Part shown: piece by piece, positions 1 through 64,000 of the stretch | How positions within the stretch are numbered: the stretch's first letter is position 1 | Layout of the letters: every line of letters begins with the position of its first letter | DNA from: Patescibacteria group bacterium | Lineage (GTDB): Bacteria > Patescibacteriota > Minisyncoccia > UBA6257 > 2-01-FULL-56-20 | Direction of reading: 5' to 3' | DNA length: 64,000 bases | NCBI GenBank assembly: GCA_024654525.1 | Contig: JANLHI010000030.1 | Location: forward strand, 80,437-144,436 | Program-made: the position numbers and the translations under genes | Notes under the pieces: generated by a model | Database searches by the model: none | What the model was told of the DNA's origin: nothing | What the model saw: the letters and a program-made list of their open reading frames with translations, nothing else

Positions 1-298
1 TGTAAGTGTGGCGCTTTCCACTAAAGGAAGTAAATTTAAATATCTTCATTGTGGGACGGGATATATTGCATTTCGTGTACCGCTCAAAAAAGCGTTAAGA
101 GAATTGATTGTAAAAACGGGACCACTTGTGGCGCCGTCCGCGAATATTGAAGGAAAACCACCAGCGAAAACCGTGCGTGAGGCACAGGAGTATTTTGGAG
201 ATAACGTGGATTGGTATGTGGACGGAGCGAGGGTAGAGCGCAAGCCGTCTAGGCTCGTAAAAATCCTTGAAGGAAAACCAGTAATAATGAGGGGGTAG
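1..298 (+). CDS. L-threonylcarbamoyladenylate synthase (Sua5/YrdC/TsaC family), C-terminal fragment; 5' end lies outside the window
   Basis: ORF 8..298 translation GPLVAPSANIEGKPP...DWYVDGA...PSRLVKI matches the C-terminal half of the YrdC domain; the reading frame is open to position 1. Confidence 0.65.
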   Translation, partial: VSVALSTKGSKFKYLHCGTGYIAFRVPLKKALRELIVKTGPLVAPSANIEGKPPAKTVREAQEYFGDNVDWYVDGARVERKPSRLVKILEGKPVIMRG

Positions 299-363
299 TA
301 GCTTATTTTTGTAAAATAATTTTTTAGACGTGAGAATATCGTAATGGTTTATAATTATACACA

Positions 364-2013
364 ATGATTACCGAAGAATTAAAAGCTGGGTTTAGAGGAG
401 ATATTGCAACCGATGATGCAACGCTTGAGTCGCATAGTCGCGATTATTCCATTTTCAAAGTACGCCCGTTGATGGTAGTGTTTCCGCGCGATGTAGATGA
501 TGTGAAGAGACTAGTGCGTTTCGTGGAAGAAAAACGAAAGAAAAAAGAATATTTTACACTCACTGCGCGTGCGGCGGGGACCGATATGACGGGAGGGCCT
601 CTTTCAGAATCAATCGTGGTGAATTTTACGCGGTATATGAACCGCATTAAGGAAATTGGAAAGGATTATGTAGTAGTGGAACCAGGGGTCTATTTCCGCG
701 ATCTTGAACCGGAACTTGCAAAAAAAGGGCTTATGTATCCCGCGTATCCCGCATCAAAGGATTTTTGCGCTATAGGGGGAATAGTAATGAACAATTCCGG
801 AGGAGAAAAAACGCTTCTCTATGGAAAAACGGAACGATATGTAGATGGACTAAAGATGGTGCTTGCGGATGGGGAAGAACACGCTATCGTGCCGGTTTCG
901 CGGGGATCTCTTATTGCGCGATCAAAGAAACGAGATTTTGAATCGCAGACATGGAGAAAACTTAAGCAGATTGTGGAAAAGAATGCCGAGGAAATCTCTC
1001 GTGCACAGCCGGATGTTTCTAAAAATTCCTCCGGATATTCTTTGTGGAATGTGTGGAACGGAACGACTCTTGACCCGATAAGGCTCTTTGTGGGTTCCCA
1101 GGGGACATTGGGACTTATGACGGAGGTGAAATTACATCTTGTCCCGATGCCGAAATATAGTCGGCTTGTGGTGATTTTTCTCCGCACTCTTTCTCCGGTT
1201 GCGGATTTGGTGAATGAACTTCTTGAGTTTAAGCCGGAAAGTATTGAATCGTACGATGATAAAACATTTGGCATCGCATTACGTTTTCTTCCCAGTTTAT
1301 TTCGGTCGATGAAAGGAAGTTTTCTGAAACTTTTATGGGAATTTCTTCCGGAAGTGGGCATGATGATTCGCAGTGGAGGAATGCCGAAAATGGTGATGTT
1401 GGTGTCATTTACCGCCGAAAGCGAGGCGGATCTTCAAGACACGATAACCGCGGTGACGGGAAGAATTCGGAAAAAATTCAAGGTTTCGGTTCGTGCGGTA
1501 CGTGATGCGCAGGAGGAGGAAAAATACTGGACAATCAGACGGCAAAGTTTCGCATTGCTCCATGGTCATATTAAAAATCGTGACACTGCGCCATTTATCG
1601 ATGATATTGTCGTGCGTCCGAGATATCTTCCTGATTTTTTACCGAAGTTAAACGCTATTCTCGATAAATACAAACAGCATCTTATTTATACAATTGCGGG
1701 GCATCCCGGTGACGGGAATTTCCATATTATTCCGCTTATGGATCTTAAAAATCCTGAGGTGAGGTCTCTTATCCCGATAATTTCCGAAGAAGTATATGAA
1801 CTTGTGCTTCAGTATCATGGTTCCATTACTGCCGAGCATAACGACGGTATTATTCGCACACCGTATATTGCAAGAATGTATGGGGAGGACATGGCGAGAA
1901 TTTTTATGGAAGTCAAAACACTTTTCGACCCTCATGGAATTTTTAATCCCGGCAAGAAAGTGGGAGGAACGATTAAGTACGCGATGGATCATATCAAGAG
2001 TAATCGCGAATAA
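364..2013 (+). CDS. FAD-binding oxidoreductase (FAD-linked oxidase, GlcD / D-lactate dehydrogenase-like)
   Basis: 549 aa with an N-terminal FAD-binding PCMH-type region (VVFPRDVDDVKRLVRFV, ARAAGTDMTGGPL) and a C-terminal FAD-oxidase_C-like region. Confidence 0.75.
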   Translation: MITEELKAGFRGDIATDDATLESHSRDYSIFKVRPLMVVFPRDVDDVKRLVRFVEEKRKKKEYFTLTARAAGTDMTGGPLSESIVVNFTRYMNRIKEIGKDYVVVEPGVYFRDLEPELAKKGLMYPAYPASKDFCAIGGIVMNNSGGEKTLLYGKTERYVDGLKMVLADGEEHAIVPVSRGSLIARSKKRDFESQTWRKLKQIVEKNAEEISRAQPDVSKNSSGYSLWNVWNGTTLDPIRLFVGSQGTLGLMTEVKLHLVPMPKYSRLVVIFLRTLSPVADLVNELLEFKPESIESYDDKTFGIALRFLPSLFRSMKGSFLKLLWEFLPEVGMMIRSGGMPKMVMLVSFTAESEADLQDTITAVTGRIRKKFKVSVRAVRDAQEEEKYWTIRRQSFALLHGHIKNRDTAPFIDDIVVRPRYLPDFLPKLNAILDKYKQHLIYTIAGHPGDGNFHIIPLMDLKNPEVRSLIPIISEEVYELVLQYHGSITAEHNDGIIRTPYIARMYGEDMARIFMEVKTLFDPHGIFNPGKKVGGTIKYAMDHIKSNRE

Positions 2014-2062
2014 TGTGTATTCGGATTCAATAACGCAAATCTATTTATGGTGACTTGTTGTA

Positions 2063-2845
2063 TTGTGTATAACAATTCGCGATATTTGTGATTATTCTTT
2101 CATGTATCAGCTTCCCGAGTTTCTCAAATTTCCCAAACTTTTTCATGCGATTTCGGATGTTTCGGACGGAAATATGTCGTTTCAGTGGGGAAAGGAAGAA
2201 GAAGTGTCGAAGAATAGAATGGTATTTCTGAAAAAAATGGGTATTCGGATTGAAGATTGTATAGGTACGAGTCTGGATCATAAAATTGAAGTAACACGGG
2301 TTACTTCCGCGCATCGCGGAGCGGGAATGTGCCAACGAGAAGGCGCGGTAGTGGGAGATGCATTTTTTATCGACACTCCCAGTGCATTCCTTTTTCTTTT
2401 GACCGGAGATTGTTTGCCGGTTATTTTTTATGACCCTGTACATGCGGTGGCGGGACTTGCGCACGTGAGCCGTCATAATACGCCTCAATTCTTTATGAAA
2501 GAAATATTGAAAAAAATGAAAGAATGGCATGGATCGAATCCAAGGGATGTAATAATCGGAATCGGACCGGGGGTACGTAAGGAGTCATATGTATTTACGC
2601 GTGCGGTATGCGAAATACTTACTCCCGTATGGAAGGAATTTGCGGTCGCGCGACAGGAAGGGAGTTGTGCGTTGGATATCGTAGGGTGGAATGTCGCTCA
2701 ATTGATGTGCGCAGGAGTACAAGAGGGGAATATCAGCATTGCACCTTACGATACTATCAATGATGTCCGTTTCTTCTCGCATTATCGCAGTAATAATACC
2801 GGAGAATCAGAAGGGAGATTTACCACAGTTATAGGATTACAATAG
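2063..2845 (+). CDS. YfiH/PgeF-family protein (DUF152; polyphenol-oxidase-like purine nucleoside phosphorylase / peptidoglycan editing factor)
   Basis: 260 aa; GDCLPVIFYDPVHAVAGLAHVSRHNT and the C-terminal HYRS motifs are typical of the YfiH/LACC1 family. Confidence 0.7.
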   Translation: MCITIRDICDYSFMYQLPEFLKFPKLFHAISDVSDGNMSFQWGKEEEVSKNRMVFLKKMGIRIEDCIGTSLDHKIEVTRVTSAHRGAGMCQREGAVVGDAFFIDTPSAFLFLLTGDCLPVIFYDPVHAVAGLAHVSRHNTPQFFMKEILKKMKEWHGSNPRDVIIGIGPGVRKESYVFTRAVCEILTPVWKEFAVARQEGSCALDIVGWNVAQLMCAGVQEGNISIAPYDTINDVRFFSHYRSNNTGESEGRFTTVIGLQ

Positions 2846-2849
2846 TCAT

Positions 2850-3125
2850 ATGGAAGCCCCCGTTTCATTTTGCGCAACAATATCCGGAAAAGTGCAAGGC
2901 GTAGGTTTTCGTTATGCAGTATATCGAGAGGCTAAAAAACTTGGAGTTCGTGGATTTATAAAAAATAAAAAAGACGGAAGCGTATATCTTGAAGCGGAGG
3001 GGAGTAGCGAAGTAATCAAGGATTTTTTCCAGTGGTGCCGGAGTGTTCAAAAAAACGCACAAATTGAGAATATTGAGTTTGCTTCGTGCGCAATTCGAGG
3101 ATTTTCTGGGTTTGAGATACAATAG
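2850..3125 (+). CDS. acyP: acylphosphatase
   Basis: 91 aa; VQGVGFRY...GFIKNKKDGSVYLEAEG is the acylphosphatase signature. Confidence 0.85.
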   Translation: MEAPVSFCATISGKVQGVGFRYAVYREAKKLGVRGFIKNKKDGSVYLEAEGSSEVIKDFFQWCRSVQKNAQIENIEFASCAIRGFSGFEIQ

Positions 3126-3130
3126 AGCAT

Positions 3131-4141
3131 ATGATGTACGATGCAATTAAACGCTTTCACGAACAGTTTGAGTTTCAACCGAAAATAGAAAATGCCAAAG
3201 AGTTGGAGAAATTTCGGCGCATAAAAAAATCGAATTCCCCGCATCAATGGTCGGTGGGATTTGTTGTTGCGGGGATGGGAGGATCCCATCTTGCCGCCGA
3301 TTTACTTCGTGCCATACATCCCGAATATGATATATTGATTCACTCTGATTATGGTTTGCCGAAGGGTGATATTAAAAACAGGCTTATTATTATAAGTTCG
3401 TATTCCGGAAATACCGAAGAGGCAATCAGTGCGTTTGAGGAAGCGCGTAAAAGAAAATTGCCGTGTGCGGCAATTGCCACAGGAGGAAAACTTCTCGAAT
3501 ATGCAAAAAAATCAGGTGTTCCTTATGTCCAACTTCCGGATCTCGGACTTGAGCCTCGCGTAGCGTTGGGTTTGAGTCTCCTCGCGCTTTTTGCTCTTGT
3601 GGGTGCACGGACTGCGCTTCGCACCGCTTCGAAACTTTCGCATATCCTCCGTCCTTCCGTATATGAGTCGCGGGGCAAAAAGTTCTCCACGGTGTTTTTA
3701 GGAAAAGTTCCCATTATATATGCGTCTGCTCGGAATGTTCATATTGCCTATAACTGGAAAATAAAATTTAATGAAACGGGAAAGATTCCTGCATATATGA
3801 ATGTCATTCCGGAATTGAATCATAATGAAATAAACGGATTTGATGTTTCCGAATCTACGCAAGCGCTTTCTCGGCACTTCCACTTCCTTTTCATTACCGA
3901 TGAGTTTGATGACGCGCGAGTGCAAAAGCGGATGCGAATTTTGAAGCGGCTTTACCGCGCAAGAAAATTACAAGTAACCGAAACCGCACTCAAGGGTAAA
4001 AGTTTGCTTGAGAGGGCGATTATTTCACTCATCCTTGCTGATTGGACTGCGTATTATACCGCACTTGGACATGGAGGGAGTCCTGATGGTGTCCCGATAG
4101 TGGATGAGTTCAAAAAACTGATGGAGAGGTCCGATCGATAG
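3131..4141 (+). CDS. bifunctional phosphoglucose/phosphomannose isomerase (SIS domain)
   Basis: 336 aa; SIS-domain motifs (GMGGSHLAADLL, IIISSYSGNTEE) and the C-terminal region of the PGI/PMI family. Confidence 0.7.
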   Translation: MMYDAIKRFHEQFEFQPKIENAKELEKFRRIKKSNSPHQWSVGFVVAGMGGSHLAADLLRAIHPEYDILIHSDYGLPKGDIKNRLIIISSYSGNTEEAISAFEEARKRKLPCAAIATGGKLLEYAKKSGVPYVQLPDLGLEPRVALGLSLLALFALVGARTALRTASKLSHILRPSVYESRGKKFSTVFLGKVPIIYASARNVHIAYNWKIKFNETGKIPAYMNVIPELNHNEINGFDVSESTQALSRHFHFLFITDEFDDARVQKRMRILKRLYRARKLQVTETALKGKSLLERAIISLILADWTAYYTALGHGGSPDGVPIVDEFKKLMERSDR

Positions 4142-4243
4142 CTCGATATTGCATGATATTGTGAGGAGAGTTATAACAGAAGCACCTACGAAGGTGGGTG
4201 TTTCTTAACAATGCGTTGAAGAACGCACAACAAAAGGCGAGTT

Positions 4244-5542
4244 ATGACAGACATCGATTACGGAGTAATCATAAGCGAATTACAAATTCCTTCACGGAGA
4301 GTAACAACATGGGGTGAGTTGTTCGAAAGGAAGGGGGGCGATATCAACCCGGACCAGAGAAAGGAAATCGGTCTGGTTCTTTGGGAATTCTTTGAGGCTC
4401 ATACACTCACAGATATACGGTGGATATGGGCGGAAAAGCTGATGAAAGTCTATCCTCCGGAAATTATGGAAAGATCACTTCTTCTAAAAGTGATCCTCGC
4501 GCTCATGCTGAAATGCCAGGAAAAGGAAATGCCGAAAGCAGTGCGATTCATTGAGTGGTACGTACTTACCAAGGTGGGCTATGAAAGAGGGGCGGTAAGT
4601 GGCTATTGGCTCTCCGGTCAGGGAAGGAGGTTCGAGGATGTAGCGGTGGCGTACCGCTTCCTCTTTTTCCTTATTATTGACCTCCGGAAATTCTTCTGGT
4701 ATTTGCAAATAGAGACAATCTCAAGTCTATTACGAATAGCGCACGAGGCAGTTAAGGTACACCCGGGACTGTATTGGGCGAGTACGGGCCTTCACGCGTA
4801 TTCATTTCTTGTACTTGCGCAATTTATTGGGAAACATGCGCATGATTCTATCTATACCGATGTGGAATGGTTCGCAGTGGAGCGAGTGCTCCGACGCGCC
4901 GTGGCTGTGCATGACCCAAACTATTTAGTGGCGGCGGAGAAATTACTCGCACTGCATACTGAGGGGTCCGAGGAAAAGCGGATACGTCAGCGATACGAAG
5001 CAGACTCGTGTTCCCTCGCGGAAAGGATTGCGAGGATTCGGACAAGTGTGGAGATTTTGAGAGTCGCCGACGCAGAATGTAAAGGGTTGGAAAATAATCT
5101 CTCCACAATGGCACGCGAGTTGAAGAAAAGAAAGGAATTCGTTGGAGAAATCACAATAAGTCTTCGATTTGTGGCTCAAGGGGATGGGACGATGACACTC
5201 GTTGCGGGTCTCACAAGTACCGACATACGGGATTCCATTGATGTGTCCTGGAAAGTTTCGCGATTGGCGCTCGGAGGCGCTGTCTTCTCGGAATCATACA
5301 GTTATCAGCATTCCAGAGTTCCCATGCTCGTTCGTGATAGCGGGGAAAAAACTGGTATGGCTGTGGGTTCAATTGACCCCGATCGGCGCATTAGTGCGTT
5401 TCCGCCAGTGTCGTGGCGCGTATTCGGAGTAAGTTGCGATGTGCAGATCGAGTTCTCGTTGAACGGCATAAATTCGGGAAAAATTAGACGCATTCTTGAT
5501 GCCACGCCGGGCACGGAAGTTGTGCTTATCGGAAGTGCCTAA
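4244..5542 (+). CDS. hypothetical protein (432 aa; helical N-terminal two-thirds plus a beta-rich C-terminal third); GC-rich relative to its neighbours
   Basis: Long ORF with a purine-rich patch (aaaaggcgag) upstream; no recognisable family motif; followed by the terminator at 5562..5595. Confidence 0.5.
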   Translation: MTDIDYGVIISELQIPSRRVTTWGELFERKGGDINPDQRKEIGLVLWEFFEAHTLTDIRWIWAEKLMKVYPPEIMERSLLLKVILALMLKCQEKEMPKAVRFIEWYVLTKVGYERGAVSGYWLSGQGRRFEDVAVAYRFLFFLIIDLRKFFWYLQIETISSLLRIAHEAVKVHPGLYWASTGLHAYSFLVLAQFIGKHAHDSIYTDVEWFAVERVLRRAVAVHDPNYLVAAEKLLALHTEGSEEKRIRQRYEADSCSLAERIARIRTSVEILRVADAECKGLENNLSTMARELKKRKEFVGEITISLRFVAQGDGTMTLVAGLTSTDIRDSIDVSWKVSRLALGGAVFSESYSYQHSRVPMLVRDSGEKTGMAVGSIDPDRRISAFPPVSWRVFGVSCDVQIEFSLNGINSGKIRRILDATPGTEVVLIGSA

Positions 5543-5561
5543 AGGGCATGAAAAAAACACG

Positions 5562-5595
5562 AGGCGCGGACAAACATCCGCGCCTTTCGATTTTC
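5562..5595 (+). terminator. rho-independent terminator
   Basis: aggcgcgg / ccgcgcct 8-bp GC stem with a caaacat loop, followed by ttcgattttc. Confidence 0.65.
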
Positions 5596-5847
5596 TGGTG
5601 GGATTGGGGATATAACGTCTCAGACATACATGTAAAACTTTAAGGGAGGAGTGTGAATATTACAGATATCGCGAACGGGCGAGTATACCGGGCAAAGAAA
5701 TACTCGTACCAAGCAAGGAAACAGTGAGGGAAACAATAACGGAAAAGAAGATAGTGGCGGTGATGGAAGAGTCTCAAAGAAGGACTCCAAAAAAAGAGGA
5801 GACTGACCCTGCGATGCGGGGTCTTGCTATTCTGATATAGTGAAAGT

Positions 5848-6279
5848 GTGCTACAGACAAAAAAGCAAAAAACAGTTCAATGGACGAATCATGCCCACAG
5901 TAAGATGCGGTATTATGGGCTTTCCGAACAGCGCGTGCGCAGGGTACTCCACTCGCCAAAGCGTGTGGAAGAGGGGATTGCGCCGAAGACTGTGGCGATG
6001 ATGCAACCTTTTTCGATATTACGAATTAAAGATCGGGGGATATGGAAAGAGCAATGGAAGCAGGAGTTGTGGGTAATGATTCAGGATGGGGGAAATATTC
6101 GAAAAATTATCAGTGCGTGGAGATATCCGGGAATGACAAAACCGGGAACCGCGCTTCCAGATGAAGTGCTTCGAGAGATTCGTGCAGGAGTTGCCCTCTC
6201 GCGTGAATCTGTTGAGACCGAGGAAGAGGTGCGGGAAAAAATGACAGGAATGTTGAGAAAGTGGAGAAGGAAATTGTAG
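5848..6279 (+). CDS. DUF4258-like protein (RelE-fold toxin-like N-terminus with a roughly 60-aa C-terminal extension)
   Basis: N-terminus TVQWTNHAHSKMRYYGLSEQRVRRVL fits the DUF4258 pattern T.HA..RM..RGI....V..VL; GC-rich like the preceding gene. Confidence 0.4.
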   Translation: MLQTKKQKTVQWTNHAHSKMRYYGLSEQRVRRVLHSPKRVEEGIAPKTVAMMQPFSILRIKDRGIWKEQWKQELWVMIQDGGNIRKIISAWRYPGMTKPGTALPDEVLREIRAGVALSRESVETEEEVREKMTGMLRKWRRKL

Positions 6280-6350
6280 AAAATAGAAACAAGAACATAA
6301 ATTGTATTTGTTTTATAATTCGGTATTGTTAGCGTATAATTTCGCTACCT

Positions 6351-6797
6351 ATGCTTATCATAAGCCCCTCATTTAAAAACGGAGAACCGATTCCAAAAAA
6401 GTTTACGTGCGATGGATGGGATATAAATCCCGAGCTTCAGCTCCATAACGTGCCCGCCAGCGCGGCGACTCTTGCGCTTATTATGGATGACCCCGATGCA
6501 ATCGGAGGGAAGACCTTTGTTCACTGGATTGTGTGGAATATCAAGCCGGAAACCGAATACATCAAAGAGGAAAGCAAGCCATCGGGGAGTGTCGAAGGAC
6601 TGAATTCCGCAAATCAAATTGGATATATTGGACCGTGTCCTCCGGAAGGGACACCGCATCGTTATTTTTTCAAAATCTATGCGTTGGATGTGAGATTCGA
6701 TATTACACAAGGGTCGATGCGTGATGAATTCGAAAGGGTTATACAAGGGCATGTGCTTGAAGAAGCGGAAGTCATGGGAACGTATGTGCGAGAGTGA
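6351..6797 (+). CDS. YbhB/YbcL family phosphatidylethanolamine-binding (PEBP / Raf kinase inhibitor-like) protein
   Basis: 148 aa; IGYIGPCPPEGTPHRYFFKIYALD is the canonical bacterial PEBP motif. Confidence 0.85.
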   Translation: MLIISPSFKNGEPIPKKFTCDGWDINPELQLHNVPASAATLALIMDDPDAIGGKTFVHWIVWNIKPETEYIKEESKPSGSVEGLNSANQIGYIGPCPPEGTPHRYFFKIYALDVRFDITQGSMRDEFERVIQGHVLEEAEVMGTYVRE

Positions 6798-7249
6798 TTT
6801 ATATTATCGCGCTACGGATTATGTCGAACGAGAATTTTTGTAAAAATACCCTGTGGATAATAATGTATTTGACAGTCTTTATAGAGAGGAATATTATAAC
6901 CCAGTACCAATAATTATGACGTTCTCGAGTCACCACTTTTCTATGTTTACGATGCGTACGCTTTCAGCGTGGGTGTTTTGCTATGTCTTTCTTATGAGCA
7001 AGATTACTCAAAAACAAGGGGAGCTTGGTTGGGAAATAAAACCACAGAGAATTTAAGGAAATCACACAAGAATTCAACCAAAGCCTCCTCGATAACAGGA
7101 GGCTTTGTGCATTATGGACGTTCATCTCATTCGCGAATCCCTGCGGATACGCCTATGAGATGAGTGCCCAGACGTTTATACCGGAATCGTCGCAACACTC
7201 TAGAGAAAAAACAATAAAAGTCGCACGCAAGTAAATTAATTCAAATATC

Positions 7250-7939
7250 ATGAAAATAGGTGTATTGGGCAGTACAAGTCCGCTTGTAAGCATTCATTTA
7301 CAAAAGCTTATTGCGGAATCAACTCCTGCCAGAAAGGATCAGGATCATTTGGAAATCGTGTGTTACACGAATCCAAAAATTCCCGACTGCAGTGATGCGG
7401 AAGTAAAAACTCATGAGGCGACAGAGCATCATGAGGCATTGGTAACGTCGGCACAGCTTTTAGTGCGTGCGGGAGTCTCGATGATAGCGATTCCGTGTAA
7501 TCGCGCTCATGTGAGAATCGAGGACATTCAGAGTCGTGTTCCGGTTCCGGTGGCGAATATGGTGAATCTTGCGATACAGCAGATCGCAAAAAATCACCGC
7601 AAGGCATGTGTCGGGCTTATTGCCGCAGGGCCGGTTATTACTCAAAAAATATACGAGCAAGCGTTATTGGATTCCGGGGTTCGTGTGGTGATTCCCGATA
7701 CAAAGGGGCAGGAAGCGGTGGCAAAGGCGGTGCAGGCGGTAAAAGTGAACGCCGATGCGGACGGAACGCCGGTGATGAAAGTGGCGAAACAGCTTATAGA
7801 AAACGGTGCACAAGTACTTCTTGTGGGATGTGCAAAGCTTTCCATTTTTGCCGATGAGCTTGAGAAGTTGGGAAAGCCGGTTGTTGATCCTATGAGGGTG
7901 CTTGCGGAACATCTCGTCGATCAGGCGAGAGTGGTATAA
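7250..7939 (+). CDS. aspartate/glutamate racemase family protein
   Basis: 229 aa; MKIGVLGST, IAIPCNRAH (compare IPCNTAH) and LLVGCAKLS (compare LGCTELS) are the two catalytic-Cys motifs of Asp/Glu racemases. Confidence 0.8.
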   Translation: MKIGVLGSTSPLVSIHLQKLIAESTPARKDQDHLEIVCYTNPKIPDCSDAEVKTHEATEHHEALVTSAQLLVRAGVSMIAIPCNRAHVRIEDIQSRVPVPVANMVNLAIQQIAKNHRKACVGLIAAGPVITQKIYEQALLDSGVRVVIPDTKGQEAVAKAVQAVKVNADADGTPVMKVAKQLIENGAQVLLVGCAKLSIFADELEKLGKPVVDPMRVLAEHLVDQARVV

Positions 7940-8080
7940 AAGTGCGAAGTGGATAAAACAATGACTTAAATAACTCGTTAAAGTATTCAAAATTGTATAT
8001 TTTTTGTTTGTTTTTCTCAAGCTACAGAGAAATAGGTTTTGTTTTACTCTTAATCGACAAGTATAATTTGTTTTTAGCGT

Positions 8081-8113
8081 GGTGACTCTTTTAGAGTCAC
8101 CATGTTTTTTATT
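8081..8113 (+). terminator. rho-independent terminator downstream of the racemase gene
   Basis: ggtgactc-ttttag-agtcacc hairpin followed by atgttttttattt. Confidence 0.65.
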
Positions 8114-8569
8114 TCTGTGCATAACCTCCTTGACAACTTTTTAACAGAGGAAGATACTTTTTAGTAGAGTTCTTTCAAAATGGTTTTTCGGCTGTAGGCG
8201 CAAGGAAATTTTTCTTTGCGGCTGCAGCTGAACATGGTCACCAGCTAATGCACCTTTCTTTTCGGAGGAGGATAAACAATTGTGACCAAAAAGCAGAAAC
8301 CAAAAAAATATGCAAAAATTGCATGACATTCAGGGGCTCCAAAAATGGGGTCGAACGTTCACCCGCGGTGATGGTGGAACTCCGTTCCTTGGGGTCTATC
8401 GAGGTTTTCTCGGCATGGGACGTTCGCTGAAGACAATCCACGGCATTGGATAACCAGCGAAAAAAGGGCTTAATGCCCGAAACATTTAGTGCCGCATTTC
8501 TTCATTGATTTGCGGCACTTCCATTTTTAATAATTGCATTCCTCAAAATTTTGTGTAAGGTGATAAGAT

Positions 8570-9304
8570 ATGAATCGCGCATTGGTTCCCATGTCTCGCC
8601 TTGAGCTTGTGAAGCAGAGTATTGCTCCGCTCAATTTTGCTCGTGAGACATTTATTAAAAAACTTCTTCGTTATAATGTAGTGCCGGTTTTTGTTTCCTC
8701 GCTCTTTCCAAAAGAAATGGTGGAGAAATTATACAATGAGTGTCAGGGTATATTTTGTATGGGAGGAGCGGATTTTAATTCAAATGTATACGGAGAGGAA
8801 CCGCATCTAAAAACGGAAGCAACGGAACCTTTGCGCGACGAACTTGAATTGCATCTTATTCGGAAAGCGTTAGCCGACAAAAAACCTTTTTTAGGAATTT
8901 GCAGGGGATGCCAAGCGCTTGCAATCGCTTCGGGGGGAACATTATATCAACATATAGAAGGAATTGCCCTCGGAGAAAATCACGGAGCGAGTGAAGGGGG
9001 AACGTATGAGGATCTTGTAAAACAGGTGGGGCATGAGGTTGTTGTTGCGGAAGGAAGCAAGGCACGGGCATTGTTAGGGAAAGAAATAATTCGTACCAAT
9101 TCCGGACATCATCAGGCAGTAAAGTCTGTAGGGGAGGGTATTATTGTTTCAGGTAAGACCAAAGGAGGGATTACAGAGATTATCGAACACACGGCGCAGG
9201 ACTTTTTTTGCTTCGGTATTCAGGCACATCCCGAGGTGGAGGATAATGGGGATTGCGAGCCGTTTTTTAGGGCGTTTGCGGATGCGATGAGTCAAAGAGG
9301 GTAA
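8570..9304 (+). CDS. gamma-glutamyl-gamma-aminobutyrate hydrolase family protein (class I glutamine amidotransferase-like, peptidase C26)
   Basis: 244 aa; PFLGICRGCQALAIASGGTLYQHI carries the catalytic Cys, and the C-terminal HPE motif fits the family. Confidence 0.8.
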   Translation: MNRALVPMSRLELVKQSIAPLNFARETFIKKLLRYNVVPVFVSSLFPKEMVEKLYNECQGIFCMGGADFNSNVYGEEPHLKTEATEPLRDELELHLIRKALADKKPFLGICRGCQALAIASGGTLYQHIEGIALGENHGASEGGTYEDLVKQVGHEVVVAEGSKARALLGKEIIRTNSGHHQAVKSVGEGIIVSGKTKGGITEIIEHTAQDFFCFGIQAHPEVEDNGDCEPFFRAFADAMSQRG

Positions 9305-9500
9305 TGGCTTGACAGTGTTTTCGAAGAGTGTACACTAATTTTACTATAACTTCCATGAAAAATTTCTTGGTATATATGCCTCATATTTTTTCCCTTGCGC
9401 TTTTTGCGTGGATGCTTTGCGTTGTCTTTATCCGCAAGGGAACGGGAGGAATGGTGAAATATCATATACGTTAGAAAGTTGAGAGATAAGAATTTCACCA

Positions 9501-9531
9501 ACACCTCCCCATAAAAGGGAGGTGTTTTGTT
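9501..9531 (+). terminator. rho-independent terminator-like hairpin
   Basis: acacctccc / gggaggtgt 9-bp stem with a cataaaa loop, followed by tttgtt; sits about 200 nt beyond the amidotransferase stop, just after a hairpin-SD-7-codon mini-ORF. Confidence 0.45.
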
Positions 9532-10008
9532 CAGAAATTCACTTCATAAACAGGTCTAGACCGATTTATGAAGTGAGCGTCAGAACAATAAGGTTCCACA
9601 TGCGCTCATTGCTCTTTGGTTTTATGGAAAAAATAGCAGAAAAAAGAAGAGCTCTCTTCCAGAGGGAATGGCCTGTGGTGGAGTTGCCGCAACCGCAACG
9701 AAAAAAAAGGGGGGGTTCCAAACCTATTCCCGAATGGATGCGAAAACCCAAGTACAGGAGTCTTCTCTTGGAGAGAGTCTGAAGTCCGAAGGAACTTGCG
9801 TTCCTTTGGTTTATTATAACCCGAAGGGTGGTGACATGATGAGAAATCACTTTGTTATCACCCTTCCTAACCTTTTCACTATATTCACCATCTGAAGATT
9901 GCCGTATGCGAAACGATAATCTTCAGGTGCGCGCAACCACAAATGAGGGTTGGTACGCCTGTGATAGGGAAAGAAGTTTTTTGAAAACTTTAATAAGGTT
10001 GGAGGATT

Positions 10009-11346
10009 ATGATAGATTTGACACAATGGGTGAACCCCAAAACGAAAAGGACAATTCCGCTCTGCGGAAACGTGGTCCCGCGGAGCGAATTCCGCATGCC
10101 GTGCGAGCCGCTAAAAATCGGGATAGAGCTTGAGCTTCTTGTGCGCGACAAAAAGATGAATTCAGCGGGAATGCGGGCGCAGGAGGTATTCACGTCGGAC
10201 GCGGTGAGTCTCGACGGGAAAATCTCGGTAGAGGCTCTGGTGGATATAGTAGAGGTAAAGACCGACCCACACGCGGGAATTGCACAAGTCGTTCGTGACC
10301 TGCAAGGAACATGCGACGTACTCCAAAATTACTTTGCGAACGAGGGGTGCGCGTTGCTCCCTATTTCGCTCGCACCGCTTGAAGTAATTGGAACACCAAG
10401 TTTTAACCACTGTTTCATAAAGGAAATCGGGGTGAGAAAACATGGCGTGGGGGTATGCCGACTCGATGGTATCGCGAGTACGCAGTTCAATATCGACGTG
10501 GGGGAGGGCAATGCCTTGCTCTACGTCCATAAAGCGTTTCGCGGAATCGTGCCGCTTCTCGTATCACTCACCGCGAACTCGCCTTTCCACGGAGCGCTCA
10601 ACACGCACATGCTCGCGATGCGGGCAAACGTGCGAAGTATGCTCTTGGACTCCGGGGGGTGGATGGCGGAGAATATACACGAGACCGATTGGGCGGAATA
10701 CTTGGAACGGCGGGCGAGAATGTGCTCAATCGGGGCGGTAATGTCTGCGCCGTGGGCGCACAACGGACCGCTTCGGCTTCGGCCGGATAAGGGAATGTGC
10801 CTTGAAATTTCGCCGTGCGAAGTTATCCCGAGGTTTCGGGGTATCGGTACGATGGCGGATTTCTTAAGGAGGGTGGTGTTGGAACTCTTACAGTGCTACA
10901 TCTCGGGCGAGCCTCTCCCTGAATTCTTCGGCGCGAGCGAAGACCTCGCGGTGCAAAAGAATATGCAGGAATCGGTAATTAGGGGGCGGAATGGTACATT
11001 TCTCAATCGCAGTCTCGAAGGCGTATCGACGAGATATGCCCTTGAGCAACTCGTCGAGTGGGTGGACTCATTCAGTGCAAGGAAAGAAGCGAATGGAGAC
11101 CCCTCGTGGCAATGGAGCGAAACGGTTAACGCACTTTGGGACATCCTGGAGAACGGAACGCCCGCGGAACGAATGGTCGCGGAGTTTCAGAGGATCCACG
11201 ATTGTCCCAACCGCTTGGACGGGTGTCCGGCGTGCGGCGACTCCATTCGCGAAGTGTGTCGGGAAGTAGCGAAAGACTTCGCTGTGCAATTCAGTGGGGA
11301 GGCGCCTTGCGAGCAGGAGTGGAAAACTGAAATGATTGTGGCGTAG
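10009..11346 (+). CDS. carboxylate-amine ligase / glutamate-cysteine ligase family 2 (GCS2, YbdK-like) protein
   Basis: 445 aa; N-terminal LKIGIELELLVRD resembles the GCS2 LGVEEEFLLVD start; strong SD (ggagg) 5 nt before the ATG; noticeably GC-rich (about 55%). Confidence 0.45.
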   Translation: MIDLTQWVNPKTKRTIPLCGNVVPRSEFRMPCEPLKIGIELELLVRDKKMNSAGMRAQEVFTSDAVSLDGKISVEALVDIVEVKTDPHAGIAQVVRDLQGTCDVLQNYFANEGCALLPISLAPLEVIGTPSFNHCFIKEIGVRKHGVGVCRLDGIASTQFNIDVGEGNALLYVHKAFRGIVPLLVSLTANSPFHGALNTHMLAMRANVRSMLLDSGGWMAENIHETDWAEYLERRARMCSIGAVMSAPWAHNGPLRLRPDKGMCLEISPCEVIPRFRGIGTMADFLRRVVLELLQCYISGEPLPEFFGASEDLAVQKNMQESVIRGRNGTFLNRSLEGVSTRYALEQLVEWVDSFSARKEANGDPSWQWSETVNALWDILENGTPAERMVAEFQRIHDCPNRLDGCPACGDSIREVCREVAKDFAVQFSGEAPCEQEWKTEMIVA

Positions 11347-11431
11347 GTACACGGCTATGGAGTGTAGCTATGAAATAATATAAAAAGAGGCTGATTTTAC
11401 GATCGGCCTCTTTTGCATTTTACGTTTTATA

Positions 11432-12568
11432 TTGTATGCAGTAGTATATCCATACATGAACAAATCGGCGCTTCAAAAAATTTTATTTCAGCTTATTAAA
11501 TTCAAGTCCGAAACGAGAAATCAAGCGGAAGTGAAAAGAGCGGTTGATTATGTGGGGACGCTATTTCGCGGTACGCAGTACGGTGTAAAGAAATTCGCTC
11601 ATAAAGGTGTGCATTCGCTTATTATTTTTCCCACGCGAAGTGATTGGAGATATCCGAAAATATTACTCAACGGACACATTGATGTGGTTCCCGCACATGA
11701 TATGGCACAATTCAAGCCATATGAAAAGAATGGGAGAATATATGGACGAGGCGCAGTTGATATGAAGGGAGGGCTCACCGCGCTTATCGGAACACTTCTT
11801 GAGTTAGATGCTCAAAAAATTAAAAGTGATGTAGGGCTTATGATAACGGGAGATGAAGAGGTCGGCGGTGCGCACGGTGCGGGATTTTTGGTAGACGACA
11901 TGGGGTTGAGACCTCAATTTGCAATTGCGGGAGATGCACCTCGCCGAAGCGGTGTGGCGATTACCATCCATGGAAAAGGGGGTGTTTGGGTTGAGCTTAC
12001 TGCACGGGGAAAATCAGCACATGCGGCGCGACCATGGCTTGGGGAGAATGCGTTGGATAAATTGCATGACGCAATTGCAAAAATCAAACGTACTGTGGAA
12101 AAACGGGTTCCTTCTGATTCATGGGAAACCACCGTCACATTATCGGTTATTGAAACAGACAACCAAGCTCCGAATATAGTCCCGTCATATGCGAGGGGAG
12201 TGATTGATATTCGTTTTACGGAAACGTTTGCCGTGCACCCCGATGATGCGCATCGGAAATTAAAAGCGATGGTGCCGGAGGTTCAAGTAACGGCGCTTAC
12301 CAAAGTCATGCCTTTGATCAATGACTCAAAAAATAGTTTTATCAGAGATATTCAATCATCTTTTTCCCATACATTTGGAGAAAAAATTCCCTTGGTTCGC
12401 GAACATGGAGCAAGTGATGCACGTCATTTTATGACGTATAAAATTCCGAGTATCCTTGTGGGTACGATTGGGGATAATTGGCACACAAAAGACGAATGGG
12501 TGTCTATGGATAGCATTATGCTCCTTAAAGACGCACTTTTCGCATACCTTAAAAAACACGCAACATGA
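11432..12568 (+). CDS. M20 family metallopeptidase (ArgE/DapE/CPG2-like)
   Basis: 378 aa; LLNGHIDVVPA, GRGAVDMKGGLTA and GDEEVGG are the M20 metal-binding motifs; the start could instead be 11456. Confidence 0.8.
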   Translation: MYAVVYPYMNKSALQKILFQLIKFKSETRNQAEVKRAVDYVGTLFRGTQYGVKKFAHKGVHSLIIFPTRSDWRYPKILLNGHIDVVPAHDMAQFKPYEKNGRIYGRGAVDMKGGLTALIGTLLELDAQKIKSDVGLMITGDEEVGGAHGAGFLVDDMGLRPQFAIAGDAPRRSGVAITIHGKGGVWVELTARGKSAHAARPWLGENALDKLHDAIAKIKRTVEKRVPSDSWETTVTLSVIETDNQAPNIVPSYARGVIDIRFTETFAVHPDDAHRKLKAMVPEVQVTALTKVMPLINDSKNSFIRDIQSSFSHTFGEKIPLVREHGASDARHFMTYKIPSILVGTIGDNWHTKDEWVSMDSIMLLKDALFAYLKKHAT

Positions 12569-13560
12569 AACTTTCCATCGGCATAGTCGGTCTTCCGAAT
12601 GTGGGGAAATCCACGCTTTTTAGTCTGCTCACCAAGCAGAATATTTTGATTGCGAATTACCCCTTTGCGACGATTGATCCTAATGTAGGAGTGGTACCGG
12701 TCGTGGACGAACGATTAAAAGTACTTACGAAGATGAGTACTTCAAAGAAGACTATTCCTGCAGTGGTGGAGTTCTATGACATTGCGGGGTTGGTGAAGGG
12801 GGCAAATAAAGGAGAAGGGCTTGGAAATCAATTCCTTTCTCATATTCGTGAAACACAGGCAATTGTGGTGGTGCTGAGAGTATTTACCGATTCCACCGTG
12901 GTGCACGTGGAACAAAGTGTGGATCCTTTGCGGGATATGGAAATTATCAACACGGAGCTTGCGTTGAAGGATCTAGAAACTGTTGAAAAGCGATTTAAAA
13001 AGCTTGAAGGAGAAGCAAAGGCGGGTGATAAAGTTGCGGTTAAGAATTTCGAAGTATTAAAAGAAATAAAATCTGCGCTCGAATCGGGAGAATCGATTGT
13101 GCGTTTTTATGATGAGGAAATAGCAAAGGAACTTGCATTGTTGAGCTCAAAACGAAGATTCTATCTTTTAAACGGTGAACCGGAAGAAGTTCCGGAATCG
13201 CTTACGAAAAAAATACAAGAGAGAGGAGAGGATTATATAGTGGCAAATGTGGCGCTTGCAGATGAGTTTCTAGAGCTTACGCGAAAAGCGTATGAAGTTC
13301 TTGATCTTATCAGTTTCTTTACTACCGGGGAGGATGAGACGCGCGCGTGGACGATTGAGCGTGGTTCAAAAGTTCCGCAAGCGGCGGGAGTGATTCATAC
13401 CGACTTCGAGAAAAATTTTATTCGTGCGGAAGTGGTCGCGTATGATAAGCTTGTCGAGGCTCAAGGATGGAGCAAGGCGCGCGAGAAAGGATGCATGAGA
13501 CTTGAAGGTAAGGATTATGTTGTCCAAGATGGAGATGTGATGGTTATCAGACATGGGTGA
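12565..13560 (+). CDS. ychF: redox-regulated ribosome-binding ATPase YchF
   Basis: GIVGLPNVGKSTLF P-loop, ANYPFATIDPNVG and a C-terminal TGS-like domain (DGDVMVIRHG); ATGA overlap with the upstream gene. Confidence 0.9.
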   Translation: MKLSIGIVGLPNVGKSTLFSLLTKQNILIANYPFATIDPNVGVVPVVDERLKVLTKMSTSKKTIPAVVEFYDIAGLVKGANKGEGLGNQFLSHIRETQAIVVVLRVFTDSTVVHVEQSVDPLRDMEIINTELALKDLETVEKRFKKLEGEAKAGDKVAVKNFEVLKEIKSALESGESIVRFYDEEIAKELALLSSKRRFYLLNGEPEEVPESLTKKIQERGEDYIVANVALADEFLELTRKAYEVLDLISFFTTGEDETRAWTIERGSKVPQAAGVIHTDFEKNFIRAEVVAYDKLVEAQGWSKAREKGCMRLEGKDYVVQDGDVMVIRHG

Positions 13561-13656
13561 AATTGCGAATAACAAAATCCAAATTTCAAAAAATCAAAGT
13601 ATTTGAATTTTGATTATTTTTTTAGTATTTGAATTTTTGAATTCAGGATTTTCTTT

Positions 13657-14391
13657 ATGAAGAAATCAATTATTAAAGTTAATAACCTTGTAAAGCGTTT
13701 TGGGAATGTTACTGCGGTGGACGGTATTTCTTTTGATATGCATGAGGGGGATATTACTGGGCTTTTGGGTCCGAATGGTGCGGGGAAGACGACTACTATT
13801 CAGATGATTTTAGATGTTATCACTCCTACGTCCGGTGAAATTCGGATTTTTGATCTTGACATGAAGCACCACCGCGAGGAGATTCTCTCGAAGACAAATT
13901 TTTCATCACCCTATGTAACGCTCCCAAATAGTTTGAAGGTATGGGAGAACCTTAATGTGTTTGCGGGTCTTTATGGTGTGAGAAACTCCGGTGCAAAGAT
14001 AAAGGAATTAGTGGAACAATTCGACCTTGTCGATTCATTGTCGAAGCTTACTTCAAAACTTTCCACCGGTCAGCTTACGCGGTTAAACCTTGTAAAGGCC
14101 CTTTTAAACGATCCAAGGCTTTTACTTCTTGATGAGCCGACCGCCTCGCTCGATCCGGATATTGCCGATCGTGTGCAACACATGCTCCTTAAAATTCGCA
14201 AAGAGAAGGGGATTACGATATTGTACACTTCCCACAATATGAAGGAGGTTGAAGCGCTTTGCGACCGTGTGATATTCATTAATCATGGAAAAATAGTCGA
14301 TGATGGTACCCCTGCGGATTTAGTGAAGAAGTATGGGCATGAAGATTTAAATGACGTGTTTTTGCACATCGCGAGAAGCGATTCTAAATAA
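13657..14391 (+). CDS. ABC transporter ATP-binding protein
   Basis: Walker A GPNGAGKTTT, LSTGQ signature and LLLLDEP Walker B. Confidence 0.85.
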   Translation: MKKSIIKVNNLVKRFGNVTAVDGISFDMHEGDITGLLGPNGAGKTTTIQMILDVITPTSGEIRIFDLDMKHHREEILSKTNFSSPYVTLPNSLKVWENLNVFAGLYGVRNSGAKIKELVEQFDLVDSLSKLTSKLSTGQLTRLNLVKALLNDPRLLLLDEPTASLDPDIADRVQHMLLKIRKEKGITILYTSHNMKEVEALCDRVIFINHGKIVDDGTPADLVKKYGHEDLNDVFLHIARSDSK

Positions 14392-14484
14392 AAATGTAAA
14401 TGTCACAATGGAAAATGACAATGTAAAATATTCAATCCACTGTTCATTTCGGACTTTAAATTGTCATTTTAAATTTTTAATTTT

Positions 14485-15273
14485 ATGAAATTCTATCGCG
14501 TCAAAGCGCTTCTCATGAGAAACTTATATCTTTATAAGCGGAGTTTACCGCGCATCATGGATATTCTTTACTGGCCGGTGATGGAACTCCTTATCTGGGG
14601 ATTCTTGAGTGTATATCTCGAAAAGCTCAATTTTGGCGGAGTAAGCGTGGTAACGGTGCTTCTTGGAGGGATACTCTTTTGGGAGCTTTTGAGTCGTGCG
14701 CAGGGAGCGGTTTCCGTCGCATTTCTCGAGGATGTATGGGAAAGGAATTTTTTAAATATTTTTGTAACACCGCTCAAGACTATCGAGTTGCTTGCGGCAT
14801 GGTTTTTAATTGGCCTTGTCCGCATCGTGCTTGTGGGGATTGTTGCGGGTGGATTGGCATTTCTTTTCTATAAATTCAATATTTTCACTTTTGGTATTTA
14901 TCTTATTCCGTTTGTTCTGAACCTCCTCCTTTTTGGATGGATTGCAGGACTTTTTGCAATCGGAATCATTCTTCGCTACGGATCATCCGCTCAGATCATT
15001 GCATGGGGAATTCTCTTTCTTATTCAACCCTTCGTTGCGGTGTTTTACCCTGTTTCCGCTTTACCCCAATCAATCCAGTGGATTTGTTGGATTTTACCTC
15101 CTACCTATGTTTTTGAAGGCATGCGTACGGTGCTTGCAACGGGAGTTCTTCCTTTTCGGGATTTTTTACTGGCGGCGGGAACAAACGCAATATATCTCGT
15201 ACTGGTAGTTTGGTTTTTCTTCCGAATGTTTGCACGCGTAAAAGAGAAGGGGCTATTACTAAAACTTGATTAA
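14485..15273 (+). CDS. ABC-2 type transporter permease
   Basis: 262 aa, six predicted TM helices, immediately downstream of the ABC ATPase. Confidence 0.7.
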   Translation: MKFYRVKALLMRNLYLYKRSLPRIMDILYWPVMELLIWGFLSVYLEKLNFGGVSVVTVLLGGILFWELLSRAQGAVSVAFLEDVWERNFLNIFVTPLKTIELLAAWFLIGLVRIVLVGIVAGGLAFLFYKFNIFTFGIYLIPFVLNLLLFGWIAGLFAIGIILRYGSSAQIIAWGILFLIQPFVAVFYPVSALPQSIQWICWILPPTYVFEGMRTVLATGVLPFRDFLLAAGTNAIYLVLVVWFFFRMFARVKEKGLLLKLD

Positions 15274-15283
15274 GTAACTTTTT

Positions 15284-15317
15284 CCTGCATATACCCGCCA
15301 TGGCGGGTATATGCAGG
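15284..15317. repeat. 34-bp perfect palindrome cctGCATATACccGCCATGGCggGTATATGCagg (copy A), 25 bp upstream of the PaaX-like gene
   Basis: Perfect inverted repeat centred on CCATGG; second copy at 15912..15941 with symmetric compensatory changes. Confidence 0.8.
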
Positions 15318-15324
15318 AAAAAAA

Positions 15325-15333
15325 TGATATGAT
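15325..15333 (+). promoter_or_regulatory. candidate extended -10 element (TGaTATGAT) for the PaaX-like gene; implies a (near-)leaderless transcript
   Basis: TGnTATGAT-type match 8 nt before the ATG at 15342, directly downstream of palindrome A; no Shine-Dalgarno sequence before the ATG. Confidence 0.3.
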
Positions 15334-15341
15334 GAAAACAC

Positions 15342-15890
15342 ATGTCACGAGGACCTGGGAAAATTCAGAAGAGAGTATTATTACTACTTCAAGCAGGAAT
15401 AGCGCTTTCACTTTCGATATCTCCGCAACGGCAGTTAAGGGTTTTAAAAGGGATGCATAAGGAATGGAAAAAGATTGATAGTGAGGTACTATCTCGTTCT
15501 ATTCAAGCGCTCTACCAGAGTAAGCTGGTGAGTTTCCATGAACGAGGAGAGAAAGTTGATATGGTGCTTTCAAAAGAAGGGGAGAAGAAAGTTCTTACGT
15601 ATGCTATTGATAATATTTCGGTGAAGAAGCCCGTGCGTTGGGATGGGAAATGGAGGATTGTACTGTTTGATATACCGAAAGATGAAAAAAAAGCCAGAGA
15701 AGCGTTTCGTTCTCATTTATATCGTTTTGGATTTCGTATGTTGCAAAAAAGTGTATTTGTATTTCCTTATCCCTGCGATGACGAGATTGATTTTCTTGTT
15801 GAATGCTACGAATTACAACGATATGTAAGAAGGATTGTTGCAGATGATATAGATAACGGGTTACACCTCAAGAAAATATTTAATGTATAA
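15342..15890 (+). CDS. PaaX-family transcriptional regulator, short form (winged HTH plus a PaaX-like central domain)
   Basis: 182 aa; the N-terminal wHTH (ALYQSKLVSFHERGEKVDMVLSKEG) and WDGKWRIVLFDIPKDEKKAREAFRSHLYRFGFRMLQKSVFVFP match the PaaX W.G.W..V.F..P...R..R..LR..L...GF..L...VW..P block. Confidence 0.5.
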   Translation: MSRGPGKIQKRVLLLLQAGIALSLSISPQRQLRVLKGMHKEWKKIDSEVLSRSIQALYQSKLVSFHERGEKVDMVLSKEGEKKVLTYAIDNISVKKPVRWDGKWRIVLFDIPKDEKKAREAFRSHLYRFGFRMLQKSVFVFPYPCDDEIDFLVECYELQRYVRRIVADDIDNGLHLKKIFNV

Positions 15891-15911
15891 GTAGTTGTCA
15901 TGGATTGCGGT

Positions 15912-15941
15912 CGCATATACTTGCCATGGCAAGTATATGCG
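15912..15941. repeat. 30-bp perfect palindrome cGCATATACttGCCATGGCaaGTATATGCg (copy B)
   Basis: Same core as copy A (GCATATAC NN GCCATGGC NN GTATATGC) with cc/gg replaced by tt/aa, so palindromic symmetry is preserved. Confidence 0.8.
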
Positions 15942-15976
15942 GAAAAAAGAAGTGAGATAAAGAGAATTAAATACGG

Positions 15977-16639
15977 TTAAGATCGGCGTTCCAGCGCACT
16001 TCCAAGCGTTTCGTCGTCTGCAAATTCAATCTCACCGCCTGTAGGGAGTCCTCTCCCCAGATAACTTATTTTTTTTGTGAATGGTTTGAGTTCCCTGGCG
16101 ATAAGAGATGCGCTGAAATCGCCGACAGATGTAGGGTTGAATCCAAGTATGATTTCTTCTGTGTGCCCTGAGCCCGCCGAAGGAATGAGTTCTTTTTGTA
16201 TAAGCGATTTTAAGTGTGCGAGACGTAGGTTTTGCCACTCTTCAAGGATTCCTGTCTTTGGAATTTCTCCGATAATAAAATAATGACCATTGAATTTTCC
16301 GCTTTTTTCCAGGGATATAAGATCTGTTTCTTTTTCAACCACCATAATAATAGTTGGCGTACGGCGAGGGTCTTTGCAAATATGGCACCGTAATTTTTGA
16401 TTTTGATCTTTGTTGTCGGCATGTGGTGAGAGTTCTGATTTTGGAGCTTGTGTGGGGAAGAAACAGTGAGTGCAGGGTTGAATGGTACGCATGTCATGTA
16501 TCGCATCACCCAATTCTTTCATGCTGATATTGCCCATGCGAAGAAGGTGAAATGCAAGGCGTGTAGCTTGCCGAGGTCCGAGCGACGGAAGCTCGGAGAG
16601 TTTTGCGATAAACTGCTCAATAGGAGAGGGGAGACGCAT
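15977..16639 (-). CDS. recR: recombination protein RecR
   Basis: MRLPSPIEQFIAKLSELPSLGPRQATRLAFHLL (HhH), a C4 zinc finger (CTHC...CHIC) and a Toprim domain; the ORF track extends to 16795 but the start was moved to the internal Met just after the dnaB stop. Confidence 0.85.
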   Translation of the reverse strand: MRLPSPIEQFIAKLSELPSLGPRQATRLAFHLLRMGNISMKELGDAIHDMRTIQPCTHCFFPTQAPKSELSPHADNKDQNQKLRCHICKDPRRTPTIIMVVEKETDLISLEKSGKFNGHYFIIGEIPKTGILEEWQNLRLAHLKSLIQKELIPSAGSGHTEEIILGFNPTSVGDFSASLIARELKPFTKKISYLGRGLPTGGEIEFADDETLGSALERRS

Positions 16640-16643
16640 TTCT

Positions 16644-18014
16644 TTAAAACTCTGTATTTTCTCCCATTCGAGTTTCAATCGTACGGAATGAAGTGTGCTC
16701 CGCATCGAAATAAAGATCGACGGAACCAAGAGGACCATTTCGGTGTTTTGCAATCGAGATTTGTGCGATGTTTTGTTCTTCGGGAAGGACATCAAGTTTA
16801 TCGCGGTCTTTGCGATAGATGAACATCACAACATCTGCATCTTGTTCAATTGCTCCCGATTCGCGAAGGTCTGAAAGGCGCGGCATTTTATGGTCGCGCT
16901 GATCGACCGCGCGATTTAGCTGGGAAAGAGTGAGAACGGGGACTTTAAGTTCTCGCGCAAGAGCTTTGAGTCCACGGGAAATTTCTGTGACCTGCTGTAC
17001 TACGTTGTCGCTTTTTGTACGTGGGGTGAGGAGTTGGAGATAATCAACGGTGAGGAGTCCAAGTCCATGCTCTACTTGAAGACGGCGCGCCATAGAGCGC
17101 ATTTGTATGATATTTAATGATGGAGTGTCGTCGATGAATATATTTGCCTGTGACAGTCGGTCAAGTGCCTGTTGAATCATTTGAAATTCGGTGTCGTTAC
17201 TTATTTTTCCGGTAAGGATTTTCCAAAGCGATACCTGAGATTCTGCGGAAACCAAACGATCAATAACTTGTTCGCGTGACATTTCAAGCGAGAATATGCC
17301 TACGGGAATACCTTCCTTGGTTGCGGCATGTCGCGCAATATCAAGCATAAGCGATGTTTTTCCAAGTGATGGACGTGCGCCAAGCACGACAAGGTCGGAT
17401 TTTTGCAGTCCGGAAAGTATGTTATCGAGACCATCAAAGCCGGTAGGTACGCCACGATGACGTCCTTTTCCTTGATGGAGTTGTTCAATGCGTTCGTATG
17501 CCGCTTTCAGTTCGTCTTTGAGCGGAACGAAGTTTTTTGGCATAGATTTCTGCGATATCGCAAGAATTTTTTGTTCGATATCATCCATCATTTCTTCGAT
17601 GTCGCGCGATGCATCAAAGGCATCCTCGGTAATTTCACCGGATGCTTTAATCAGGTCTCGTAAAACCTTTTTTTCCTTTACCAGTTGCGCGTAGTGAGTG
17701 ATGTGCGATGCGGTCGCGATTTGATTGGTAAGTTCGGCAAGATAACTTGAACCGCCGATGTCTTTCAACGAGCCTTTCTCTTTAAGAAGGTTTCCAACGC
17801 TTATCACATCAATTGGCTGATGTTTTTGATATAAATCAAGGATTGCATCATAAATTCTTTCGTGTCCTGGGGAATAAAAATCTTGTGAGGAAAGTATATC
17901 TGCGACTTTAAAAATGGCATTCTTGTCGATGAGAATGCCGCCAAGGACTGCTTGTTCCGCCTCCATATTTTGAGGAGGAACCTTCAATTTGTTTTGTGGG
18001 GGATTAGGCGACAT
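16644..18014 (-). CDS. dnaB: replicative DNA helicase DnaB
   Basis: 456 aa; N-terminal DnaB domain (NMEAEQAVLGGILID), Walker A GARPSLGKTS and the RecA-like C-terminal domain. Confidence 0.9.
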   Translation of the reverse strand: MSPNPPQNKLKVPPQNMEAEQAVLGGILIDKNAIFKVADILSSQDFYSPGHERIYDAILDLYQKHQPIDVISVGNLLKEKGSLKDIGGSSYLAELTNQIATASHITHYAQLVKEKKVLRDLIKASGEITEDAFDASRDIEEMMDDIEQKILAISQKSMPKNFVPLKDELKAAYERIEQLHQGKGRHRGVPTGFDGLDNILSGLQKSDLVVLGARPSLGKTSLMLDIARHAATKEGIPVGIFSLEMSREQVIDRLVSAESQVSLWKILTGKISNDTEFQMIQQALDRLSQANIFIDDTPSLNIIQMRSMARRLQVEHGLGLLTVDYLQLLTPRTKSDNVVQQVTEISRGLKALARELKVPVLTLSQLNRAVDQRDHKMPRLSDLRESGAIEQDADVVMFIYRKDRDKLDVLPEEQNIAQISIAKHRNGPLGSVDLYFDAEHTSFRTIETRMGENTEF

Positions 18015-18085
18015 AAAGTAAACTTCTCATTTACAAACCCAATATCCAACTTCTCAAGCTTGGCTATCGTAGCGCTTAAACCTTA

Positions 18086-19522
18086 TTATTTTTGCTTTAT
18101 AGGCCAGAGAAATGGCCCGTATGGTGTATCTTCTACCCCGTATCCTAGCGCGTTCAGACGCTTGCGCAAGGTATCGGACTGGACAAACTGTTGATTACGG
18201 CGGAATGCGTGGTAATGCTTCTTTGCAACACTTATATGAAAGGGGATACGCATTCTTTTCCTGGCTGTTTCGATGAGGGAGAGCTGTAACACCTTATCGA
18301 ATTTTTTTGCGGTATCAAGGCGTTGTACAGGCGAGAGCTTGTCATCATAGAGGAGTGCATGGAGCGAGGCGAGAGCTTGTGGCGTATTAAGGTCGTCGCT
18401 TAGCGCAGTGAGAAATTTCTTTTCATAGTCATGACGTAGTATTTTCATTTTGCTTTGTCGTGCGTCGAATATGAGTCGCCCCACTTGTTTATAAAGATTT
18501 TGAAGTGATTGATTCGAAGACTCAAGGGCTTCCCAATGAAAGTTTAATTGAGAACGATAATGTGCACCGAGTATAAAATAGCGATATGCAAGTGGAGGCA
18601 ATGAGCGATCTTCTATTTTTCTAAGTGTTAAAAAATTTCCCAGGGATTTTCCCATTCTTTCGTTGTTGATTACGAGAAACTCTCCGTGAAGCCAGAAGTG
18701 AGCAAGTTCTTTGTTATATGCGCCTTCGGATTGCGCCATCTCGTTTGTGTGATGCACTGCAATATGATCAATACCTCCCGTGTGGATATCAAACGGTTGT
18801 TTTAAAAAATATTCCGATATGGCGGAGCATTCTATATGCCATCCGGGAAATCCTTTTTCCCATGGAGAATCCCATTGGAGGACGTGATTCTTGAATTTTC
18901 CGGTTATTTTGAACCACAGCGCAAAATCAGAAGGGTGTTTTTTTTCCGGATCTTTTACTACTTTTGCACGCACCGCAATTCGTTTTTCTTCAATTGGCTG
19001 GCGTGAGAGGCGGAGATATTTTTTTAAACCGTATCGTGTCACATCAAAATATACGGCATTTTTTGTTTCATACGCGAGTCCTTTTTCAAAAAGTTTCTGT
19101 ATGAGTTTTTGCTGTTCCGGAATAAATTTTGTCGCAGGAGCAATTATTTTCGGGATTTTAATATTGAGTTTTTTGATGTCGTTCAAGAATGCTTCCGTGT
19201 AGATGTGCGCCACTTCAAGTACGTCTTTCTTTTCTTTGTGTGCTTCCTGCTCCATTTTGTCTTCTCCCTCATCCGAGTCATTGGTCAGGTGTCCGACATC
19301 GGTGATATTCATCACTCTCTTTACGTTGAAACCCAAAAAAAGGAGAGTTCTCTCCAGGATATCTTCAAAAATATAAGTGCGGAGATTTCCAATATGGGCA
19401 AAGTTATATACCGTCGGGCCGCAAGTATAAAGACTAACCTTCGATTTATTGAGTGGCCGAAAATTCTCTTTCTGTCTTGAGAGAGTATTGTAGAGCTTGA
19501 GCTTCGTGGAAGGGGATCGCAT
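18086..19522 (-). CDS. cysS: cysteine--tRNA ligase
   Basis: 478 aa; class I HIGH-type motif (CGPTVYNFAHIGNLRTY) and KMGKSLGNF (KMSKS); DALR-like C-terminal region. Confidence 0.9.
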   Translation of the reverse strand: MRSPSTKLKLYNTLSRQKENFRPLNKSKVSLYTCGPTVYNFAHIGNLRTYIFEDILERTLLFLGFNVKRVMNITDVGHLTNDSDEGEDKMEQEAHKEKKDVLEVAHIYTEAFLNDIKKLNIKIPKIIAPATKFIPEQQKLIQKLFEKGLAYETKNAVYFDVTRYGLKKYLRLSRQPIEEKRIAVRAKVVKDPEKKHPSDFALWFKITGKFKNHVLQWDSPWEKGFPGWHIECSAISEYFLKQPFDIHTGGIDHIAVHHTNEMAQSEGAYNKELAHFWLHGEFLVINNERMGKSLGNFLTLRKIEDRSLPPLAYRYFILGAHYRSQLNFHWEALESSNQSLQNLYKQVGRLIFDARQSKMKILRHDYEKKFLTALSDDLNTPQALASLHALLYDDKLSPVQRLDTAKKFDKVLQLSLIETARKRMRIPFHISVAKKHYHAFRRNQQFVQSDTLRKRLNALGYGVEDTPYGPFLWPIKQK

Positions 19523-19540
19523 TTTTGTCGTGGAGACTCG

Positions 19541-20413
19541 TTAGAACCACTCTTTTCTTTTGAAGAAAAGCGCCAAAGAAACCATACCGATTGCAATAAG
19601 AGTTACGATAATCCAAAAGGATCCCGGGGTATTTATTATGGGAGTTCCGCGTGCGGGGATAGTGAGAAGCGCCGCAATCAGCATAAATGGGAATGTGAGA
19701 AATGAAAGAATGGTGAATGTCTTCATAACATTATTCACTTTTAAACCCATGAGTTGCGTGTTGGTGTCTTCAAAATCGTTTGTTGCTTCTCGGTAATTTT
19801 CCACTTGATTCACGATGCGTAGATGATCGCCGATCAGATCGTTTAAATATATCTCCGCGTCCTTATTCCAAAATTTAAGACCTCGAGAGAGAAGGGATTG
19901 TATTGTCGATTGTTGGAGGCGAACGATTATTCGGTATTCGGATACGTCTCGTTTAAGGTAGGAAATTTTTTCCAGAACTTCCTTCTCTTTATTTTTAAAA
20001 AGTTCTTTCCCAAGACTCTCTACTTTTTCGCGCACATGATGTAATTGTCGTTCCTGAAATTCGATGAGTGCCTGAAGTACGGTATATAATAATTTTAAAG
20101 AACTCTCTGCGGTATTCTCGGTTAATGAGTCGAGTGCATCTATCTTTTCCGAGTGAACCGCAATTACTGTGTCGCGTGTAATAATAAAATCTATTTCCGT
20201 TCGCGTGGTAGTGGCGCTTTTCGTATCATAAAGCGGAAAATAATATACAAGATACAGATAAGACTCATAATATTCCACACGCGCTCTTACGGTTGTGGTT
20301 TTGAGCTCCTGAAGTATCAAAGGATGAATTTGAAATTTTGCTTTCAAAAATTCAATATCTCGGTCTGTTGGGCGAAATATGCGAAGAAGTGATGCGGATT
20401 TTGTTTTTGCCAT
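19541..20413 (-). CDS. corA: magnesium/cobalt transporter CorA family protein
   Basis: 290 aa; the C-terminal NNVMKTFTILSFLTFPFMLIAAL plus two TM helices resemble the CorA pore region (GMN variant). Confidence 0.65.
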   Translation of the reverse strand: MAKTKSASLLRIFRPTDRDIEFLKAKFQIHPLILQELKTTTVRARVEYYESYLYLVYYFPLYDTKSATTTRTEIDFIITRDTVIAVHSEKIDALDSLTENTAESSLKLLYTVLQALIEFQERQLHHVREKVESLGKELFKNKEKEVLEKISYLKRDVSEYRIIVRLQQSTIQSLLSRGLKFWNKDAEIYLNDLIGDHLRIVNQVENYREATNDFEDTNTQLMGLKVNNVMKTFTILSFLTFPFMLIAALLTIPARGTPIINTPGSFWIIVTLIAIGMVSLALFFKRKEWF

Positions 20414-20491
20414 ATCTTAATAGTATAGACAAATACTTCTATAAATCCAAAGTATAGGATGTTTATCCTCTGGTGTTCGGTTCTGGCAATC

Positions 20492-20519
20492 TTGACACTA
20501 GACTGCTAAATGATATACT
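20492..20519 (+). promoter_or_regulatory. sigma-70-type promoter for the hrcA-grpE-dnaK-dnaJ cluster
   Basis: TTGACA (20492..20497), 16-nt spacer, TGaTATACT extended -10 (20511..20519); no CIRCE inverted repeat detected. Confidence 0.5.
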
Positions 20520-20551
20520 TTTTATATTACGTAATTGGTAATTTCAATTTT

Positions 20552-21232
20552 ATGACGCTTTCCGAGCGTGAAGCAAAAATATTGAGTGCTACGGTTGAAG
20601 CTTTTATAGAAAGCGGTGAGCCTGTAAGTTCTCAACAGTTATATGACCGTTATCGGTTTGGTATTAAGCCGGCAATGATTCGCCATGAACTTGAGGCGCT
20701 TGCCGAAGAGGGATATCTTGAGCAACCTTATCATTCCGCGGGGCGTGTTCCCTCGGATAAGGGATTTGATTTCTTTGCACGATGTGCACTCGTAGATTCA
20801 TGTTCCGAGACTCAACGCGCGCATGCGGATTTCAAGCGCCTTTTCGCAGAACGTGCATGGAACGAGTTTCTTTCCGAATTAACGGAAGATTTCGGGGTGA
20901 TGGGTGTGGTGGGAGATACGCGCGGAGAAGTGGTGAAAGAGGGACTTGATTATCTTGTCGATCATCTTGCATGGGAAACGCCCCAAGAGATTCGTCGCGT
21001 CATCCGAGATTTTTTTGAGGTGGACGAACGTCTTTTTTCCGCAATTGAGTCATGGAAAGGGGAACCGTTGCAGATATTTATAGGTCGCAAGAGTCCCGTT
21101 ACTAGAAGCGAAGGGCTTTCGGTGATAATGGGGCGTTATCAGTTATCGGATAATAATGTCACCTTGTGCGCCATAGGTCCCAAAAGGATGAACTACCGTC
21201 GAGTCATCCATGTGATGCGTAGCGTGGTATAA
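20552..21232 (+). CDS. hrcA: heat-inducible transcriptional repressor HrcA (short form)
   Basis: N-terminal wHTH (LSEREAKILSATVEAFIESGEPVSSQQL); the start was moved to 20552 because the ORF-track start at 20510 overlaps the -10 element. Confidence 0.75.
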   Translation: MTLSEREAKILSATVEAFIESGEPVSSQQLYDRYRFGIKPAMIRHELEALAEEGYLEQPYHSAGRVPSDKGFDFFARCALVDSCSETQRAHADFKRLFAERAWNEFLSELTEDFGVMGVVGDTRGEVVKEGLDYLVDHLAWETPQEIRRVIRDFFEVDERLFSAIESWKGEPLQIFIGRKSPVTRSEGLSVIMGRYQLSDNNVTLCAIGPKRMNYRRVIHVMRSVV

Positions 21233-21253
21233 ATAAATAACCATATTGCAATC

Positions 21254-21796
21254 ATGTCTGACGATATACAAAAAAACGAATCCGAAGAAGTCGGTGATGC
21301 GCCGAAAAATAATGAAAGTGCAACCACTGAAGGCGAAGAGAATGATCTTCAAAAATGCGAGCGCGAGCGTGATGAATATCTTTCGGGGTGGCAACGTGCA
21401 AAGGCGGATTTTATCAATTATAAAAAAGACGAGATGAGAAGATTCGAAGAAATCGCAAAATATGCGAATACTGCGTTGCTTATGGATCTTATTCCCGTTC
21501 TCGACAGTTTTGACCTCGGAATCCGCGCACTTGAGAAGGCGGGGCAAGTAGAAAAGGGAGTATATATGATTAAAGCGAGTTTAGAAGATACATTGCGAAG
21601 AAGGGGGTTAGAGAGAGTGGTGAGTGTGAAGAGGTCGCTGTTTGATCCCGGAAGCGCAGAAGTAGTTAGCGAGGTAGAATCTGAAGAACCACCAGGAACA
21701 ATTATTGAGGAAATCGAGCCCGCATATCGTTTGCATGATAAAATTATCCGACCGGCGCGAGTAAAAGTGAGTAAGGGGAAGGAAGGGAGTCAGTAA
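21254..21796 (+). CDS. grpE: nucleotide exchange factor GrpE
   Basis: 180 aa; the GrpE core (RAKADFINYKKD..., LLMDLIPVLDSFDLG) plus synteny with dnaK. Confidence 0.85.
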   Translation: MSDDIQKNESEEVGDAPKNNESATTEGEENDLQKCERERDEYLSGWQRAKADFINYKKDEMRRFEEIAKYANTALLMDLIPVLDSFDLGIRALEKAGQVEKGVYMIKASLEDTLRRRGLERVVSVKRSLFDPGSAEVVSEVESEEPPGTIIEEIEPAYRLHDKIIRPARVKVSKGKEGSQ

Positions 21797-21821
21797 TCAT
21801 TAATTAATAATTTATTATCAA

Positions 21822-23675
21822 ATGTCTAAAATTATAGGAATTGATCTTGGGACAACAAATTCAGCGGTAGCAGTGATGGAAGGAGGTGAACCGCGCGTTC
21901 TTGAAAGCGCAGAGGGAAACCGTACCACTCCTTCAATTGCGGCAATAAGTAAATCGGGAGAGCGTCTTGTGGGGCTTCTTGCGAAGCGCCAAGCGATTAC
22001 TAATCCGAAAAATACAATTTCTTCCGTGAAGCGTCTTGTGGGAAGAAAGTTCTCGGATGAGGAAGTGTCAAAAGATCATGATTGGCTTCCGTATGAAGTG
22101 CAAGCGTCTTCTTCGGGCGGAGTGGAAGTAAAGATGGGAGAAAAATGGTATAGCCCGGAAGAGGTGTCATCCTTTATTCTTGGGAAAATAAAAGCAGATG
22201 CCGAAGCAAAGCTCGGAGAAAAAATTGAGGAGGCGGTGATTACCGTGCCCGCATACTTCGACGACTCTCAGCGACAAGCGACAAAAAATGCGGGAGAAAT
22301 TGCAGGGCTTAAAGTAAGGCGTATTTTGAACGAGCCCACCGCGGCCGCGCTTGCCTACGGACTTAATAAACAAAAAAATGAAAAAATAGTGGTATATGAC
22401 TTTGGCGGCGGTACATTCGACATTTCCGTATTAGAAGTCGGAGATAACACGGTGGAAGTGAAAGCGACAGGAGGAGACACTCATCTTGGAGGGGATGATT
22501 TCGATAAACGTTTGATTGAATATCTTGTGGCTGAGTATAAAAAAATAGAAGGAGTTGATATTTCGAAAGATCCGCTTGCATTGCAACGTCTCAAAGAAGC
22601 TGCGGAGCGTGCGAAGCATGAATTATCTACCGCACTTGAGACCGAGGTGAATCTTCCTTATGTAAGTTCCGACGCATCCGGGCCAAAGCATTTTCTTATG
22701 AAAATAACGCGTGCGAAGCTCGAGGATCTTGTACGTGATTATATAGAACATTCCATTGAACTTACGCGAGAGACTGTTACCGCGGTGGCTCCGAAGGGGG
22801 CTGGGTTTTCGTTGAACGAAATAAACGAAGTGGTGCTTGTTGGTGGACAAACTCGTATGCCGGCGATTCAAGAAGCGGTACAAAAACTTTTTGGTAAGGA
22901 ACCTCATAAAGGAATCAATCCCGATGAAGTCGTGGCAATTGGTGCGGCGGTGCAAGCAGGAATTCTTCAAGGAGATGTAAAGGATATTTTATTGCTTGAT
23001 GTGACTCCATTGACGCTTGCCATTGAAACGCTTGGGAGTGTTGCAACTCCGATGATTCCAAAAAACACTACGGTACCCACTGCAAAGACTCAAGTGTTTT
23101 CCACTGCGGCTGACAGTCAAACTTCGGTGGAGGTTCATGTAGTGCAGGGAGAGCGTCCTATGGCAACAGACAATAAGACGCTTGCGCGGTTTATGCTCGA
23201 TGGAATTCCTCCTGCTCCTCGAGGTATGCCACAGGTAGAGGTGTCGTTTGATATTGATGCGAACGGAATTCTGAATGTAAGTGCAAAAGACAAGGCCAGT
23301 GGGAAATCTCAATCCGTAAAAATTCAGGCTTCAACGAATCTCTCGAAAGATGAAGTGGAGCGTCTCAAAAAAGAAGCGCTCGAGCATGCGTCCGAGGATG
23401 AAGCGAAAAAGGATTCCGTTGAAACTAAAAATCATGCGGAAAGCACGGTATATATGGCCGAGAAGGCTCTTCGTGACGGAGGAGACAAAGTTCCTGCTGA
23501 AATAAAGACCGGAGTACAAGAAAAAATTGATGCACTGAAAAGTGTGAAGGATGGTGAAGATATTCAAGCAATTAAGACTGCGCTCGATGCGTTGTCCGCG
23601 GAAGTTCAAAAAATAGGACAAGCGTTCTATAATGATAAGAAAGATGATTCGGGATCTGAGCAACCTAAAGCGTGA
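21822..23675 (+). CDS. dnaK: molecular chaperone DnaK (Hsp70)
   Basis: 617 aa; [24 protein letters not shown] and the other Hsp70 signatures. Confidence 0.95.
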
Positions 23676-24669
23676 GGAAACACAAAATTTTGCGACACAG
23701 CTTCCTGTGGAGCGTACTCGGGAACCAAGCGGTTTTTATGTTGCTTTGGCGCTCGATGTACTTACGGTCGCATGCGCGCTTTGGATAGGACTTTCATATC
23801 GAACATTTCTTGATGTGGGCACCGGCTGGGCGGGGATTCTCCTTTCAGGAGGAGGTTTTTCGGTATGTCTGGCGCTCGGACTTTACCTTACAAAAAGCAT
23901 CACTCGAAGAATACTTGTTATTCTTGGTTCGGTGGCGGGACTTTTTCTTTTTACTGCTTCCTCAATAAATTATGCGTATGCCGGTTCAGCGGCATTCATA
24001 GTTTTCTTTCTTATTTTATGGGGAGAGGCGGCAAGTCGTGCGCATATTGCCAATGGAATCGAAGTGCGCGTCATGCAAGGAGTGAGACCTCTTCTTGCAA
24101 AATCCACCACTGCACTTATCGTCGCGGGCCTTTTGCTCTATATTCCTTACTGGAGTCCCGCAGGGTCATTTTTCTCTCAAGGATCATTCAATGGAATTTT
24201 TCAGTCTACTGGAGAAGCGTTGCATCGGTTCTATGGAGAAATTGATTTTGTAGGGACATTTGATTCGTTTACCACAAGTATTGCGCGGCATAGCCTTTTA
24301 TCCGCTCCTGATTTTCGGAGGCTTCCGACTATCGAGCAGGAAGCGACCGTGCGTAATCTTGCGGTTACCGTGAAAGAAAATCTTTCAAATGCGCTCGTAA
24401 TTTCTCCGGAAGAAGCGGAAAGTCCTATGCATGTTATTTGGTACAAAGTGATTTTACAATCTCTTGCATGGCTTGAAGATAAATTCGGAGTTTGGTTTAT
24501 CGCGATATGGCTTCTTTCCCTCTTCGGAATATTGAGAGGTATCGGCGTGCTATTCTATTGGTGTGCCGGACTTATTACTATGCTTTTTTTCCAAACACTT
24601 CTTGTGACAAAAGTGATAACTACTAAAGGAGAAACGTGTACGCGCGAGGTAGTCGAATATGTTCAATAA
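23632..24669 (+). CDS. hypothetical polytopic membrane protein (overlaps the dnaK 3' end by 44 nt)
   Basis: 345 aa with at least seven predicted TM helices; the start codon is uncertain. Confidence 0.4.
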
Positions 24670-24678
24670 CCACATACT

Positions 24679-25761
24679 ATGAATTCGAAAGATTATTATC
24701 AAGTTCTTGGAGTTGCACGCGGCGCAAGTGAAGATGAAATAAAAAAAGCGTATCGGCGTCTTGCGCACCAACATCATCCCGATAAAACAGGTGGGAGCGA
24801 AGACAGATTTAAAGAAATAAACGAGGCATATCAGGTGTTGTCGGATAAGAAAAAACGTGAATCTTATGATCGTTTTGGAACCGCAGATCCCACGCAAGGG
24901 TTTGGAGGGGGAGTTTCGTGGGAGGGTTTTAGCGGTTTTGATGCGCAGGGATTTGGTGATATGGGAGACCTTGGCGATGTATTCGAAACTCTTTTTGAAA
25001 ATTTTGGAGGGCGTCCCAGAAGGCGGACATATTCGCATGGTTCTGACTTGGAGGTTAAGGAAGAAATTGAATTAAAAGATTCACTTCGCGGGACGGTAAG
25101 GCATCTTCGTTTTGCGACTTTCAGTACATGTGAAACATGTAAGGGGAAGGGTGCGGACAGTGACGCGGGTTTTTCTCAATGTGGCGCATGTGGCGGACGC
25201 GGAGAGGTTCGTGTGGATAAACGCACTTTTTTCGGAAGTTTCTCGCAAGTAAAAGCATGTACCCAGTGCCATGGATCGGGGCAAATTCCGAATAAAATAT
25301 GCCGTTCTTGCGAAGGGAATGGGAGAAAAACGGCAACTCGAGAAGTGGACGTAGAGATACTTCCTGGAATTGAAGATAATCAGCTTATCAAAGTGAAGGG
25401 GATGGGAGAGGCGGGAGAGCGAGGAAGTGCTTCGGGAGATTTATATATACGGATACGTATCAAGCCTCATGCAATATTTGAGCGTCGTGGTAATGATCTT
25501 GTGATGAAGTATGAGTTAAAGTTGTCGGATTTATTTTTGGGGAAAAAGATTAGTATCTCGACTCTTGGCGGAAACGACGTATCGATTGAAATTCCTGCAC
25601 ATTTTAATCTTAAGGACTTATTCCATATTCCCGGAGAAGGAATGCCTCGCTTTGGTTCTCGCGGGCGCGGTGATTTGTTGGTGGATTTTATTTTGAAAGC
25701 GCCGAAGAAATTAAGTACTAAGGCGCGTAAGACACTCGAAGATATCAGTGGGGAACTTTGA
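24679..25761 (+). CDS. dnaJ: molecular chaperone DnaJ
   Basis: J-domain (DYYQVLGV...HPDK) and four CxxCxGxG zinc-finger repeats. Confidence 0.9.
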
Positions 25762-25822
25762 CGAAGAGGTTTGAGTGTTGTAATTTATTTGTTAACGGGT
25801 GAATATCTGAATAGATTAATTT

Positions 25823-25895
25823 GCCTCGCTAGCTCAATTGGCAGAGCAGCTCCCTCTTAAGGAGACGGTTGTAGGTTCAAGTCCTACGCGAGGCA
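25823..25895 (+). tRNA. tRNA-Lys (anticodon CTT)
   Basis: Cloverleaf folded by hand: 7-bp acceptor stem, D stem gctc/gagc, anticodon loop cTCTTaa with U33 and A37, T loop TTCAAGT. Confidence 0.8.
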
Positions 25896-25950
25896 CCGGC
25901 GGTGTTGTGATAATACGTACCGCAGTTGTAGGATTTGTTTAGGAGATATG

Positions 25951-26024
25951 GCCCCCATAGCTTAGTGGCAAAGCAGCTGCCTTTTAAGCAGTTGATCTAG
26001 GTCCGATTCCTAGTGGGGGCACCA
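25951..26024 (+). tRNA. tRNA-Lys (anticodon TTT), with encoded CCA
   Basis: Acceptor gcccccA/tgggggc, anticodon stem gctgc/gcagt, loop cTTTTaa, T arm ctagg-tccgatt-cctag, 3' end ...gcACCA. Confidence 0.8.
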
Positions 26025-26198
26025 AAATCTGACTTTTTGCAACAATGCCAATTTTTTCCGTGGACGCGCAAAGCGTGCGGATTAGTCCGTTTATTGTTCG
26101 AAAAAGATTCGAGCTTGGTGCAATATGTAAGTAATCTTTGTGATATACTTGGCGAAGTACGGAGACAATAATATTATATTCAGAGGAAGGAGAATGAT

Positions 26199-26432
26199 AT
26201 GAGTATGAGAACTGAGTTCACCGCGGTGAAACATCGCGGTGGTGTTGGATGGAATACGGACGAAATAAGCCGAGTGAGAGGGACATTTAATGGAGTGTAT
26301 TGGAACGTGGATCATCCCGATACGATTGTCATTGCGGAGAATTGCAGTCGAGCATGGAGTAAGTGTGGAGTCCGGGCAGACGTATCTTTACGCGTAGTCA
26401 ATCGAGACGAACTTCCTTTCTCTGTTGCCTAG
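26199..26432 (+). CDS. hypothetical small protein (77 aa)
   Basis: Strong SD (ggaaggag) 7 nt upstream of the ATG; followed by a perfect 11-bp hairpin (catcactagcg...cgctagtgatg) at 26447..26475. Confidence 0.4.
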   Translation: MSMRTEFTAVKHRGGVGWNTDEISRVRGTFNGVYWNVDHPDTIVIAENCSRAWSKCGVRADVSLRVVNRDELPFSVA

Positions 26433-26514
26433 AAGTTTTTCTCACCGCCATCACTAGCGCCAATGCCGCTAGTGATGTTGCATTTTCCACTTATTCTGTT
26501 AAAATATTTTTCAA

Positions 26515-27753
26515 ATGCGCAGATCTGGACTGACTTTATTTCTTATCATCCTTGTCACGATTGTGGCGGGTATTTTTGTTTACCCGAAAGGATTTGGTGC
26601 AGAATGGAGACCGTGGCGCTTAGGTTTGGATCTAGTGGGAGGGAGTCACCTTATCTACGAGGTTGATTTAAGCAATGTTCAAGAAAAAGACCGCGACGCG
26701 GTGACAAATGGTTTGAGGGATGTGATTGAACGGCGAGTGAACCTTTTTGGGGTGGGGGAGCCGCAAATATTCGTAGCGCATCAAGGTGATCATACTCAGC
26801 TTATTGTAGAGCTTGCGGGTATTCAGGATATAAGTGTTGCAATTCAGCAGATTGGAGAAACGCCACTTCTTGATTTTCGGGAGGTTGAAGACAATGCAAC
26901 AAGCACTACATTTATTCCCACTAATCTTACGGGGCGATATGTGACCGGAGCCGAACTTTCTTTCGGTTCGACTGCACAAATTCCCGAAGTTGCAATAGCG
27001 TTTTCGGAAGAAGGAGGAAAAATATTTGAATTACTCACCGAAAATAACATAGGGAAACCAGTCGCTATTTTTCTCGATAATGCGCTTGTGGAAATGCCGA
27101 CCGTGCAGCAAAAAATTTCGGGAGGACATGCGGTTATTACGGGAAGTTTTACTATCCAAGAGGCTCAAAAGCTCGTAGAACGCTTCAATGCGGGAGCTCT
27201 TCCTGCGCCGATTACTCTTATTAATCAACAGACAATCAGTCCAAATCTTGGGGCGGATTCACTTAAAAAAGTTGTGGGTGCGGGTATTATTGGCACTTTG
27301 CTTGTGATGATTTTTATGATTCTCTATTATCGCTTCCTTGGTGTATTCGCTTCGCTTGCACTTCTTATCTATATTGTGCTTACGCTGGCAATTTTCAAAA
27401 TAGTTCCGATTACGCTTACGCTGGCGGGTTTTGCGGGATTTATACTTACTATCGGTATGGCGGTTGATGCGAATATTCTCATATTTGAAAGAATGAAAGA
27501 AGAGGTGAAGCGCGGTATTTCAAGGACTGCGGCACAAACTGAAGGATTTCGACGTGCATGGCCTTCGATCCGCGATTCCAATACTTCCACAATTATTACT
27601 GCGGTTATTCTTTATTTCTTCACCTCAAGCTTCGTGCAGGGTTTTGCACTTACGTTACTCATCGGTGTACTCGTGAGTATGTTTTCTGCAATTACCACAA
27701 CCCGTTATTTCTTGCACGTATTTCTCAAAGAAAAAAAGCGTCCCCTATCATAA
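26515..27753 (+). CDS. secD: protein translocase subunit SecD
   Basis: 412 aa; N-terminal TM helix, the periplasmic domain (LGLDLVGGSHLIYEVD) and a six-TM C-terminal region. Confidence 0.9.
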   Translation: MRRSGLTLFLIILVTIVAGIFVYPKGFGAEWRPWRLGLDLVGGSHLIYEVDLSNVQEKDRDAVTNGLRDVIERRVNLFGVGEPQIFVAHQGDHTQLIVELAGIQDISVAIQQIGETPLLDFREVEDNATSTTFIPTNLTGRYVTGAELSFGSTAQIPEVAIAFSEEGGKIFELLTENNIGKPVAIFLDNALVEMPTVQQKISGGHAVITGSFTIQEAQKLVERFNAGALPAPITLINQQTISPNLGADSLKKVVGAGIIGTLLVMIFMILYYRFLGVFASLALLIYIVLTLAIFKIVPITLTLAGFAGFILTIGMAVDANILIFERMKEEVKRGISRTAAQTEGFRRAWPSIRDSNTSTIITAVILYFFTSSFVQGFALTLLIGVLVSMFSAITTTRYFLHVFLKEKKRPLS

Positions 27754-27765
27754 TATTTTTGTCTC

Positions 27766-28662
27766 ATGCTTAATATTGTAGAAAATAGAAAAATATATTT
27801 TGCCATTTCCGCTCTCACCGTGGGGGTGGCAATTATGGCAATATCCGTATACGGGTTTAAGGAGGGTATTGATTTTCGAGGAGGAACATTATGGCAATTC
27901 AGTATTTCGGAACACACACCCGCGACTGCCGCGCTTGAAGCACGCATGAAGAATGTATTGTCTCTTGACGAGCTCAAGATGAATCGCAATGCCGAGGGAG
28001 GATTCCTTGCTCGTTTCAATTCCATTTCTGAGAGCCAACATCAAACTTTTCTTACGACGCTTAAAAACGACTATCCCACATTTGAAGAGCTGAGTTTTTC
28101 TTCTATAGGTCCCTCGGTGGGGGAGGAGTTGCGACAAAAAGCTTTTATCGCAATGATTCTTGTGTTGATTGGTATTTCGCTCTATATCGCGCATGCATTT
28201 CGGAAAGCATCATATCCGGTAAGTTCTTGGAAATATGGATGGGTAACGCTCCTCACTCTTTTTCATGATGTGGCGATCCCCGCGGGTTTACTCGCATATC
28301 TTGGAAAACATTATGGCGTTGAAATTGACGGGAATTTCGTAGTCGCATTGCTCGTGGTAGTGGGATTCTCGGTGCACGACACAATCGTGGTATTCGATCG
28401 AATACGTGAAAATGTGGTGCTTCGTGGGCACAAGGAAAATTTCAATATTGTGGTGAACGACAGCGTAAATCAAACTCTTGCTCGTTCCATAAACACTTCT
28501 TTCACTCTTATTTTAGTTCTTCTCGCGCTGTATTTTTCAGGACCCGAGACTTTGCATTACTTTATTCTTACATTACTCGTGGGAGTTACTACCGGAATAT
28601 ACTCGTCTATTTTTATTGCCAGTCCACTCCTTATTTTCTTTCGTGGGAAAGGGCAAACTTGA
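27766..28662 (+). CDS. secF: protein translocase subunit SecF
   Basis: 298 aa; SecF TM topology with GIDFRGG; adjacent to secD. Confidence 0.9.
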   Translation: MLNIVENRKIYFAISALTVGVAIMAISVYGFKEGIDFRGGTLWQFSISEHTPATAALEARMKNVLSLDELKMNRNAEGGFLARFNSISESQHQTFLTTLKNDYPTFEELSFSSIGPSVGEELRQKAFIAMILVLIGISLYIAHAFRKASYPVSSWKYGWVTLLTLFHDVAIPAGLLAYLGKHYGVEIDGNFVVALLVVVGFSVHDTIVVFDRIRENVVLRGHKENFNIVVNDSVNQTLARSINTSFTLILVLLALYFSGPETLHYFILTLLVGVTTGIYSSIFIASPLLIFFRGKGQT

Positions 28663-28712
28663 CGAAATAGGGTATTATATTTTATAATGATTTCTATAGG
28701 TTTGACGATGCA

Positions 28713-29729
28713 ATGAAGGAATTACAAGACATTTTTAAATCTCTCACAAGTCGACAGCAGGAGGTAATTACTCGGCGTTTTGGCTTGGGGAAAACCGAAC
28801 CTGAAACACTTGCGGAGATAGGGGCGCGTTTTGGCATTACTCGTGAACGGGTAAGGCAGATTGAGAGTACTGCAATAAAACCTCTCGGAGACGCCATTCG
28901 AATACACCCCGTATGCAACAAACTCATACAATCCATTAATTCTTTTCTTGTCGATAATGGCGGTGTGGTACCCGCGGACCGATTTTTGTCGTATTGCGCG
29001 GATCAAAATGCGGGAGTGGGAGAACCTGATGTGGCGCTTCTTGCCGAGGCCACGCAAAATTTTTCTTTTTCCGCCGAAGATAGTAATTTCAACTCCTTTT
29101 ATTATTTGAACAAGGAAAGTTTCAGGCTTGCAAAGTCGTTTATCGATGCATGGGTAAAAATAATTTCTGGGAAGAAGAGCGTGGTGCTTGCGGGGCATTA
29201 TTCCCGAGAATTGCAATCTTTCATCGAGGAAAAGAAAATGTTTGTAGCGCACGCCGAAAACTATTTGGCTATTTCGAAAAAGATTCACCATTCACCATAT
29301 GGCGATGTTGGATTGGCAGAGTGGCCTGAGATAAAGCCTCAGACAATCCGAGACCGAATTTATCTTGTGCTCAGTAAAGAAGGAAAACCTGCTCATTTTC
29401 GGACTATCGCCGACCGAATTACTGCTGCAAATTTTGATACTAAGGCGGCGCTTGCGGCAACGGTGCATAACGAATTAATAAAAGACCCGCGTTTTGTCCT
29501 TGTGGGAAGGGGAATGTATGCTCTTAAAGAGTATGGCTACGAATCCGGTACTGCACGGGATGTAATTAAGAAAATTCTTGCGCAGGAGGGAGCACTTTAT
29601 CCGAAGGATGTGATTTTAGCAGCTCAGAAAAAGTGGTTTTTTAAAGAGAATACCATTTTGGTAAATCTTCAAAATCGTTCTCATTTTGAGCGTCGCTCGG
29701 ATGGACGCTATCAAGTGCGCGAAGCATAG
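28713..29729 (+). CDS. sigma-70 region-4 HTH domain protein with a C-terminal HARE-HTH-like domain
   Basis: N-terminus LTSRQQEVITRRFGL...TLAEIGARFGITRERVRQIE is sigma70_r4-like; C-terminus HFRTIADRI...DPRFVLVGRGMYALKEYGY is HARE-HTH-like. Confidence 0.5.
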   Translation: MKELQDIFKSLTSRQQEVITRRFGLGKTEPETLAEIGARFGITRERVRQIESTAIKPLGDAIRIHPVCNKLIQSINSFLVDNGGVVPADRFLSYCADQNAGVGEPDVALLAEATQNFSFSAEDSNFNSFYYLNKESFRLAKSFIDAWVKIISGKKSVVLAGHYSRELQSFIEEKKMFVAHAENYLAISKKIHHSPYGDVGLAEWPEIKPQTIRDRIYLVLSKEGKPAHFRTIADRITAANFDTKAALAATVHNELIKDPRFVLVGRGMYALKEYGYESGTARDVIKKILAQEGALYPKDVILAAQKKWFFKENTILVNLQNRSHFERRSDGRYQVREA

Positions 29730-29819
29730 GCGTGATATTGCTTTTGTTTTGAATTCCCGCTCTTAGGCGGTGTGTTGCGTGTTCTTGATGTGAGTAGGTT
29801 ATAATATTAAGGTCTTTAT

Positions 29820-31163
29820 ATGTTCGGAGATATTTTTAATATTATTGTCCACTTCCTTGATTTGAGTAAGTGGTTTATCGCCTTTTTTATTCTATGGCCG
29901 CTTTTTGAGTCCACGTGGATTGGATGGCGCCAATTTACCTACGAGCATTCGAGGGAATTCAGAATGGTGATGTTTGAAATGCGTATCCCGCGTGAAATCA
30001 GGAAGGGTCCTCGTGCCATGGAGCAGGTGCTTATGTCCTTATATTCTCTTCGCAATACCGCGGGTGATTTTCAAGAAACGTGGTGGGATGGTGAAATCAC
30101 GAAATGGTTTACGCTCGAAATTGTGAGTTTTGGGGGAGAGATAAAATTTTTTATCAGAGCATATTATAAGCAACGCCCACTTGTTGAAGCTGCGTTTTTT
30201 GCCCACTATCCGGATGTGGAATTGGTTGAAGTTGATGATTATATTGATCAGCTTCCTTCTGATTTAGATGATCTCTACTCGCGCGGATATGATGCATGGG
30301 GGTCGGAAATGGTACTCGCAAAGGAACCCGCATATCCCATCAGAACTTATCCTGACTTTGAGGCGCCTGACGAAGAACGCCAGCATGATCCAATTTCGTC
30401 GTTTCTTGAGGTATTGAGTAAGGCAAAAAAAGAAGAAACGATCGGTATACAAATCCTTATTGCTCCCGCAAGCGATGATTGGAATGAAAAATGGAAGGGA
30501 CTCATCGACAAGATGAAAGATGAATCTTCCAAACATATGGGGGGAAAAACAATAACGAATTTTCCAGGAGGTCCTCTTCCGGTATTTATATCTGAACACG
30601 AAGCTGAAAATCAATTCAAAGCGCTTTCCTTAAAACGTACGCCGGGGGAAACCGATGTGCTTGAAGCGATAGAGAATAATCTTTCGAAACCCGCGTTTGA
30701 GACTATTATTCGTTTCATGTATTTTTCGCCTAAACCGCTTTTTTACGACTCATTTGCACGTCGTGGTATCACGGGTATGTTCAACCAATACGCGGCGCTT
30801 GACTTGAATATGTTCAAGCAGAATTATTCGGTAAGCACGCGTGTGAAATTTTGGCATTGGCCTCATTTTTTCTACGATATTCGCGCCGAGTACAGGAAGG
30901 CAAGTTTGTTACATTGCTATCGCCACCGAATGATGCCCCATCATACTTTTATGGGAAAAATCCTGTATTCCCAGTTTTTTCGTTGGGATTTTGCCACAAA
31001 AACAATCACGCTCAACGTGGAGGCGCTTGCGACGTTGTTTCATCCGCCGACATTCCTCGTACTTACCGCACCTCATATTAAGAGGGTCGAGAGTAGAAAA
31101 ACGGGACCTCCTGCGGGATTGGCTATTTACGGAAATGAAAAAGAAATTGAGCGCTTTCAATGA
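29820..31163 (+). CDS. hypothetical protein (447 aa, N-terminal TM anchor)
   Basis: Long ORF with no recognisable family motif; immediately upstream of the 171-aa membrane protein and the VirD4/TraG-like ATPase. Confidence 0.5.
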   Translation: MFGDIFNIIVHFLDLSKWFIAFFILWPLFESTWIGWRQFTYEHSREFRMVMFEMRIPREIRKGPRAMEQVLMSLYSLRNTAGDFQETWWDGEITKWFTLEIVSFGGEIKFFIRAYYKQRPLVEAAFFAHYPDVELVEVDDYIDQLPSDLDDLYSRGYDAWGSEMVLAKEPAYPIRTYPDFEAPDEERQHDPISSFLEVLSKAKKEETIGIQILIAPASDDWNEKWKGLIDKMKDESSKHMGGKTITNFPGGPLPVFISEHEAENQFKALSLKRTPGETDVLEAIENNLSKPAFETIIRFMYFSPKPLFYDSFARRGITGMFNQYAALDLNMFKQNYSVSTRVKFWHWPHFFYDIRAEYRKASLLHCYRHRMMPHHTFMGKILYSQFFRWDFATKTITLNVEALATLFHPPTFLVLTAPHIKRVESRKTGPPAGLAIYGNEKEIERFQ

Positions 31164-31217
31164 TTTTTTCTTCAGTACCGATATGACAATGCATATAGTT
31201 AACCTCTCACAACTTCA

Positions 31218-31733
31218 ATGAATAACGGCGGACTAGATTTTTTCGGAACACACGAGTTTTGGATGTGGTTCTATTCCATACTCAATTTTATTTTTCTTGC
31301 GATAGATATTGCACTGTTTGTGGGATTTATATACGCGCTTATCCATGCATGGAAATATCGCCCCAAATTCAGATTGTCAAAAAAGACAAATGCCGGCGCT
31401 ATGGCGTTACGTATGGTGGTATTTAAGGAACGATGGGAAGAAGTTCTTAAGCGGATGGCGATTCAAACTTCGGATTCAATGAGGCTTGCGATACTTGAAG
31501 CAGACGCGCTGGTTGACTCAATACTCAAAGAACTTGGGTTCGAGGGCGATCATATGGCGGATCGCCTTGCAAAAATCACCCCCGAGAGTCTTTTATGCAT
31601 TGATCGCTTGTGGCGTGCACACCGGTTGAGAAATGAGCTTGTGCATACTCCCGATTATACAATCGAAACGGAAAAAGCTCAGCAAACGATTGAAGACTAT
31701 GAATCATTTATGAAAGAGATTAAAATATTGTAG
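31218..31733 (+). CDS. hypothetical membrane-anchored protein (171 aa)
   Basis: One N-terminal TM helix followed by a soluble helical domain; same orientation and tight spacing as its neighbours. Confidence 0.45.
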   Translation: MNNGGLDFFGTHEFWMWFYSILNFIFLAIDIALFVGFIYALIHAWKYRPKFRLSKKTNAGAMALRMVVFKERWEEVLKRMAIQTSDSMRLAILEADALVDSILKELGFEGDHMADRLAKITPESLLCIDRLWRAHRLRNELVHTPDYTIETEKAQQTIEDYESFMKEIKIL

Positions 31734-31751
31734 AACAAAAATCTTATTATT

Positions 31752-33200
31752 ATGTCGCGTCCAGGGAAAGTACAAATAATCAAATATGCCCCGCCTCCTC
31801 CGGAACTTCCCATCTATGGACAGGCGGATCCAAAGGAATGTTCCTTCATCGGGAGAACGAACTACGTTGCGGCGCTTGAGGAAAAAAAGTTTATTTTCGG
31901 TATTAACCGAAAAGACCGTCGGCGCCACCTTTATATTGTGGGGAAGAGCGGCGTGGGAAAAACAAAACTGCTTGAGCTTATGATTCGTCAAGATATCGCC
32001 CATAATCATGGGCTTTGTCTTATTGATCCTCACGGAGATGTGGTTGACGCAACTATTGATTTCGTGCCGGAAAATCGCATAGAGGACGTGGTAATTATCG
32101 ATCCAACCGATTTCGAATATCCCGCATCGTTCAACCCACTTGCGAATGTCGATCCTAATTTCAAGCACCAATTGACTCAAGGGCTTATCGAGGTCATGGA
32201 GAAACAATTTGGCGCGAACTGGACTCCTCGGCTTGAACACGTATTCCGTTTTACCGTGCTGGCATTACTTGATTATCCCCACGCTACCATGCGAGGGATG
32301 ATTTCGATGTTAACCGATCGAAACTATAGGCAAAAAGTCGTGGAGTATATCGAGGATGATATGGTAAAACGCTTTTGGGCTATTGAATTTGCGGATTGGT
32401 CGGAAAAGTTCGATACCGACGCTATTATTCCGCTTGTCAACAAGTTGGGGCAATTTTTGTCGGACCCGATGCTTCGGAATATTTTCGGACAGAAGGAAAA
32501 CAAAATACGACTTGAAGATCTTATTAACCAAAAGAAAATTATTCTTATCAATCTTTCAAAGGGAAGACTTGGAGAAGAAAATTCAAGTTTTTTTGGCTCC
32601 ATGTTCATCACAAAGATCAAACAGGCGGGTATGGCACGTGCAGGCCTCCCGGAGAAAGATCGGCACGATTTTTATCTGTATGTGGATGAGTTTCAAAATG
32701 TGGTTACCGAGACATTTGAAAATATTCTTTCTGAGGCGAGGAAGTACGGATTGTGCCTCACGGTTGCACACCAATACATGGGACAGCTTTTGCCTCGAGT
32801 ACAAGCGGCGGTACTTGGTAATGTGGGAAGTATTGTGATCTTTCGTGTCGGAGGTGACGATGCGGTAACACTCAAGCCGGAAATGGCTCCGGTGTTTGAC
32901 GTGAAAGATATGATTAATCTTGGCGTGAGAGAATTCTACATCAAGCTTATGATTGACGGAGAATCCTATGATCCTTTTTCCGCGGAAACACTTGCGGTAC
33001 TTGATCCCCCTCATCGGTCATTCCGTAAAGAGATTATTCAACGTTCACGCGAAAAATACGCGATTCCCGCTGATTCTGCGAAAAAGCTTATTGCCGAAGA
33101 GGAATCGACAATTCTTCGAAGCGCTCAAGAGAAGGCTATTATCGAAGGAAAGTCACCCAAAAACACAGAAGTGGAGAAGGTGGCGGAACCGCTGATATAA
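31752..33200 (+). CDS. VirD4/TraG/TraD-family P-loop NTPase (type IV secretion coupling-protein-like, soluble)
   Basis: Walker A YIVGKSGVGKT, LIDPHGD, Walker B LYVDEFQN, VAHQ; no predicted TM segment. Confidence 0.55.
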   Translation: MSRPGKVQIIKYAPPPPELPIYGQADPKECSFIGRTNYVAALEEKKFIFGINRKDRRRHLYIVGKSGVGKTKLLELMIRQDIAHNHGLCLIDPHGDVVDATIDFVPENRIEDVVIIDPTDFEYPASFNPLANVDPNFKHQLTQGLIEVMEKQFGANWTPRLEHVFRFTVLALLDYPHATMRGMISMLTDRNYRQKVVEYIEDDMVKRFWAIEFADWSEKFDTDAIIPLVNKLGQFLSDPMLRNIFGQKENKIRLEDLINQKKIILINLSKGRLGEENSSFFGSMFITKIKQAGMARAGLPEKDRHDFYLYVDEFQNVVTETFENILSEARKYGLCLTVAHQYMGQLLPRVQAAVLGNVGSIVIFRVGGDDAVTLKPEMAPVFDVKDMINLGVREFYIKLMIDGESYDPFSAETLAVLDPPHRSFRKEIIQRSREKYAIPADSAKKLIAEEESTILRSAQEKAIIEGKSPKNTEVEKVAEPLI

Positions 33201-33219
33201 GCAGGCCACACTTTTCCGA

Positions 33220-33729
33220 CTAGTGGTGTCCGCCTCCTCCAAACTTAGGGAACTCTTTTGTGGGCGGGGAAACTATGTTGTGTACGAAAATACCGAATGC
33301 AAGTCCCAATACGAGAGAAAGCAGGAATTCGTTGAATGTGCGGATGAAGAGGTAGTGAAATAACGAATAGAAAATAAAAAAACTTGCACCAAGTATGCCC
33401 CATCCTTTAAGACGAATTGGGATTATTTTTTTACCTCCGGAAAAAATGAGGTATGCAAGAATGGCGCTCGAAAAAGCAAGCCATAAATCAAATCCTTTAT
33501 AAATTGGACCTTCTGGAAAGCTTGTCTTTAAAAATACTCCGATTTGATACACCACAATGATGATAAAAAGAATAAATCCCGCCATAAATCCTGCTTGACC
33601 TGAATCATTTGCTCTGCTATCTGACGATTTCTGAGCGTGCGAATAAGTACTCCAAAGCGCGGACCCGAGAAGAGAGGGGACGAGTATCCACACAATCGCA
33701 TCAAAAATAGGTTTGAGGGCGTATTCCAT
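33220..33729 (-). CDS. hypothetical membrane protein (169 aa)
   Basis: Four to five predicted TM helices; convergent with the upstream ATPase gene. Confidence 0.45.
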   Translation of the reverse strand: MEYALKPIFDAIVWILVPSLLGSALWSTYSHAQKSSDSRANDSGQAGFMAGFILFIIIVVYQIGVFLKTSFPEGPIYKGFDLWLAFSSAILAYLIFSGGKKIIPIRLKGWGILGASFFIFYSLFHYLFIRTFNEFLLSLVLGLAFGIFVHNIVSPPTKEFPKFGGGGHH

Positions 33730-33814
33730 TGAAAATAATTAAACCATAAAACAATAATATATACAAGTGCCTAGTTTTAAAAATATTTAATTGCATATAT
33801 ACTATTGTAATATT

Positions 33815-34480
33815 ATGGACGAAATCATTAACGCGTACGATTTAAAAAATCCCGAGGTTGCGCTTCCCATGTCGCGTGCAAAGTTTTACGAAGATCAAAT
33901 CGCGGCATATAAATCAGGGGTAGCTCCCACCGCTGCGGTGGAAATAATAGACATTTTTCTTTTTACCGGGGATAAAGAACTTTTTATCCAAAAACGTTCG
34001 TTTCATAAAGCACACAATCCTGGACTTTTTGATAAAGCCGTAGGCGGGCATGTGCGGCATGGCGATACACCTGATTTCAGCGCCATGGTGGAAACAGTGC
34101 AAGAGCTTCAGACCCCTTCGATTGTATTAAGGAATCAAACCGATTTTATAAAAACGTTGAGTTTACTCAAAGAATATCTTGATACTGTCGCAGTACTTAT
34201 GCATGTGGGCACCGAAATTGCTCCGATACAAAAAATTTTTTCGGGAGAATCTATTCCGATTGCAAACAAGATTCAGTTATATTTCGGAATTTATAACGGA
34301 AGAACTCGATCTGCCGACCATGAAGCGAAGGGGGTTTTGCATTATACGTTTGATGAGTTGCAACAGGAAATGGAAAAATTTCCTGCCGCTTTTACCGATG
34401 ATATACATTTTCTTTTTGGAAAATACAAGAAAGAAATGATTGCATTTCTTGAATCAAGCGAGAAAATTCTCGGAGTATGA
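33815..34480 (+). CDS. NUDIX-like domain protein (divergent Nudix box)
   Basis: GGHVRHGDTPDFSAMVETVQELQ aligns with the Nudix box GX5EX7REUXEEXGU, but several catalytic Glu/Arg residues are replaced; the ORF-track start at 33791 is also possible. Confidence 0.35.
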   Translation: MDEIINAYDLKNPEVALPMSRAKFYEDQIAAYKSGVAPTAAVEIIDIFLFTGDKELFIQKRSFHKAHNPGLFDKAVGGHVRHGDTPDFSAMVETVQELQTPSIVLRNQTDFIKTLSLLKEYLDTVAVLMHVGTEIAPIQKIFSGESIPIANKIQLYFGIYNGRTRSADHEAKGVLHYTFDELQQEMEKFPAAFTDDIHFLFGKYKKEMIAFLESSEKILGV

Positions 34481-36180
34481 GTGATTTTAAAACAAAAAAT
34501 TGCTCCCAGTGCGCATTTTCATTTGCAATCACCGCGGAAGATAGCATTTGGTACAACAAATTTGACGTATGCGATCCGAAGCTGTGTCCGCGATGCCGCG
34601 CCCAGCGGCGGCTCGCATTTCGCAACGAGCGCTCGTTTTATAAGCGTCCATGCGACAAATGCAAAAGGGATGTGGTTTCAATGTATAGTCCGAATAAGCC
34701 CTATGCGGTATGGTGTCATGATTGTTGGTTCGCGGATGATTGGGACCCGAAGGATTTTGGGAAAGACTATAATCCTTCGCAACCCTTTTTTGAGCAAGTC
34801 GAGAATATTTGGAGGCAAGTGCCAAAAGTCGCGCTGATTCACGTGCGAAGCGTGAATTGCGAGTACTTGAACGTATGCGCGGACAATAAAAACTGCTATA
34901 TGATAGTGGAATCTTCGAATAACGAGGATTCGATTCATTGTTATTGGATTCAAAAAACGCGGGGGTGTGTGGATACTTCATTCTCCCATGAATGCGAGCG
35001 GTGCTATGAGTCCGATGATATCTATAACTGCTATCAGGTGCGTTACAGCAAAGGATGTCACGATTGCCGCGATGCATATTTTCTTTTTGATTGTCGGAAT
35101 TGTTCGGATTGCATCGGATGCGTAAATCTTCGCAATAAACGATATTGCATTTTCAACAAACAGGTGACCAAAGAAGAATATCGGAAGTTTTTAGATGAGG
35201 CTCGGCTTGATACTCATACCGGAGTGGAGAAAATACAAACACAATTTGAAAAATTCAAAGCGACACAGCCGCACAAATATGCCGAAGCGGTGAATACCGT
35301 GAATTGTACGGGGAATTATTTGAAGGATGCGAAAAACTGTATTGATTGCTTTCATACCTACGAAGCCGAAGATTGTAAATATGCACTACATGCATGGCGG
35401 GATGCGAAGGATTGCGTGGATACGGATACTACCGGCAGGGGAGTGCAAATGGTCTACAACTCGCATAACACGGGAATTAATGCTTCAAATTGCATCTGTT
35501 GCGCGCAGTGCTGGGGAAGCATGCTTCTTGAATATTGCTCGCACTGTCACGATTCGCAAAATTGTTTCGGCTCCACCGGATTACGAAAGGCGAAGTATTG
35601 CATCCTGAATAAACAATATTCCGAAGAAGAATATAAAAAACTCAAGGCACAAATTGTCGAGCGTATGAAGCGGGATGAAATATACGGAGAGTTCTTTCCT
35701 CCGTCATCAAGTGCATTCGGGTACAACGAAGCGTGCGTACAGGAGCAATTCCCGCTCACCAAAGAAAACGCGCTGGCACAAGGGTTCAAATGGGAATATC
35801 ATCCGCGCGGCACCTATGGAAAGGAAACGGTGGATTGGGGAGAGATTTCGGATTCAATCCGTGACTTCACAACCGAAGATATCAATAAAGACATCTTTGC
35901 CTGCACCGCATGCAAAAAGAATTATCGCATTATTCCCGACGAACTCGCGTTGTACCGCAAACTCGAAATTCCTCTCCCGCGCGTGTGCCCCGACTGCCGC
36001 CATGCGCGGAGATTCGTCGCGCGCGGGCCTAATCGCCTGCGAACCGAATCATGCAAGTGTACCGTGGCTCACCATGCGCATGGTGATGCTGGTTGTTCAA
36101 TTACATTCAAAACTGCGTATCCGAAAGAATGGAATTTTCTTTTATACTGCGAAGCCTGCTATAACGCAGAAGTGGCGTGA
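34477..36180 (+). CDS. Cys-rich multi-zinc-ribbon protein (paralog 1; 567 aa, about 9% Cys)
   Basis: N- and C-terminal CxxC...CxxC ribbon modules (LCPRCRAQRRLAFRNERSFYK; NYRIIPDELALYRKLEIPLPRVCPDCRHARRF) and a central run of NCxDCxGC-type repeats; paralogous to 38197..39867. Confidence 0.6.
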   Translation: MSDFKTKNCSQCAFSFAITAEDSIWYNKFDVCDPKLCPRCRAQRRLAFRNERSFYKRPCDKCKRDVVSMYSPNKPYAVWCHDCWFADDWDPKDFGKDYNPSQPFFEQVENIWRQVPKVALIHVRSVNCEYLNVCADNKNCYMIVESSNNEDSIHCYWIQKTRGCVDTSFSHECERCYESDDIYNCYQVRYSKGCHDCRDAYFLFDCRNCSDCIGCVNLRNKRYCIFNKQVTKEEYRKFLDEARLDTHTGVEKIQTQFEKFKATQPHKYAEAVNTVNCTGNYLKDAKNCIDCFHTYEAEDCKYALHAWRDAKDCVDTDTTGRGVQMVYNSHNTGINASNCICCAQCWGSMLLEYCSHCHDSQNCFGSTGLRKAKYCILNKQYSEEEYKKLKAQIVERMKRDEIYGEFFPPSSSAFGYNEACVQEQFPLTKENALAQGFKWEYHPRGTYGKETVDWGEISDSIRDFTTEDINKDIFACTACKKNYRIIPDELALYRKLEIPLPRVCPDCRHARRFVARGPNRLRTESCKCTVAHHAHGDAGCSITFKTAYPKEWNFLLYCEACYNAEVA

Positions 36181-36303
36181 GAAAGGTAGAGTTTCCCGAA
36201 GGCCTTGATAAAAGAGGGCGAATGGATGTTTCTAATTTTTGTGGGTTGAAAGAATTGAAGTTTTGAGTTACCTTTTAATAAAGGTCGTTCTTTAACGGTT
36301 CCT

Positions 36304-36612
36304 ATGGTTCTTATCTATACCACCTGCAAAAATACGGAAGAAGCGGTGAAGATAGGTAAAATAATTCTCGACAAAAAACTTGCCTCGTGCGTAAATATCT
36401 GGCCGTTGCAAAGCATGTATTACTGGCAGGGAAGGCTGGAAAATCATCTCGAAACGGGCATGCTTGTTAAAACGCTCGAGCATCATCTTTCGGAAATCGA
36501 GAGTCTCATCGAAGCCAATCACTCGTACGCGACGCCATACATCGGTGCGATTGAGGTGAGAAGGTTTAATCGGGCATATCGAGAGTGGATGTCTTCGGTG
36601 ATAAAACCTTAA
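36304..36612 (+). CDS. cutA: divalent-cation tolerance protein CutA
   Basis: 102 aa; LIYTTCKNTEEAVKIGKIILDKKLASCVNIWPLQSMYYWQG matches CutA1. Confidence 0.75.
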   Translation: MVLIYTTCKNTEEAVKIGKIILDKKLASCVNIWPLQSMYYWQGRLENHLETGMLVKTLEHHLSEIESLIEANHSYATPYIGAIEVRRFNRAYREWMSSVIKP

Positions 36613-36660
36613 TATTTTTTTCGCCTGTTTCGTGTTGTATGAAATAGCGTCCGAGATTTT

Positions 36661-38181
36661 GTGGCGCAGAGTGTTCCTTGTACACCCATATCAATTATGC
36701 ATACCACTACTACCACCACATTGCTACATAACGACTCGCTTCTTTTTGTAATTAGAGAAGGAGAAAGTATTCAGCGACACCCATTTTGGAAATTTCTCAA
36801 CGATGAAGATCGGCAGTATTTTGGATTTTCAATGAAAAAAAATCTCTTGCAGGGAGATTTTTCTCGAACTCTTGTTTTTCCGAGCGGAAGGATAGCGTTG
36901 ATTCTTGGTGTATGCGAAAAGAAAAAATATAATGCGCGCAGGACTATTCTTACCGCCCGACGTGCCATCGTAAGCGCTCGAGCGGAAAGGATATCTCACC
37001 TTACCGTTGCTCTTGAGGATTTTGCATCTCTTCGATCTATACCGGAAGAAGTTGCGTCGCGTATCGCCACTCAATTTGAAGTTGCTAATTTTGAATTTGT
37101 CGCTCACCGAACAGCCCCAAAGAGCGGGTGGGGATTTGTTGAAAGTATTTCCATCTTTATATCTTCAAAAAACTCTTCGCTTATTCGTGCGGTAGCCGAA
37201 GGAAAAATAATAGGAGAGGAAATAAATAAAACTCGATTACTTTCAAATACTCCGGGGGGGGATATGACTCCGTCGCATCTTGCCGGCGCGGCAGTTCAGG
37301 TGGGTAAGAGTTGCGGAATCAAAGTGACTGTATTAAAAGAAAAGGAAATCGAAGAGCTTGGCATGGGAGGTGTCCTCGGAGTTGCGAAGGGCTCATCGGA
37401 ACCCCCGCGTTTTATCGTGATGGAATTTTCCGGAGGAAAGAAAAATGAGTCTCCCACTGTGTTAGTAGGGAAAGGAGTTACCTTCGATACGGGAGGTCTT
37501 AATTTAAAGCCAAGCAATGGGATTTATGAGATGCACATGGATATGTCCGGAGGAGCCGCAACCATTCATACCATTGCCGCGGCTGCACGGTTAAAACTAA
37601 AAAAGAATATCGTCGGACTTATTCCCGCGGTTGAAAATATGCCCTCTGGGTCAAGTTACCGTCCAGGAGATCTTTTAAAGTCGATGTCAGGGAAAACGAT
37701 TGAGGTCATGAATACCGATGCCGAAGGAAGGGTGATTCTTGCCGATGCGTTGGAATATGCAAAGCGATATAATCCGAAGATTGTGATTGATATTGCAACA
37801 CTGACGGGTGCCGCAATGGTGGCGCTTGGACAACGCGCTTCTGCGGTATTTTCGAACGAAGAAAATATACATGAGTCGCTTTGTGAGGCAGGCGAACGAG
37901 CGGGGGACTATGCATGGCCGTTACCTCTCTGGGAAGAGTACGAAGCTGATGTAAAAGGAACGTTTGGAGATTTCGCAAATTCCGGAAAGAGCCGTTATGG
38001 AGGAGCGATTGAGGGGGCGGTGTTTCTACGTCAATTTATACGCAATAGCGATGGATCGGATGCATATCCGTGGGCGCATCTCGATATCGCGCCTCGTATG
38101 ACATCCGTTGAGGGCGAATTCCTCACAAAAGGCGCTGCGGGTGCACCCGTTGCATTACTCTTGGCATTTTTACGGAAATAG
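36661..38181 (+). CDS. pepA: leucyl aminopeptidase (M17 family)
   Basis: NTDAEGRVILADAL, VGKGVTFDTGG and other M17 catalytic-domain motifs; the start codon is uncertain. Confidence 0.85.
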   Translation: MAQSVPCTPISIMHTTTTTTLLHNDSLLFVIREGESIQRHPFWKFLNDEDRQYFGFSMKKNLLQGDFSRTLVFPSGRIALILGVCEKKKYNARRTILTARRAIVSARAERISHLTVALEDFASLRSIPEEVASRIATQFEVANFEFVAHRTAPKSGWGFVESISIFISSKNSSLIRAVAEGKIIGEEINKTRLLSNTPGGDMTPSHLAGAAVQVGKSCGIKVTVLKEKEIEELGMGGVLGVAKGSSEPPRFIVMEFSGGKKNESPTVLVGKGVTFDTGGLNLKPSNGIYEMHMDMSGGAATIHTIAAAARLKLKKNIVGLIPAVENMPSGSSYRPGDLLKSMSGKTIEVMNTDAEGRVILADALEYAKRYNPKIVIDIATLTGAAMVALGQRASAVFSNEENIHESLCEAGERAGDYAWPLPLWEEYEADVKGTFGDFANSGKSRYGGAIEGAVFLRQFIRNSDGSDAYPWAHLDIAPRMTSVEGEFLTKGAAGAPVALLLAFLRK

Positions 38182-38196
38182 TTTGAGTATATTTTT

Positions 38197-39867
38197 ATGA
38201 TGGGCGCGCAAAAACACTGTCGTATATGCAATACCGGATTTGAAATCGATTCTTCTGATCTTTCCTTTTATGAAAAAATGGGAGTACCTTCTCCGATGCT
38301 TTGTCCGATATGTCGTTTCCGCCGACGTGCCGTATTTCGCAATGAGCGGACCCTGTATAAGCAGGCATGCCGACTTTGTGGGGAATCCGCAATTACGATG
38401 TTTAATCCGAAAGAATCTCATATTGTGTATTGCAATGATTGTTGGTGGTCCGATAAATGGGATGCCCGAGAATATGCGCAAGGGTACGATGAAAGAAAAC
38501 CATTTTTAGAACAATTAAATGAACTTGCAAAAAAAGTCCCGAAAGTGGCGACCTATTCGACTGCCGCACTTGGCCCCAATATCAACAGCGAATATTCGAA
38601 CTTTGCCGGAGGTAATAAGGATTGCTATCTTTGTTTTAACTCGGGACCGCGGAATGAGAATTGCGGATATTCACGGGGAATGATCCAGTGCCGTGACACC
38701 TTTGATGTTTACTTTGCTCAAGAATCGGAACGTCTTTACGAAGGCGTGAATGTTCAAAAGAGTACGGGAATTGCGTGGGGTCAAAATACCCTGGAATGCC
38801 TTGATTCGTGGTTTCTCTTGAACTGTGCAAGTCTTCAGAATTGCTTCGGATGTGTTAATTTAAGGCATAAATCCTTCTATTTTTTAAATGAGCCACTCTC
38901 TAAAGAAGAGTGGACTCGAAAAGTTGGAGAAATTGCGGGAAGCTATCGTAAACTGCAAGAATTCAAAAAAATATTCGAGACGCATGCGAAAGCATTCCCT
39001 CGTCGCGAAAATAGTAATTTAAAATCAGTAGACTGCACGGGGGATTATATTTTTGCATCGAAAAATTGTCGGAACTCTTTTGAAGTGGCGAATGGAGAAG
39101 ATCTTCGGTATGTATTTTCGATAAAATTCGCAAAAGATTGTTATGACATTATGGGACATGGAAGAAATTCGGAACTTCTTCTTGAAGGAGTGGGGGTGGG
39201 AGTTTGTCAGCGAATAATTACCGGATGGTTTGTCGAAAATTCACATGACGTAGAGTATTGCCTTGCGGTAAGAGGCAGTGAAGATTGTTTTGGATGTGTG
39301 GGACTGAAAAATGGAAAGTATTCTATTTTAAATAAGCAATATATCGAAGAAGAATATAAGGAATTGCGGAACAAAATTATTGAAGAATTGAAGAAAGAAG
39401 GGGAGTATGGGCACTTTTTCCCGCCTTCTATGGCTTTTTTTGCCTATAACGAAACTGTTGGTCAAGACAATCTTCCTCTTTCAAAGGAAGATGCAATAAT
39501 GCATGGATTTCGTTGGGAAGAGGACATCCCCACGATGAAAGGACGGGAGACTATGAAGTCAGAACAGATTCCCGATCATATTAACGATGTACCGGATTCA
39601 ATACTGCATGAAATCCTTGCATGTATTTCATGTGGAAGAAATTACCGTCTTATAAAGCCGGAGTTGGAAGTATACCGGCATGCATTGATTCCGATTCCAC
39701 GCGAATGTTTCAATTGTAGGCATCTTGACAGACTTCGCCGAAGAGGATTGTTTGCGCTTTTCAACAGAGAGTGCGCGAAGTGCACAAAAAATATTACAAC
39801 AAATTATTCTCCCGACCGTCCGGAGACGGTGTATTGCGAGGGTTGTTATCAAAGTGAAGTAGTTTAA
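38197..39867 (+). CDS. Cys-rich multi-zinc-ribbon protein (paralog 2; 556 aa)
   Basis: Same architecture and many identical blocks as 34477..36180 (LCPICRFRRRAVFRNERTLYK, NCFGCVNLRHK, ILNKQYIEEEYKEL, YGHFFPPS, NYRLIKPELEVYRHALIPIPRECFNCRH). Confidence 0.6.
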   Translation: MMGAQKHCRICNTGFEIDSSDLSFYEKMGVPSPMLCPICRFRRRAVFRNERTLYKQACRLCGESAITMFNPKESHIVYCNDCWWSDKWDAREYAQGYDERKPFLEQLNELAKKVPKVATYSTAALGPNINSEYSNFAGGNKDCYLCFNSGPRNENCGYSRGMIQCRDTFDVYFAQESERLYEGVNVQKSTGIAWGQNTLECLDSWFLLNCASLQNCFGCVNLRHKSFYFLNEPLSKEEWTRKVGEIAGSYRKLQEFKKIFETHAKAFPRRENSNLKSVDCTGDYIFASKNCRNSFEVANGEDLRYVFSIKFAKDCYDIMGHGRNSELLLEGVGVGVCQRIITGWFVENSHDVEYCLAVRGSEDCFGCVGLKNGKYSILNKQYIEEEYKELRNKIIEELKKEGEYGHFFPPSMAFFAYNETVGQDNLPLSKEDAIMHGFRWEEDIPTMKGRETMKSEQIPDHINDVPDSILHEILACISCGRNYRLIKPELEVYRHALIPIPRECFNCRHLDRLRRRGLFALFNRECAKCTKNITTNYSPDRPETVYCEGCYQSEVV

Positions 39868-40027
39868 AGAAACAAGCCGAAGTTCCGAGTATGTCGAGGG
39901 ATGAAAATTGCTACCAAAACGAAGTTATCTAATCGTTATTGCGTGCTACAATAATTAAAGAAGAAAAAGTATCTAATGATAAAAGCATTGTCGCAGGCAC
40001 CGCATTATTACGAAATATGATTTAATC

Positions 40028-41161
40028 ATGAAAAAAATTCGTGTGGTACTCACTGGTGGGGGAAGCGGGGGACATACTATCCCTCTTCTTGCAGTGGCGG
40101 AGGAATTACAGAAAATAGCAACGGAAAAAAAACTTGAGCTTCATGTAAATTATCTCGGACCCTACGATGCGTTTACCGAGCTTGTTCGCGCAAGCGGAAT
40201 CAAGACAAGTAGAATTGCCGCCGCAAAACTCAGAAGCTACTCCATTTTTCAAAATATTCTCGACATACCGAAATTCTTTGTGGGTATCATCCAAGCATTC
40301 TGGAGTTTGTTTTGGATTATGCCGAACGTTATTTTTTCAAAGGGGGGACCGGGTGCATTTCCGGTAGTTCTCGCAGGATGGTTTTACCGTATCCCGATAC
40401 TCATCCATGATTCGGATGCTATTCCGGGTGTTACCAATATTCTTTCTTCGCGTTTTGCAAATCGTGTCGCGCTAGGGTTTGATCGTGCAAAGAACTATTT
40501 TGACGAAAAGAAGACTGCGGTTACGGGGAATCCAATACGTCCATGGATGATTGTCGATGTTCCGGATCAACGTAATGCAAAGCAGTCTCTCGGCTTCAAA
40601 CCGGAACTTCCACTCACGCTTATATTAGGGGGGTCTCAGGGATCCCGACGTATCAATGAATTTATTGTGACTCATCTCGCGCTCATAACCGAGGAAACTC
40701 AAATTTTACACCAAACGGGGGCGGGGAATGTCGCGGAAATTGAAACTCTTTCAAAAGCGGCGTTAGGAGAAGCATCATATCAGTCGACATACCGACTTGT
40801 GCCATATCTTGATAAAGATTTGAAATCCGCGCTTGCTGCCGCGGATTGCATTGTGATGCGTGCCGGTGCAAGTTCCATCAATGAGGCCGCGGCATTTGGA
40901 AAACCGGCGATTCTTATACCGCTTCCGGAGTCGGCACATGATCATCAGCGAGCAAATGCACTCGCATTTGAAAGAGCCGGGGGCGCTGTGATTCTTGAAG
41001 AAGAAAATCTTTTTATAGGCATATTCCTATCGGCGCTCAAAAAAATTTTACAAGATCACGATCACTACGAAAAAATGGCGCAATCCGCACGTTCATTTTT
41101 CAAGCAAGGAGCGGCTGAAACTCTCGCAAGGGAAGTCTTTTTACTTGCAGGAATTCTCTAA
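40028..41161 (+). CDS. murG: UDP-N-acetylglucosamine--N-acetylmuramyl-(pentapeptide) pyrophosphoryl-undecaprenol N-acetylglucosamine transferase MurG
   Basis: 377 aa; N-terminal TGGGSGGHTIPLLAVAEEL and the C-terminal GT28 domain. Confidence 0.85.
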   Translation: MKKIRVVLTGGGSGGHTIPLLAVAEELQKIATEKKLELHVNYLGPYDAFTELVRASGIKTSRIAAAKLRSYSIFQNILDIPKFFVGIIQAFWSLFWIMPNVIFSKGGPGAFPVVLAGWFYRIPILIHDSDAIPGVTNILSSRFANRVALGFDRAKNYFDEKKTAVTGNPIRPWMIVDVPDQRNAKQSLGFKPELPLTLILGGSQGSRRINEFIVTHLALITEETQILHQTGAGNVAEIETLSKAALGEASYQSTYRLVPYLDKDLKSALAAADCIVMRAGASSINEAAAFGKPAILIPLPESAHDHQRANALAFERAGGAVILEEENLFIGIFLSALKKILQDHDHYEKMAQSARSFFKQGAAETLAREVFLLAGIL

Positions 41162-41208
41162 TCAAGGAAGCGTGGAAGCCTTTTAGAACCTGTGCTAGAA
41201 TTGAGTCT

Positions 41209-42693
41209 ATGAGTAGCGCAATACTGGAAAAAGGCGTGCGCGTTCGTTTTGCCCCAAGTCCTACCGGGCATTGGCACGTAGGAGGTGTCCGAACTGCTTT
41301 GTTTAACTGGCTTTTTGCCCGTTCTCAAGGGGGTTCATTTATTCTTCGTGTAGAAGATACCGATAGAGAGCGCTCAAGTAAGGAGTATGAAATTGAGATG
41401 ATTGAGATGATGCGATGGCTCGGTTTTGATTGGGATGAAGGACCTGATGGTGAATGGGTAGAAGGAAAATGGCAAGAGAGCTCACGAGGAGAATATGGTC
41501 CTTATCATCAAAATCAACGTACCGAAGCTTATAAAAAAAAATTAGAGGGTCTTATTGAGAATGGGAAGGCTTATTATTGTTATTGCGCGAAGGAGGATCT
41601 TGATGCAGAACGTCAGATGCTTCTTTCCCAAGGACTTCCTCCTAAATACGGGGGGCATTGTCGCGCGCTTCATTCGGCACCCCAGGGGAAAACTGCACAA
41701 GTCATACGCTTTAAAACTCCGGAAATTGAGATTGAGTTTAATGATCTTATTCGGGGTAGAGTTAAATTTAATGCGGAATTATTCGGTGATTTTGTAATCG
41801 CAAAAAGAGTGGGCGATCCTTTGTATAATTTTGCGGTAGTAGTGGACGATGATGCGATGCATATCAGTCATGTCATTCGAGGAGAGGAACATCTTTCGAA
41901 TACACCAAAGCAAATCCTCATACAACGTGCATTGAATCTCAAGGAACCGATATATGCGCATCTTCCTCTTATTCTCGCAAAGGATAGAAGCAAGCTTTCA
42001 AAAAGATATGCGGAAACGTCGCTTCTCGAATATCGAGAGAAGGGATTTCTTCCTGATGCGCTTCTCAACTTTCTCGCGCTTCTTGGGTGGCATCCCGCCG
42101 GAGATCGGGAAATATTTTCAATTAAAGATTTGGTAAAAGAATTTGATTTTTCACGTATTCAAAAATCGGGAGCGATTTTTGATGAGGAAAAATTACTATG
42201 GCTGAATCGAGAACATATCAGAGGTCTTCCCGAGGAGGAACTTATAGAAAAAATTTCTCCTTTTTTGGTGAGAAAAAATTTAAATCCAGACAGAGAAAGG
42301 TTACGTGCCTTTGTTGCGCTTGAAAAGAACCGCATTAAAACACTCGCCGAATTCGTCGATAATGCTTGGTTTTTCTTTGTACTTCCTGAATATTCTCCAA
42401 GTCTTCTTGTATGGAAAAATTCATCGGTGCAAGAGACAAAAGAAACGCTTCAAAAAATTTTAGAGAGTTTTGAGGGGCTGCATAACGACTTGTTTAATAG
42501 AGAGGATATTCTAAACATGTTACAGCCGATTATAGATGAAAATGGGAAAGGAAATGTCTTATGGCCTTTGCGCGTCGCTCTTTCCGGACAAGAAACATCG
42601 CCGGACCCGTTGGATATCGCGGAGGCGCTTGGTGCATTTGAAACAAGGCATCGCGTCGCCGAAGCGATTAAGAAAATAATTACGCTTACATGA
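41209..42693 (+). CDS. gltX: glutamate--tRNA ligase
   Basis: RFAPSPTGHWHVGGVRTALFNW (HIGH-type motif) and KLSKRYA (KMSKS). Confidence 0.9.
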   Translation: MSSAILEKGVRVRFAPSPTGHWHVGGVRTALFNWLFARSQGGSFILRVEDTDRERSSKEYEIEMIEMMRWLGFDWDEGPDGEWVEGKWQESSRGEYGPYHQNQRTEAYKKKLEGLIENGKAYYCYCAKEDLDAERQMLLSQGLPPKYGGHCRALHSAPQGKTAQVIRFKTPEIEIEFNDLIRGRVKFNAELFGDFVIAKRVGDPLYNFAVVVDDDAMHISHVIRGEEHLSNTPKQILIQRALNLKEPIYAHLPLILAKDRSKLSKRYAETSLLEYREKGFLPDALLNFLALLGWHPAGDREIFSIKDLVKEFDFSRIQKSGAIFDEEKLLWLNREHIRGLPEEELIEKISPFLVRKNLNPDRERLRAFVALEKNRIKTLAEFVDNAWFFFVLPEYSPSLLVWKNSSVQETKETLQKILESFEGLHNDLFNREDILNMLQPIIDENGKGNVLWPLRVALSGQETSPDPLDIAEALGAFETRHRVAEAIKKIITLT

Positions 42694-43988
42694 TTCGTAA
42701 AAACACGGTAAAAATTTTTGCGTATATCGGGGTCGTGATACTGCTCTTCGGTATTATCACCATCACGAGAGGGGAGGAAGAAATTCAAGATAAGACAGCC
42801 GCTTCTTCGATGGCACGAGAAGAGTTGGAAGAGAAGATTCAGGAACGTGCCAAAGAGCTTGAAGACTTGCGCCCACGGCTTGAAGAAGCGCAACAACAAC
42901 TGAGCACCACGCAGAATGAGAAGTCTTCCCTTCAACGCGATCTGAACAACATTCAAGGAAATATCAACCAACTGAATTTGAGTTTACGCGCTGACGAGCT
43001 TACTGCTGACAAACTATCGCTTGAAATCAAGTCTTTAGAGCTTGATACGATTGATATTAAATCTTCAATTGAAACAAAGAGAGTGGCGATAGGTCAAATT
43101 TTAAACGAGATCATGCACGCTGACCAAAAAGGACTCGGGCTCCTTGCAACATTCCTCAGAAATAAGAGTCTTGCAGAGGGAGTGTTAGAAGCACAAACGC
43201 TTGCAAATTTTCAAGCGCAACTTGCGATTGATATTACAAATCTTCGTGCACTTAGCGATGATTATGTGAAAATGAAAGAGGATGCGAGTAAAAAGCATTC
43301 GCAGGTGGTATATCATCAGGACAACTTGCAAAACAAAAAAATAATAATTCAGGATCAGAAATCTGAGAGAGAAATTCTTTTGAAAGTAACAAAAAATAAA
43401 GAGAGTGTATATCGAAATCAGCTTTCTGAACTTGAAAGCTTACAAGAGAAAATTGCCGATGAAATCGAGGCGCTTGATGCGGTGTTGCGTACGAAAATCG
43501 ATCCCGCAACTCTTCCACCGATTGTTGCCGGCGTTCTCGAATTTCCCGTAAATGTCGGGAGAAATTTTATTACGCAGGGATATGGCTCTACGGATTTTGC
43601 AAAAGCAACATATCGTGGAAATTGGCATAATGGCATTGACATCGGATCGCCAATTGGCACTCCAATACTCGCCGCAGAAGATGGGGAGGTTGTAGGTATC
43701 GGCGATCAGGATAAATATTGCCCGCGTGCCGCCTATGGAAAATTTCTTGTTATAAAGCATAATAACAACCTCGTCACACTGTATGGGCATATGTCGCGGC
43801 ACGCCGTAAAGAAAGGTGATACGGTAACGCGAGGGCAAGTTATTGGGTATATGGGAAGAACGGGATGGGCAACGGGATCCCATCTTCACTTTGTTGTATT
43901 TGCCGGGCCCACCTACTATATGGGACTTACAAAGTCGTGCGGACCGATGCCTTATGGTGGAGATTTGAATCCACTCGGATATCTCTAA
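42690..43988 (+). CDS. M23 family peptidoglycan DD-metalloendopeptidase with an N-terminal coiled coil (EnvC-like)
   Basis: N-terminal TM helix, about 250 aa of coiled coil, and a C-terminal LytM domain (HNGIDIG...LYGHMS...GSHLHF); ATGA overlap with gltX. Confidence 0.8.
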   Translation: MIRKNTVKIFAYIGVVILLFGIITITRGEEEIQDKTAASSMAREELEEKIQERAKELEDLRPRLEEAQQQLSTTQNEKSSLQRDLNNIQGNINQLNLSLRADELTADKLSLEIKSLELDTIDIKSSIETKRVAIGQILNEIMHADQKGLGLLATFLRNKSLAEGVLEAQTLANFQAQLAIDITNLRALSDDYVKMKEDASKKHSQVVYHQDNLQNKKIIIQDQKSEREILLKVTKNKESVYRNQLSELESLQEKIADEIEALDAVLRTKIDPATLPPIVAGVLEFPVNVGRNFITQGYGSTDFAKATYRGNWHNGIDIGSPIGTPILAAEDGEVVGIGDQDKYCPRAAYGKFLVIKHNNNLVTLYGHMSRHAVKKGDTVTRGQVIGYMGRTGWATGSHLHFVVFAGPTYYMGLTKSCGPMPYGGDLNPLGYL

Positions 43989-43991
43989 ATC

Positions 43992-44390
43992 ATGCGCATA
44001 ATCGACGCAAAAAAACACATCGTGATAGGAGCGGCGCTTTTGGCAAATAGTATATTTTTTACGGGTATTTTTTATACATCGGCAGCACCACCACAAACAA
44101 TTCCGCTGATTGATGGCGGCTCTCTTCAAAAATTGCCGGATCCTATCCGGAATTTTATTCAATCCGGCATTAATTTAAATAACTCCGTCTCGCAGTGGAC
44201 TCCTCCTCTTGCGCTTTCCGGCAGGGGAGAGCGAATTAGCAATGCGGCCCAAGGTATTTTGAGATCTGCGATTTCAGTGGTAATTACCGCTATCAGTTGG
44301 ATTATTGTGGTGGCAACACAGGCAATAATGATTGTGGCGGGAATCACCATACACATCATTCATTGGATTATCGAAGCGGTACGATTGTGA
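43992..44390 (+). CDS. hypothetical small membrane protein
   Basis: 132 aa; an N-terminal and a C-terminal TM helix. Confidence 0.4.
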   Translation: MRIIDAKKHIVIGAALLANSIFFTGIFYTSAAPPQTIPLIDGGSLQKLPDPIRNFIQSGINLNNSVSQWTPPLALSGRGERISNAAQGILRSAISVVITAISWIIVVATQAIMIVAGITIHIIHWIIEAVRL

Positions 44391-44403
44391 TAATTATTGA
44401 TTT

Positions 44404-45081
44404 ATGGAAAAAGAAATTATTTTCGAGAATACGCGTTATGAACGAATTCCTATTCGGACGCACAAAATAAAATTCGGAGAATCGATTATATCGGTACTCG
44501 AAACGTATCTTCCGGCAATTGTTAAGCCGGGAGATTGGCTTGCAATCTCCGAAAAGCTAATCTCGGTTTCTCAGAATAACATCCGACATATTTCCACCGT
44601 ACACGCGGGGATGCTTGCGCGTTTCATTGTGAAGGGAGTTAAAAAATATCCGAACGATGTCGGTTTTTCCCGCCCTGAAAAAATGCAGCTTGTTGTGGAA
44701 TATGCAGGCGTCGTGAGAACTTTTTTTGCGATGAGTATAGGCGCTCTGGGAAAGCTTTTAGGTATAAGGGGAGTCTTTTGGGTGCTTGTCGGATCTCGCG
44801 CGGGAGAAATAGACGGATTTAATCCCGATGCAATGGATCCGTATAAGGACCACGCCGTATTACCTCCGAAAAATCCTGAAAAAGTATGCGCCGACATAGA
44901 ATCTCGGTTCAATATTCCCACAACAATTATCGACGGCAATAATATTAATGTAAAAATAATTTCAATGAGCCCTAAAATGCCGGTCGATAAAAAAAATGCA
45001 CGGCTGTTGTTATTGGATAATCCCATGGGTCAAGACGATGAGATGACACCATTCGTATTGGTAAGGAAGTTACAGGAATAA
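44404..45081 (+). CDS. CofE-like (F420-0:gamma-glutamyl ligase family) domain protein
   Basis: VKPGDWLAISEKLISVSQNNI resembles the CofE/F420-ligase fold motif. Confidence 0.45.
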   Translation: MEKEIIFENTRYERIPIRTHKIKFGESIISVLETYLPAIVKPGDWLAISEKLISVSQNNIRHISTVHAGMLARFIVKGVKKYPNDVGFSRPEKMQLVVEYAGVVRTFFAMSIGALGKLLGIRGVFWVLVGSRAGEIDGFNPDAMDPYKDHAVLPPKNPEKVCADIESRFNIPTTIIDGNNINVKIISMSPKMPVDKKNARLLLLDNPMGQDDEMTPFVLVRKLQE

Positions 45082-45177
45082 GTGCCTACCTACCTGCGCG
45101 AATATATGTACTGTCGTGAAATCTACCTTGTGCGACAGATAGAATTATAAAATAACCCCGGTAAACACTACCTCCCC

Positions 45178-45735
45178 ATGCTTCCCCTAGGACATATTGC
45201 GACAGGATACCTTGTCGGACGCATCGTATCTTTTTATGCGAACGCTCCTTCGGAATATGCGGATTTATTTGTCTTTGGCGGAATTATTGCCGGTACAATA
45301 CCCGATATCGATTTTATTCCTTTTTTTATCAAACATCGAGCTCTGAAGCTTGTCCGAGGTTCTTCTCATCGGAATTATATTACTCATACGCCTGTGTTAT
45401 GGTTCATCCTTGGGCTATGTATCTATTTCTTGAATTATGACAGTCCTGTGCGTTATTTCGGTATTATTCTTTGGTTAGGAACATGGAGTCATTTTCTCGG
45501 TGATTCTCTCGAGTATGGGATTCGCTGGCTGTGGCCTTTTACTAATACATACTATTCCGTTTACCCCAACCCTTCTGCGCCGAAATTAAGCGAAATTGCG
45601 GCTTCCATTCATAGTCCCGAGGGCAGTATCCCCTTTTATTTTGAGTATTTACGCGTGGTATATTTCAAGAGTCGCGTATGTTGGCTTGAATGTTCCGTAA
45701 TAATAATCGCTCTATTTTTCTTTTTTTATATATGA
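45178..45735 (+). CDS. membrane-bound metal-dependent hydrolase (DUF457/YdjM-like)
   Basis: 185 aa; GHIATGYL...PDID...NYITHTPV and the WSHFLGDSLEYGIRW pattern typical of DUF457. Confidence 0.45.
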   Translation: MLPLGHIATGYLVGRIVSFYANAPSEYADLFVFGGIIAGTIPDIDFIPFFIKHRALKLVRGSSHRNYITHTPVLWFILGLCIYFLNYDSPVRYFGIILWLGTWSHFLGDSLEYGIRWLWPFTNTYYSVYPNPSAPKLSEIAASIHSPEGSIPFYFEYLRVVYFKSRVCWLECSVIIIALFFFFYI

Positions 45736-47144
45736 AAGAGCGTGTCCATCTTATTGGCATAGGAGGAATCGGTATGAGCGCGTTGGCACGTTGGTTTTGC
45801 GCTCATAGCTGGCAAGTTTCCGGATCGGATATTACCGCAACCGATATTACCAACACACTCCGTGATGAAGGTATAAAAGTTTTAATAGGGTGCTCTTCAA
45901 AAAACATATCCGCGGCAGTCTCACTCGTAATCACGAGTCAGGCGATATCTTCTTCTAATCCCGAGGTAATAGCCGCATCAAAGTTCAAAATCCCCGTCCT
46001 TAGCTATCCTGAGATGCTCGGAGCTATCACTCGTGCGAGTACTACAATCGCAATAGCGGGATCGCATGGTAAGAGTACCACTACCGCGCTCACATCCCTT
46101 ATCTTTATGTATGCAAAAAGAAATCCTACGGTTATCGTAGGGACATTACTAAAGGAGTTTGGAAATTTAAACTTTCATGCAGGATCCGAGCAACTACTCA
46201 TCATGGAAGCCGATGAGTACGGAAAAGCATTTTTTCATTATTCTCCGACTATTGTGGCGGTTACTAACATAGACCGGGAACACCTTGATATTTACCCCAC
46301 AATGCAAAGTGCTCAACGCGCATTCCTTACCTTTCTTTCCCACACCAAACCCGGCGGTACATTGGTACTCAATCGCGACAATCCTCCGCTCTACACCCTT
46401 TCCCACGCTATTCAAAAATTGTCAAAAAAAAATAATCTCACGTTATATTGGTATTCGCTTCATGATGCGATAGCAAAAGAGGTGAGAAAACATATGACTG
46501 TTGTTGGAGAGCATAATATCTCAAACGCTCTTGCGGCTTTCGTGATTGCTACGCGCGTCGCCGGAATTTCCAAAAAAGATGCGCTCCGCGCACTTTCGCT
46601 ATACCAAGGGACGTGGCGCAGAATGGAATACCGAGGAGATTTGAACATGGGACATGGAATAGGGAACAGAAAGGTATTAAAAAATCGTGTCCCAAATTCC
46701 CAATTCCCGATTCGGGTATTTGATGACTATGCCCACCATCCCACTGAAATCAAAGCGACTCTTGATGCATTTCGCGCGCAATACCCAAACTCCCCTCTTG
46801 TCTGTGTATTTCAACCGCATCAAACATTGCGTCTTCGTAAACTTTTCAAAGAATTTATCGCGGCAGTTTCAGGTGCGGACGCACTCGTGCTTCTTCCTGC
46901 ATATCAAGTTTCCGGCAGAGACAAAAACGATCTGCGTTTTACCTCAAAGACTCTTGCGGTCGCAATCCAAGAACAACATCCCGACATGCCGGTGACGTAT
47001 GTTTCTCATCGAAAAAGAATTAAACAGGCAATACTCTCGATTATGCATCTATTACCGCCCGCTACTTCGCATAAAGATTCACCCACCGTTGTCATGATGG
47101 GTGCCGGAGATATAGTGAATTGCACCAAAACATTACTCATATAA
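45732..47144 (+). CDS. murC: UDP-N-acetylmuramate--L-alanine ligase MurC
   Basis: VHLIGIGGIGMSALA, IAGSHGKSTTT and the Mur ligase domains; the start was set at the internal ATG (ATGA overlap with the upstream gene). Confidence 0.85.
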   Translation: MKERVHLIGIGGIGMSALARWFCAHSWQVSGSDITATDITNTLRDEGIKVLIGCSSKNISAAVSLVITSQAISSSNPEVIAASKFKIPVLSYPEMLGAITRASTTIAIAGSHGKSTTTALTSLIFMYAKRNPTVIVGTLLKEFGNLNFHAGSEQLLIMEADEYGKAFFHYSPTIVAVTNIDREHLDIYPTMQSAQRAFLTFLSHTKPGGTLVLNRDNPPLYTLSHAIQKLSKKNNLTLYWYSLHDAIAKEVRKHMTVVGEHNISNALAAFVIATRVAGISKKDALRALSLYQGTWRRMEYRGDLNMGHGIGNRKVLKNRVPNSQFPIRVFDDYAHHPTEIKATLDAFRAQYPNSPLVCVFQPHQTLRLRKLFKEFIAAVSGADALVLLPAYQVSGRDKNDLRFTSKTLAVAIQEQHPDMPVTYVSHRKRIKQAILSIMHLLPPATSHKDSPTVVMMGAGDIVNCTKTLLI

Positions 47145-47168
47145 TCGCGTATACTACGCAAATATACA

Positions 47169-47957
47169 ATGTCGGATTACTATAGAAACGAGGGAGAATT
47201 TAAAGAAGCATGTGGTTATACAATTGATGGAAAATGGTTTCCACGCGTCACAAAGATTGTATCAATTAAAGCGAAGCCGGCATTGCTTCGCTTCTACGCG
47301 GAAGCGGAAAGTTTTGATGCCGCGCAAAGTATTACGCAAAAATCGGCGGAAGAAGGTACGCTGATTCATGAAGCGGTGGAGAATATTTTTCTTGGGAAAA
47401 GCCAAGAAATTCCGGAGTCTATTCGTCCCGCGGTAAATTCCTTTCTTGAGTTCTTAGATACGAAAAGCATCCGTGTTGCGCCTGATTTGGTAGAAAGACG
47501 CGTGGTGCATTATGGACACCGCTACGCCGGCACCGTGGATGCGCTTGCGCTTATTGATGGGAAGTTTGGAGTATTGGATATTAAAACTTCACAAGACATC
47601 TATCGTGATTATAATCTTCAGACTTCCGCCTATATGGATGCCCTTAAAGATACTTTTCCCAATCTCTCTACTCGATGGATATTGAGAATTGACCAAATTC
47701 AGACTTGCATAGTGTGCGATGCGATCCGACGCCTTAAGGGTGGGCGTGAAAAAATACGAATGCCAAAAGGCGCCAACGGCTTTACCATTCGCAAAGCGGG
47801 AATTCCGGAACACGCGCACGAGTGGTCCCCTCTTAAGGGAGTAATTGAACTCAAAGAATTTCCTTATTGGAAGAATGATTTTGAAGCATTTCTTGGTGCG
47901 AAACGCCTCTGGGAATGGGAAAATGAGTTGTGGCTGAAAAGGATACAGTATTCTTAA
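47169..47957 (+). CDS. PD-(D/E)xK nuclease superfamily protein (RecB/Cas4-like fold)
   Basis: YAGTVDALALIDGKFGVLDIKTS supplies the D...(D/E)xK catalytic motif; a CxxC cluster lies downstream. Confidence 0.5.
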   Translation: MSDYYRNEGEFKEACGYTIDGKWFPRVTKIVSIKAKPALLRFYAEAESFDAAQSITQKSAEEGTLIHEAVENIFLGKSQEIPESIRPAVNSFLEFLDTKSIRVAPDLVERRVVHYGHRYAGTVDALALIDGKFGVLDIKTSQDIYRDYNLQTSAYMDALKDTFPNLSTRWILRIDQIQTCIVCDAIRRLKGGREKIRMPKGANGFTIRKAGIPEHAHEWSPLKGVIELKEFPYWKNDFEAFLGAKRLWEWENELWLKRIQYS

Positions 47958-47964
47958 GAAAGGT

Positions 47965-49017
47965 TTGACCGCACTATCACATCCCGAATACAATAAGACA
48001 ATGAGCACCGAACGAATTACTATCCGGCGTAGTCCGGCGGTTCTTATACGCAATCTTGCGCTTATCGAGCTTGTCGCATTTATCCTCTATGTCGTTGCGG
48101 TAACACTTGGAAATTCTAAATATGAGCTCTATTTACAAATTCCTCTTCTTCCTGATATTTTCCCTTATCAAGCGCTTAAAATATTTGCGCTCTCCGGAAT
48201 CCAATTTGTCATTACCATTTATGCATTTCTAAGCTGGTACTACGAACATTATGTGGTCATACCAACGATGATTTCTCATGAGCGTGGCATATTTTTCAAA
48301 CAAAGTACCAACGTACCTTTCCGCGAGACGATGTCGGTGACTTTGGTCGAAGGACCCATACGAAAACTTCTCCACTGCGGGTCGCTCATTATACACAACT
48401 CGTCTTTGCCGATACTTACGCTTACCGATATCTCATATCCCAAAAAATATCTCGATATCATTCTTACTCGCCTTAACGGTTCTCATGCGTACACTATAGA
48501 ACCATCATCTCAACGAGTGGGAATCGCGGAAGATATATTACAATACGAAGAACATTCCAAGCTTGAATTTAAGTCTTCGTTGCGCTTTGATCACCATACA
48601 AAAAAAGTGAATCGCGAGCTTGAAAAAGTGACAATGAAAACCGTTGCGGCATTTTTAAACTCGGATGGCGGGCGATTGGTAATCGGAGTTGGAGATGATA
48701 AAAGTCCCCTTGGATTACACCATGACTACCAAACACTCGGACGGCAATCTGCGGATGGGTTTGAAAACCACTTCACTCAATTATTCAATAAGATGCTTGG
48801 TCCGGATATTCGCCACCTTGCACAACTCACGTTTCATAAAGTACAGGATAAGGATATTTGCATGGTAGACATCTCTCCAAGTCCGCGACCGGTATATCTT
48901 GCGACAGAGAACGATGAATTCTTTTATGTCCGCACCGGAAACATCAGCACCCCCCTTAAATTAAGTGAGGTGGAATCATACGCACGGGAACGTTGGCCTC
49001 ACGCTATGACGGGATGA
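47965..49017 (+). CDS. membrane-anchored bacterial-PH (YdbS/T-like) plus AlbA_2 (Schlafen-like putative nucleic-acid-binding) domain protein
   Basis: Two N-terminal TM helices, then a bPH-like segment, then LEFKSSLRFD...KTVAAFLNSDGGRLVIGVGDD matching the AlbA_2 core; an alternative start lies at 48001. Confidence 0.5.
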   Translation: MTALSHPEYNKTMSTERITIRRSPAVLIRNLALIELVAFILYVVAVTLGNSKYELYLQIPLLPDIFPYQALKIFALSGIQFVITIYAFLSWYYEHYVVIPTMISHERGIFFKQSTNVPFRETMSVTLVEGPIRKLLHCGSLIIHNSSLPILTLTDISYPKKYLDIILTRLNGSHAYTIEPSSQRVGIAEDILQYEEHSKLEFKSSLRFDHHTKKVNRELEKVTMKTVAAFLNSDGGRLVIGVGDDKSPLGLHHDYQTLGRQSADGFENHFTQLFNKMLGPDIRHLAQLTFHKVQDKDICMVDISPSPRPVYLATENDEFFYVRTGNISTPLKLSEVESYARERWPHAMTG

Positions 49018-49226
49018 ATTACCTTTGTTACTAAACTCAAACTTACTTATATTGGCTGGGGGAAGCCACATTGTTCGATTATAATCGGCGCATGTGTATA
49101 CTCACGATTTGCAAGGTATCCCAATCCAAAACTTATCGTTGCTACAAGAAACATAATCACTCCAAATCCAATTTCTTTGCGGTGTTCCTCACTCCAGTTT
49201 TTGAATCGATAGAACCACGTCATGAG

Positions 49227-49946
49227 TTAAAAACTAAGATACGTTTTCCACTTTTCATAAAGTTCCCGTGTTGCACGCAAATCCCCCACGTTATACTTCG
49301 CAATCTCTATAAATTTTTTTTCCTTGAAAAGCGGACCTACATCATCACCAGTTATTCCCGATACTTTCGGACTTTCGATACCGAATGCCCTTGTCCATAG
49401 ATGAAGACTTCCTTTTCTGCGCGTAGCTCCGTAAAAGGTAAGCTGTTCTAATATATCTATGTGAACCGCGTCCGGACTGTGCTGATAGAGATACCTTCCT
49501 CTCATTAAATCTTTAGTGGGGCGAATGCCATGAATCGCCGATCGGATAAGAAGAAACGGGATATCGAATGAGCGCCCGTTAAATGTCACAAATATCTGAC
49601 ACTTCCGTGCAACTTCCCAAAACTTCTCGAGCATCTCTTTTTCATCCATTGCCTTAAGCAATATTCCATCCTCTTTCGTCTCCTCGCACTTTACTCCCGG
49701 CGCCTGAAAATATACCACCCCTTCATTTTTATGATAATCAAGTATGCCAATCGCGACAATAGACCCGGTAAGTGGAGAAAAACCAAGTCCTGATTTTAAA
49801 TCTTCAAGCGCCGCTTGATATTCTTCTTCAGAATTTGCTTCCCTCTTAATCCAACGCGTAAGCGATTCTTGGGTTGCTTTGTCTAAAGAATCATAGTCCT
49901 CCCCTATTGTTTCTATGTCGAGAATAATGGTTTGCGAGTTTGACAT
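49227..49946 (-). CDS. 3'-5' exonuclease, RNase H-like superfamily (DnaQ/PolB-exo-like)
   Basis: IILDIETIG (Exo I motif), FNGRSFDIPFL and the YQHSPDAVHID motifs. Confidence 0.5.
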   Translation of the reverse strand: MSNSQTIILDIETIGEDYDSLDKATQESLTRWIKREANSEEEYQAALEDLKSGLGFSPLTGSIVAIGILDYHKNEGVVYFQAPGVKCEETKEDGILLKAMDEKEMLEKFWEVARKCQIFVTFNGRSFDIPFLLIRSAIHGIRPTKDLMRGRYLYQHSPDAVHIDILEQLTFYGATRRKGSLHLWTRAFGIESPKVSGITGDDVGPLFKEKKFIEIAKYNVGDLRATRELYEKWKTYLSF

Positions 49947-50057
49947 ATTAGAGATAATACCCTAAAATCTTTGGATTAGAAAACAGTGATTGGTTGAACC
50001 TTTGTATTTTACAGGTCCATTCTAATCTCTATTTTTTAATCTCTATTTTCTAATTCT

Positions 50058-50333
50058 ATGGCACATACAAAAGCCCTCGGCTCAACAAAACTAGGACGCG
50101 ATTCTCGTGCGAAACGCCTTGGCGTCAAAATTCATGACGGTGCGAAAGTTGCCACCGGTCAAATTATAATTCGCCAGCGCGGATCTAAATACACCGAAGG
50201 AGCAAACGTTCGCCGTGGTGCGGATGACACACTTTATGCCGGAAAAGACGGCGTGGTGAAATTCTCCGTAAAAATGAAAGTTTGCTTTGACGGCAACCGC
50301 CGAAAAGCAACCGTGGTGTCCGTTGCGGTATAG
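50058..50333 (+). CDS. rpmA: 50S ribosomal protein L27
   Basis: [24 protein letters not shown]...[15 protein letters not shown]. Confidence 0.9.
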
Positions 50334-50379
50334 CCACAAATATCCACGTTCGTAGTAAGCGCCCCCCCTATGGGCGTTT

Positions 50380-50838
50380 TCACTTTTTAACTTCAGGAGT
50401 CACAATCACTTTTGCTTCCATAAAATCTCCACCTCGCGGGAAGCGAATTTTGACCGCGTGTTCTCCGAAACTCTTAAGTGGATGATCAAGTATCACTTCC
50501 GCTCGTTCTTTTCCTAAAATTTTTGTATTGCGCAACTCGCTCAATATTTGATCCTTGGTAACCGACCCGAATATGGAACCCGCATCATCGGTTTTGAGTG
50601 TAAAAGTGATTGCGCGTTCCATAAGAGTGTTTCGTATTGCATCCAAATGCTTTGCGAGTTCTCTGTCTTCTTTTTCTTTTGCGATATGCACCGCCTCCAC
50701 CTCATTAAGCGCGGCAGGCGTTGCCGGTTTTGCGATTCCCCGCGGGAAAAGAAAATTCCGCGCGTATCCGTCGCTTATCTCCTTCACTTCGTTTTTCCTT
50801 CCCTTTCCGGGAACATCTTTTTGGAAGACTACCTTCAT
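50380..50838 (-). CDS. rplI: 50S ribosomal protein L9
   Basis: [36 protein letters not shown]. Confidence 0.85.
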
Positions 50839-50845
50839 GTGTTTA

Positions 50846-52096
50846 TTATCTGAATATTTTCCCGTCGTAGGTATTCTTTATCTCCTCTTTGATAACCTCC
50901 ACCGCTTTATTGAGTTGAGGATCGCGTTTCTTTTCAAAATCTTCCTCGGTGCGTTTCACTTCGATATCGGGAACCAAACCCTTGCCTTCCAATATAGTGC
51001 CGCTCGGAAGCACCCAATGCGCAATGGTAATTTTAAGCGACGAACCATCACGAAGATCCTTCACTTGTTGCACGGTTCCTTTTCCGAAACTTTGTTCTCC
51101 AATAAGTTTGATATTTTTCACATCATGCAATGCACCGGCAAGAATTTCCGATGCCGAAGCAGAACCTCCGTTAATAAGGACTACTACCGGGAAATCGGCA
51201 AGCGCCGCGTTCCCGTTGGCGCGAAGTTCGTCAATAATTCCATTTCTCCCCTCCTCGCTCACCACCACCGTACCACGCGGGAAAAACCATCCCGCAAGAT
51301 CCACCGCGACTTCAAGATATCCTCCTGGATTGTCACGAAGATCAAATATAAGTCCGCGCGCTCCTTGTGCCGCCGCACCCACCACCGCTTGATAGAATAG
51401 TGAATTGGAATTCGTGTTAAAACTGTGAAGTTTGATATATGCGATATCATCCTTTTTCATCTCAAAATCAAGCGTAGGAATAATTATTTTTTTGCGGACT
51501 ATTATTATTTCTTTCGGCTTTTCCCACGATTCGCGGAACATGAGTAAATTCACTTCGGTGCCTTCGGGACCGCGGATAATACGAACCGCATCTTCGACCG
51601 ACATCCCTTCAGTCGAAGTTGTATTTACTTGAAGAATCCTGTCACCCGCTAAAATTCCGGCACGGCTTGCCGGCGTATCTTTAAGCGGTGCAATTACCAC
51701 AAGCTGATTCTTCCGTATACCTAATTCCGCGCCAATACCTCCAAAATGCCCCTGTACGTCCTCTTGGAACTGCTTACTCTCACTTGGCTTAAAGAACGCG
51801 GAATAGGGGTCTCCAAGTGACCCTACAAGCCCTTTAATCGCGCCATATACCTTGTCTTGGGCATCTACCCCATCCTTTTTCAAATATAAGTCGTCAATTG
51901 ATTGCCATGCCTGCCAAAATGTTCCAAAATCAGCCGCGGATTCTTCGTCTCCATGAACGTCATTTACGTCCTTTACAATAATCGTTTTTGGTGTTTCCAC
52001 TCCCACTCTAAAACCCGCGAATGCTCCGCCTCCGAAAAATATTGATGCCAAAAGAATTACACCTATTATGTTGCGAATTGATCGTTTATTGAACAT
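50846..52096 (-). CDS. S41 family C-terminal processing peptidase
   Basis: Signal/TM N-terminus, a PDZ domain, and the S41 catalytic region ([25 protein letters not shown]). Confidence 0.85.
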
Positions 52097-52204
52097 AGTA
52101 TTGAAAGTTTAACAGGAGGACATCATGACTGCAAACCTCATGAAAAAATATGCATATATTCGAATACTCTTTGATATTTTTCGTTTCTCGCATACAATTT
52201 CCTC

Positions 52205-52516
52205 ATGGCGATCGAGACTGCGGAATTCCTTAAAAAGCTTTCTTCAAGGAAGAAGGAGTCTCATGTATATCGAAAATATCAACTCACAGGGCTTGAAATC
52301 GCGGATATTTTGGGGGACCGTGCGCATAAAGCGCTCTATATCAAACTTGCAAAAGAACGAGATGCCGAATTACTCCGTGCGCTCGCAAAAGATATTGCCG
52401 ATAAACCGAACGTGGCAAACAAAGGTGCGTATTTTATGGCATGCCTCGGGAAAATGAAAAATGGGAATGAATTGAAGATAAAAATGCCGGCTACGAGCAT
52501 CAACGAGAAAAAATAA
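52205..52516 (+). CDS. hypothetical protein (103 aa)
   Basis: Protein-like helical composition but no SD; overlapped out of frame by an alternative ORF (52125..52457) that has a strong SD and an implausible Arg/Ser-rich product. Confidence 0.3.
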   Translation: MAIETAEFLKKLSSRKKESHVYRKYQLTGLEIADILGDRAHKALYIKLAKERDAELLRALAKDIADKPNVANKGAYFMACLGKMKNGNELKIKMPATSINEKK

Positions 52517-52550
52517 ATTTTGCATTTTAGTTTTTTAATTTTAAGTTTTC

Positions 52551-53069
52551 ATGTACCTCATCACCAACAAACAAGAATATAAATTTCTTCGGCGTGCACC
52601 GAAAATTTTTGATTTCTCAGCTCACTCTCCCACTAAAATTCAAGAGCTTATCCGAACCATGAAAAAATCCATGCGCGACGTGCATGGTATCGGACTTTCC
52701 GCAAATCAAATCGGTGTTGATATGCAAGTATTTATAGCCGAAGTTCCCGGCACCGGTGGGTCTCTCAAATTTTATGCGGTATTCAACCCAACAATAGAAA
52801 AAATAGGAGATAAAATCGAATTAAGTGAAGAAGGTTGTCTGAGTATTCCGGGAACATACGGAAATGTTCCCCGCGCCACACAGATTACCATTCGCGGGTT
52901 CGACAAGCGTGGGAAGCCGATAAAGATTAAGGCATGGGGACTTCTTGCTCGAGTTTTTCAACATGAAATTGATCACTTAAACGGAAAACTTTTTATTGAT
53001 CACGCAAAGGAAACGTATGAAATGGCGACGTCGGAACGATTAAGAAACAAAGAGCATAAAGATGTATAA
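52551..53069 (+). CDS. def: peptide deformylase
   Basis: GLSANQIGV, EGCLSIPG and HEIDHLNG motifs. Confidence 0.9.
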   Translation: MYLITNKQEYKFLRRAPKIFDFSAHSPTKIQELIRTMKKSMRDVHGIGLSANQIGVDMQVFIAEVPGTGGSLKFYAVFNPTIEKIGDKIELSEEGCLSIPGTYGNVPRATQITIRGFDKRGKPIKIKAWGLLARVFQHEIDHLNGKLFIDHAKETYEMATSERLRNKEHKDV

Positions 53070-53125
53070 CGCATATTCGCATAATTAGTATCATTCGCAC
53101 GCATTAGTATATTAGCATCGCGCTT

Positions 53126-54001
53126 ATGAATTTCGCTTTCTTCGGCTCTCCTCAATTCGCCGCAATAGTACTCGATAAGCTTATCGCGGGCGGCTTTGTA
53201 CCATCGGTCGTCATTTGCAATCCCGACCGCCCGGTGGGACGAAAAAAAATAGTGACCGCACCGGCGGTGAAACAGCTCGTAGCAAAGAGTAAAAAGGAAA
53301 TTGAAATTCTCCAACCGGAACGTCTGGATGCCACTTCAACCTTAAAGCTCAAAGCTCAAAGCTATGATATTTTCATTGTCGCCGCCTATTCCAAAATAAT
53401 TCCAAAAGATATCATCGCGCTTCCCCGTTTCGGCGTGATAGGTGTTCACCCATCGCTTCTCCCTCGCCACCGCGGCGCAACACCCATCCAGACCGCAATA
53501 CTCGAAGGCGACGGGGAAACGGGCACTACGCTATTTCTTATGGATGAGAAAATAGATCATGGGGCGATTATCGCGCAAGAAAGGTTGAACCTTTCGCATT
53601 CCCAAGGTTCAACCTTGATGGATCTCGATTACCAGGCACTGGAAGCCAAACTTTCGGAACTTTCGGGCGATTTACTTGTAAAAACACTTCCCGATTTTGT
53701 TGCGGGAAAAATAAAACCGGCACCGCAAGACGATTCAAAGGCAACGCTCACCAAAAAATTCACCACGCAGGATGCATTCGTGGATGAAAAAGATGTTATT
53801 GCTGCAGAATCTGGCAAGGTTCAACCTTGCCAGATGGCCGTAATTGAACGCAAAATCCGCGCCTTCAGCCATGAACCGGGTGCGTGGACTCTGCGAAACG
53901 GAAAACGGGTAAAACTCCTGGAAGCGGAAATCCGCGAGGGGAGGTTGGTGCTCAAAAAAATTCAGATTGAAGGAGGGAAGTCGAGAATTATCCAAGGTTA
54001 A
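53126..54001 (+). CDS. fmt: methionyl-tRNA formyltransferase
   Basis: N-terminal formyltransferase domain (FFGSPQFA..., IGVHPSLLPRHRGATPIQ); the C-terminal domain contains several copies of the AAGGTTNAACCTT palindrome. Confidence 0.9.
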   Translation: MNFAFFGSPQFAAIVLDKLIAGGFVPSVVICNPDRPVGRKKIVTAPAVKQLVAKSKKEIEILQPERLDATSTLKLKAQSYDIFIVAAYSKIIPKDIIALPRFGVIGVHPSLLPRHRGATPIQTAILEGDGETGTTLFLMDEKIDHGAIIAQERLNLSHSQGSTLMDLDYQALEAKLSELSGDLLVKTLPDFVAGKIKPAPQDDSKATLTKKFTTQDAFVDEKDVIAAESGKVQPCQMAVIERKIRAFSHEPGAWTLRNGKRVKLLEAEIREGRLVLKKIQIEGGKSRIIQG

Positions 54002-54029
54002 ACCTTAAGAACCCCAAAGGTTTAATCTT
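53579..54029. repeat. cluster of five copies of the 13-bp palindrome AAGGTT-N-AACCTT (53581, 53604, 53816, 53994; a degenerate copy at 54017)
   Basis: Exact copies aaggttgaacctt, aaggttcaacctt (two), aaggttaaacctt and aaggtttaatctt; the copy at 53811..53833 is a perfect 23-nt palindrome; the first four lie inside the fmt reading frame in different codon phases, and the fourth contains the stop codon. Confidence 0.8.
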
Positions 54030-54039
54030 GGAATCAACA

Positions 54040-54598
54040 GGAAACAGGTTAGAGGTTTTAGATATATTTTAAAAATGGAAAAGCCGGAACACTTGGAAGG
54101 TGCCCCGGCTCTCGTTGGTGCCAGTCCCTCGAGAGGACCGGCGTTAGTGATCGAATGGGGTAATCACCCCGTATTCCTCATTTTGGCGCCGATGAGAAAT
54201 CCCTGTGTTCGTCTCACAGGAGGGAACGGAAACATTCGAGACGCGCAAACCTTGCCGTCCCGATAATCGTGCTAGCTGCTACCCTCAAGCAGTATTAGCA
54301 CTAGGATATCTATTTTTAACGAAGGGTCTCGAGTCCTTCGGTATTGCCCCATATTCTTACTACAAGCGACATCCATACTTGTAGAATATGAAAAGGTTGG
54401 GCCTTTACTTGGTAGAGAACGGTAAAGTGAAAGAACCCTCTAATTCTATCACTCCGACCCCATATGCTATGAGGTCTCTCCTTCCAAGAAAATCAATGAA
54501 CAAATGCTCATCACGTATGCCACAAGGAGTGACACTGCAATGGCAAGATGTATCATAGCACACTCCACAAATACTGTCAACTCTCTATTGGATAGGGG
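54040..54598. ncRNA. candidate structured non-coding RNA region (class undetermined)
   Basis: About 560 bp with no credible ORF, visibly higher GC than flanking DNA, and dense stable hairpins and pseudoknot-compatible pairings (for example ccggctctcg...cgagaggaccgg, gtgat..ggggtaatcacccc, gtgctagctgc...gcagtattagcac, catattc..ctacaag..cttgtagaatatg); a 9-bp long-range complement (cttggaagg at 54091 and ccttccaag at 54484) is compatible with a closing helix; strand not determined. Confidence 0.3.
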
Positions 54599-55243
54599 TT
54601 ATTTTGAATTTTCGAGCGATTTTGCCACCTCTTTCCAGTTGATTACACTCCACCAGTTTTCTATATATTCCGCACGGCGATTTTGATATTTCAAATAATA
54701 GGCATGTTCCCATACATCAATCCCAAGAATCGGACGTGCGCCTGTTGATATCGGGTTATCCTGGTTTGGCGTACTCATAATGAAGAGTTTCCCGTTTCCC
54801 GCAAGCCACACCCATCCACTCCCAAAAAGTCCCGAGGCTATTTTTGTGAATTCCGTTTTAAATGCATTAAAACTTCCAAATGATTTTTCAATTCGTACTG
54901 CACACTCCCCTTGCGGCACATTTGCCGCGCTCCCTGCGTTCGGCTTCATATTTTTCCAAAAAAACGAGTGGTTGAAATGCCCTCCTCCATGATTGCGCAC
55001 CGCGGTGCGAATATCCGCAGGAACCGCATCAAGGTTTGAAAGCAACGATTCAAGCGCCTCAATTTCGGGTTTTCCCGCCATAGTTTCGGCAAAGGAAGGG
55101 TGCTTTTCAATCGCTTCATTCAACTTTGAGACGTACGCCTGGTGGTGCTTTGCGTGATGCACTTCCATGGTACTTGCATCAATATGTGGCTCAAGCGCGT
55201 CGTAGCTATAAGGAAGTTCTGGCAACGAAAAAATTTTATCCAT
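54599..55243 (-). CDS. sodA: Fe/Mn superoxide dismutase
   Basis: [32 protein letters not shown] and the C-terminal DVWEHAYY motif. Confidence 0.9.
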
Positions 55244-55305
55244 AGAAATAAGTGGGAGTGTTTTTGTTATTTATTTATCAATTGCCGTTATAAGTTGTCT
55301 TTGTA

Positions 55306-55413
55306 TTATTGCCCAATAAATATAAGCGCCGCGCTGGGACCGATAAGCCCGACAACGATAATTATTGCAAGCAACCATACAAGGACTTTTTTAATTTTCT
55401 TTGTCTTTGTCAT
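55306..55413 (-). CDS. candidate small membrane peptide (35 aa, MTKTKKIKKVLVWLLAIIIVVGLIGPSAALIFIGQ)
   Basis: Basic N-terminus plus a single TM helix; GGAGG lies directly (1 nt) upstream of the ATG, which is suboptimal spacing; below the ORF-track size cutoff. Confidence 0.2.
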   Translation of the reverse strand: MTKTKKIKKVLVWLLAIIIVVGLIGPSAALIFIGQ

Positions 55414-55518
55414 GCCTCCATTATACACATTGAGGATATTTCAACCATGTGAATAGGGGTTGAGAAACCTGCTCTAACGTGTTAAATTCCCTAGGTGTTT
55501 CGCGCGCACAACAGATTT

Positions 55519-55589
55519 TGGGGGGTCGTCTAGCGGTAGGACATCGCCCTTTGGAGGCGAGTACCGGGGTTCGAATCCCTGCCCCCCAG
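55519..55589 (+). tRNA. tRNA-Gln (anticodon TTG)
   Basis: U1-A72 acceptor pair and G73 (bacterial tRNA-Gln identity features), D stem gtct/ggac, perfect anticodon stem tcgcc/ggcga with loop cTTTGga, T arm cgggg-ttcgaat-ccctg. Confidence 0.8.
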
Positions 55590-55604
55590 CATGAACATTG
55601 GATG

Positions 55605-55622
55605 GTGGCTGTCCCCTTTTCT
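55605..55622. repeat. 18-bp direct repeat gtggctgtccccttttct, copy 1 (15 nt downstream of tRNA-Gln)
   Basis: Exact second copy at 55926..55943; 20 of 21 positions match when extended. Confidence 0.7.
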
Positions 55623-55656
55623 CAAATAAAAAAGGAACGAAGCTTGCTTCGTTCCT
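55623..55656 (-). terminator. rho-independent terminator (minus strand) for the small ORF at 55682..55822
   Basis: ggaacgaag-cttg-cttcgttcc hairpin followed on the minus strand by ttttttattt. Confidence 0.6.
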
Positions 55657-55681
55657 CGTGAAAACTTTTTGATCTGATTCG

Positions 55682-55822
55682 TTACCTGAGACGTAAATCA
55701 AGCCACGTCATAAATGCAGCGATTATCACGCATATCGCGAGAGCGAGTGCTGCATTTTTTGGATTTTTCCAAAGAGCAAGGAACTCCCCGATGCGACGAA
55801 CAACGTACTGAAACATTTTCAT
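55682..55822 (-). CDS. candidate small hydrophobic protein (46 aa, MKMFQYVVRRIGEFLALWKNPKNAALALAICVIIAAFMTWLDLRLR)
   Basis: AGGAAGG SD 4 nt upstream of the ATG and a strong terminator immediately downstream; one predicted TM helix; not in the ORF track (under 60 aa). Confidence 0.35.
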   Translation of the reverse strand: MKMFQYVVRRIGEFLALWKNPKNAALALAICVIIAAFMTWLDLRLR

Positions 55823-55925
55823 AATGCCTTCCTTTTGATTGGTTTAAGTTAACGTTACTCTGAATTACGAAATACCACAAATAGATATTATCATGCAACA
55901 CAGAATACAAAAAAATTGTGGCTGT

Positions 55926-55943
55926 CCCCTTTTCTACTAGGTA
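55926..55943. repeat. 18-bp direct repeat gtggctgtccccttttct, copy 2
   Basis: Identical to 55605..55622; the two copies bracket a 321-bp segment containing the 46-aa ORF and its terminator. Confidence 0.7.
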
Positions 55944-56120
55944 TGCTTTGACCAAACCGTATTAGGTTATAGCGTTTAAATTGCCGATAATAATAAACTT
56001 CTTTTTATATTCAAATAATTGAGCTAGATATTCTTTAAGTAAAGAAAATGGTGGATTCGTAACAATAACATCTGCTTCTTTCCGGACGCATAACGGAATA
56101 ATAAGGGAAAAGGAAGCTGT

Positions 56121-58106
56121 TTAACTGTTACTCAAAAACCGCCATGCCTCCTTTACACGTCTTCCGGTTCCGGTGATGTCTATTTTAAATCTCTGAAAAA
56201 GTCCGTTGGTAAGGAATCCTAGCGGAGTAACTTTTGTGGGTGGTTGTTTGCCCTTCGCAATACCAAGGTAGAGTGCGCTGTTGATGAGCGCAGTGTGGCT
56301 AAATGCTTGCGGATAATTACCGAGTTGCATACCCGTTTCCGCGTCTATTTCCTCCGCGAAAAGTCCGAGGGGACTCGCATGCGCGAGTATATTTCTATAA
56401 AGTTTTTCCGCTTCCGCGACTCTTCCGGCAAGGGCAAGCGCGTCAATAAGCCAGAACGCGCACATCACAAACGATCCTTCTTTCCCTCTTACACCGTCCG
56501 GTCCATTATATCGCTGTACCAGTCCTTTTTTGGTGAGATACTTCATAGTCGCTTCAATAGTACCCACAACCCTATAATCATTCCCGGGAAGGAATCCTAC
56601 AATCGGAATAAGAAGGTTAGCGGCATCAAGATATTGCGACCCAAAGGATTGCACAAACGTATTCATTTTTTTATTAAATCCTTCCTTCAATACCATCTGC
56701 CATATTGCATCTCTGTTTTCTTCCCATTTTTGGAGCGGTGCGGGAAAATTTTTCTTGACCGCAATTTTTATAGCGCGGTCGAGTGCCACCCAACACATTA
56801 CTTTAGAGAATACAAAATGGCGATCATGTCCGCGAACTTCCCATATTCCCGCATCTTTAGTGCGCCATATCTCACATACAAAATCCGCCGTTTTCTTCAA
56901 AAAATTCCAATCGTTTTTTGAAATTGTTTCACCGAAACGAGTGGTCTCATACGCCATACTCAAAAGCTCTCCGTAGATGTCGAATTGTTTTTGCCCCGTT
57001 GCGGAGTTGTCGATGCGCACCGGACGCGATTTCCGATACCCCTCAAGATGACGCAGTGTTTGCTCGGGAGGTACGTCCTCGCCATGAAGACTCTGCATAA
57101 TGCGAATATCCGAGACCTCCACCCCTTTGTATATCTTCTTAAACCAATTTAAAAGATTCTTTGCATCCTGCTCATGTCCAAGATTGAAAAGCGCCTGCGC
57201 AGTAAATACGGAATCTCTCATCCAATTGAACCGATAATCCCAGTTTCTCTCTCCTCCGATGGATTCGGGGAGCGAGGTGGTGGCGGCCGCCGCAATTGCG
57301 CCGGTTTCTCCATGAGTGAGGAGTTTTAATACAAGCCCCGAGCGTACCGCTAAATCATGCCAATCGCCTCGAAAAATACACTTTGACCTCTCGCATTTAT
57401 GAGCCCAATTTTTCCAGAAAGAAAGCGTGTTTCGGAGTTCTGATTCTCGATTTTTTGGATTGAAATTTTCATGTGCGTTATATTGCATCGTCGCCCAAGC
57501 CGACTCGCCTTTACTTAATGTAAAACTGGCAGACGCGGTGTGATCCTTCACATAAAAAACTGCCGGCATATCGAGGAAAAGTTTTTCCTCCCCCGCAATT
57601 GCCACAATGCCGGTATCCGTTCCTTCTATTTGCGGTTTTACTCGCGCATAATCGAATCGCGGTTTGAAGGTAAGCCCACACGCCACAAATCCCTTGGTAC
57701 ATTCGACTTTACGAAACAGAATTTGATGTTTGTGCCACTTGGTACGTTTTTTGAATGGAGGCATAAAATCGGTAAGCACCGCTTCCCCCGTCCTGCATGT
57801 AAAACGAGTTTCAAGCACATTGGTGTCGCCCTTATAATTCTGTATTCCTTTGAATGGGAGTTTCGGGGCAATCGAGAAAGAACCTCCCTTCCCCGCATCG
57901 AGAATCTTTGCGAACACGCTCCGCGATTCCATATGCGGAAGACAACACCAGTCAATGGAGCCATTTGCACCCACAAGCGCTACGGTCTCGAGATTCCCGA
58001 TAATACCGTAGTGTCCGAGATGATGGTAATCCAATTCTTTGTCCGTATTTCCCCGGAATACTTTTATAAATTTCCCCGCGAGCGAAGTTATTTCTTCAAA
58101 AACCAT
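56121..58106 (-). CDS. glycoside hydrolase family 15 protein (glucoamylase/trehalase-like)
   Basis: 661 aa; the N-terminal beta-sandwich (YGIIGNLETVALVGANGSIDWCCLPHMESRSVFAKILD) and the (alpha/alpha)6 catalytic domain typical of GH15. Confidence 0.85.
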   Translation of the reverse strand: MVFEEITSLAGKFIKVFRGNTDKELDYHHLGHYGIIGNLETVALVGANGSIDWCCLPHMESRSVFAKILDAGKGGSFSIAPKLPFKGIQNYKGDTNVLETRFTCRTGEAVLTDFMPPFKKRTKWHKHQILFRKVECTKGFVACGLTFKPRFDYARVKPQIEGTDTGIVAIAGEEKLFLDMPAVFYVKDHTASASFTLSKGESAWATMQYNAHENFNPKNRESELRNTLSFWKNWAHKCERSKCIFRGDWHDLAVRSGLVLKLLTHGETGAIAAAATTSLPESIGGERNWDYRFNWMRDSVFTAQALFNLGHEQDAKNLLNWFKKIYKGVEVSDIRIMQSLHGEDVPPEQTLRHLEGYRKSRPVRIDNSATGQKQFDIYGELLSMAYETTRFGETISKNDWNFLKKTADFVCEIWRTKDAGIWEVRGHDRHFVFSKVMCWVALDRAIKIAVKKNFPAPLQKWEENRDAIWQMVLKEGFNKKMNTFVQSFGSQYLDAANLLIPIVGFLPGNDYRVVGTIEATMKYLTKKGLVQRYNGPDGVRGKEGSFVMCAFWLIDALALAGRVAEAEKLYRNILAHASPLGLFAEEIDAETGMQLGNYPQAFSHTALINSALYLGIAKGKQPPTKVTPLGFLTNGLFQRFKIDITGTGRRVKEAWRFLSNS

Positions 58107-58203
58107 TATGCATATAGTAACGAAAATACTTCAGTGATGGAAATGGGAAACAATATTGTGTATTTGTGATTTAGACGCATACCCTATACACTAAACTCTC
58201 GAT

Positions 58204-59658
58204 ATGGCAAAAAACGAAGTGATTATTAGATTTGATGAAGTTTCGTTCGAATATGGCGCCAAAAAACCGATTCTTACGGAGGCAAAATTTTCGATTCGTG
58301 AAAATAACAAGGTGACGCTGATGGGACAGAATGGTGCGGGAAAAAGTACCATATTCCAGCTTATTATAGGGTCACTGCGTCCGGAATCCGGAAACGTGAT
58401 CGTAAAAGATAAACTGACACTTGCCACCGCGCGGCAAGTCATTCCCCGCGAACACGCGAACCTTACCGTGCGTGAATTTTTTGAAGCTGCATTTCAGGAA
58501 AAGGTATATGACATCGAGCCGAGAATTAAGAAAATTCTTGAGGTAGTGCATCTCAAGGCGCCACTCACCAGAAAAGTGACGGAGTTTTCCGGCGGACAAC
58601 AAGCGCGCCTCCTCCTTGCGCACGCGCTTATTCAAAATCCTGATATTCTTCTTTTGGACGAACCCACAAACAATCTCGACAAGGAAGGGATTGCACATCT
58701 TACCGATTTCCTTATCTCATATCAAAAAACATGTATTGTTATTTCTCACGATGCGGATTTCCTGAATTCCTTTACCGATGGTGTTCTCTATCTCGACAGT
58801 TTTACAAAAAAAATTGAGCAGTATACCGGAAATTATTTCGATGTAGTAAAAGAAATTCACAATCGCTTGGAACGCGAGCGTATGAAAAATGTTCGTCTTG
58901 AAAAGGATATTATGCACCGCAAAGAACAGGCTAATTTCTTTGCGCAAAAAGGGGGGCACATGCGTGATGTCGCCCGCAAGATGAAAGAGAAAATTGAGGA
59001 TTTGTCCGAGGAAATAGTTGAGGAACGACAAGAAGACAAGACCATTAGAAAATTCCACATCCCCTGTCAGCAAGACCTCTCCGGACGTCTGTTGGAGCTT
59101 AATTCGGTAACCATCATCCGTAATCATAAACCAAGTGTGAAAAAGGTTTCGATTGCATTAAAGAAGAAGGAGCGGCTTCTTCTCACCGGACCCAACGGTA
59201 TTGGAAAAACCACACTTCTCGAGAAGCTTGCAACCGGACACGCCAAAGGAGAACATATCGCAAAAGATGTGCGCATCGGTTACTACCGACAAGATTTTTC
59301 AACACTCGACTTTAACGCCACGGTGTATGACACCCTGCGTGATGTAATGGGAGTCGGTACGGAACAGGATCTTCGCTCTACTGCGGCGGGATTTCTTATA
59401 GACGCGGAGGTACTCAAAACAAAGATAGGTTCTCTTTCGGAGGGACAGAAGGGACTTGCCGCGTTTGCGCGTCTTGTACTTCTTAAACCGGGAATCCTTA
59501 TTTTGGACGAACCTACAAATCACATCAACTTTCGGCATATTCCGGTCATTGCTCAAGCGCTTGATTCCTACGAAGGCGCAATGATACTCGTAAGCCACGT
59601 ACCGGATTTTATCGCACAAATAAAAATCACCACTACGCTCGATCTTGATTCGCGGTAA
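58204..59658 (+). CDS. ABC-F family ATP-binding cassette protein (tandem ABC domains, no TM)
   Basis: Two copies of Walker A (GQNGAGKST; GPNGIGKTT), the signature LSGGQ/LSEGQ, and LLLDEPTN. Confidence 0.85.
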   Translation: MAKNEVIIRFDEVSFEYGAKKPILTEAKFSIRENNKVTLMGQNGAGKSTIFQLIIGSLRPESGNVIVKDKLTLATARQVIPREHANLTVREFFEAAFQEKVYDIEPRIKKILEVVHLKAPLTRKVTEFSGGQQARLLLAHALIQNPDILLLDEPTNNLDKEGIAHLTDFLISYQKTCIVISHDADFLNSFTDGVLYLDSFTKKIEQYTGNYFDVVKEIHNRLERERMKNVRLEKDIMHRKEQANFFAQKGGHMRDVARKMKEKIEDLSEEIVEERQEDKTIRKFHIPCQQDLSGRLLELNSVTIIRNHKPSVKKVSIALKKKERLLLTGPNGIGKTTLLEKLATGHAKGEHIAKDVRIGYYRQDFSTLDFNATVYDTLRDVMGVGTEQDLRSTAAGFLIDAEVLKTKIGSLSEGQKGLAAFARLVLLKPGILILDEPTNHINFRHIPVIAQALDSYEGAMILVSHVPDFIAQIKITTTLDLDSR

Positions 59659-59775
59659 TACCACCTCCATCTGCGATGAAACGCAGTCGAACAAAATATA
59701 TTATCCATTTCGCACCACGCACCGCAAAAAGACATGAGCAGTCCGCATTTGCGCAACATTTCTAAATTCCCTGTT

Positions 59776-60492
59776 ATGTATTACAAAAACGCACGGGTAG
59801 GAATAGACATTGGGGGGACAAAAATCCGCTGGATATATTTACAACACGGACGGTATCGTGCGGAAAAAGAAATTCAAACTCCCCGCACGCGAGCACATTT
59901 CATACGTCTTCTGCAAACTCTTTTCTTTTCCTTCCACACACGAGGAGTACGTCATATCGGTATCGGGATCGCGGGAGTTGTTTCTGACACCACCCTTCTT
60001 GAAAGCCCGAATCTCCCCCATCTTCGCAATCTTAATTTTTCCTGTATTGCGCCTCCAAATGTATCTTTGCGTATTGATAATGATGCTCGTTGTTTTGCGC
60101 GGGCAGAAGCGACGTACGGACACTTATTCCATACCGATTCAGGACTTACCGTTATCTTCGGCACCGGAATAGGACGTGCAGTTTCCCGAAAAGGAAAAAT
60201 TATTCCGATTACACAATTAATGTTTCCCGAATCGTGGGAGTCGGAATATCAAGAGAGAAGAAAACATAACCCTTCATCACTTGCTCCCTTTCTCGGGGAA
60301 AAAATAGTCGCCCTAATATCCAAATACAAGCCCCATACGCTTATCCTTGGCGGTGGAACTTTGAGAGAACGACATCTTTTTCATACTCTTCAACGGGAAC
60401 TCCGGAAGCGTGGTGTCCATATTCCAATATATTACTCGCGGTTCCGCAAAAACTCAGGCGCACTTGGTGCGGCTCTTTTGTTTTCCACATAA
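59776..60492 (+). CDS. ROK family sugar kinase
   Basis: VGIDIGGTKIRW at the N-terminus and a C-terminal ROK region; the start was moved to the internal Met, which fits the ROK N-terminus. Confidence 0.65.
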   Translation: MYYKNARVGIDIGGTKIRWIYLQHGRYRAEKEIQTPRTRAHFIRLLQTLFFSFHTRGVRHIGIGIAGVVSDTTLLESPNLPHLRNLNFSCIAPPNVSLRIDNDARCFARAEATYGHLFHTDSGLTVIFGTGIGRAVSRKGKIIPITQLMFPESWESEYQERRKHNPSSLAPFLGEKIVALISKYKPHTLILGGGTLRERHLFHTLQRELRKRGVHIPIYYSRFRKNSGALGAALLFST

Positions 60493-60509
60493 TTGCGATT
60501 ATTTATTTT

Positions 60510-62153
60510 TTACTGGGAGTTCAATGATGCACGAGTGCTCGGACCCACGTTCCCCAATGGAGTAATTCCATGTGCGGTTTGATATTCCTTCACCGCAGCT
60601 TTGGTGAGTGAGCCGTAAAATCCAGTAACAGGGCCAGTGTAGTACCCCTCTTTCGTAAGCCGATTTTGCAATGCAGTCACATCCGATCCTTCCGAATTGA
60701 TGTCGAGTGGATTAAGGAATTGATATGTTCCGGAGCTCGCCTGAGCGGTAACTAACGAAGAAACGCTTCCGCTTGCCGTGTTGGACGTAATTTTTGATAC
60801 AAGTTGTACCAACGTGTTTTGCATGGTCTGGATTTCCGATACAAGCTGAAGAAGCTTACTTTGCATAGCTTGAATCGCCGACAAAACTTCGCTGTTTGAC
60901 ACGGTTTGCGCTGTTGTTATCACTACGGGAGCAACCACCGGCGCCACCGTTGGAGTCGGTGTTATTGTCGGATCTGCAACTACGGTCGTGGGAGTAGGCA
61001 CTATACTTGACGGCACCGGTCCGTTTATTACCGTGAAAAAAATAGTATTGCAAGGACCTGTGGAACACACCGTGACGAATGCAGATCCCGCACCCTTACC
61101 GGTAAGCGTTAGAATATTCCCGCTGATGCTTGCTTGGATAATATTCGGGCTCGGATTATTGGAAACCGAATAATTTCCCGTACCGCCCGAAAGAGTCGTC
61201 GTAACATTTTCCCCTACCGAAATAGTGGGATTCGCTATACTGAACGTCAACTTGGTGGGATTTCCCGTAGCGGAGGATGCGGTTGCCGTAGTAGTAGTTC
61301 CTATTGTTGCATTCACCGAACCACATCCGTTCGATACAGAACAGACCGTAATTGTGGATGTTCCATTTGTTAATCCGGTAATGGAAAGTACTGATCCATT
61401 AACTGCTTGAGAAGCGGCACTTGGATTAGTGGTGGCGGATATGTAATATCCCGATCCTCCTGAAATATCAACGCTTATCGCCTGCCCGATTGCAATAATT
61501 GGATTGGACTGGCTAAAAGTGATTGCGCTGTTTTCCGAAGTGCCACTTCCAATCGTTATGCTTAGATTCGCACAATTTGAAGCACTTCCGACATAACACA
61601 CGGTTGCAGTCGCCGTCCCAAGCTGATTTCCGGTAACCGTAATTGTTGTTCCGCTTATCGTAATAGTCGCAACTATGGGCGCGGAATTCAGTGAAAGATA
61701 AATTGCATTGGAACTCCCCTGTGAAGTTACGATCGCGGTTTGACCAAGACCCACCGTGAGACTTGATTGACTCAATGACGGTGCGCCGGAGGTGTTTGTG
61801 CCGCTTGATGATGATGGCCATACCTGCGAAGACGACTGTTGTCCATTCACCGTCACATACGCCGATGTCCCCGCACTGGCCGCATATGCAAAGCTGTTAA
61901 GTGTAGTGGAAAATGTTCCACCCGCGTTTGTAGATCCAAGCGTAGTAGAGAGCGATCCTGAAGAACTGCCGATGTTGTAATACAACATCACCCCGGAACT
62001 CGGATCACCCGTGACATTAATCTGCACGGAATCATCTCCGAGATTCGTAAGGGAAAGCGTCGGTGTTGCCGCATACACGCTCGATACGACCGCAAACATT
62101 ACTACCGCACACACACTCACAATATAAGGCACACGTAGAAAATGGTGTTTCAT
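60510..62153 (-). CDS. secreted surface protein with Big_2-like Ig repeats, a short coiled coil and a C-terminal peptidoglycan-binding (PG_binding_1-like) domain
   Basis: Signal peptide (MKHHFLRVPYIVSVCAVVMFAVVSSVYA); Ser/Thr/Gly-rich; three roughly 70-aa repeats each with a Cys pair (TATVCYVGSASNCANLSI, TITVCSVSNGCGSVNATIG, FVTVCSTGPCNTIFF); C-terminal LQNRLTKEGYYTGPVTGFYGSLTKAAVKEYQTAHGI. Confidence 0.6.
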   Translation of the reverse strand: MKHHFLRVPYIVSVCAVVMFAVVSSVYAATPTLSLTNLGDDSVQINVTGDPSSGVMLYYNIGSSSGSLSTTLGSTNAGGTFSTTLNSFAYAASAGTSAYVTVNGQQSSSQVWPSSSSGTNTSGAPSLSQSSLTVGLGQTAIVTSQGSSNAIYLSLNSAPIVATITISGTTITVTGNQLGTATATVCYVGSASNCANLSITIGSGTSENSAITFSQSNPIIAIGQAISVDISGGSGYYISATTNPSAASQAVNGSVLSITGLTNGTSTITVCSVSNGCGSVNATIGTTTTATASSATGNPTKLTFSIANPTISVGENVTTTLSGGTGNYSVSNNPSPNIIQASISGNILTLTGKGAGSAFVTVCSTGPCNTIFFTVINGPVPSSIVPTPTTVVADPTITPTPTVAPVVAPVVITTAQTVSNSEVLSAIQAMQSKLLQLVSEIQTMQNTLVQLVSKITSNTASGSVSSLVTAQASSGTYQFLNPLDINSEGSDVTALQNRLTKEGYYTGPVTGFYGSLTKAAVKEYQTAHGITPLGNVGPSTRASLNSQ

Positions 62154-62249
62154 ATCTTCATTATATACATTATTTCTATTTTTCAAGAGCATACGTATAT
62201 TCTTCTTGCACTATCCCCTTTTCTCCTTATGTAAGGTAAGCTGAATACC

Positions 62250-63251
62250 ATGCTTATCGATGATATACATATTGGGGTGAGTGCCGGAAAAGGAGGCAAG
62301 GGAGCCGTGGCGTTTAACAAAAATATGATGAGTTTGGGACCCGCAGGTGGTTCCGGAGGTCATGGCGGCAGCGTCTATGCAGAAGGTATTGTCGATATCG
62401 GAGCGTTGCGCCAGTTCAGGCACAAAAAAGAATTTGCCGCGGAAAACGGCAAAGACGGACGAAACCAGTTTAAAGATGGGCATGATGGAGAAGACCTGGT
62501 ACTCAAAGTTCCCGTGGGTACCGTGATACACCACGTCATCGACGGCACCGCACGCGAGGTAACAAAAATCGGAGAGCGCATACTTTTGGCGCAGGGAGGT
62601 AAAGGAGGTAAAGGAAATCTCCAATTTAAATCTTCAAAAAATACTTCTCCGAGGCAATCACAGCCGGGATTACCCGGCGATCGCTTTATGTTCCGATTTG
62701 AGCTAAAGCTTATTGCGGACGTTGGATTTGTCGGCATGCCAAACGCCGGAAAATCAAGTCTCCTTAACAGTCTTACCAATGCAAAAAGCAAAGTTGCGAA
62801 TTATCCCTTTACCACACTCGAACCAAATCTTGGCGCTTATTATGAGCTTATTCTCGCCGACATTCCGGGGCTTATCGAGGGAGCAGCTTCCGGAAAGGGA
62901 TTGGGAATAAAATTCTTGCGCCATATCGAACGCACCCACATTCTTTTTCATTTCATTTCCGCAGAATCATCCGATCCTGTCCGCGACTATACACTTATTC
63001 GCAAAGAACTTGAGAAGTACAATAAAAAACTTCTTGAAAAACCGGAGTATATATTTCTTTCCAAATGCGACCTTATAGACGAGGCGGATGCAAAGAAAAA
63101 ACTATCAACTCTTTCCGCAATGCACAAATCCAAATCCACCAAAAAAATGAGTATTCCAAAAACCACAATGATTTCGATATATGATGAAGAAAGTATCGCG
63201 CGTGTAGAAAAAATATTGAGTATAGCTCAAAAAGAGAAGATTGCCTCATAA
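62250..63251 (+). CDS. obg: GTPase Obg/CgtA
   Basis: Obg fold N-terminus (GGKGG repeats) and G domain GFVGMPNAGKSSLL...DIPGLIEGA. Confidence 0.9.
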   Translation: MLIDDIHIGVSAGKGGKGAVAFNKNMMSLGPAGGSGGHGGSVYAEGIVDIGALRQFRHKKEFAAENGKDGRNQFKDGHDGEDLVLKVPVGTVIHHVIDGTAREVTKIGERILLAQGGKGGKGNLQFKSSKNTSPRQSQPGLPGDRFMFRFELKLIADVGFVGMPNAGKSSLLNSLTNAKSKVANYPFTTLEPNLGAYYELILADIPGLIEGAASGKGLGIKFLRHIERTHILFHFISAESSDPVRDYTLIRKELEKYNKKLLEKPEYIFLSKCDLIDEADAKKKLSTLSAMHKSKSTKKMSIPKTTMISIYDEESIARVEKILSIAQKEKIAS

Positions 63252-63292
63252 ACTGAGTGCTTATTCGTGCGAATATTGCTATACTATATTCG

Positions 63293-63613
63293 ATGAAAAA
63301 ATCAGTATTACAATATGCGCTTTTTGATGCGGGGCTTACTCTCGCATACATTTCCCTTGTCTCTTTTTTTATTGCGAATGGTGAAGCTATTTTCGGCCCG
63401 GGCGGGGGCCAATTCGCCACAATGGCATTCCTTCTCCTCTTTGTCGTATCCGCCGCACTCACGGGACTTTTCGTCTTCGGACGTCCCATTCTTTGGCATG
63501 TACAGGGAGCAACGCATGAAGGGATCACTCTTGCAATTTATACGGTGGTATACCTCGCCATAGCAACACTGCTTGCACTTGGATTTCTTTTTTGGATTCT
63601 GCACTCTGCTTGA
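63293..63613 (+). CDS. hypothetical small membrane protein
   Basis: Three predicted TM helices; the start was set at the internal Met (the ORF track starts at 63257). Confidence 0.4.
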
Positions 63614-63690
63614 CTTTGGTGAGAAAATTGGTGATAATTGCACCTGCGGTGCCCACGGGGCCGCTTTTCTTTTATTCAACCATCACCCAT

Positions 63691-64000
63691 ATGAAACTTC
63701 GCAATATTGCAATCATCGCGCACGTAGACCATGGAAAGTCTACGCTCACCGATCAGCTTCTCCGACAATCGGGAACGAATCTCGGCAAAGCAGGAATCCA
63801 GGAAATGGTCATGGATTGGAACGACCTTGAGCGCGAACGCGGTATTACCATTTTTTCCAAGAATGCTTCTTTGCAATACAAAGATATAAAGATAAATATG
63901 ATCGACACTCCCGGCCACGCGGACTTTGGCGGTGAGGTGGAACGCATCCTTAATATGGCGGATGGCGCTCTTTTGCTTGTAGACGCACAAGAAGGTCCAA
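63691..64000 (+). CDS. typA: translational GTPase TypA/BipA, N-terminal fragment (continues beyond the window)
   Basis: [24 protein letters not shown]...[14 protein letters not shown] matches the BipA G-domain start; the reading frame is open at the window end. Confidence 0.85.

Follow-up and report, generated by a model that had tools for sequence, protein, structure and literature searches.

The stretch of DNA analysed here, a window of 64,000 nucleotides (64 kb) from a Patescibacteria group bacterium, raises the question of why a short gene should be enclosed by two perfect palindromes of common design. A preliminary description had taken the palindromes for a pair of operator sites of the PaaX-family regulator encoded between them, possibly joined by looping, with a genome-wide repeat family as the alternative.

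The palindrome pair and the enclosed gene

Both copies were found exactly as quoted in that description, copy A at 15284-15317 and copy B at 15912-15941, and they share the pattern GCATATAC-NN-GCCATGGC-NN-GTATATGC. Copy A, reported as a 34-bp palindrome, is indeed perfect, but it forms only the core of a longer dyad (palindrome U, Table 1), which T5/A5 extensions lengthen to 44 bp. Copy B corresponds to palindrome D, located between the enclosed gene, here designated mini-PaaX, and the convergent recR. The two repeat copies are 626 bp apart, copy A being separated from the ATG by 24 nt and copy B from the stop codon by 21 nt. U and D are the two longest perfect palindromes of the window, and a scan with GCATATACNNGCCATGGCNNGTATATGC, allowing three mismatches or fewer, matched only 15287-15314 and 15913-15940; no degenerate relatives of the pair were found in the 64 kb, and 100 dinucleotide-preserving shuffles of the window yielded zero matches. 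The pair is unique in the window, far beyond chance.

Table 1. Position, in window coordinates, of the palindromes, the gene and the cassette that they form.
Feature	Position	Strand	Description and basis
Whole cassette	15274..15976	.	U, promoter, gene, D and short spacers; collinearity with relatives
Upstream palindrome U	15279..15322	.	44-bp perfect dyad TTTTTCCTGCATATACCCGCCATGGCGGGTATATGCAGGAAAAA, centre between 15300/15301
Predicted extended -10 element	15325..15333	+	TGATATGAT; read from sequence
mini-PaaX gene	15342..15890	+	182 aa, ATG start; open reading frame and domain profile matches
Downstream palindrome D (copy B)	15912..15941	.	30-bp perfect dyad CGCATATACTTGCCATGGCAAGTATATGCG

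All of the stem differences between U and D (3/3) are compensated on the opposite arm. These include the mirrored cc/gg versus tt/aa change, which had been presented as the sole internal difference; its compensation was verified, but a third compensated difference exists, T-A versus C-G, at the 14th pair from the centre. If transcribed, the palindromes are predicted to form stable hairpins, of -33.4 kcal/mol for U (z = -9.6) and -20.6 kcal/mol for D (z = -5.7). As originally stated, no T-run follows U or D on either strand.

The extended -10 candidate noted downstream of copy A was also found in its place. As only 8 nt, without a Shine-Dalgarno sequence, separate TGATATGAT from the ATG, the mRNA of the mini-PaaX gene is predicted to be, probably, leaderless or nearly so.

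The open reading frame and its start codon had been correctly called. Its product comprises an N-terminal helical, winged-helix-like region (~residues 1-90) and a Cas2-like PaaX_M domain (~99-169). The assignment to the PaaX family of regulators was sound as regards this central domain, in which Pfam PaaX_M (PF20803) matched with E = 5.7e-22 and 78.1 bits against a cut-off of 24. However, the NCBIfam PaaX equivalog TIGR02277 gave 34.6 bits, far under its cut-off of 264.55, and aligned only over profile positions 34-147 of 279, and Pfam found no C-terminal PaaX domain (PaaX_C) in the 182-aa protein, so that a canonical PaaX identity was rejected. Cas2 profiles just exceeded their cut-offs (Pfam Cas2, 28.0 bits versus 23.8; NCBIfam TIGR01573, 32.7 versus 24.5), matching only residues 104-141, which correspond to beta1-alpha1. 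In a structure search with an AF2 model (pLDDT 86), E. coli PaaX (8a39) was the best match, followed by Cas2 and VapD, and the Cas2-fold C-terminal domain superposed on Cas2 structures. The family, which PGAP names Cas2 and whose matches at E<=1e-30 form 519 clusters at 50 % identity, does not vary in the Cas2-type beta1 aspartate (D110) or in several charged residues.

The neighbours of the gene in the window are an ABC transporter, ychF, recR, dnaB and cysS, and its homologues in relatives adjoin ileS, tsaD and the atp operon. No paa catabolic genes were found among the neighbours, no CRISPR-like array in the 64-kb window, no cas1 near the gene and no cas genes among those called in loci L001-L004. 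With neither array nor cas neighbours, and with the Cas2 match being partial, the identity of a CRISPR Cas2 was rejected. A phage origin was also discarded: a PHROGs phage-protein search gave no match, and the motif matches in IMG/VR were five singles, at chance level. The protein is, by its profile and structure matches, a truncated Cas2-like 'mini-PaaX', neither a PaaX orthologue nor a CRISPR Cas2.

Bracket and cassette among relatives

The comparative genomics of the gene neighbourhood suggested by the preliminary description covered 73 homologue loci chosen by their protein, in which a bracket was counted when the two flanks of a locus had a common 30-mer with an identity of at least 22/30. 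It was observed that in 70 of the 73 loci (~95 %) the flanks share a lineage-specific dyad of ~34 bp; in control flanks taken from different loci, the identity of the common 30-mer was 21 or less throughout. The frequency of palindromes with at least 12 of 14 pairs was 1.7 % in background windows but 43 % in upstream flanks and 40 % in downstream ones. The arms vary between lineages and are common to both copies of one lineage, and a paralogous cassette at L174 has its own, different palindrome. Short paralogues devoid of the N-terminal winged-helix-like region are bracketed likewise, so that this domain cannot be the whole story.

In relatives, the downstream copy is located 18-93 nt past the stop codon regardless of the orientation of the neighbour, with 27 neighbours being co-directional and 26 convergent. 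This equal presence indicates that the copy belongs to its own gene and not to the next promoter, and a role as operator of the next gene was ruled out on these counts. In 46 of 57 family loci, the interval from the palindrome centre to the ATG contains a -10-like box, which abuts or overlaps the right arm of the upstream copy; in 19 of them, the box ends 5-10 nt before the ATG.

The identity between the two copies depends on the distance (d) from the centre, being 93-100 % at d0-3, 81-93 % in the arms at d8-13 and 67-81 % in the inner spacer, which leaves blocks of conservation about one helical turn apart; pairing in the inner stem of the family palindromes amounts to 54-75 %. The conserved dyad centre reads R-C-N4-G-Y, and the lineage-specific arms are placed ~11 bp to either side. 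Mantel tests revealed that the palindrome sequence co-varies with the mini-PaaX protein sequence: arm similarity follows both protein domains, and centre similarity follows the Cas2-like domain only (p<0.0004; N-domain, p = 0.30).

Extra copies of a locus's own repeat are rare, with three in 602 kb of related loci, two of them adjoining the downstream copy, and this rarity argues that the palindrome is no dispersed repeat. Orphan palindromes centred on GCCATGGC were found in CPR at L033 (MAG of L001) and at L068 and L124 (MAG of L049). Such orphans occupy intergenic gaps between converging genes, which offer no promoter to be regulated, an observation that counts against an operator. Many further CPR matches of the motif scan (TATATACGCCATGGCTGATATA in L015, L018, L023 and L032) were discarded, as they are no palindromes but encode M-A-Y-I, the N-terminus of an unrelated protein. 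Altogether, the comparison of these sequences supports a specific association of the palindrome pair with the gene that it encloses. Literature on PaaX/Cas2, on PaaX in CPR and on Cas2-like HTH/palindromes yielded no description of a palindrome-bracketed mini-PaaX, and this cassette does not appear to have been described before.

The symmetric compensation proved significant at family level, where 24 compensated differences were observed against a null mean of 5.6 and a maximum of 15 in 5,000 permutations, but it is less pronounced there than in the window, one-sided differences between the copies being commoner (163 versus 24). The compensation points to selection for self-pairing, as hairpin or cruciform, or to a mutational process that symmetrises palindromes. 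If one protein read its site simply as double-stranded DNA, a difference between the two copies of a genome would not be expected to be mirrored in the other arm, and the enrichment of such mirrored differences counts against an operator. At some loci, non-palindromic 4-nt centres are flipped between the copies, a loop-like behaviour.

The cassette can be delimited by comparison with the collinear loci L208 and L209, to which the surroundings of the indel are perfectly collinear over about 9 kb. Within 12562-21658, only the cassette segment has no counterpart there; at this empty site the ABC-2 permease gene and recR converge over a gap of 80-117 bp, which in each locus holds one palindrome between the same convergent genes, unrelated in sequence to those of the window. 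The cassettes of L170, L187 and L207 are 81-83 % identical and have nothing else in common within 10 kb on either side, and similar palindromes stay with these cassettes in differing contexts. Moreover, the cassette is inverted relative to a common flank in L179 versus L206, and the inferred insertion sites comprise 12 convergent gaps and 3 divergent ones. On these sequence comparisons, the palindrome-gene-palindrome unit behaves as a discrete cassette that has apparently moved as a block. A mobile element, too, would be expected to be cleanly present or absent in collinear genomes and to turn up at 81-83 % identity in unrelated contexts, as the cassette does. No near-identical cassette pair was found in any genome or locus examined, the paralogues being divergent. 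A long vertical residence is indicated by the divergence of mini-PaaX from its homologue in a Liptonbacteria MAG (67 %), which matches that of RecR (70 %), and by loci L001 and L004, which have kept the same cassette site at 55-67 % identity. An empty site of the L001 type (ileS...tsaD) was sought in the window, which does not contain that region.

Operators, element ends or hairpins

U and D are here read as cognate operator sites of an autoregulated, self-insulated and portable regulator cassette, to which a probability of about 0.55 is given. The earlier proposal of an operator pair for the enclosed regulator was supported in part, by the gene-specific bracket, by the -10 element adjoining or overlapping the upstream copy and by the co-variation with the protein. 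The operator model is further supported by the best structural match, E. coli PaaX, which is an autorepressor. It recognises inverted half-sites that lie far apart, TGATTC-N27-GAATCA, and occludes the promoter of its own gene (PMC9493321). Mini-PaaX resembles it in the PaaX_M domain, in the top structural match and in the putative long dyad at its own promoter. However, E. coli PaaX has ~305 aa, and mini-PaaX, with 182 aa, lacks the C-terminal phenylacetyl-CoA-binding domain and nearby paa genes, retains the Cas2-type beta1 aspartate, and differs in the second putative site beyond the 3' end of its gene, in the conservation of the dyad centre and in relocating like a cassette.

According to this operator model, U and D would be cognate DNA sites for the protein encoded between them. 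U would cover the -35/spacer region immediately before the extended -10 box, which probably drives a leaderless mRNA, and by occupying U a dimer would occlude and silence the promoter of its own gene, in the manner of E. coli PaaX at Px. One dimer may contact three patches on a single face of B-DNA, in which the R-C-N4-G-Y centre would be matched to the Cas2-like domain and the arms ~11 bp out to the whole protein. D, which the model places 20-60 nt after the stop codon, would likewise be a cognate site and mark where the unit ends on its 3' side; the bound protein could act there as a symmetric roadblock, and the transcribed site as a stable 3' hairpin. In this way, read-in transcription from either neighbour could not override the autoregulatory loop, and site, promoter, gene and site would constitute a self-contained, context-independent cassette, which would explain its survival upon relocation and its occurrence between all kinds of neighbours. 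A second operator placed 3' of a regulator gene and conserved across hundreds of lineages has, to our knowledge, no precedent. The looping suggested between the sites gained no support from helical phasing, as p exceeded 0.18 in every Rayleigh test over periods of 9-12 bp; helically phased DNA looping was rejected on these grounds, and an unphased loop is compatible with the data.

It is also conceivable, although unlikely, that U and D form the termini of an element, mobile now or in the past, whose Cas2-like protein would recognise and possibly process them. The ends would fold as hairpins or cruciforms and be recognised sequence-specifically, and the unit would be moved or copied as a block; autoregulation could coexist with such a role. 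Several observations are in line with this: the clean cassette-sized indel between collinear loci, the similar cassettes in unrelated contexts, the inversion in L179 versus L206, the bias of insertion sites toward convergent gaps, the enrichment of arm compensation that a hairpin predicts, the flipped loop-like centres, the invariance of D110 and several charged residues, and the orphan palindrome copies in some genomes. The arrangement resembles the subterminal hairpins of IS200/IS605 elements, or the 'REPtron' of REP and RAYT, albeit with a non-HUH, Cas2-fold protein. In IS200/IS605 elements, the gene is placed between two hairpins formed by similar imperfect end palindromes, and no obvious target duplication is seen. 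The mini-PaaX cassette has the same hairpin-gene-hairpin order, with similar end palindromes and likewise no obvious target duplication, and its arm compensation is consistent with folded ends; unlike IS200/IS605, it has no TnpA/TnpB domain, is not multi-copy and has resided for long at one site in some lineages. RAYTs are likewise single-copy, largely vertical genes with cognate palindromes on either side, to which they are specifically paired and with which they co-evolve (PMC3337134). Mini-PaaX shares with them the flanking cognate palindromes, the specific pairing, as judged by co-variation, and occasional copies at gene 3' ends. However, RAYTs are HUH/Y1 transposase homologues, whereas the only domain matches of mini-PaaX are PaaX_M and Cas2, in a Cas2/PaaX fold; REPs and REPINs number tens to hundreds per genome, whereas extra mini-PaaX palindromes are rare both in the 64-kb window and in the 602 kb of loci; and the mini-PaaX upstream palindrome, unlike those of REP-RAYT, overlaps a promoter.

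Other findings speak against an element. No known transposase or recombinase fold was recognised, the best structural match being a repressor, and near-identical cassette pairs are missing from the genomes and loci examined. The divergence in step with RecR and the site common to L001 and L004 point to vertical residence, while conservation at one helical turn and the overlap with the promoter are features of operators. Relocation itself could reflect rearrangement breakpoints favoured at palindromes. The more specific proposal of an unrecognised kind of element, widespread in Patescibacteria, whose Cas2-fold protein recognises and perhaps nicks or processes its own hairpin ends, the centre being a target for the Cas2-like dimer and the arms for the N-domain, is slightly less probable still. 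This element would relocate as a block under mostly vertical inheritance, following a REPtron/IS200-like logic on a non-HUH, Cas2-like protein.

A role as RNA hairpins only, without recognition by a protein, is rather improbable. U would then terminate or stabilise the upstream transcript, D would do the same for the mini-PaaX mRNA, and the similarity of the two would result from duplication or gene conversion. Both copies are indeed predicted to fold very stably, compensation is enriched family-wide, and long palindromes without a U-tract are common after gene 3' ends in these genomes (L209, L210 and the orphans between convergent genes). Furthermore, on the sense strand, G.T mismatches outnumber A.C mismatches in downstream copies (56 versus 29), whereas the corresponding counts are 29 and 27 in upstream copies. 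However, this explanation accounts neither for the lineage-specific sequence that both hairpins of a locus have in common in ~95 % of loci, unlike other terminators of the same genome, nor for the domain-by-domain co-variation with the protein, and the inner stem is incompletely paired, yet blocks one helical turn apart are conserved. The predicted -10 box downstream of U would place U outside the mRNA of its own gene. U and D share with intrinsic terminators the stable, G+C-containing stem-loops after gene 3' ends, but differ from them in the missing U-tract, in stems of 13-20 bp and in the gene-specific common sequence; the ordinary terminators of the window have 9-11-bp stems and T-rich tails. 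No U-tract enrichment was found 3' of the family palindromes, whose 3' flanks contain 33-35 % T, equal to A, with TTTT near 16 of 57 downstream copies. Canonical intrinsic terminators were rejected on these grounds, and a consensus terminator scan did not list U or D. A known RNA family was discarded as well, as Rfam 15 gave only generic miRNA-precursor hairpins (24-27 bits versus gathering thresholds of 51-140).

It is very improbable that the palindromes are genome-wide REP-like repeats that flank the gene by chance, the outcome that the preliminary description had named as refuting its operators: although a few orphans exist, such a family was rejected by copy number (two in the 64-kb window, three extra in 602 kb), and ~95 % of the family genes carry the pair. 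A dispersal at low copy number elsewhere in the genomes is compatible with these counts.

Least credible of all, and rejected, is that a terminator palindrome already resident at the site was copied as a long target-site duplication upon staggered, CRISPR-spacer- or casposon-like integration of the gene; Cas1-Cas2 integration does produce a direct duplication of the repeat around the insert, and the empty sites hold one palindrome each, but these are unrelated to those of the window, the palindromes of L170, L187 and L207 are similar across contexts and thus travel with the gene, the palindrome co-varies with the protein, and neither cas1 nor a CRISPR array is nearby.

Meaning for Patescibacteria and Cas2-fold proteins

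The unit is most likely a portable, self-regulating gene cassette of an uncultured, ultra-small bacterium of the Patescibacteria/CPR, which represent a large share of bacterial diversity and in which gene regulation is almost unstudied. No textbook operator arrangement matches its 3' site, its arm compensation and its cassette-like relocation. The probable binding site is written twice beside each gene, in hundreds of natural variants, and would thus offer a ready-made specificity code that can be tested in vitro. A systematic annotation error, by which these proteins are named 'CRISPR-associated endonuclease Cas2', is corrected here; Cas2 is resembled in the ferredoxin-like fold and the beta1 'h-h-h-D-I-P' motif, but mini-PaaX differs from CRISPR Cas2 in its N-terminal putative DNA-binding region, in the lack of cas1 or an array nearby and in repeats that enclose its own gene.

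If the regulator reading is true, the cassette would be a self-insulating portable module and a useful part for synthetic biology. Alternatively, it may represent a new element made of a Cas2-fold protein and hairpins, in which case a free-standing protein of the Cas2 family would be tied sequence-specifically to palindromic repeats outside CRISPR, a finding that would be relevant to how Cas2 came to associate with CRISPR repeats.

The palindrome pair in the window and across the family

Direct reading of the window bore out the sequences that the preliminary description had given for both palindromes, and copies A and B rank as the two longest perfect palindromes of the 64 kb. Their shared core, GCATATAC-NN-GCCATGGC-NN-GTATATGC, matched the window solely at 15287-15314 and 15913-15940 with up to three mismatches allowed, and at the same tolerance in none of 100 dinucleotide-preserving shuffles; no weaker relatives of either copy were found in the 64 kb. 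The differences between the copies had been described as compensatory, and all three differing stem positions are indeed matched by a change in the opposite arm. The reported lack of a T-run after either copy also held on both strands, and no U-tract enrichment was found 3′ of either copy at the family loci. Ordinary terminators of the window have stems of 9-11 bp, often with T-rich tails; one of them, AAAAGAGGCTGATTTTACGATCGGCCTCTTTT at 11383-11414, consists of an A-run, a stem and a T-run in the classical bidirectional shape, which shows that canonical intrinsic terminators are in use in the source genome, unlike copies A and B. Folded as single strands, both copies would form very stable hairpins (-33.4 kcal/mol for copy A and -20.6 kcal/mol for copy B), and a search of Rfam returned no family at threshold.

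Features of the palindrome cassette and related elements (window positions, or positions in fetched loci, L)
Feature	Location	Strand	Description
Copy A (upstream)	15279-15322		44-bp perfect palindrome
Copy B (downstream)	15912-15941		30-bp perfect palindrome
Predicted -10 box	15325-15333		TGATATGAT; ends 8 nt before ATG of mini-PaaX gene
Short paralogue	L094:2572-2949	-	GCCATGGC-centred palindromes on both sides
Short paralogue	L103:4211-4603	-	between rpsG and fusA; GCCATGGC-centred palindromes on both sides
Third palindrome copy	L133:2216 and 2365; L041:6000; L179:5007
Orphan long perfect palindromes	L033:4385-4430; L068:6540-6573; L124:6725-6758; L014:4726-4759; L072:4857-4890		TATA-N3-GCCATGGC-N3-TATA core
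ctaagagttgTATAAGAGCCATGGCAATTATAtatcaatctg repeat, Gallionellaceae MAG.26	L021, L028, L030, L051, L052, L069, L080, L082, L117

At each of the three closest homologue loci (55-67 % identity), the gene lies between two palindromes centred on GCCATGG(C), with arms alike within a genome and unlike between genomes. In a sample of 80 loci chosen by protein alone, both flanks were present in 73, and in 70 of these the 150 nt upstream and 150 nt downstream shared a 30-mer with at least 22/30 identity, whereas control pairings of flanks from different loci gave at best 21/30. Palindromes with at least 12 of 14 pairs occurred in 43 % of upstream and 40 % of downstream flanks, against 1.7 % of background windows. 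The palindrome-gene-palindrome bracket is a trait of the family.

The bracketing element is a dyad of ~34 bp with the centre R-C-N4-G-Y, which takes the form GCCATGGC, ACGATCGT, GCGATAGC, GCGACCGC, GCTGGAGC or others according to lineage, followed outward by a looser inner spacer of ~4 bp and lineage-specific arms of ~7 bp. Within a locus, the two copies are most alike at the centre and again ~9-13 bp out, about one helical turn away, and non-palindromic 4-nt centres (GATA, TGGA) are in some cases reversed in orientation between the two copies. One locus (L174) holds two divergent paralogous cassettes, the second with its own, different palindrome. Short paralogues of 125-130 aa, with a basic N-terminus and the Cas2-like PaaX_M as sole domain, are bracketed as well; they too have a -10 box, and their start leaves almost no leader.

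Compensation, promoter context and co-variation with the protein

Across 57 aligned pairs, stem complementarity was 88-98 % at positions 2-3 from the dyad centre, 79-91 % at positions 8-14 and 54-75 % at the inner positions 4-7. Where the two copies of one locus differ, the change is mostly one-sided (163); 24 double changes kept Watson-Crick pairing in both copies, whereas 5,000 permutations gave 5.6 on average and at most 15. The compensatory signature is thus genuine and significant across the family, though as a minority mode, clustered in a subset of loci to which the window belongs. Such compensation implies selection for self-pairing or a palindrome-symmetrising mutation such as template switching. 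Sense-strand mismatches were G.T rather than A.C by 56 to 29 in downstream copies and by 29 to 27 in upstream copies, an excess that weakly suggests an RNA-level role of the downstream copy.

The related loci are mostly metagenomic fragments with heuristic start codons, -10 boxes and gene calls. Their upstream dyad centre most commonly lies 46-50 nt before the start codon. In 46 of 57 loci there is a -10-like box that overlaps the right arm or comes after it, and in 19 of the 46 (L128-L207 set), including the window, this box ends 5-10 nt ahead of the ATG. So short a distance predicts leaderless mRNAs, and no Shine-Dalgarno sequence was found between TGATATGAT and the ATG in the window (15325-15342); this arrangement suggests leaderless mRNAs for the mini-PaaX family in Patescibacteria (CPR). 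The downstream dyad centre lies 18-93 nt past the stop codon, and the next gene is co-directional at 27 loci and convergent at 26, so that the downstream copy belongs to the 3′ end of the family gene itself.

In Mantel tests on 56 loci, arm similarity correlated with the similarity of each protein domain (rho = 0.29 for both, p<0.0004). Similarity of the centre correlated with the Cas2-like domain (rho = 0.26, p<0.0004) and not with the N-terminal domain (rho = 0.03, p = 0.30), and this contrast was significant, consistent with bracketed paralogues that have the Cas2-like domain only. These correlations are in part due to shared phylogeny, which alone would not produce the domain-specific contrast. 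The co-variation is the best computational evidence at hand for what would be direct, modular protein-DNA recognition.

NCBI records name members of the family 'CRISPR-associated endonuclease Cas2' (the product of 15342-15890 and the homologues P0001, P0002, P0010, P0032 and P0092). The match of mini-PaaX to Cas2 models is restricted to beta1-alpha1, and no CRISPR array or cas genes were found near its gene; the naming in Patescibacteria MAGs is probably a systematic mis-annotation.

Relocation of the cassette and palindromes elsewhere

The nearest relatives of the window recR (70-74 % identity) lie on contigs collinear with 12562-21658, in the order ychF, ABC ATPase, ABC-2 permease, then convergent recR, dnaB, cysS, corA, hrcA and grpE, with protein identities of 68-90 %. 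The sole part without a counterpart there is 15274-15976, exactly the two palindromes and the gene between them; in these relatives the permease gene and recR converge over a gap of 80-117 bp with one unrelated palindrome. A Liptonbacteria MAG with a RecR of 70 % identity has its cassette, 67 % identical, at another site, between ileS and tsaD, which is also the site in L004. The cassettes of L170, L187 and L207 are 81-83 % identical with similar palindromes and share nothing else within ±10 kb, and between L179 and L206 the cassette is inverted relative to a common flank. The palindromes thus travel with the gene. The protein has diverged to the same degree as RecR, which speaks for descent that is mainly vertical, with relocation inside the genome. 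The mechanical recR ORF (15977-16795, minus strand) has 272 aa from a TTG, against 200-233 aa in homologues; translation probably starts from the ATG at 16639, almost touching the dnaB end at 16644.

Against the proposal of a genome-wide REP-like family, the window holds just two copies, and 602 kb of sequence from 57 loci holds three extra copies of a locus's own repeat, two of them directly beside the downstream copy; in L133 the extra copy is an identical duplicate of the downstream one, 149 nt beyond. Species-representative genomes, scanned with TATA-N3-GCCATGGC-N3-TATA, gave at least 118 loci. Among the matches listed, most outside CPR were due to chance, several in CPR were coding sequence, and a few in CPR genomes were true orphans: palindromes whose 8-kb block contains no family gene and which for the most part lie where two genes converge. 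The orphan in L033 comes from the same MAG as L001, yet has arms like those of the window; those in L068 and L124 share a MAG with L049 and resemble its gene-flanking copy in their arms.

Directly 3′ of recR, the Liptonbacteria MAG has a tandem series of three differing palindromes of 35-40 bp, perfect or nearly so (L210:5625-5780), and the recR/ABC-permease gap contains a 28-bp perfect palindrome in L209 and A6CGATCGT6 in L208; long hairpins that lack U-tracts seem to be commonplace at gene 3′ ends in these genomes. Also among the matches of the motif scan is an unrelated repeat, possibly an IS or MITE end: ctaagagttgTATAAGAGCCATGGCAATTATAtatcaatctg is present in at least 10 identical copies, in both orientations, on several contigs of Gallionellaceae MAG.26 (JAULAW01). 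A perfect palindrome of ~38 bp, TTTTAAGATATAGGGGCCATGGCCCCTATATCTTAAAA, is common to a Planctomycetota MAG and a Pirellula MAG near contig starts (L067:1-50, L093:150-200).

A candidate self-contained regulatory unit

The most economical reading, to which a probability of about 0.55 is given, is that the mini-PaaX dimer binds both palindromes as its cognate sites. The upstream copy, lying over the promoter, would mediate autorepression in the style of E. coli PaaX, whose binding to a long dyad occludes the promoter of its gene (PMC9493321). The downstream copy would close the cassette at its 3′ end, perhaps as a symmetric roadblock and/or 3′ hairpin insulating the loop from neighbouring transcription, and such insulation would let the unit work in any context and survive relocation.

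On the main rival reading, rather unlikely, the palindromes would be the ends of a mobile or domesticated element, would form hairpins and would be served by the Cas2-fold protein, by analogy with REP-RAYT (PMC3337134) or IS200/IS605. In favour of such ends are the indel of the whole cassette, the compensated arm differences and the centres flipped between copies; against them stand the occurrence of the cassette in single copy, the rarity of further sites, a fold like that of a repressor and the overlap with the promoter. Protein-independent RNA hairpins fit the data poorly and are improbable. A REP family fits no better and is very improbable, and an origin by target-site duplication, least probable of all, is ruled out because the palindromes travel with the gene.

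A dimeric repressor that controls its own gene through palindromic operators is nothing unusual. No published description of the palindrome-gene-palindrome arrangement was found in the searchable literature, whose coverage is incomplete. Four features are new here: a family of Cas2-like mini-PaaX proteins that spans CPR, a near-invariant second candidate cognate site at the 3′ end of the gene, co-variation of the dyad centre with the Cas2-like domain, and a unit that is portable as a cassette. The arrangement has a minority chance of representing a new kind of element.

Follow-up and report, generated by a model that had tools for sequence, protein, structure and literature searches.

The operon described here is best explained as a vertically inherited, Patescibacteria-type type IV coupling protein (T4CP) that was split into two genes and acquired two additional partners, a reading that we hold with slightly better than even confidence. 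With the same confidence, its four genes are taken to form one chromosomal operon inherited vertically under its own promoter. They lie in a stretch of 64,000 nucleotides (the window) from a Patescibacteria group bacterium and are all encoded on the forward strand: P1 (28713-29729, 338 aa), with sigma region 4 and a HARE-HTH domain; P2 (29820-31163, 447 aa), with DUF8128; P3 (31218-31733, 171 aa), with a transmembrane (TM) helix and a HEPN domain; and P4 (31752-33200, 482 aa), a soluble VirD4/TrwB-type P-loop ATPase. An earlier sequence-only reading had predicted these co-directional ORFs accurately and had regarded the whole of 28713-33729 as a conserved-looking locus. That view holds for P1-P4, but it does not extend to P5 (33220-33729), which is encoded on the reverse strand, occurs in only 8 of 80 loci and lies outside the conserved unit.

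P1-P4 are real genes, far above chance ORFs, given that P2 homologues form 1532 representative clusters at E<=1e-3 and that the gene order is kept in 80 species. Across these Parcubacteria-type species, the order P1-P2-P3-P4 is near-invariant. In 68 of 74 loci, P2 is immediately preceded by P1, and an ATPase gene follows P3 in 69 of 72, which bears out the expectation that the genes are syntenic in relatives. The arrangement of P1 upstream of P2 also recurs in distant lineages, and the SecDF genes upstream of the cassette are kept in most of the 80 species. The spacer between SecF and P1 contains the top-scoring promoter-like site of the region (TTGACG, an 18-nt spacer and TATAAT; 28659..28688, forward strand), with 11 of 12 matches. 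All 58 related loci carry a TTGAC motif in this spacer, and a TATAAT-like hexamer, as judged by eye, usually comes approximately 17-19 nt after it. Ten large ORFs of the window that were tested against Pfam encode housekeeping or other non-T4SS proteins, including DnaK, DnaB, CysRS, GltX, a Mur ligase and an ABC-F protein. The host is a Patescibacterium with a tiny genome.

Judged by its sequence, P4 is a soluble coupling-protein-like ATPase of the VirD4/TrwB type. It carries Walker A (GKSGVGKT, aa 64-71), LIDPHGD (aa 90-96), Walker B (YLYVDEFQN, aa 308-316) and AHQ (aa 339-341), all of which had been pointed out beforehand, together with an N-terminal PPPPELPIYG (aa 14-23) and a conserved C-terminal EPLI. 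Its assignment to the VirD4/TraG group was upheld by scores above the Pfam gathering thresholds for TrwB_AAD_bind (PF10412, 35.4 bits versus 20.5; aa 54-366), T4SS-DNA_transf (PF02534, 30.4 versus 20.1) and TraG-D_C (PF12696, 25.2 versus 22). Coupling proteins carry an all-alpha domain inserted between Walker A and Walker B; in P4, the gap between these motifs is approximately 240 residues. The top NCBIfam matches are the VirD4-like CD1115 family and TraD; nevertheless, P4 falls under the curated cutoff of every matching NCBIfam T4CP model (52 bits versus 250-366). When a diverse profile of the P4 clade was compared with the PDB, TrwB (1.6e-11) and DotL (3.1e-10) ranked on top, ahead of HerA structures (2.6e-8 to 5e-6), VirB4 (4ag5, 6.6e-4) and FtsK (0.035). 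Assignment to HerA or FtsK was therefore rejected, in agreement with the sequence-only reading. P4 also matches the generic DUF87 (6.9e-9, Pfam), and no gene for a NurA-type or other nuclease partner was found besides that for the HEPN protein. A VirB4-type identity was likewise discarded: P4 has no Pfam match to AAA_10, P-loop_TraG or CagE_TrbE_VirB, scores a mere 15-17 bits with VirB4-type NCBIfam models and matches 4ag5 far less well than TrwB. Hydropathy analysis detected no hydrophobic or TM segment in P4, as had been proposed. Its orthologs are 75-94% identical, and the cross-species median of 80% exceeds the conservation of both SecD (62%) and SecF, which is unusual in a coupling protein and counts against the T4CP reading.

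P2 and P3 had both been described as membrane-anchored, and hydropathy analysis agrees, with a single TM segment in each. However, the accompanying statement that these partners lack recognizable domains was wrong. In P2, the N-terminal anchor (approximately aa 8-36) precedes a cytoplasmic part that is predicted to be an alpha/beta domain, DUF8128, with a fold resembling the N-terminal domain of VirB4. The predicted fold displays the features of the VirB4-type N-terminal domain, Foldseek agrees, and TrwK is the sole high-scoring match. At the sequence level, no similarity between DUF8128 and Agrobacterium VirB4 was found, which, like the subthreshold NCBIfam scores of P4, argues against the T4CP reading. 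Two further motifs on the forward strand of P2 are ELATLFHPP (aa 401-410, nt 31020-31049) and a C-terminal PPAGLAIYG (aa 430-438, nt 31107-31133).

The description of the ATPase as free-standing is not really borne out either. Sequence comparison indicates that P2 and P4 are two halves of one protein: other Patescibacteria and Bacillus phage G encode it as a single polypeptide, and so, probably, does a conjugative-type plasmid of the actinobacterium Embleya. Dozens of proteins of 725-1140 aa combining DUF8128 with TrwB_AAD_bind occur in Berkel-, Falkow-, Gottesman- and Saccharibacteria, and phrog_5156 spans both P2 and P4. Phage G gp156 contains DUF8128 (hhalign 98.5%) and the ATPase in one chain. 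For the 812-aa Embleya protein, the corresponding match is approximately 50% (E 1.7e-4), so that homology of its N-terminal part is tentative. In both proteins, an ELAxxxHxP motif lies 70-80 residues ahead of Walker A. In the split form, a PPxxLxIYG linker is found twice, at the C-terminus of P2 and at the N-terminus of P4. Several of these relatives reside among T4SS-like genes, which suggests a tie to type IV secretion. One fused relative adjoins PrgI/VirB3-like and VirB4 genes near dnaA/dnaN. The fused gene of phage G directly follows a VirB4-like CD1110-family ATPase, with a TrbL/VirB6-like gene present, and the fusion-like gene of the Embleya plasmid occupies the same position, with PrgI, a relaxase-like gene and NlpC/P60 present. 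Linkage to T4SS or relaxase genes was seen for fused relatives only and neither in the window nor up to 10 kb from the locus at 80 P4 loci. The phage G and Embleya proteins share with P2-P4 a layout in which a VirD4-like ATPase comes after an N-terminal extension; unlike the present operon, they are fused, stand beside the CD1110 ATPase and lack a HEPN gene and P1.

P3 consists of one TM helix (aa 24-42) and a cytoplasmic HEPN domain (aa 59-167), which shows the four-helix up-down bundle of the HEPN fold. The Rx4-6H motif is represented by R138-N-E-L-V-H143 (nt 31629-31646, forward strand), an RNxxxH motif. Among 42 homologues, R138 and N139 never vary, and conservation of H143 is at least 90%. 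P3 is confined to this lineage, and the HEPN gene is absent from more deeply branching split lineages, so the core function in the ancestor cannot have been cleavage of RNA. A precedent for a HEPN-fold protein acting with T4SS ATPases is the Agrobacterium VBP, which binds VirD4, VirB4 and VirB11 and uses its HEPN-fold domain as a dimerization module (PMC3953389); by analogy, P3 might play a comparable part. However, VBP is a soluble protein with a nucleotidyltransferase domain, whereas P3 is membrane-anchored and minimal and keeps the RNxxxH of the HEPN-RNase kind.

For P1, the anticipated domains were recovered with Pfam: an N-terminal sigma-70 region 4 (Sigma70_r4, E 2.8e-15; TRERVRQIE at aa 43-51) and a HARE-HTH domain (aa 211-273; E 2.3e-5, slightly short of the Pfam cutoff), separated by a central region without an assigned fold. 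The P1 ortholog profile matched region 4 of primary sigma factors in the PDB (1e-18), and hydropathy revealed no TM segment.

Under the split coupling protein explanation, P2 would supply the membrane anchor and the cytoplasmic DUF8128 domain, and P4 the VirD4/TrwB-like motor domain, which forms a hexamer in known family members. P4 rings would dock onto membrane-tethered P2 at the cytoplasmic face, thereby rebuilding the single polypeptide of other lineages. The VirB4 N-terminal domain contacts VirB3/VirB8; by analogy, DUF8128 may link the motor to the inner-membrane platform of a Patescibacterial T4SS encoded elsewhere. P3, inserted at the split point, would most likely either cleave RNA at the motor as an endoribonuclease or serve as a dimeric VBP-like adaptor, given that its RNxxxH motif is kept, and P1 would be a DNA-binding partner serving as operon regulator or substrate adaptor. 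We infer the physical P2-P4 complex and its stoichiometry, together with the T4SS coupling, the substrate and any RNase activity. The proposed assembly would resemble VirD4, TrwB and DotL in the FtsK/HerA-superfamily P-loop domain, with TrwB_AAD_bind and TraG-D_C signatures and TrwB and DotL as best PDB matches, as well as in membrane attachment on the cytoplasmic side. It may also share with the DotL coupling complex an ATPase that works with auxiliary proteins (PMC12857230). It differs in that P4 has no TM domain and its anchor would be provided in trans by P2 with its VirB4-like domain, that relaxase and T4SS genes are not adjacent, and that P1-P4 are chromosomal core genes. The order of an N-terminal domain followed by an ATPase, like the P2 fold itself, recalls VirB4 (TrwK); however, the partner ATPase is VirD4-like and no VirB3 gene is adjacent. 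For Patescibacterial T4SS loci, a protein related to the N-terminal portion of VirB4 and encoded by a gene of its own, TrsD, has already been described (PMC12102498).

The operon may serve a T4SS encoded elsewhere, or it may have been exapted, possibly for RNA handling. Against coupling, and in line with the sequence-only reading, phmmer searches with few reference queries and limited sensitivity found no VirB4, VirB6, VirB3 or VirB8 gene in the window, also examined with Pfam, and none at a distance of up to 10 kb from the locus in 80 related genomes. An exapted, T4SS-independent housekeeping machine, in which a membrane-tethered motor moves or reshapes nucleic acid, probably RNA, on the cytoplasmic side of the membrane for cleavage by the HEPN protein, is a possible but doubtful alternative; equally doubtful is its extension to an RNA-processing or RNA-salvage complex regulated by P1. 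Its appeal lies in the core chromosomal context, the high conservation of P4, the HEPN fold with its conserved motif, and the charged or CxxC zinc-ribbon tails, nucleic-acid-binding in look, of other CPR paralogues. The published census points the same way: T4CP homologues are present in 2918 of the 3026 assemblies, and Patescibacteria-clade VirB4 in 2407 (PMC12102498). These counts also weigh against coupling, as does the finding in the same article that the T4CP homologue of Southlakia was not essential although the T4SS genes were. The fused relative beside VirB3/VirB4 and the non-CPR relatives in T4SS-like modules speak against an exapted machine, as do the absence of the HEPN gene from deeper split lineages and the failure to detect an RNA-binding domain in P2 or P4.

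We consider it improbable that P2-P3-P4 form the end, at the inner membrane, of a feeding route for nucleic acid, in which host RNA would enter via the Patescibacterial T4SS or its tube-like structures, be reeled in by the motor, cut by the membrane-anchored HEPN RNase and salvaged by way of PNPase. If true, a core feeding role would fit a P4 that is so extremely conserved in a lineage mostly without nucleotide synthesis, and uptake of host RNA has been shown for one cultivated representative of the phylum, with the mechanism stated to be unresolved (preprint 10.64898/2026.06.21.733656). A DNA-uptake motor, as suggested by the sequence-only reading, that pulls DNA through a separate channel such as ComEC or the T4SS, in analogy to ComB or Ced, with P1 binding DNA, is quite improbable. 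Weak NCBIfam matches to CedD, a DNA-translocating ATPase, the two DNA-binding-type domains of P1 and the largely missing nucleotide synthesis of Patescibacteria favor it, but competence genes were not seen beside the cassette in the window or at loci with annotated neighbors, and a HEPN partner suggests RNA rather than DNA. Moreover, known T4SS-derived importers use VirB4-type, not VirD4-type, ATPases. An anti-phage defense or toxin-antitoxin module that pairs a HEPN toxin with a HerA-like ATPase is favored by the HEPN fold with its catalytic-type motif and by weak single-protein PADLOC matches (P4 to mad8, 2e-11, HerA and DndH; CARF_HEPN, 1.7e-4; the sigma region of P1 to MzaA), yet it is very improbable. 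No PADLOC model matched strongly, and no mobile-element or defense-island genes were seen around the cassette. Its retained SecDF neighbors, vertical-looking inheritance and very strong purifying selection also speak against defense.

Orphan T4CP homologues of Patescibacteria were reported in 2025 in Microb Genom, and the authors themselves raised exaptation; of the 5713 VirD4-like homologues counted there, only 148 lie near virB4, another point against coupling (PMC12102498). The present locus very probably belongs to this set. The passages of that article reached by targeted term searches do not touch on the DUF8128 N-terminal domain or its VirB4-like fold, on the split form or the HEPN insert, on the sigma-r4/HARE-HTH partner, or on how strongly the locus is conserved, and a full-text literature search for 'DUF8128' returned no publication. 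While the orphan ATPase is already known, its partners and domain make-up appear not to have been described. Two paralogue types were observed, P4 being the short one and the other a longer protein with a CxxC tail, which fit the figure of approximately two copies per genome given in that census.

The cassette under study consists of four plus-strand genes encoding P1 (28713–29729, 338 aa; sigma region 4 and HARE-HTH), P2 (29820–31163, 447 aa; the DUF8128 anchor, identical to NUV53_03680), P3 (31218–31733, 171 aa; the HEPN protein, identical to NUV53_03685) and P4 (31752–33200, 482 aa; the VirD4/TrwB-type ATPase). It is best explained as a split Patescibacteria-type coupling protein accompanied by two further proteins, a HEPN partner specific to the lineage and a partner that binds DNA. 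The sequence-only reading had proposed a free-standing VirD4-like ATPase with membrane partners; its ORF positions coincide exactly with ORFs in the window, and all of the ATPase motifs it quoted were found in P4. The topology it described was also borne out by hydropathy analysis, with one TM segment each in P2 and P3 and none in P4; P1 likewise has no TM segment. Basic residues follow the TM helix in both P2 and P3, and by the positive-inside rule their large domains should therefore lie on the cytoplasmic side. SecD/SecF and two tRNA-Lys genes are located upstream of the cassette; the tRNA genes are neighbours (25823–26024, anticodons CTT and TTT) just 5' of secD. In a Pfam comparison, ten large ORFs of the window proved to encode housekeeping or other non-T4SS proteins, among them DnaK, DnaB, CysRS, GltX, a Mur ligase and an ABC-F protein. 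A phmmer search of the window with a few reference queries detected no VirB4, VirB6, VirB3 or VirB8 homologue, in keeping with the earlier claim that no other type IV secretion system (T4SS) genes are nearby.

P4 scores above the Pfam gathering thresholds for DUF87, TrwB_AAD_bind, T4SS-DNA_transf and TraG-D_C. Its top NCBIfam matches are the VirD4-like CD1115 family and TraD, although it falls far under the curated cutoff of every matching NCBIfam type IV coupling protein (T4CP) model; the NCBIfam VirB4, HerA and EccC models gave just 13–17 bits. Because a P4-only profile returned weak PDB matches, a more diverse profile was needed, and the PDB was ranked with one built from 18 diverse clade members. 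The ranking was led by TrwB (E 1.6e-11) and DotL (E 3.1e-10), followed by DptH (4e-9), HerA proteins (2.6e-8 to 5e-6), the FtsK/SpoIIIE-type ATPase 4nh0 (3e-4), VirB4 4ag5 (6.6e-4), the pCW3-type coupling protein 6o1w (6.5e-3) and FtsK (0.035). With TrwB and DotL at its head, this ranking identifies P4, at the level of sequence profiles, as T4CP-like, and the class originally assigned to it holds, HerA and FtsK both being outranked; an FtsK-like reading of P4 was rejected on the same ranking. In hhalign comparisons, a shallow alignment of P4 orthologues reached ~2% probability against each of a single VirD4 and a single VirB4 sequence.

The anchor P2 belongs to Pfam PF26449 (DUF8128, 1532 representative clusters) according to precomputed annotations only, and a local Pfam scan of P2 gave no match. 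In its AlphaFold2 model (pLDDT 85, pTM 0.81), a long helix at the N-terminus leads into an alpha/beta domain, and in an independent Foldseek search 14 TrwK chains ranked at the top. P2 has no Walker A motif, and no P-loop ATPase other than TrwK appeared among its Foldseek matches, which argues that the modeled fold corresponds to the VirB4-specific N-terminal domain. A DUF8128 profile gave no hhalign signal against a single Agrobacterium VirB4 sequence, suggesting that the relationship, as far as the model captures it, is structural only. In VirB4, the N-terminal domains are embedded in the membrane, pair the protomers as dimers and contact VirB3 and VirB8 (2025 review, PMC12857230).

Profile evidence further supports P2 and P4 being two halves of one protein. 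The N-terminal part of PHROG 5156 (an 824-position profile) matches P2 and its C-terminal part P4 (E 8e-55); its member gp156 of Bacillus phage G (825 aa) carries PF26449 and matches the DUF8128 profile with 98.5% probability. Other Patescibacteria, Berkel-, Falkow-, Gottesman- and Saccharibacteria among them, have dozens of proteins of 725–1140 aa that combine DUF8128 with TrwB_AAD_bind, DUF87 and TraG-D_C, and the P2 and P4 profiles match successive halves of such fused Patescibacteria proteins in order. An ELAxxxHxP motif lies 68–82 residues ahead of Walker A in the phage G protein and in an Embleya plasmid protein, and at aa 401–410 in P2. The motif PPxxLxIYG is present twice in the cassette, as PPAGLAIYG at the P2 C-terminus (31107–31133) and PPPPELPIYG at the P4 N-terminus (31791–31820), and fused relatives carry a single PPxxLPI in the linker ahead of the ATPase domain; the repeat resembles a junction that has been duplicated, or else a short motif for docking. 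Deeper split lineages, in which P2 is ~30% identical, have the order P1, DUF8128, ATPase, with P3 missing.

P3 matches no Pfam family and has 71 homologues. In an alignment of homologues, W132, A134, H135, R138 and N139 are invariant and H143 nearly so, forming an RNxxxH motif. Together with a predicted model comprising a TM helix and a four-helix bundle (pLDDT 89.8), this motif points to a membrane-anchored HEPN domain, and its retention suggests that P3 may be a competent RNase. A P3 profile found no HEPN in the distant or fused loci. HEPN proteins have been seen to work with T4SS ATPases before: Agrobacterium VBP, with its HEPN dimerisation domain, recruits the T-complex and binds VirD4, VirB4 and VirB11 (PMC3953389). 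The N-terminus of P1 closely matches region 4 of primary sigma factors (1e-18), with a HARE-HTH domain C-terminal to it. It keeps TRERVRQIE, the counterpart of the helix in sigma-70 region 4.2 by which the -35 element is recognised. P1 adjoins DUF8128 in all three deeper split lineages examined, one of which has no adjacent SecDF or ATPase, and was absent beside the fused forms in the fused loci examined. P1 may act as a regulator or as an adaptor.

Scanning relatives with a closer DUF8128 alignment, one genome per species, yielded 80 loci, all in Parcubacteria-type Patescibacteria, among them Lipton-, Jorgensen-, Wolfe- and Brennerbacteria, Paceibacterota and Minisyncoccia. Gene order proved conserved across these genomes: P3 lies immediately 3' of P2 in 78/78 loci, the ATPase immediately 3' of P3 in 69/72, and P1 immediately 5' of P2 in 68/74, while SecF is immediately 5' of P1 in 56/63. 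The SecF–P1 spacer contains a TTGAC motif in 58/58 loci, usually with a TATAAT-like hexamer ~17–19 nt past it as judged by eye, and in the window the site that scores best as a promoter in this region is at 28659–28688. This conserved site suggests that P1–P4 most likely form their own transcription unit, and the SecDF neighbourhood may be merely positional. A second TTGACG just 5' of the P1 start codon was considered as a P1 operator and dropped, a second spacer TTGAC being found in only 17 of the 58 loci. Median identities to the corresponding proteins of the window, taken over every locus with a qualifying match, were 80% for P4, 62% for SecD, 55% for SecF, 52% for P2, 44% for P1 and 40% for P3; judged by these identities, the motor half P4 is more constrained than the Sec components of the same genomes. 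One Jorgensenbacteria genome has a small GIY-YIG gene of 83 aa (L035/L003:2186–2437) between the HEPN and ATPase genes, possibly the product of a homing-endonuclease-like insertion into an operon whose order is otherwise fixed. The minus-strand ORF P5 (33220–33729, 169 aa), convergent with P4, adjoins the cassette in only 8/80 loci and lies outside the conserved unit; its several hydrophobic stretches probably make up four TM helices, and it weakly matches an NCBIfam family of F1-like-ATPase-associated membrane proteins (E 0.0034).

The cassette most probably acts on nucleic acid on the cytoplasmic side of the membrane, where P2 would anchor and possibly dock the coupling protein and P4 would power it. 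We lean slightly towards the cassette feeding a T4SS encoded elsewhere. On one Patescibacterial contig, the fused gene is divergent to and adjoins PrgI/VirB3-like, VirB4 (AAA_10, P-loop_TraG) and Peptidase_M23 genes beside dnaA/dnaN, the vicinity of which is a described site of the Patescibacteria T4SS. The jumbo phage G has a T4SS-like module (gp153–gp156; L004:774–6338) in which genes for a TrbL/VirB6-like protein, a small protein and a VirB4-like ATPase of the CD1110 family come before the fused gene; the GenBank label of gp156, 'ATP-binding/permase; MsbA-like', finds no support in these matches. An Embleya plasmid carries PrgI, a CD1110-type VirB4, an 812-aa protein and then a replication-relaxation gene and NlpC/P60; the N-terminus of the 812-aa protein matches DUF8128 only tentatively (hhalign 50%, E 1.7e-4). 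Other fused copies have housekeeping surroundings. A published census of 3026 assemblies (PMC12102498) counts T4CP homologues in 2918 genomes (~96%) and Patescibacteria-clade VirB4 in 2407 assemblies, with just 148 T4CP genes near virB4, and reports that in Southlakia the T4CP tested was non-essential, whereas the T4SS was essential. The census authors do not rule on exaptation of the T4CP homologues and leave the possibility standing; for this cassette, we regard exaptation as the less likely of the two readings.

Uptake and cutting of host RNA by the cassette would be a long shot. A cultivated member of the phylum has recently been shown to take up RNA, by a mechanism left open there (10.64898/2026.06.21.733656). 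A defence reading of the cassette was rejected on genomic context and match ranking.

Orphan T4CP homologues in Patescibacteria are already known from the census (PMC12102498); set against the passages of it consulted, what appears new to the literature is how the domains are arranged, the split form, the insertion of HEPN, the association with P1 and the level of conservation. The VirB4-like N-terminal domain, the Parcubacteria split with HEPN inserted and a motor slower-evolving than SecD offer handles on these near-universal proteins. That a motor of VirD4 type is joined to an N-terminal domain of VirB4 type is relevant to the kinship of the two T4SS ATPases, and the operon is a testable candidate for host nucleic-acid acquisition by these epibionts.

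In a neighbour-joining tree, 'long' CPR ATPases with charged or CxxC-x17-CxxC tails are sister to the short P4 clade, and a second copy of this kind occurs in many of the 80 loci. This paralogue (600–720 aa, ~42–45% identical to P4; L009:8405–10339, L013:8921–10759, L020:18805–20961 and others) combines the zinc ribbon with a low-complexity tail and often lies ≤10 kb from the cassette; it is not present in the window. In deeper lineages, the ATPase adjoining DUF8128 is of the long type. Downstream of P4, Cys-rich P7-family proteins of ~560 aa are encoded in tandem arrays (34477–36180 and 38197–39867, plus strand in the window), with no Pfam, PDB or family match except a borderline zinc ribbon: the copy at 38197–39867 has a CxxC-x17-CxxC match to TIGR04272 (34 bits, cutoff 36), a domain type that recurs as the C-terminal tail in the long ATPase paralogue (47 bits). 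In 36 of 45 loci (within L006–L085), P4 is followed within 3 kb by a full-length copy, four being the commonest number of copies in the flank, and the motor could have members of this family as its clients or partners. On the scale of the window, GC skew flips sign at ~44000–50000, with the cumulative maximum near 46 kb, and large ORFs lie mainly on the plus strand before ~46 kb and are more mixed beyond; the change may mark the site of a rearrangement, or one where replication starts or ends.

Follow-up and report, generated by a model that had tools for sequence, protein, structure and literature searches.

An unnamed Patescibacteria family of zinc-finger and beta-solenoid proteins as candidate partners of VirD4-like ATPases

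Small proteins of Methanosarcina mazei with a CxxC-x17-CxxC motif bind zinc, as measured by ICP-MS (PMC12704099). Known examples of this domain, zf_Tbcl_2 (PF23477; TIGR04272), are stand-alone proteins of about 40–60 amino acids or short repeats. A second small domain, zf_Tbcl (PF13451, 'probable treble clef domain'), has no known association with solenoids. The compact beta-solenoids closest to those described below are the secreted proteins curli CsgA (8c50), spruce budworm antifreeze protein (1m8n) and ryegrass ice-binding protein (3ult), with left-handed beta-helix acyltransferases a more distant comparison. DotL of Legionella, a VirD4-family ATPase, reportedly recruits small, Cys-rich zinc-binding adaptors through a C-terminal extension, among them zinc-binding DotN (IcmJ) alongside IcmS/IcmW, and these adaptors are said to select cargo. 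Here, we describe a huge, unnamed family of soluble proteins of about 550–600 amino acids, seen only in small-genome Patescibacteria. In contrast to the known zf_Tbcl_2 proteins, its members are solenoid proteins of 560 aa in which a zf_Tbcl finger followed by a zf_Tbcl_2 domain stands at either end.

The analysed stretch of DNA (the window, 64,000 nucleotides) holds two members of the family, A and B, in the following setting:

29820..33200, plus strand: split VirD4/TraD/HerA-like coupling-protein-type unit, 1.3 kb upstream of A
29820..31163, plus strand: part 1 of this unit, transmembrane (TM) protein
31218..31733, plus strand: part 2, small TM protein with a HEPN-like end
31752..33200, plus strand: part 3, soluble ATPase
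33791..34480, plus strand: NUDIX-like gene (weak PF00293 match, 5e-4, just below the cut-off)
34477..36180, plus strand: family gene A, ORF of 567 aa with 47 Cys, 100% match to NUV53_03705
36304..36612, plus strand: cutA (CutA1, PF03091, 7e-29)
36661..38181, plus strand: pepA (M17 leucyl aminopeptidase, PF00883, 8e-114)
38197..39867, plus strand: family gene B, ORF of 556 aa with 31 Cys, identical to NUV53_03720

The sequence-only reading of the window had singled out these two plus-strand ORFs as cytoplasmic-looking paralogs on either side of cutA and pepA, and on these points it holds: the ORFs lie where it placed them, Pfam identifies the intervening genes as cutA and pepA, and the proteins align over their full length at 35% identity (E 9e-127, BLASTP). 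NUV53_03705 is an NCBI protein from a metagenome-assembled genome, annotated 'hypothetical protein' of a Patescibacteria group bacterium. At the DNA level the two genes share a single match of 44 nt at 82% identity, which rules out an assembly duplication: A and B are real, ancient paralogs of one family. Neither has a hydrophobic stretch (maximum 19-residue Kyte-Doolittle mean 0.96 in A and 1.26 in B), and both N-termini enter the first zinc knuckle directly, so neither has a signal peptide. The suggested 45–50 Cys per protein fits A (8.3% Cys) but not B, and among 145 diverse members the median is 38 (range 19–49).

Sixteen of these Cys form four predicted Cys4 structural zinc sites, and judging by conservation only those 16 behave like ligands. 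In A they are C9, C12, C37 and C40 (Zn1, zf_Tbcl-like and basic), C59, C62, C80 and C83 (Zn2), C476, C479, C504 and C507 (Zn3, basic) and C526, C540, C558 and C561 (Zn4, which carries an A-type His-containing insertion). The corresponding zinc pairs of B span aa 1–95 and 471–556, and the exact CxxC-x17-CxxC spacing occurs at C59–C83 of A (Zn2) and at C58–C82 and C526–C550 of B. The N-terminal double CxxC...CxxC module bears an FRNER motif in both proteins, and the N- and C-terminal pairs are homologous (hhalign probability 99.7%, E 2e-25), in agreement with the internal duplication proposed earlier. These modules belong to recognised domain types: PF23477 matches 26 of 50 family members and, in two stretches, B (42.1 bits, cut-off 27), and PF13451 matches the first and third modules (CxxC ... 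PxxCPxCR..RR, with a basic helix after the second knuckle) in 27 of the 50, although neither A nor B itself reaches E 0.01 against that model. Across the 145 members the ligand Cys are conserved at 93–100% in Zn1, 58–90% in Zn2, 71–100% in Zn3 and 97–99% in Zn4; the outermost two sites are thus nearly universal, and the other two are missing in 25–40% of members. The C-terminal pair also aligns weakly with the LIM domains of CRP1, PINCH and PDLIM5 (E 0.011–0.2), likewise two consecutive Cys-rich fingers. These scores are not significant for LIM membership, and neither LIM ligand spacing nor the His ligands are reproduced.

AlphaFold2 (AF2) models predict a layout of a treble-clef zinc pair, two homologous narrow beta-solenoids, a conserved acidic region and a second zinc pair (pLDDT 83.9 and pTM 0.85 for A; 88.9 and 0.91 for B). 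In A the predicted parts are:

34477..34761, plus strand: N-terminal zinc pair, Zn1 and Zn2 (from Cys positions, conservation, Pfam matches across members and charge)
34849..35160, plus strand: beta-solenoid 1, aa ~125–228, with the cap motif DCRNCSDCIGCVNLRNKRYC at its end; a helical hairpin (aa 232–262) comes next
35305..35616, plus strand: beta-solenoid 2, aa ~277–380, ending in the cap motif NCFGSTGLRKAKYCILNKQYS (from the AF2 model, hhalign and period-3 pattern)
35623..35886, plus strand: long helix and acidic region, YGEFFPPS...FGYNE...FPLTKE...GFKWE (from the AF2 model, conservation and charge)
35887..36177, plus strand: C-terminal zinc pair, Zn3 and Zn4 (from Cys positions, homology and conservation)

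In B the solenoids span aa 126–232 and 269–381 and the acidic region aa 382–470. The acidic region of A has high pLDDT, a net charge of about −7 and no known domain, and the solenoids of both models, with strands 12 residues apart, are of moderate confidence (pLDDT 50–75). The two central domains are homologous (hhalign 99.5%, E 2.6e-22), and the 'NCFGCVNLR / CFGCxGLR' blocks are their ends. What had been read as a run of NCxxC.GC repeats resolves into two cap motifs and a Cys/Ser pattern of strict period 3, with an autocorrelation of 0.40–0.68 in solenoid 1 and a weaker one of 0.09–0.52 in solenoid 2. Solenoid Cys columns are 26–94% Cys (most 26–86%) across the 145 members and otherwise hold S, V, L or I. 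Their strict period of 3 and their replacement by Ser, Val or Leu mark these Cys as core packing residues, not metal ligands. By sequence, then, the Cys richness has two separate causes, the four Cys4 sites and a solenoid interior lined at every third residue. For the central 370 residues neither Pfam nor NCBIfam has a matching model, no hexapeptide or curlin repeats match the solenoids, and a PDB fold search returned nothing beyond generic solenoids. The family differs from the compact solenoids named above in sequence (3–9% identity), in its cytoplasmic location, in its period-3 Cys/Ser core and in carrying two capped solenoids per chain.

Homolog searches gave 6727 and 4238 matches, and at an E value of at most 1e-30 the family comprises 2193 clusters at 50% identity. 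Its members come from at least 567 genome stretches; of the 79 titles listed, 78 are either generic or in keeping with Patescibacteria, the exception (L017) being titled Burkholderiales. Every homolog that has a name is a 'hypothetical protein' or 'CxxC-x17-CxxC domain-containing protein'; together with the Pfam/NCBIfam gap and the Patescibacteria range, this bears out the suggestion of an uncharacterised, internally duplicated family of small-genome bacteria. The pair in the window is not a special arrangement but a sparse case of a family that forms arrays elsewhere. We found 105 same-strand arrays of 1–10 genes (48 of them a single gene), a locus of 17.6 kb holding as many as 10, and JALLOO010000001.1 carries 17 family genes in 30.4 kb (at least 17 on that contig). 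Paralogs within a locus have a median identity of 39.6%, 176 of 187 copies have their closest relative in another genome, and orthologs share 55–76% identity across candidate phyla. Judged by these sequence comparisons, the array paralogs are old and individually conserved. Their surroundings are housekeeping genes.

Among the neighbouring genes, the ATPase gives the strongest signal. The VirD4-like unit of the window matches PF01935, PF10412, PF02534 and PF12696 in Pfam and conju_CD1115 and TraD in NCBIfam, and both of its ends match phrog_5156. An ATPase homolog occurs in 24–27 of 80 loci, on the same strand every time. Of 33 ATPase genes, 23 have a family gene no more than 300 bp away (median distance 77 bp); among 534 control genes the share is 21.5% (median 2.2 kb). 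On either side of the arrays no gene is a more frequent immediate neighbour than the ATPase, although most arrays have other immediate neighbours, and cassettes of the form ATPase, n family genes, ATPase recur. About 15 of the ATPases end in a C-terminal PF23477 finger (E 1e-12 to 1e-14). In a reverse test in metagenomes, family genes lay near 19 of the 30 closest ATPase homologs and near 1 of 50 more distant ones. The window ATPase has no zinc finger, and two genes, one on the opposite strand, separate it from A. About nine loci share the synteny rpoA...grpE, family, dnaK, ATPase, family; many adjacency loci come from related Paceibacteria with long shared synteny, so the counts are non-independent and part of the adjacency may be inherited gene order.

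The best explanation overall, to which we give a probability of roughly 40%, is that the family, a symmetric zinc-finger/solenoid scaffold and not a zinc store, cooperates with an orphan VirD4/TraD-like ATPase. This cooperation is suggested by the ATPase being the commonest immediate array neighbour and often bearing the same C-terminal zf_Tbcl_2 finger, although having a small zinc finger in common is a weak indication that proteins interact, and the assignment as adaptor or client of the ATPase is correspondingly weak. Each paralog would dock on the hexameric ATPase through its terminal finger pairs, and the basic fingers and solenoid face would hold specific cargo, nucleic acid or protein. 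Such an adaptor would be loosely analogous to DotN on DotL, a functional speculation: the Patescibacteria ATPases bear a C-terminal zinc finger and are encoded beside the family but, in contrast to DotL, are mostly not encoded with a type IV secretion system.

A possible but clearly less probable alternative is that the proteins are nucleic-acid-binding housekeeping factors acting without the ATPase, the basic fingers binding RNA or DNA (for instance tRNA, rRNA or incoming DNA) and each ancient paralog serving a substrate of its own. Zn1 (+3) and Zn3 (+5) are basic, with invariant Arg residues on the helix after the second CxxC, and specialisation by substrate is suggested by the many old, individually conserved paralogs, which number at least 17 in one genome, but the body is acidic (median pI 6.2 for the whole protein) and Pfam/NCBIfam profiles detect no known RNA- or DNA-binding domain. 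Translation genes are often nearby (GluRS in the window; IleRS-type and ArgRS, CCA-adding enzyme and ribosomal protein operons), but since such genes account for much of any small genome, this neighbourhood may be chance, and it is the ATPase that gives the strongest signal.

We consider it unlikely that the proteins are effectors, exported to the host cell by the Patescibacteria type IV secretion system after recognition by the adjacent coupling-protein-like ATPase. Adjacency to that ATPase, the absence of a Sec signal and tandem paralog arrays would fit; such arrays are characteristic of genes for host interaction, and Patescibacteria are known to have them for the pilin VirB2 (PMC12102498). 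However, most Patescibacteria VirD4 homologs, including most of the relevant ATPase genes, lie far from virB4 (PMC12102498), and the arrays occupy core housekeeping regions. In contrast to fast-evolving effectors, the paralogs are ancient and the orthologs roughly match housekeeping proteins in their degree of conservation. A chain with four zinc sites and two solenoids would also be difficult to unfold for secretion.

DnaJ uses Cys4 zinc fingers, and a role as holdase or co-chaperone-like partner of the DnaK system would be in line with the 1–4 family genes between grpE and dnaK in about nine loci and with hrcA-grpE-dnaK-dnaJ about 10 kb upstream in the window. We regard this as improbable, given that the grpE/dnaK arrangement is confined to one long shared synteny block and probably reflects a single lineage, and is missing from the window and most loci; the family also shows no similarity to the DnaJ CXXCXGXG domain in Pfam. 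A cytoskeletal or scaffold polymer, self-assembling by end-to-end solenoid stacking as in bactofilins or curli with the zinc pairs as head-to-tail contacts among paralogs, would suit the homologous terminal modules and co-encoded paralogs, but is very improbable since conserved cap motifs and helices close each solenoid in the AF2 models, and no bactofilin or curlin Pfam model matches.

Equally improbable is the earlier proposal that the proteins store or buffer zinc, or handle metals in concert with CutA and the M17 metallopeptidase. High Cys content, the zinc bound by CxxC-x17-CxxC domains (PMC12704099) and repeated proximity to cutA speak for it, but most Cys are unconserved and exchanged for Ser, Val or Leu, B and the Cys-poorest members have few of them, and these are large, well-folded proteins (AF2) with structural Cys4 sites, unlike metallothioneins. 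A zinc-store reading is therefore largely refuted. A cutA homolog lies near a family gene in 4–5 of 80 loci and pepA in a single one, so the gene context does not support metal handling; the two are incidental neighbours inserted between A and B, with no functional tie. The NUDIX-like gene, a neighbour in 2 of 79 loci, is likewise not a conserved partner, although in the window its stop codon overlaps the start codon of A (ATGA), which makes co-transcription and translational coupling of the two genes probable.

The two cysteine-rich genes of the window, here called A and B, belong to an ancient multigene family that this analysis met in Patescibacteria only. Its proteins are soluble and combine four structural Cys4 sites (predicted to bind zinc) with a duplicated solenoid that has a Cys/Ser core. 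A and B lie in the following order around two other genes:

34477..36180, + strand: A, ORF of 567 aa with 47 Cys
between A and B: cutA, encoding CutA1 (PF03091, 7e-29)
between A and B: pepA, encoding an M17 aminopeptidase (PF00883, 8e-114)
38197..39867, + strand: B, ORF of 556 aa with 31 Cys

The sequence-only reading had drawn both ORFs correctly, but its figure of 45–50 Cys each fits A and is too high for B. It was right to predict neither signal peptide nor transmembrane helix, as both proteins are free of hydrophobic segments and their N-termini begin directly with a zinc knuckle. The two proteins are 35% identical end to end (BLASTP, E 9e-127) and their DNA has a single similar stretch of 44 nt, so they are old paralogs and no assembly artefact, as that reading had held; with no DNA similarity between the genes beyond this stretch, an assembly duplication is ruled out. 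A and the weak NUDIX-like gene before it overlap by start and stop codon (ATGA), and a promoter and terminator scan gave no signal above shuffled expectation. A corresponds at 100% to NUV53_03705 and B to NUV53_03720, both annotated as ‘hypothetical proteins’ of a Patescibacteria MAG.

AlphaFold models of A (pLDDT 83.9, pTM 0.85) and B (pLDDT 88.9, pTM 0.91), in which the solenoid regions are of moderate confidence (pLDDT 50–75), and two alignments, one of 50 homologs and one of 145 diverse representatives, give both proteins one plan:

aa 1–48: CxxC...CxxC finger, then an Arg-rich helix
aa 49–95: exact CxxC-x17-CxxC finger, then a linker helix
about aa 125–228: first beta-rich repeat domain with the terminal motif DCxxCxNCFGCVNLR, then a helical hairpin
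about aa 277–380: second beta-rich repeat domain with the terminal motif CFGCxGLRxxxYCILNKQYS
after the second repeat domain: a long helix, and an acidic segment that is highly conserved (YGEFFP...FGYNE...FPLTKE...GFxWE)
aa 471 to the end: second finger pair

Profile–profile comparison bears out the earlier proposal that the N-terminal ribbon is duplicated at the C-terminus (99.7%, E 2e-25) and extends it to the two central domains, which are also mutually homologous (99.5%, E 2.6e-22). Treble-clef fingers and beta-solenoids are known kinds of building block. No domain model covers the central 370 residues, and no solved structural relative was found for a narrow double solenoid that is lined by Cys/Ser and has pairs of treble-clef fingers as caps. 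The first solenoid of A (window 34855..35172, aa 127–232) weakly matches phrog_15341 (E 1.3e-4), a phage family whose function is unknown.

The cysteines fall into two classes. The four predicted sites, Zn1 and Zn2 in the N-terminal finger pair and Zn3 and Zn4 in the C-terminal pair, are conserved among the 145 representatives as follows (A numbering):

Zn1: C9, C12, C37, C40, conserved 93–100%
Zn2: C59, C62, C80, C83, conserved 58–90%
Zn3: C476, C479, C504, C507, conserved 71–100%
Zn4: C526, C540, C558, C561, conserved 97–99%

All remaining cysteines sit in the two central domains, at every third position and with no phase slip. In the first domain the Cys fraction has an autocorrelation of 0.40–0.68 at all lags divisible by 3, up to lag 30, and a negative one at the remaining lags; the period-3 signal of the second is weaker and fades past lag 18. 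At the central positions Cys gives way to Ser, Val, Leu or Ile from one paralog to another and even between orthologs, and across the 145 representatives the solenoid columns are mostly 26–86% Cys and the total per protein runs from 19 to 49. Given the strict period of 3 and the exchange with Ser, Val, Leu and Ile, we conclude that the central cysteines pack the core of a narrow solenoid and do not serve as metal ligands. In A-type orthologs, an insertion with conserved His residues (for example, CKCTVAHHAHGDAGC) interrupts the first knuckle of Zn4 (A aa 526–540, window 35887..36177), the same knuckle being a plain CxxC in B-type proteins; the A subfamily may have a variant ligand set at this site.

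Pfam lists the finger modules, as domains of unknown function. B scores 42.1 bits against PF23477 (zf_Tbcl_2) over two stretches, above the curated cut-off of 27; this model also matches 26 of the 50 aligned family members, and does not match A at E < 0.1; TIGR04272 (CxxC-x17-CxxC) gives 34.1 bits for B, just below its cut-off of 36. The exact spacing is found at C59, C62, C80, C83 in A and at both C58, C61, C79, C82 and C526, C529, C547, C550 in B, and the C-terminal copy in A carries an insertion (C526...C540...C558, C561). PF13451 (zf_Tbcl) matches 27 of the 50 members at E <= 0.01 (best 2.8e-5); neither A nor B reaches this threshold, and their homology to the matching members is secure in the alignment. 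Zinc binding is shown by ICP-MS for small CxxC-x17-CxxC proteins from Methanosarcina mazei (PMC12704099). The family has no name, and the literature searched on these finger domains and on Cys-rich or zinc-ribbon families of Patescibacteria yielded no published description of it, nor any account of its tandem arrays or of a link to orphan coupling-protein homologs.

The family is large. Word-seeded searches returned 6727 homologs for A and 4238 for B, and an exhaustive profile search returned 5518 clusters at 50% identity (2193 of them at E <= 1e-30), nearly all full length at 540–600 aa; in species-representative genomes, at least 567 stretches were confirmed by a scan. For a locus search the alignment of 145 was too diverse, and that of 50 took its place. 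The 79 loci fetched are titled Liptonbacteria, Jorgensenbacteria, Nomurabacteria, Staskawiczbacteria, Uhrbacteria, Falkowbacteria, Magasanikbacteria, Paceibacterota, Minisyncoccia and similar groups. A 277-kb contig titled as a Burkholderiales MAG (JAMPXW010000001.1) encodes a member 51% identical to A and a second copy; the contig or its bin is probably mislabelled Patescibacteria. Orthologs of A and of B, each 55–76% identical, occur across several candidate phyla. A phage- or plasmid-like origin was rejected, as relatives were found neither in IMG/VR (pattern scan) nor in GenBank phages (tblastn of B).

Profile search of the ORFs in the 79 loci places the family mostly in same-strand tandem arrays (105 arrays of 1–10 genes, mean 3.1 copies per locus); the window has two copies only. 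At least 17 consecutive same-strand copies fill 30.4 kb of JALLOO010000001.1 (1..30413, two overlapping loci), a lower bound because the array reaches both ends of the fetched DNA. The median identity of copies within a locus is 39.6% (maximum 63%), and 176 of 187 copies have their closest relative in another genome. The copies are therefore old paralogs, each conserved in its own right, and we reject both a recent amplification within a lineage and arrays of the antigenic-variation type. Patescibacteria, which account for a large share of bacterial diversity, have genomes of about 1 Mb, yet some give at least 30 kb to old paralogs from this single unnamed family; such an outlay suggests an important, lineage-defining function.

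The commonest neighbour of family genes is a VirD4/TraD/HerA-like ATPase, homologous to the third gene of a unit in the window:

29820..31163, co-directional: 447-aa protein with an N-terminal TM segment, matching phrog_5156
second gene of the 29820..33200 unit, co-directional: 171-aa TM protein with a weakly HEPN-like C-terminus (PADLOC CARF_HEPN 1.7e-4; RNELVH)
31752..33200, co-directional: 482-aa soluble VirD4/TraD/HerA-like ATPase, matching phrog_5156

The window ATPase matches PF10412, PF02534, PF12696 and PF01935 and the NCBIfam models conju_CD1115 and TraD, and has no finger. Its membrane part appears to have been split off, since 29820..31163 and 31752..33200 both match phrog_5156, a phage protein family of unknown function with 824 positions; the whole looks like a split coupling-protein-type unit. 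Homologs of the ATPase occur in 24–27 of 80 loci, every time in the orientation of the family genes, and 23 of 33 ATPase genes have a family gene within 300 bp (median 77 bp), compared with 21.5% of 534 control genes (median 2.2 kb), although these counts are not independent because many of the supporting loci are related and have long synteny in common. On either side of the arrays the ATPase is the gene most often found immediately adjacent, and cassettes in the order ATPase, n family genes, ATPase recur. About 15 ATPases of 650–1000 aa end in a CxxC-x17-CxxC finger (PF23477, 1e-12 to 1e-14), the very module that the family carries. In a reverse test of 80 metagenomic loci anchored on ATPase homologs, family genes were found near 19 of the 30 closest homologs versus 1 of the 50 more distant ones. 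The association is real, though only for certain subfamilies of the ATPase or certain lineages. A survey counted 5,713 VirD4-like coupling-protein homologs in 2,918 Patescibacteria genomes and acknowledged their role as an open question (PMC12102498).

From gene order and shared modules we infer, with low confidence, that the family cooperates with orphan VirD4-like ATPases as adaptors or clients. The terminal finger pairs would dock on the ATPase, and the basic fingers and the solenoid surface would hold nucleic-acid or protein cargo. In a wider and doubtful reading, to which we give a probability of roughly one in five, the arrays and their flanking finger-sharing ATPases would form an unrecognised Patescibacteria-specific machine, a hexameric translocase served by up to about 17–20 cargo-specific adaptors and moving DNA, RNA or proteins. 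Patescibacteria must take most building blocks from their host. If true, the machine would explain the thousands of Patescibacteria T4CP homologs encoded apart from any type IV secretion system.

Other readings were considered. The proteins could be autonomous RNA- or DNA-binding factors; Zn1 (charge +3) and Zn3 (+5) are basic, and the remainder of the protein is acidic. They could instead be secreted T4SS substrates, their commonest neighbours being coupling-protein homologs and their N-termini free of signal peptides. They could also be partners of the DnaK system; grpE and dnaK are among their neighbours, which are mostly housekeeping genes and also include rpoA, L17, L13, S9, S13, S11, S4, IleRS-type and ArgRS synthetases, the CCA-adding enzyme, an ABC transporter and, in the window, murG, gltX and secDF. 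A further candidate was a polymer-forming solenoid, and neither a bactofilin (PF04519) nor a curlin repeat match was found. Zinc storage is the least supported. A metallothionein or zinc store is expected to be a small, Cys-dominated chain that lacks a regular fold and keeps most Cys as metal ligands, whereas the family has mostly variable Cys columns, a varying number of Cys and confidently folded models. The metal-handling role that had been proposed from Cys content and the cutA-pepA context is likewise unsupported, and a cutA/pepA-linked operon is rejected: of 80 loci, 4–5 have cutA near family genes and 1 has pepA there, and the context of A and B is therefore incidental. A left-handed beta-helix acyltransferase or gamma-carbonic anhydrase was rejected as well, with no Hexapep Pfam match and a different repeat (period 6 and spacing 18 in the hexapeptide helix, in contrast to a Cys period of 3 and a 12-residue strand spacing here), as was a defence-system component, given no PADLOC match for A or B, the housekeeping neighbours and the lack of relatives in IMG/VR or GenBank phages. 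What is gained is a domain map that separates predicted zinc-ligand from core cysteines, evidence against metal storage and, in the link to VirD4-like ATPases, a concrete lead.

Elsewhere in the window, the heat-shock operon hrcA-grpE-dnaK-dnaJ (20510..25761) contains an extra 345-aa ORF between dnaK and dnaJ (23632..24669; no Pfam match) and is followed, downstream of dnaJ, by two adjoining tRNA-Lys genes (25823..26024; anticodons CTT and TTT). About nine other genomes have 1–4 family genes inserted between grpE and dnaK. A PaaX-central/Cas2-like domain protein (15342..15890; PF20803, 5.7e-22) has homologs beside family arrays in 11 other loci, mostly on the opposite strand and just upstream of dnaK. 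GC skew turns from positive to negative at about 44000..48000, with a cumulative peak near 46 kb before which almost all genes are on the + strand, and this region may be a replication terminus or origin.
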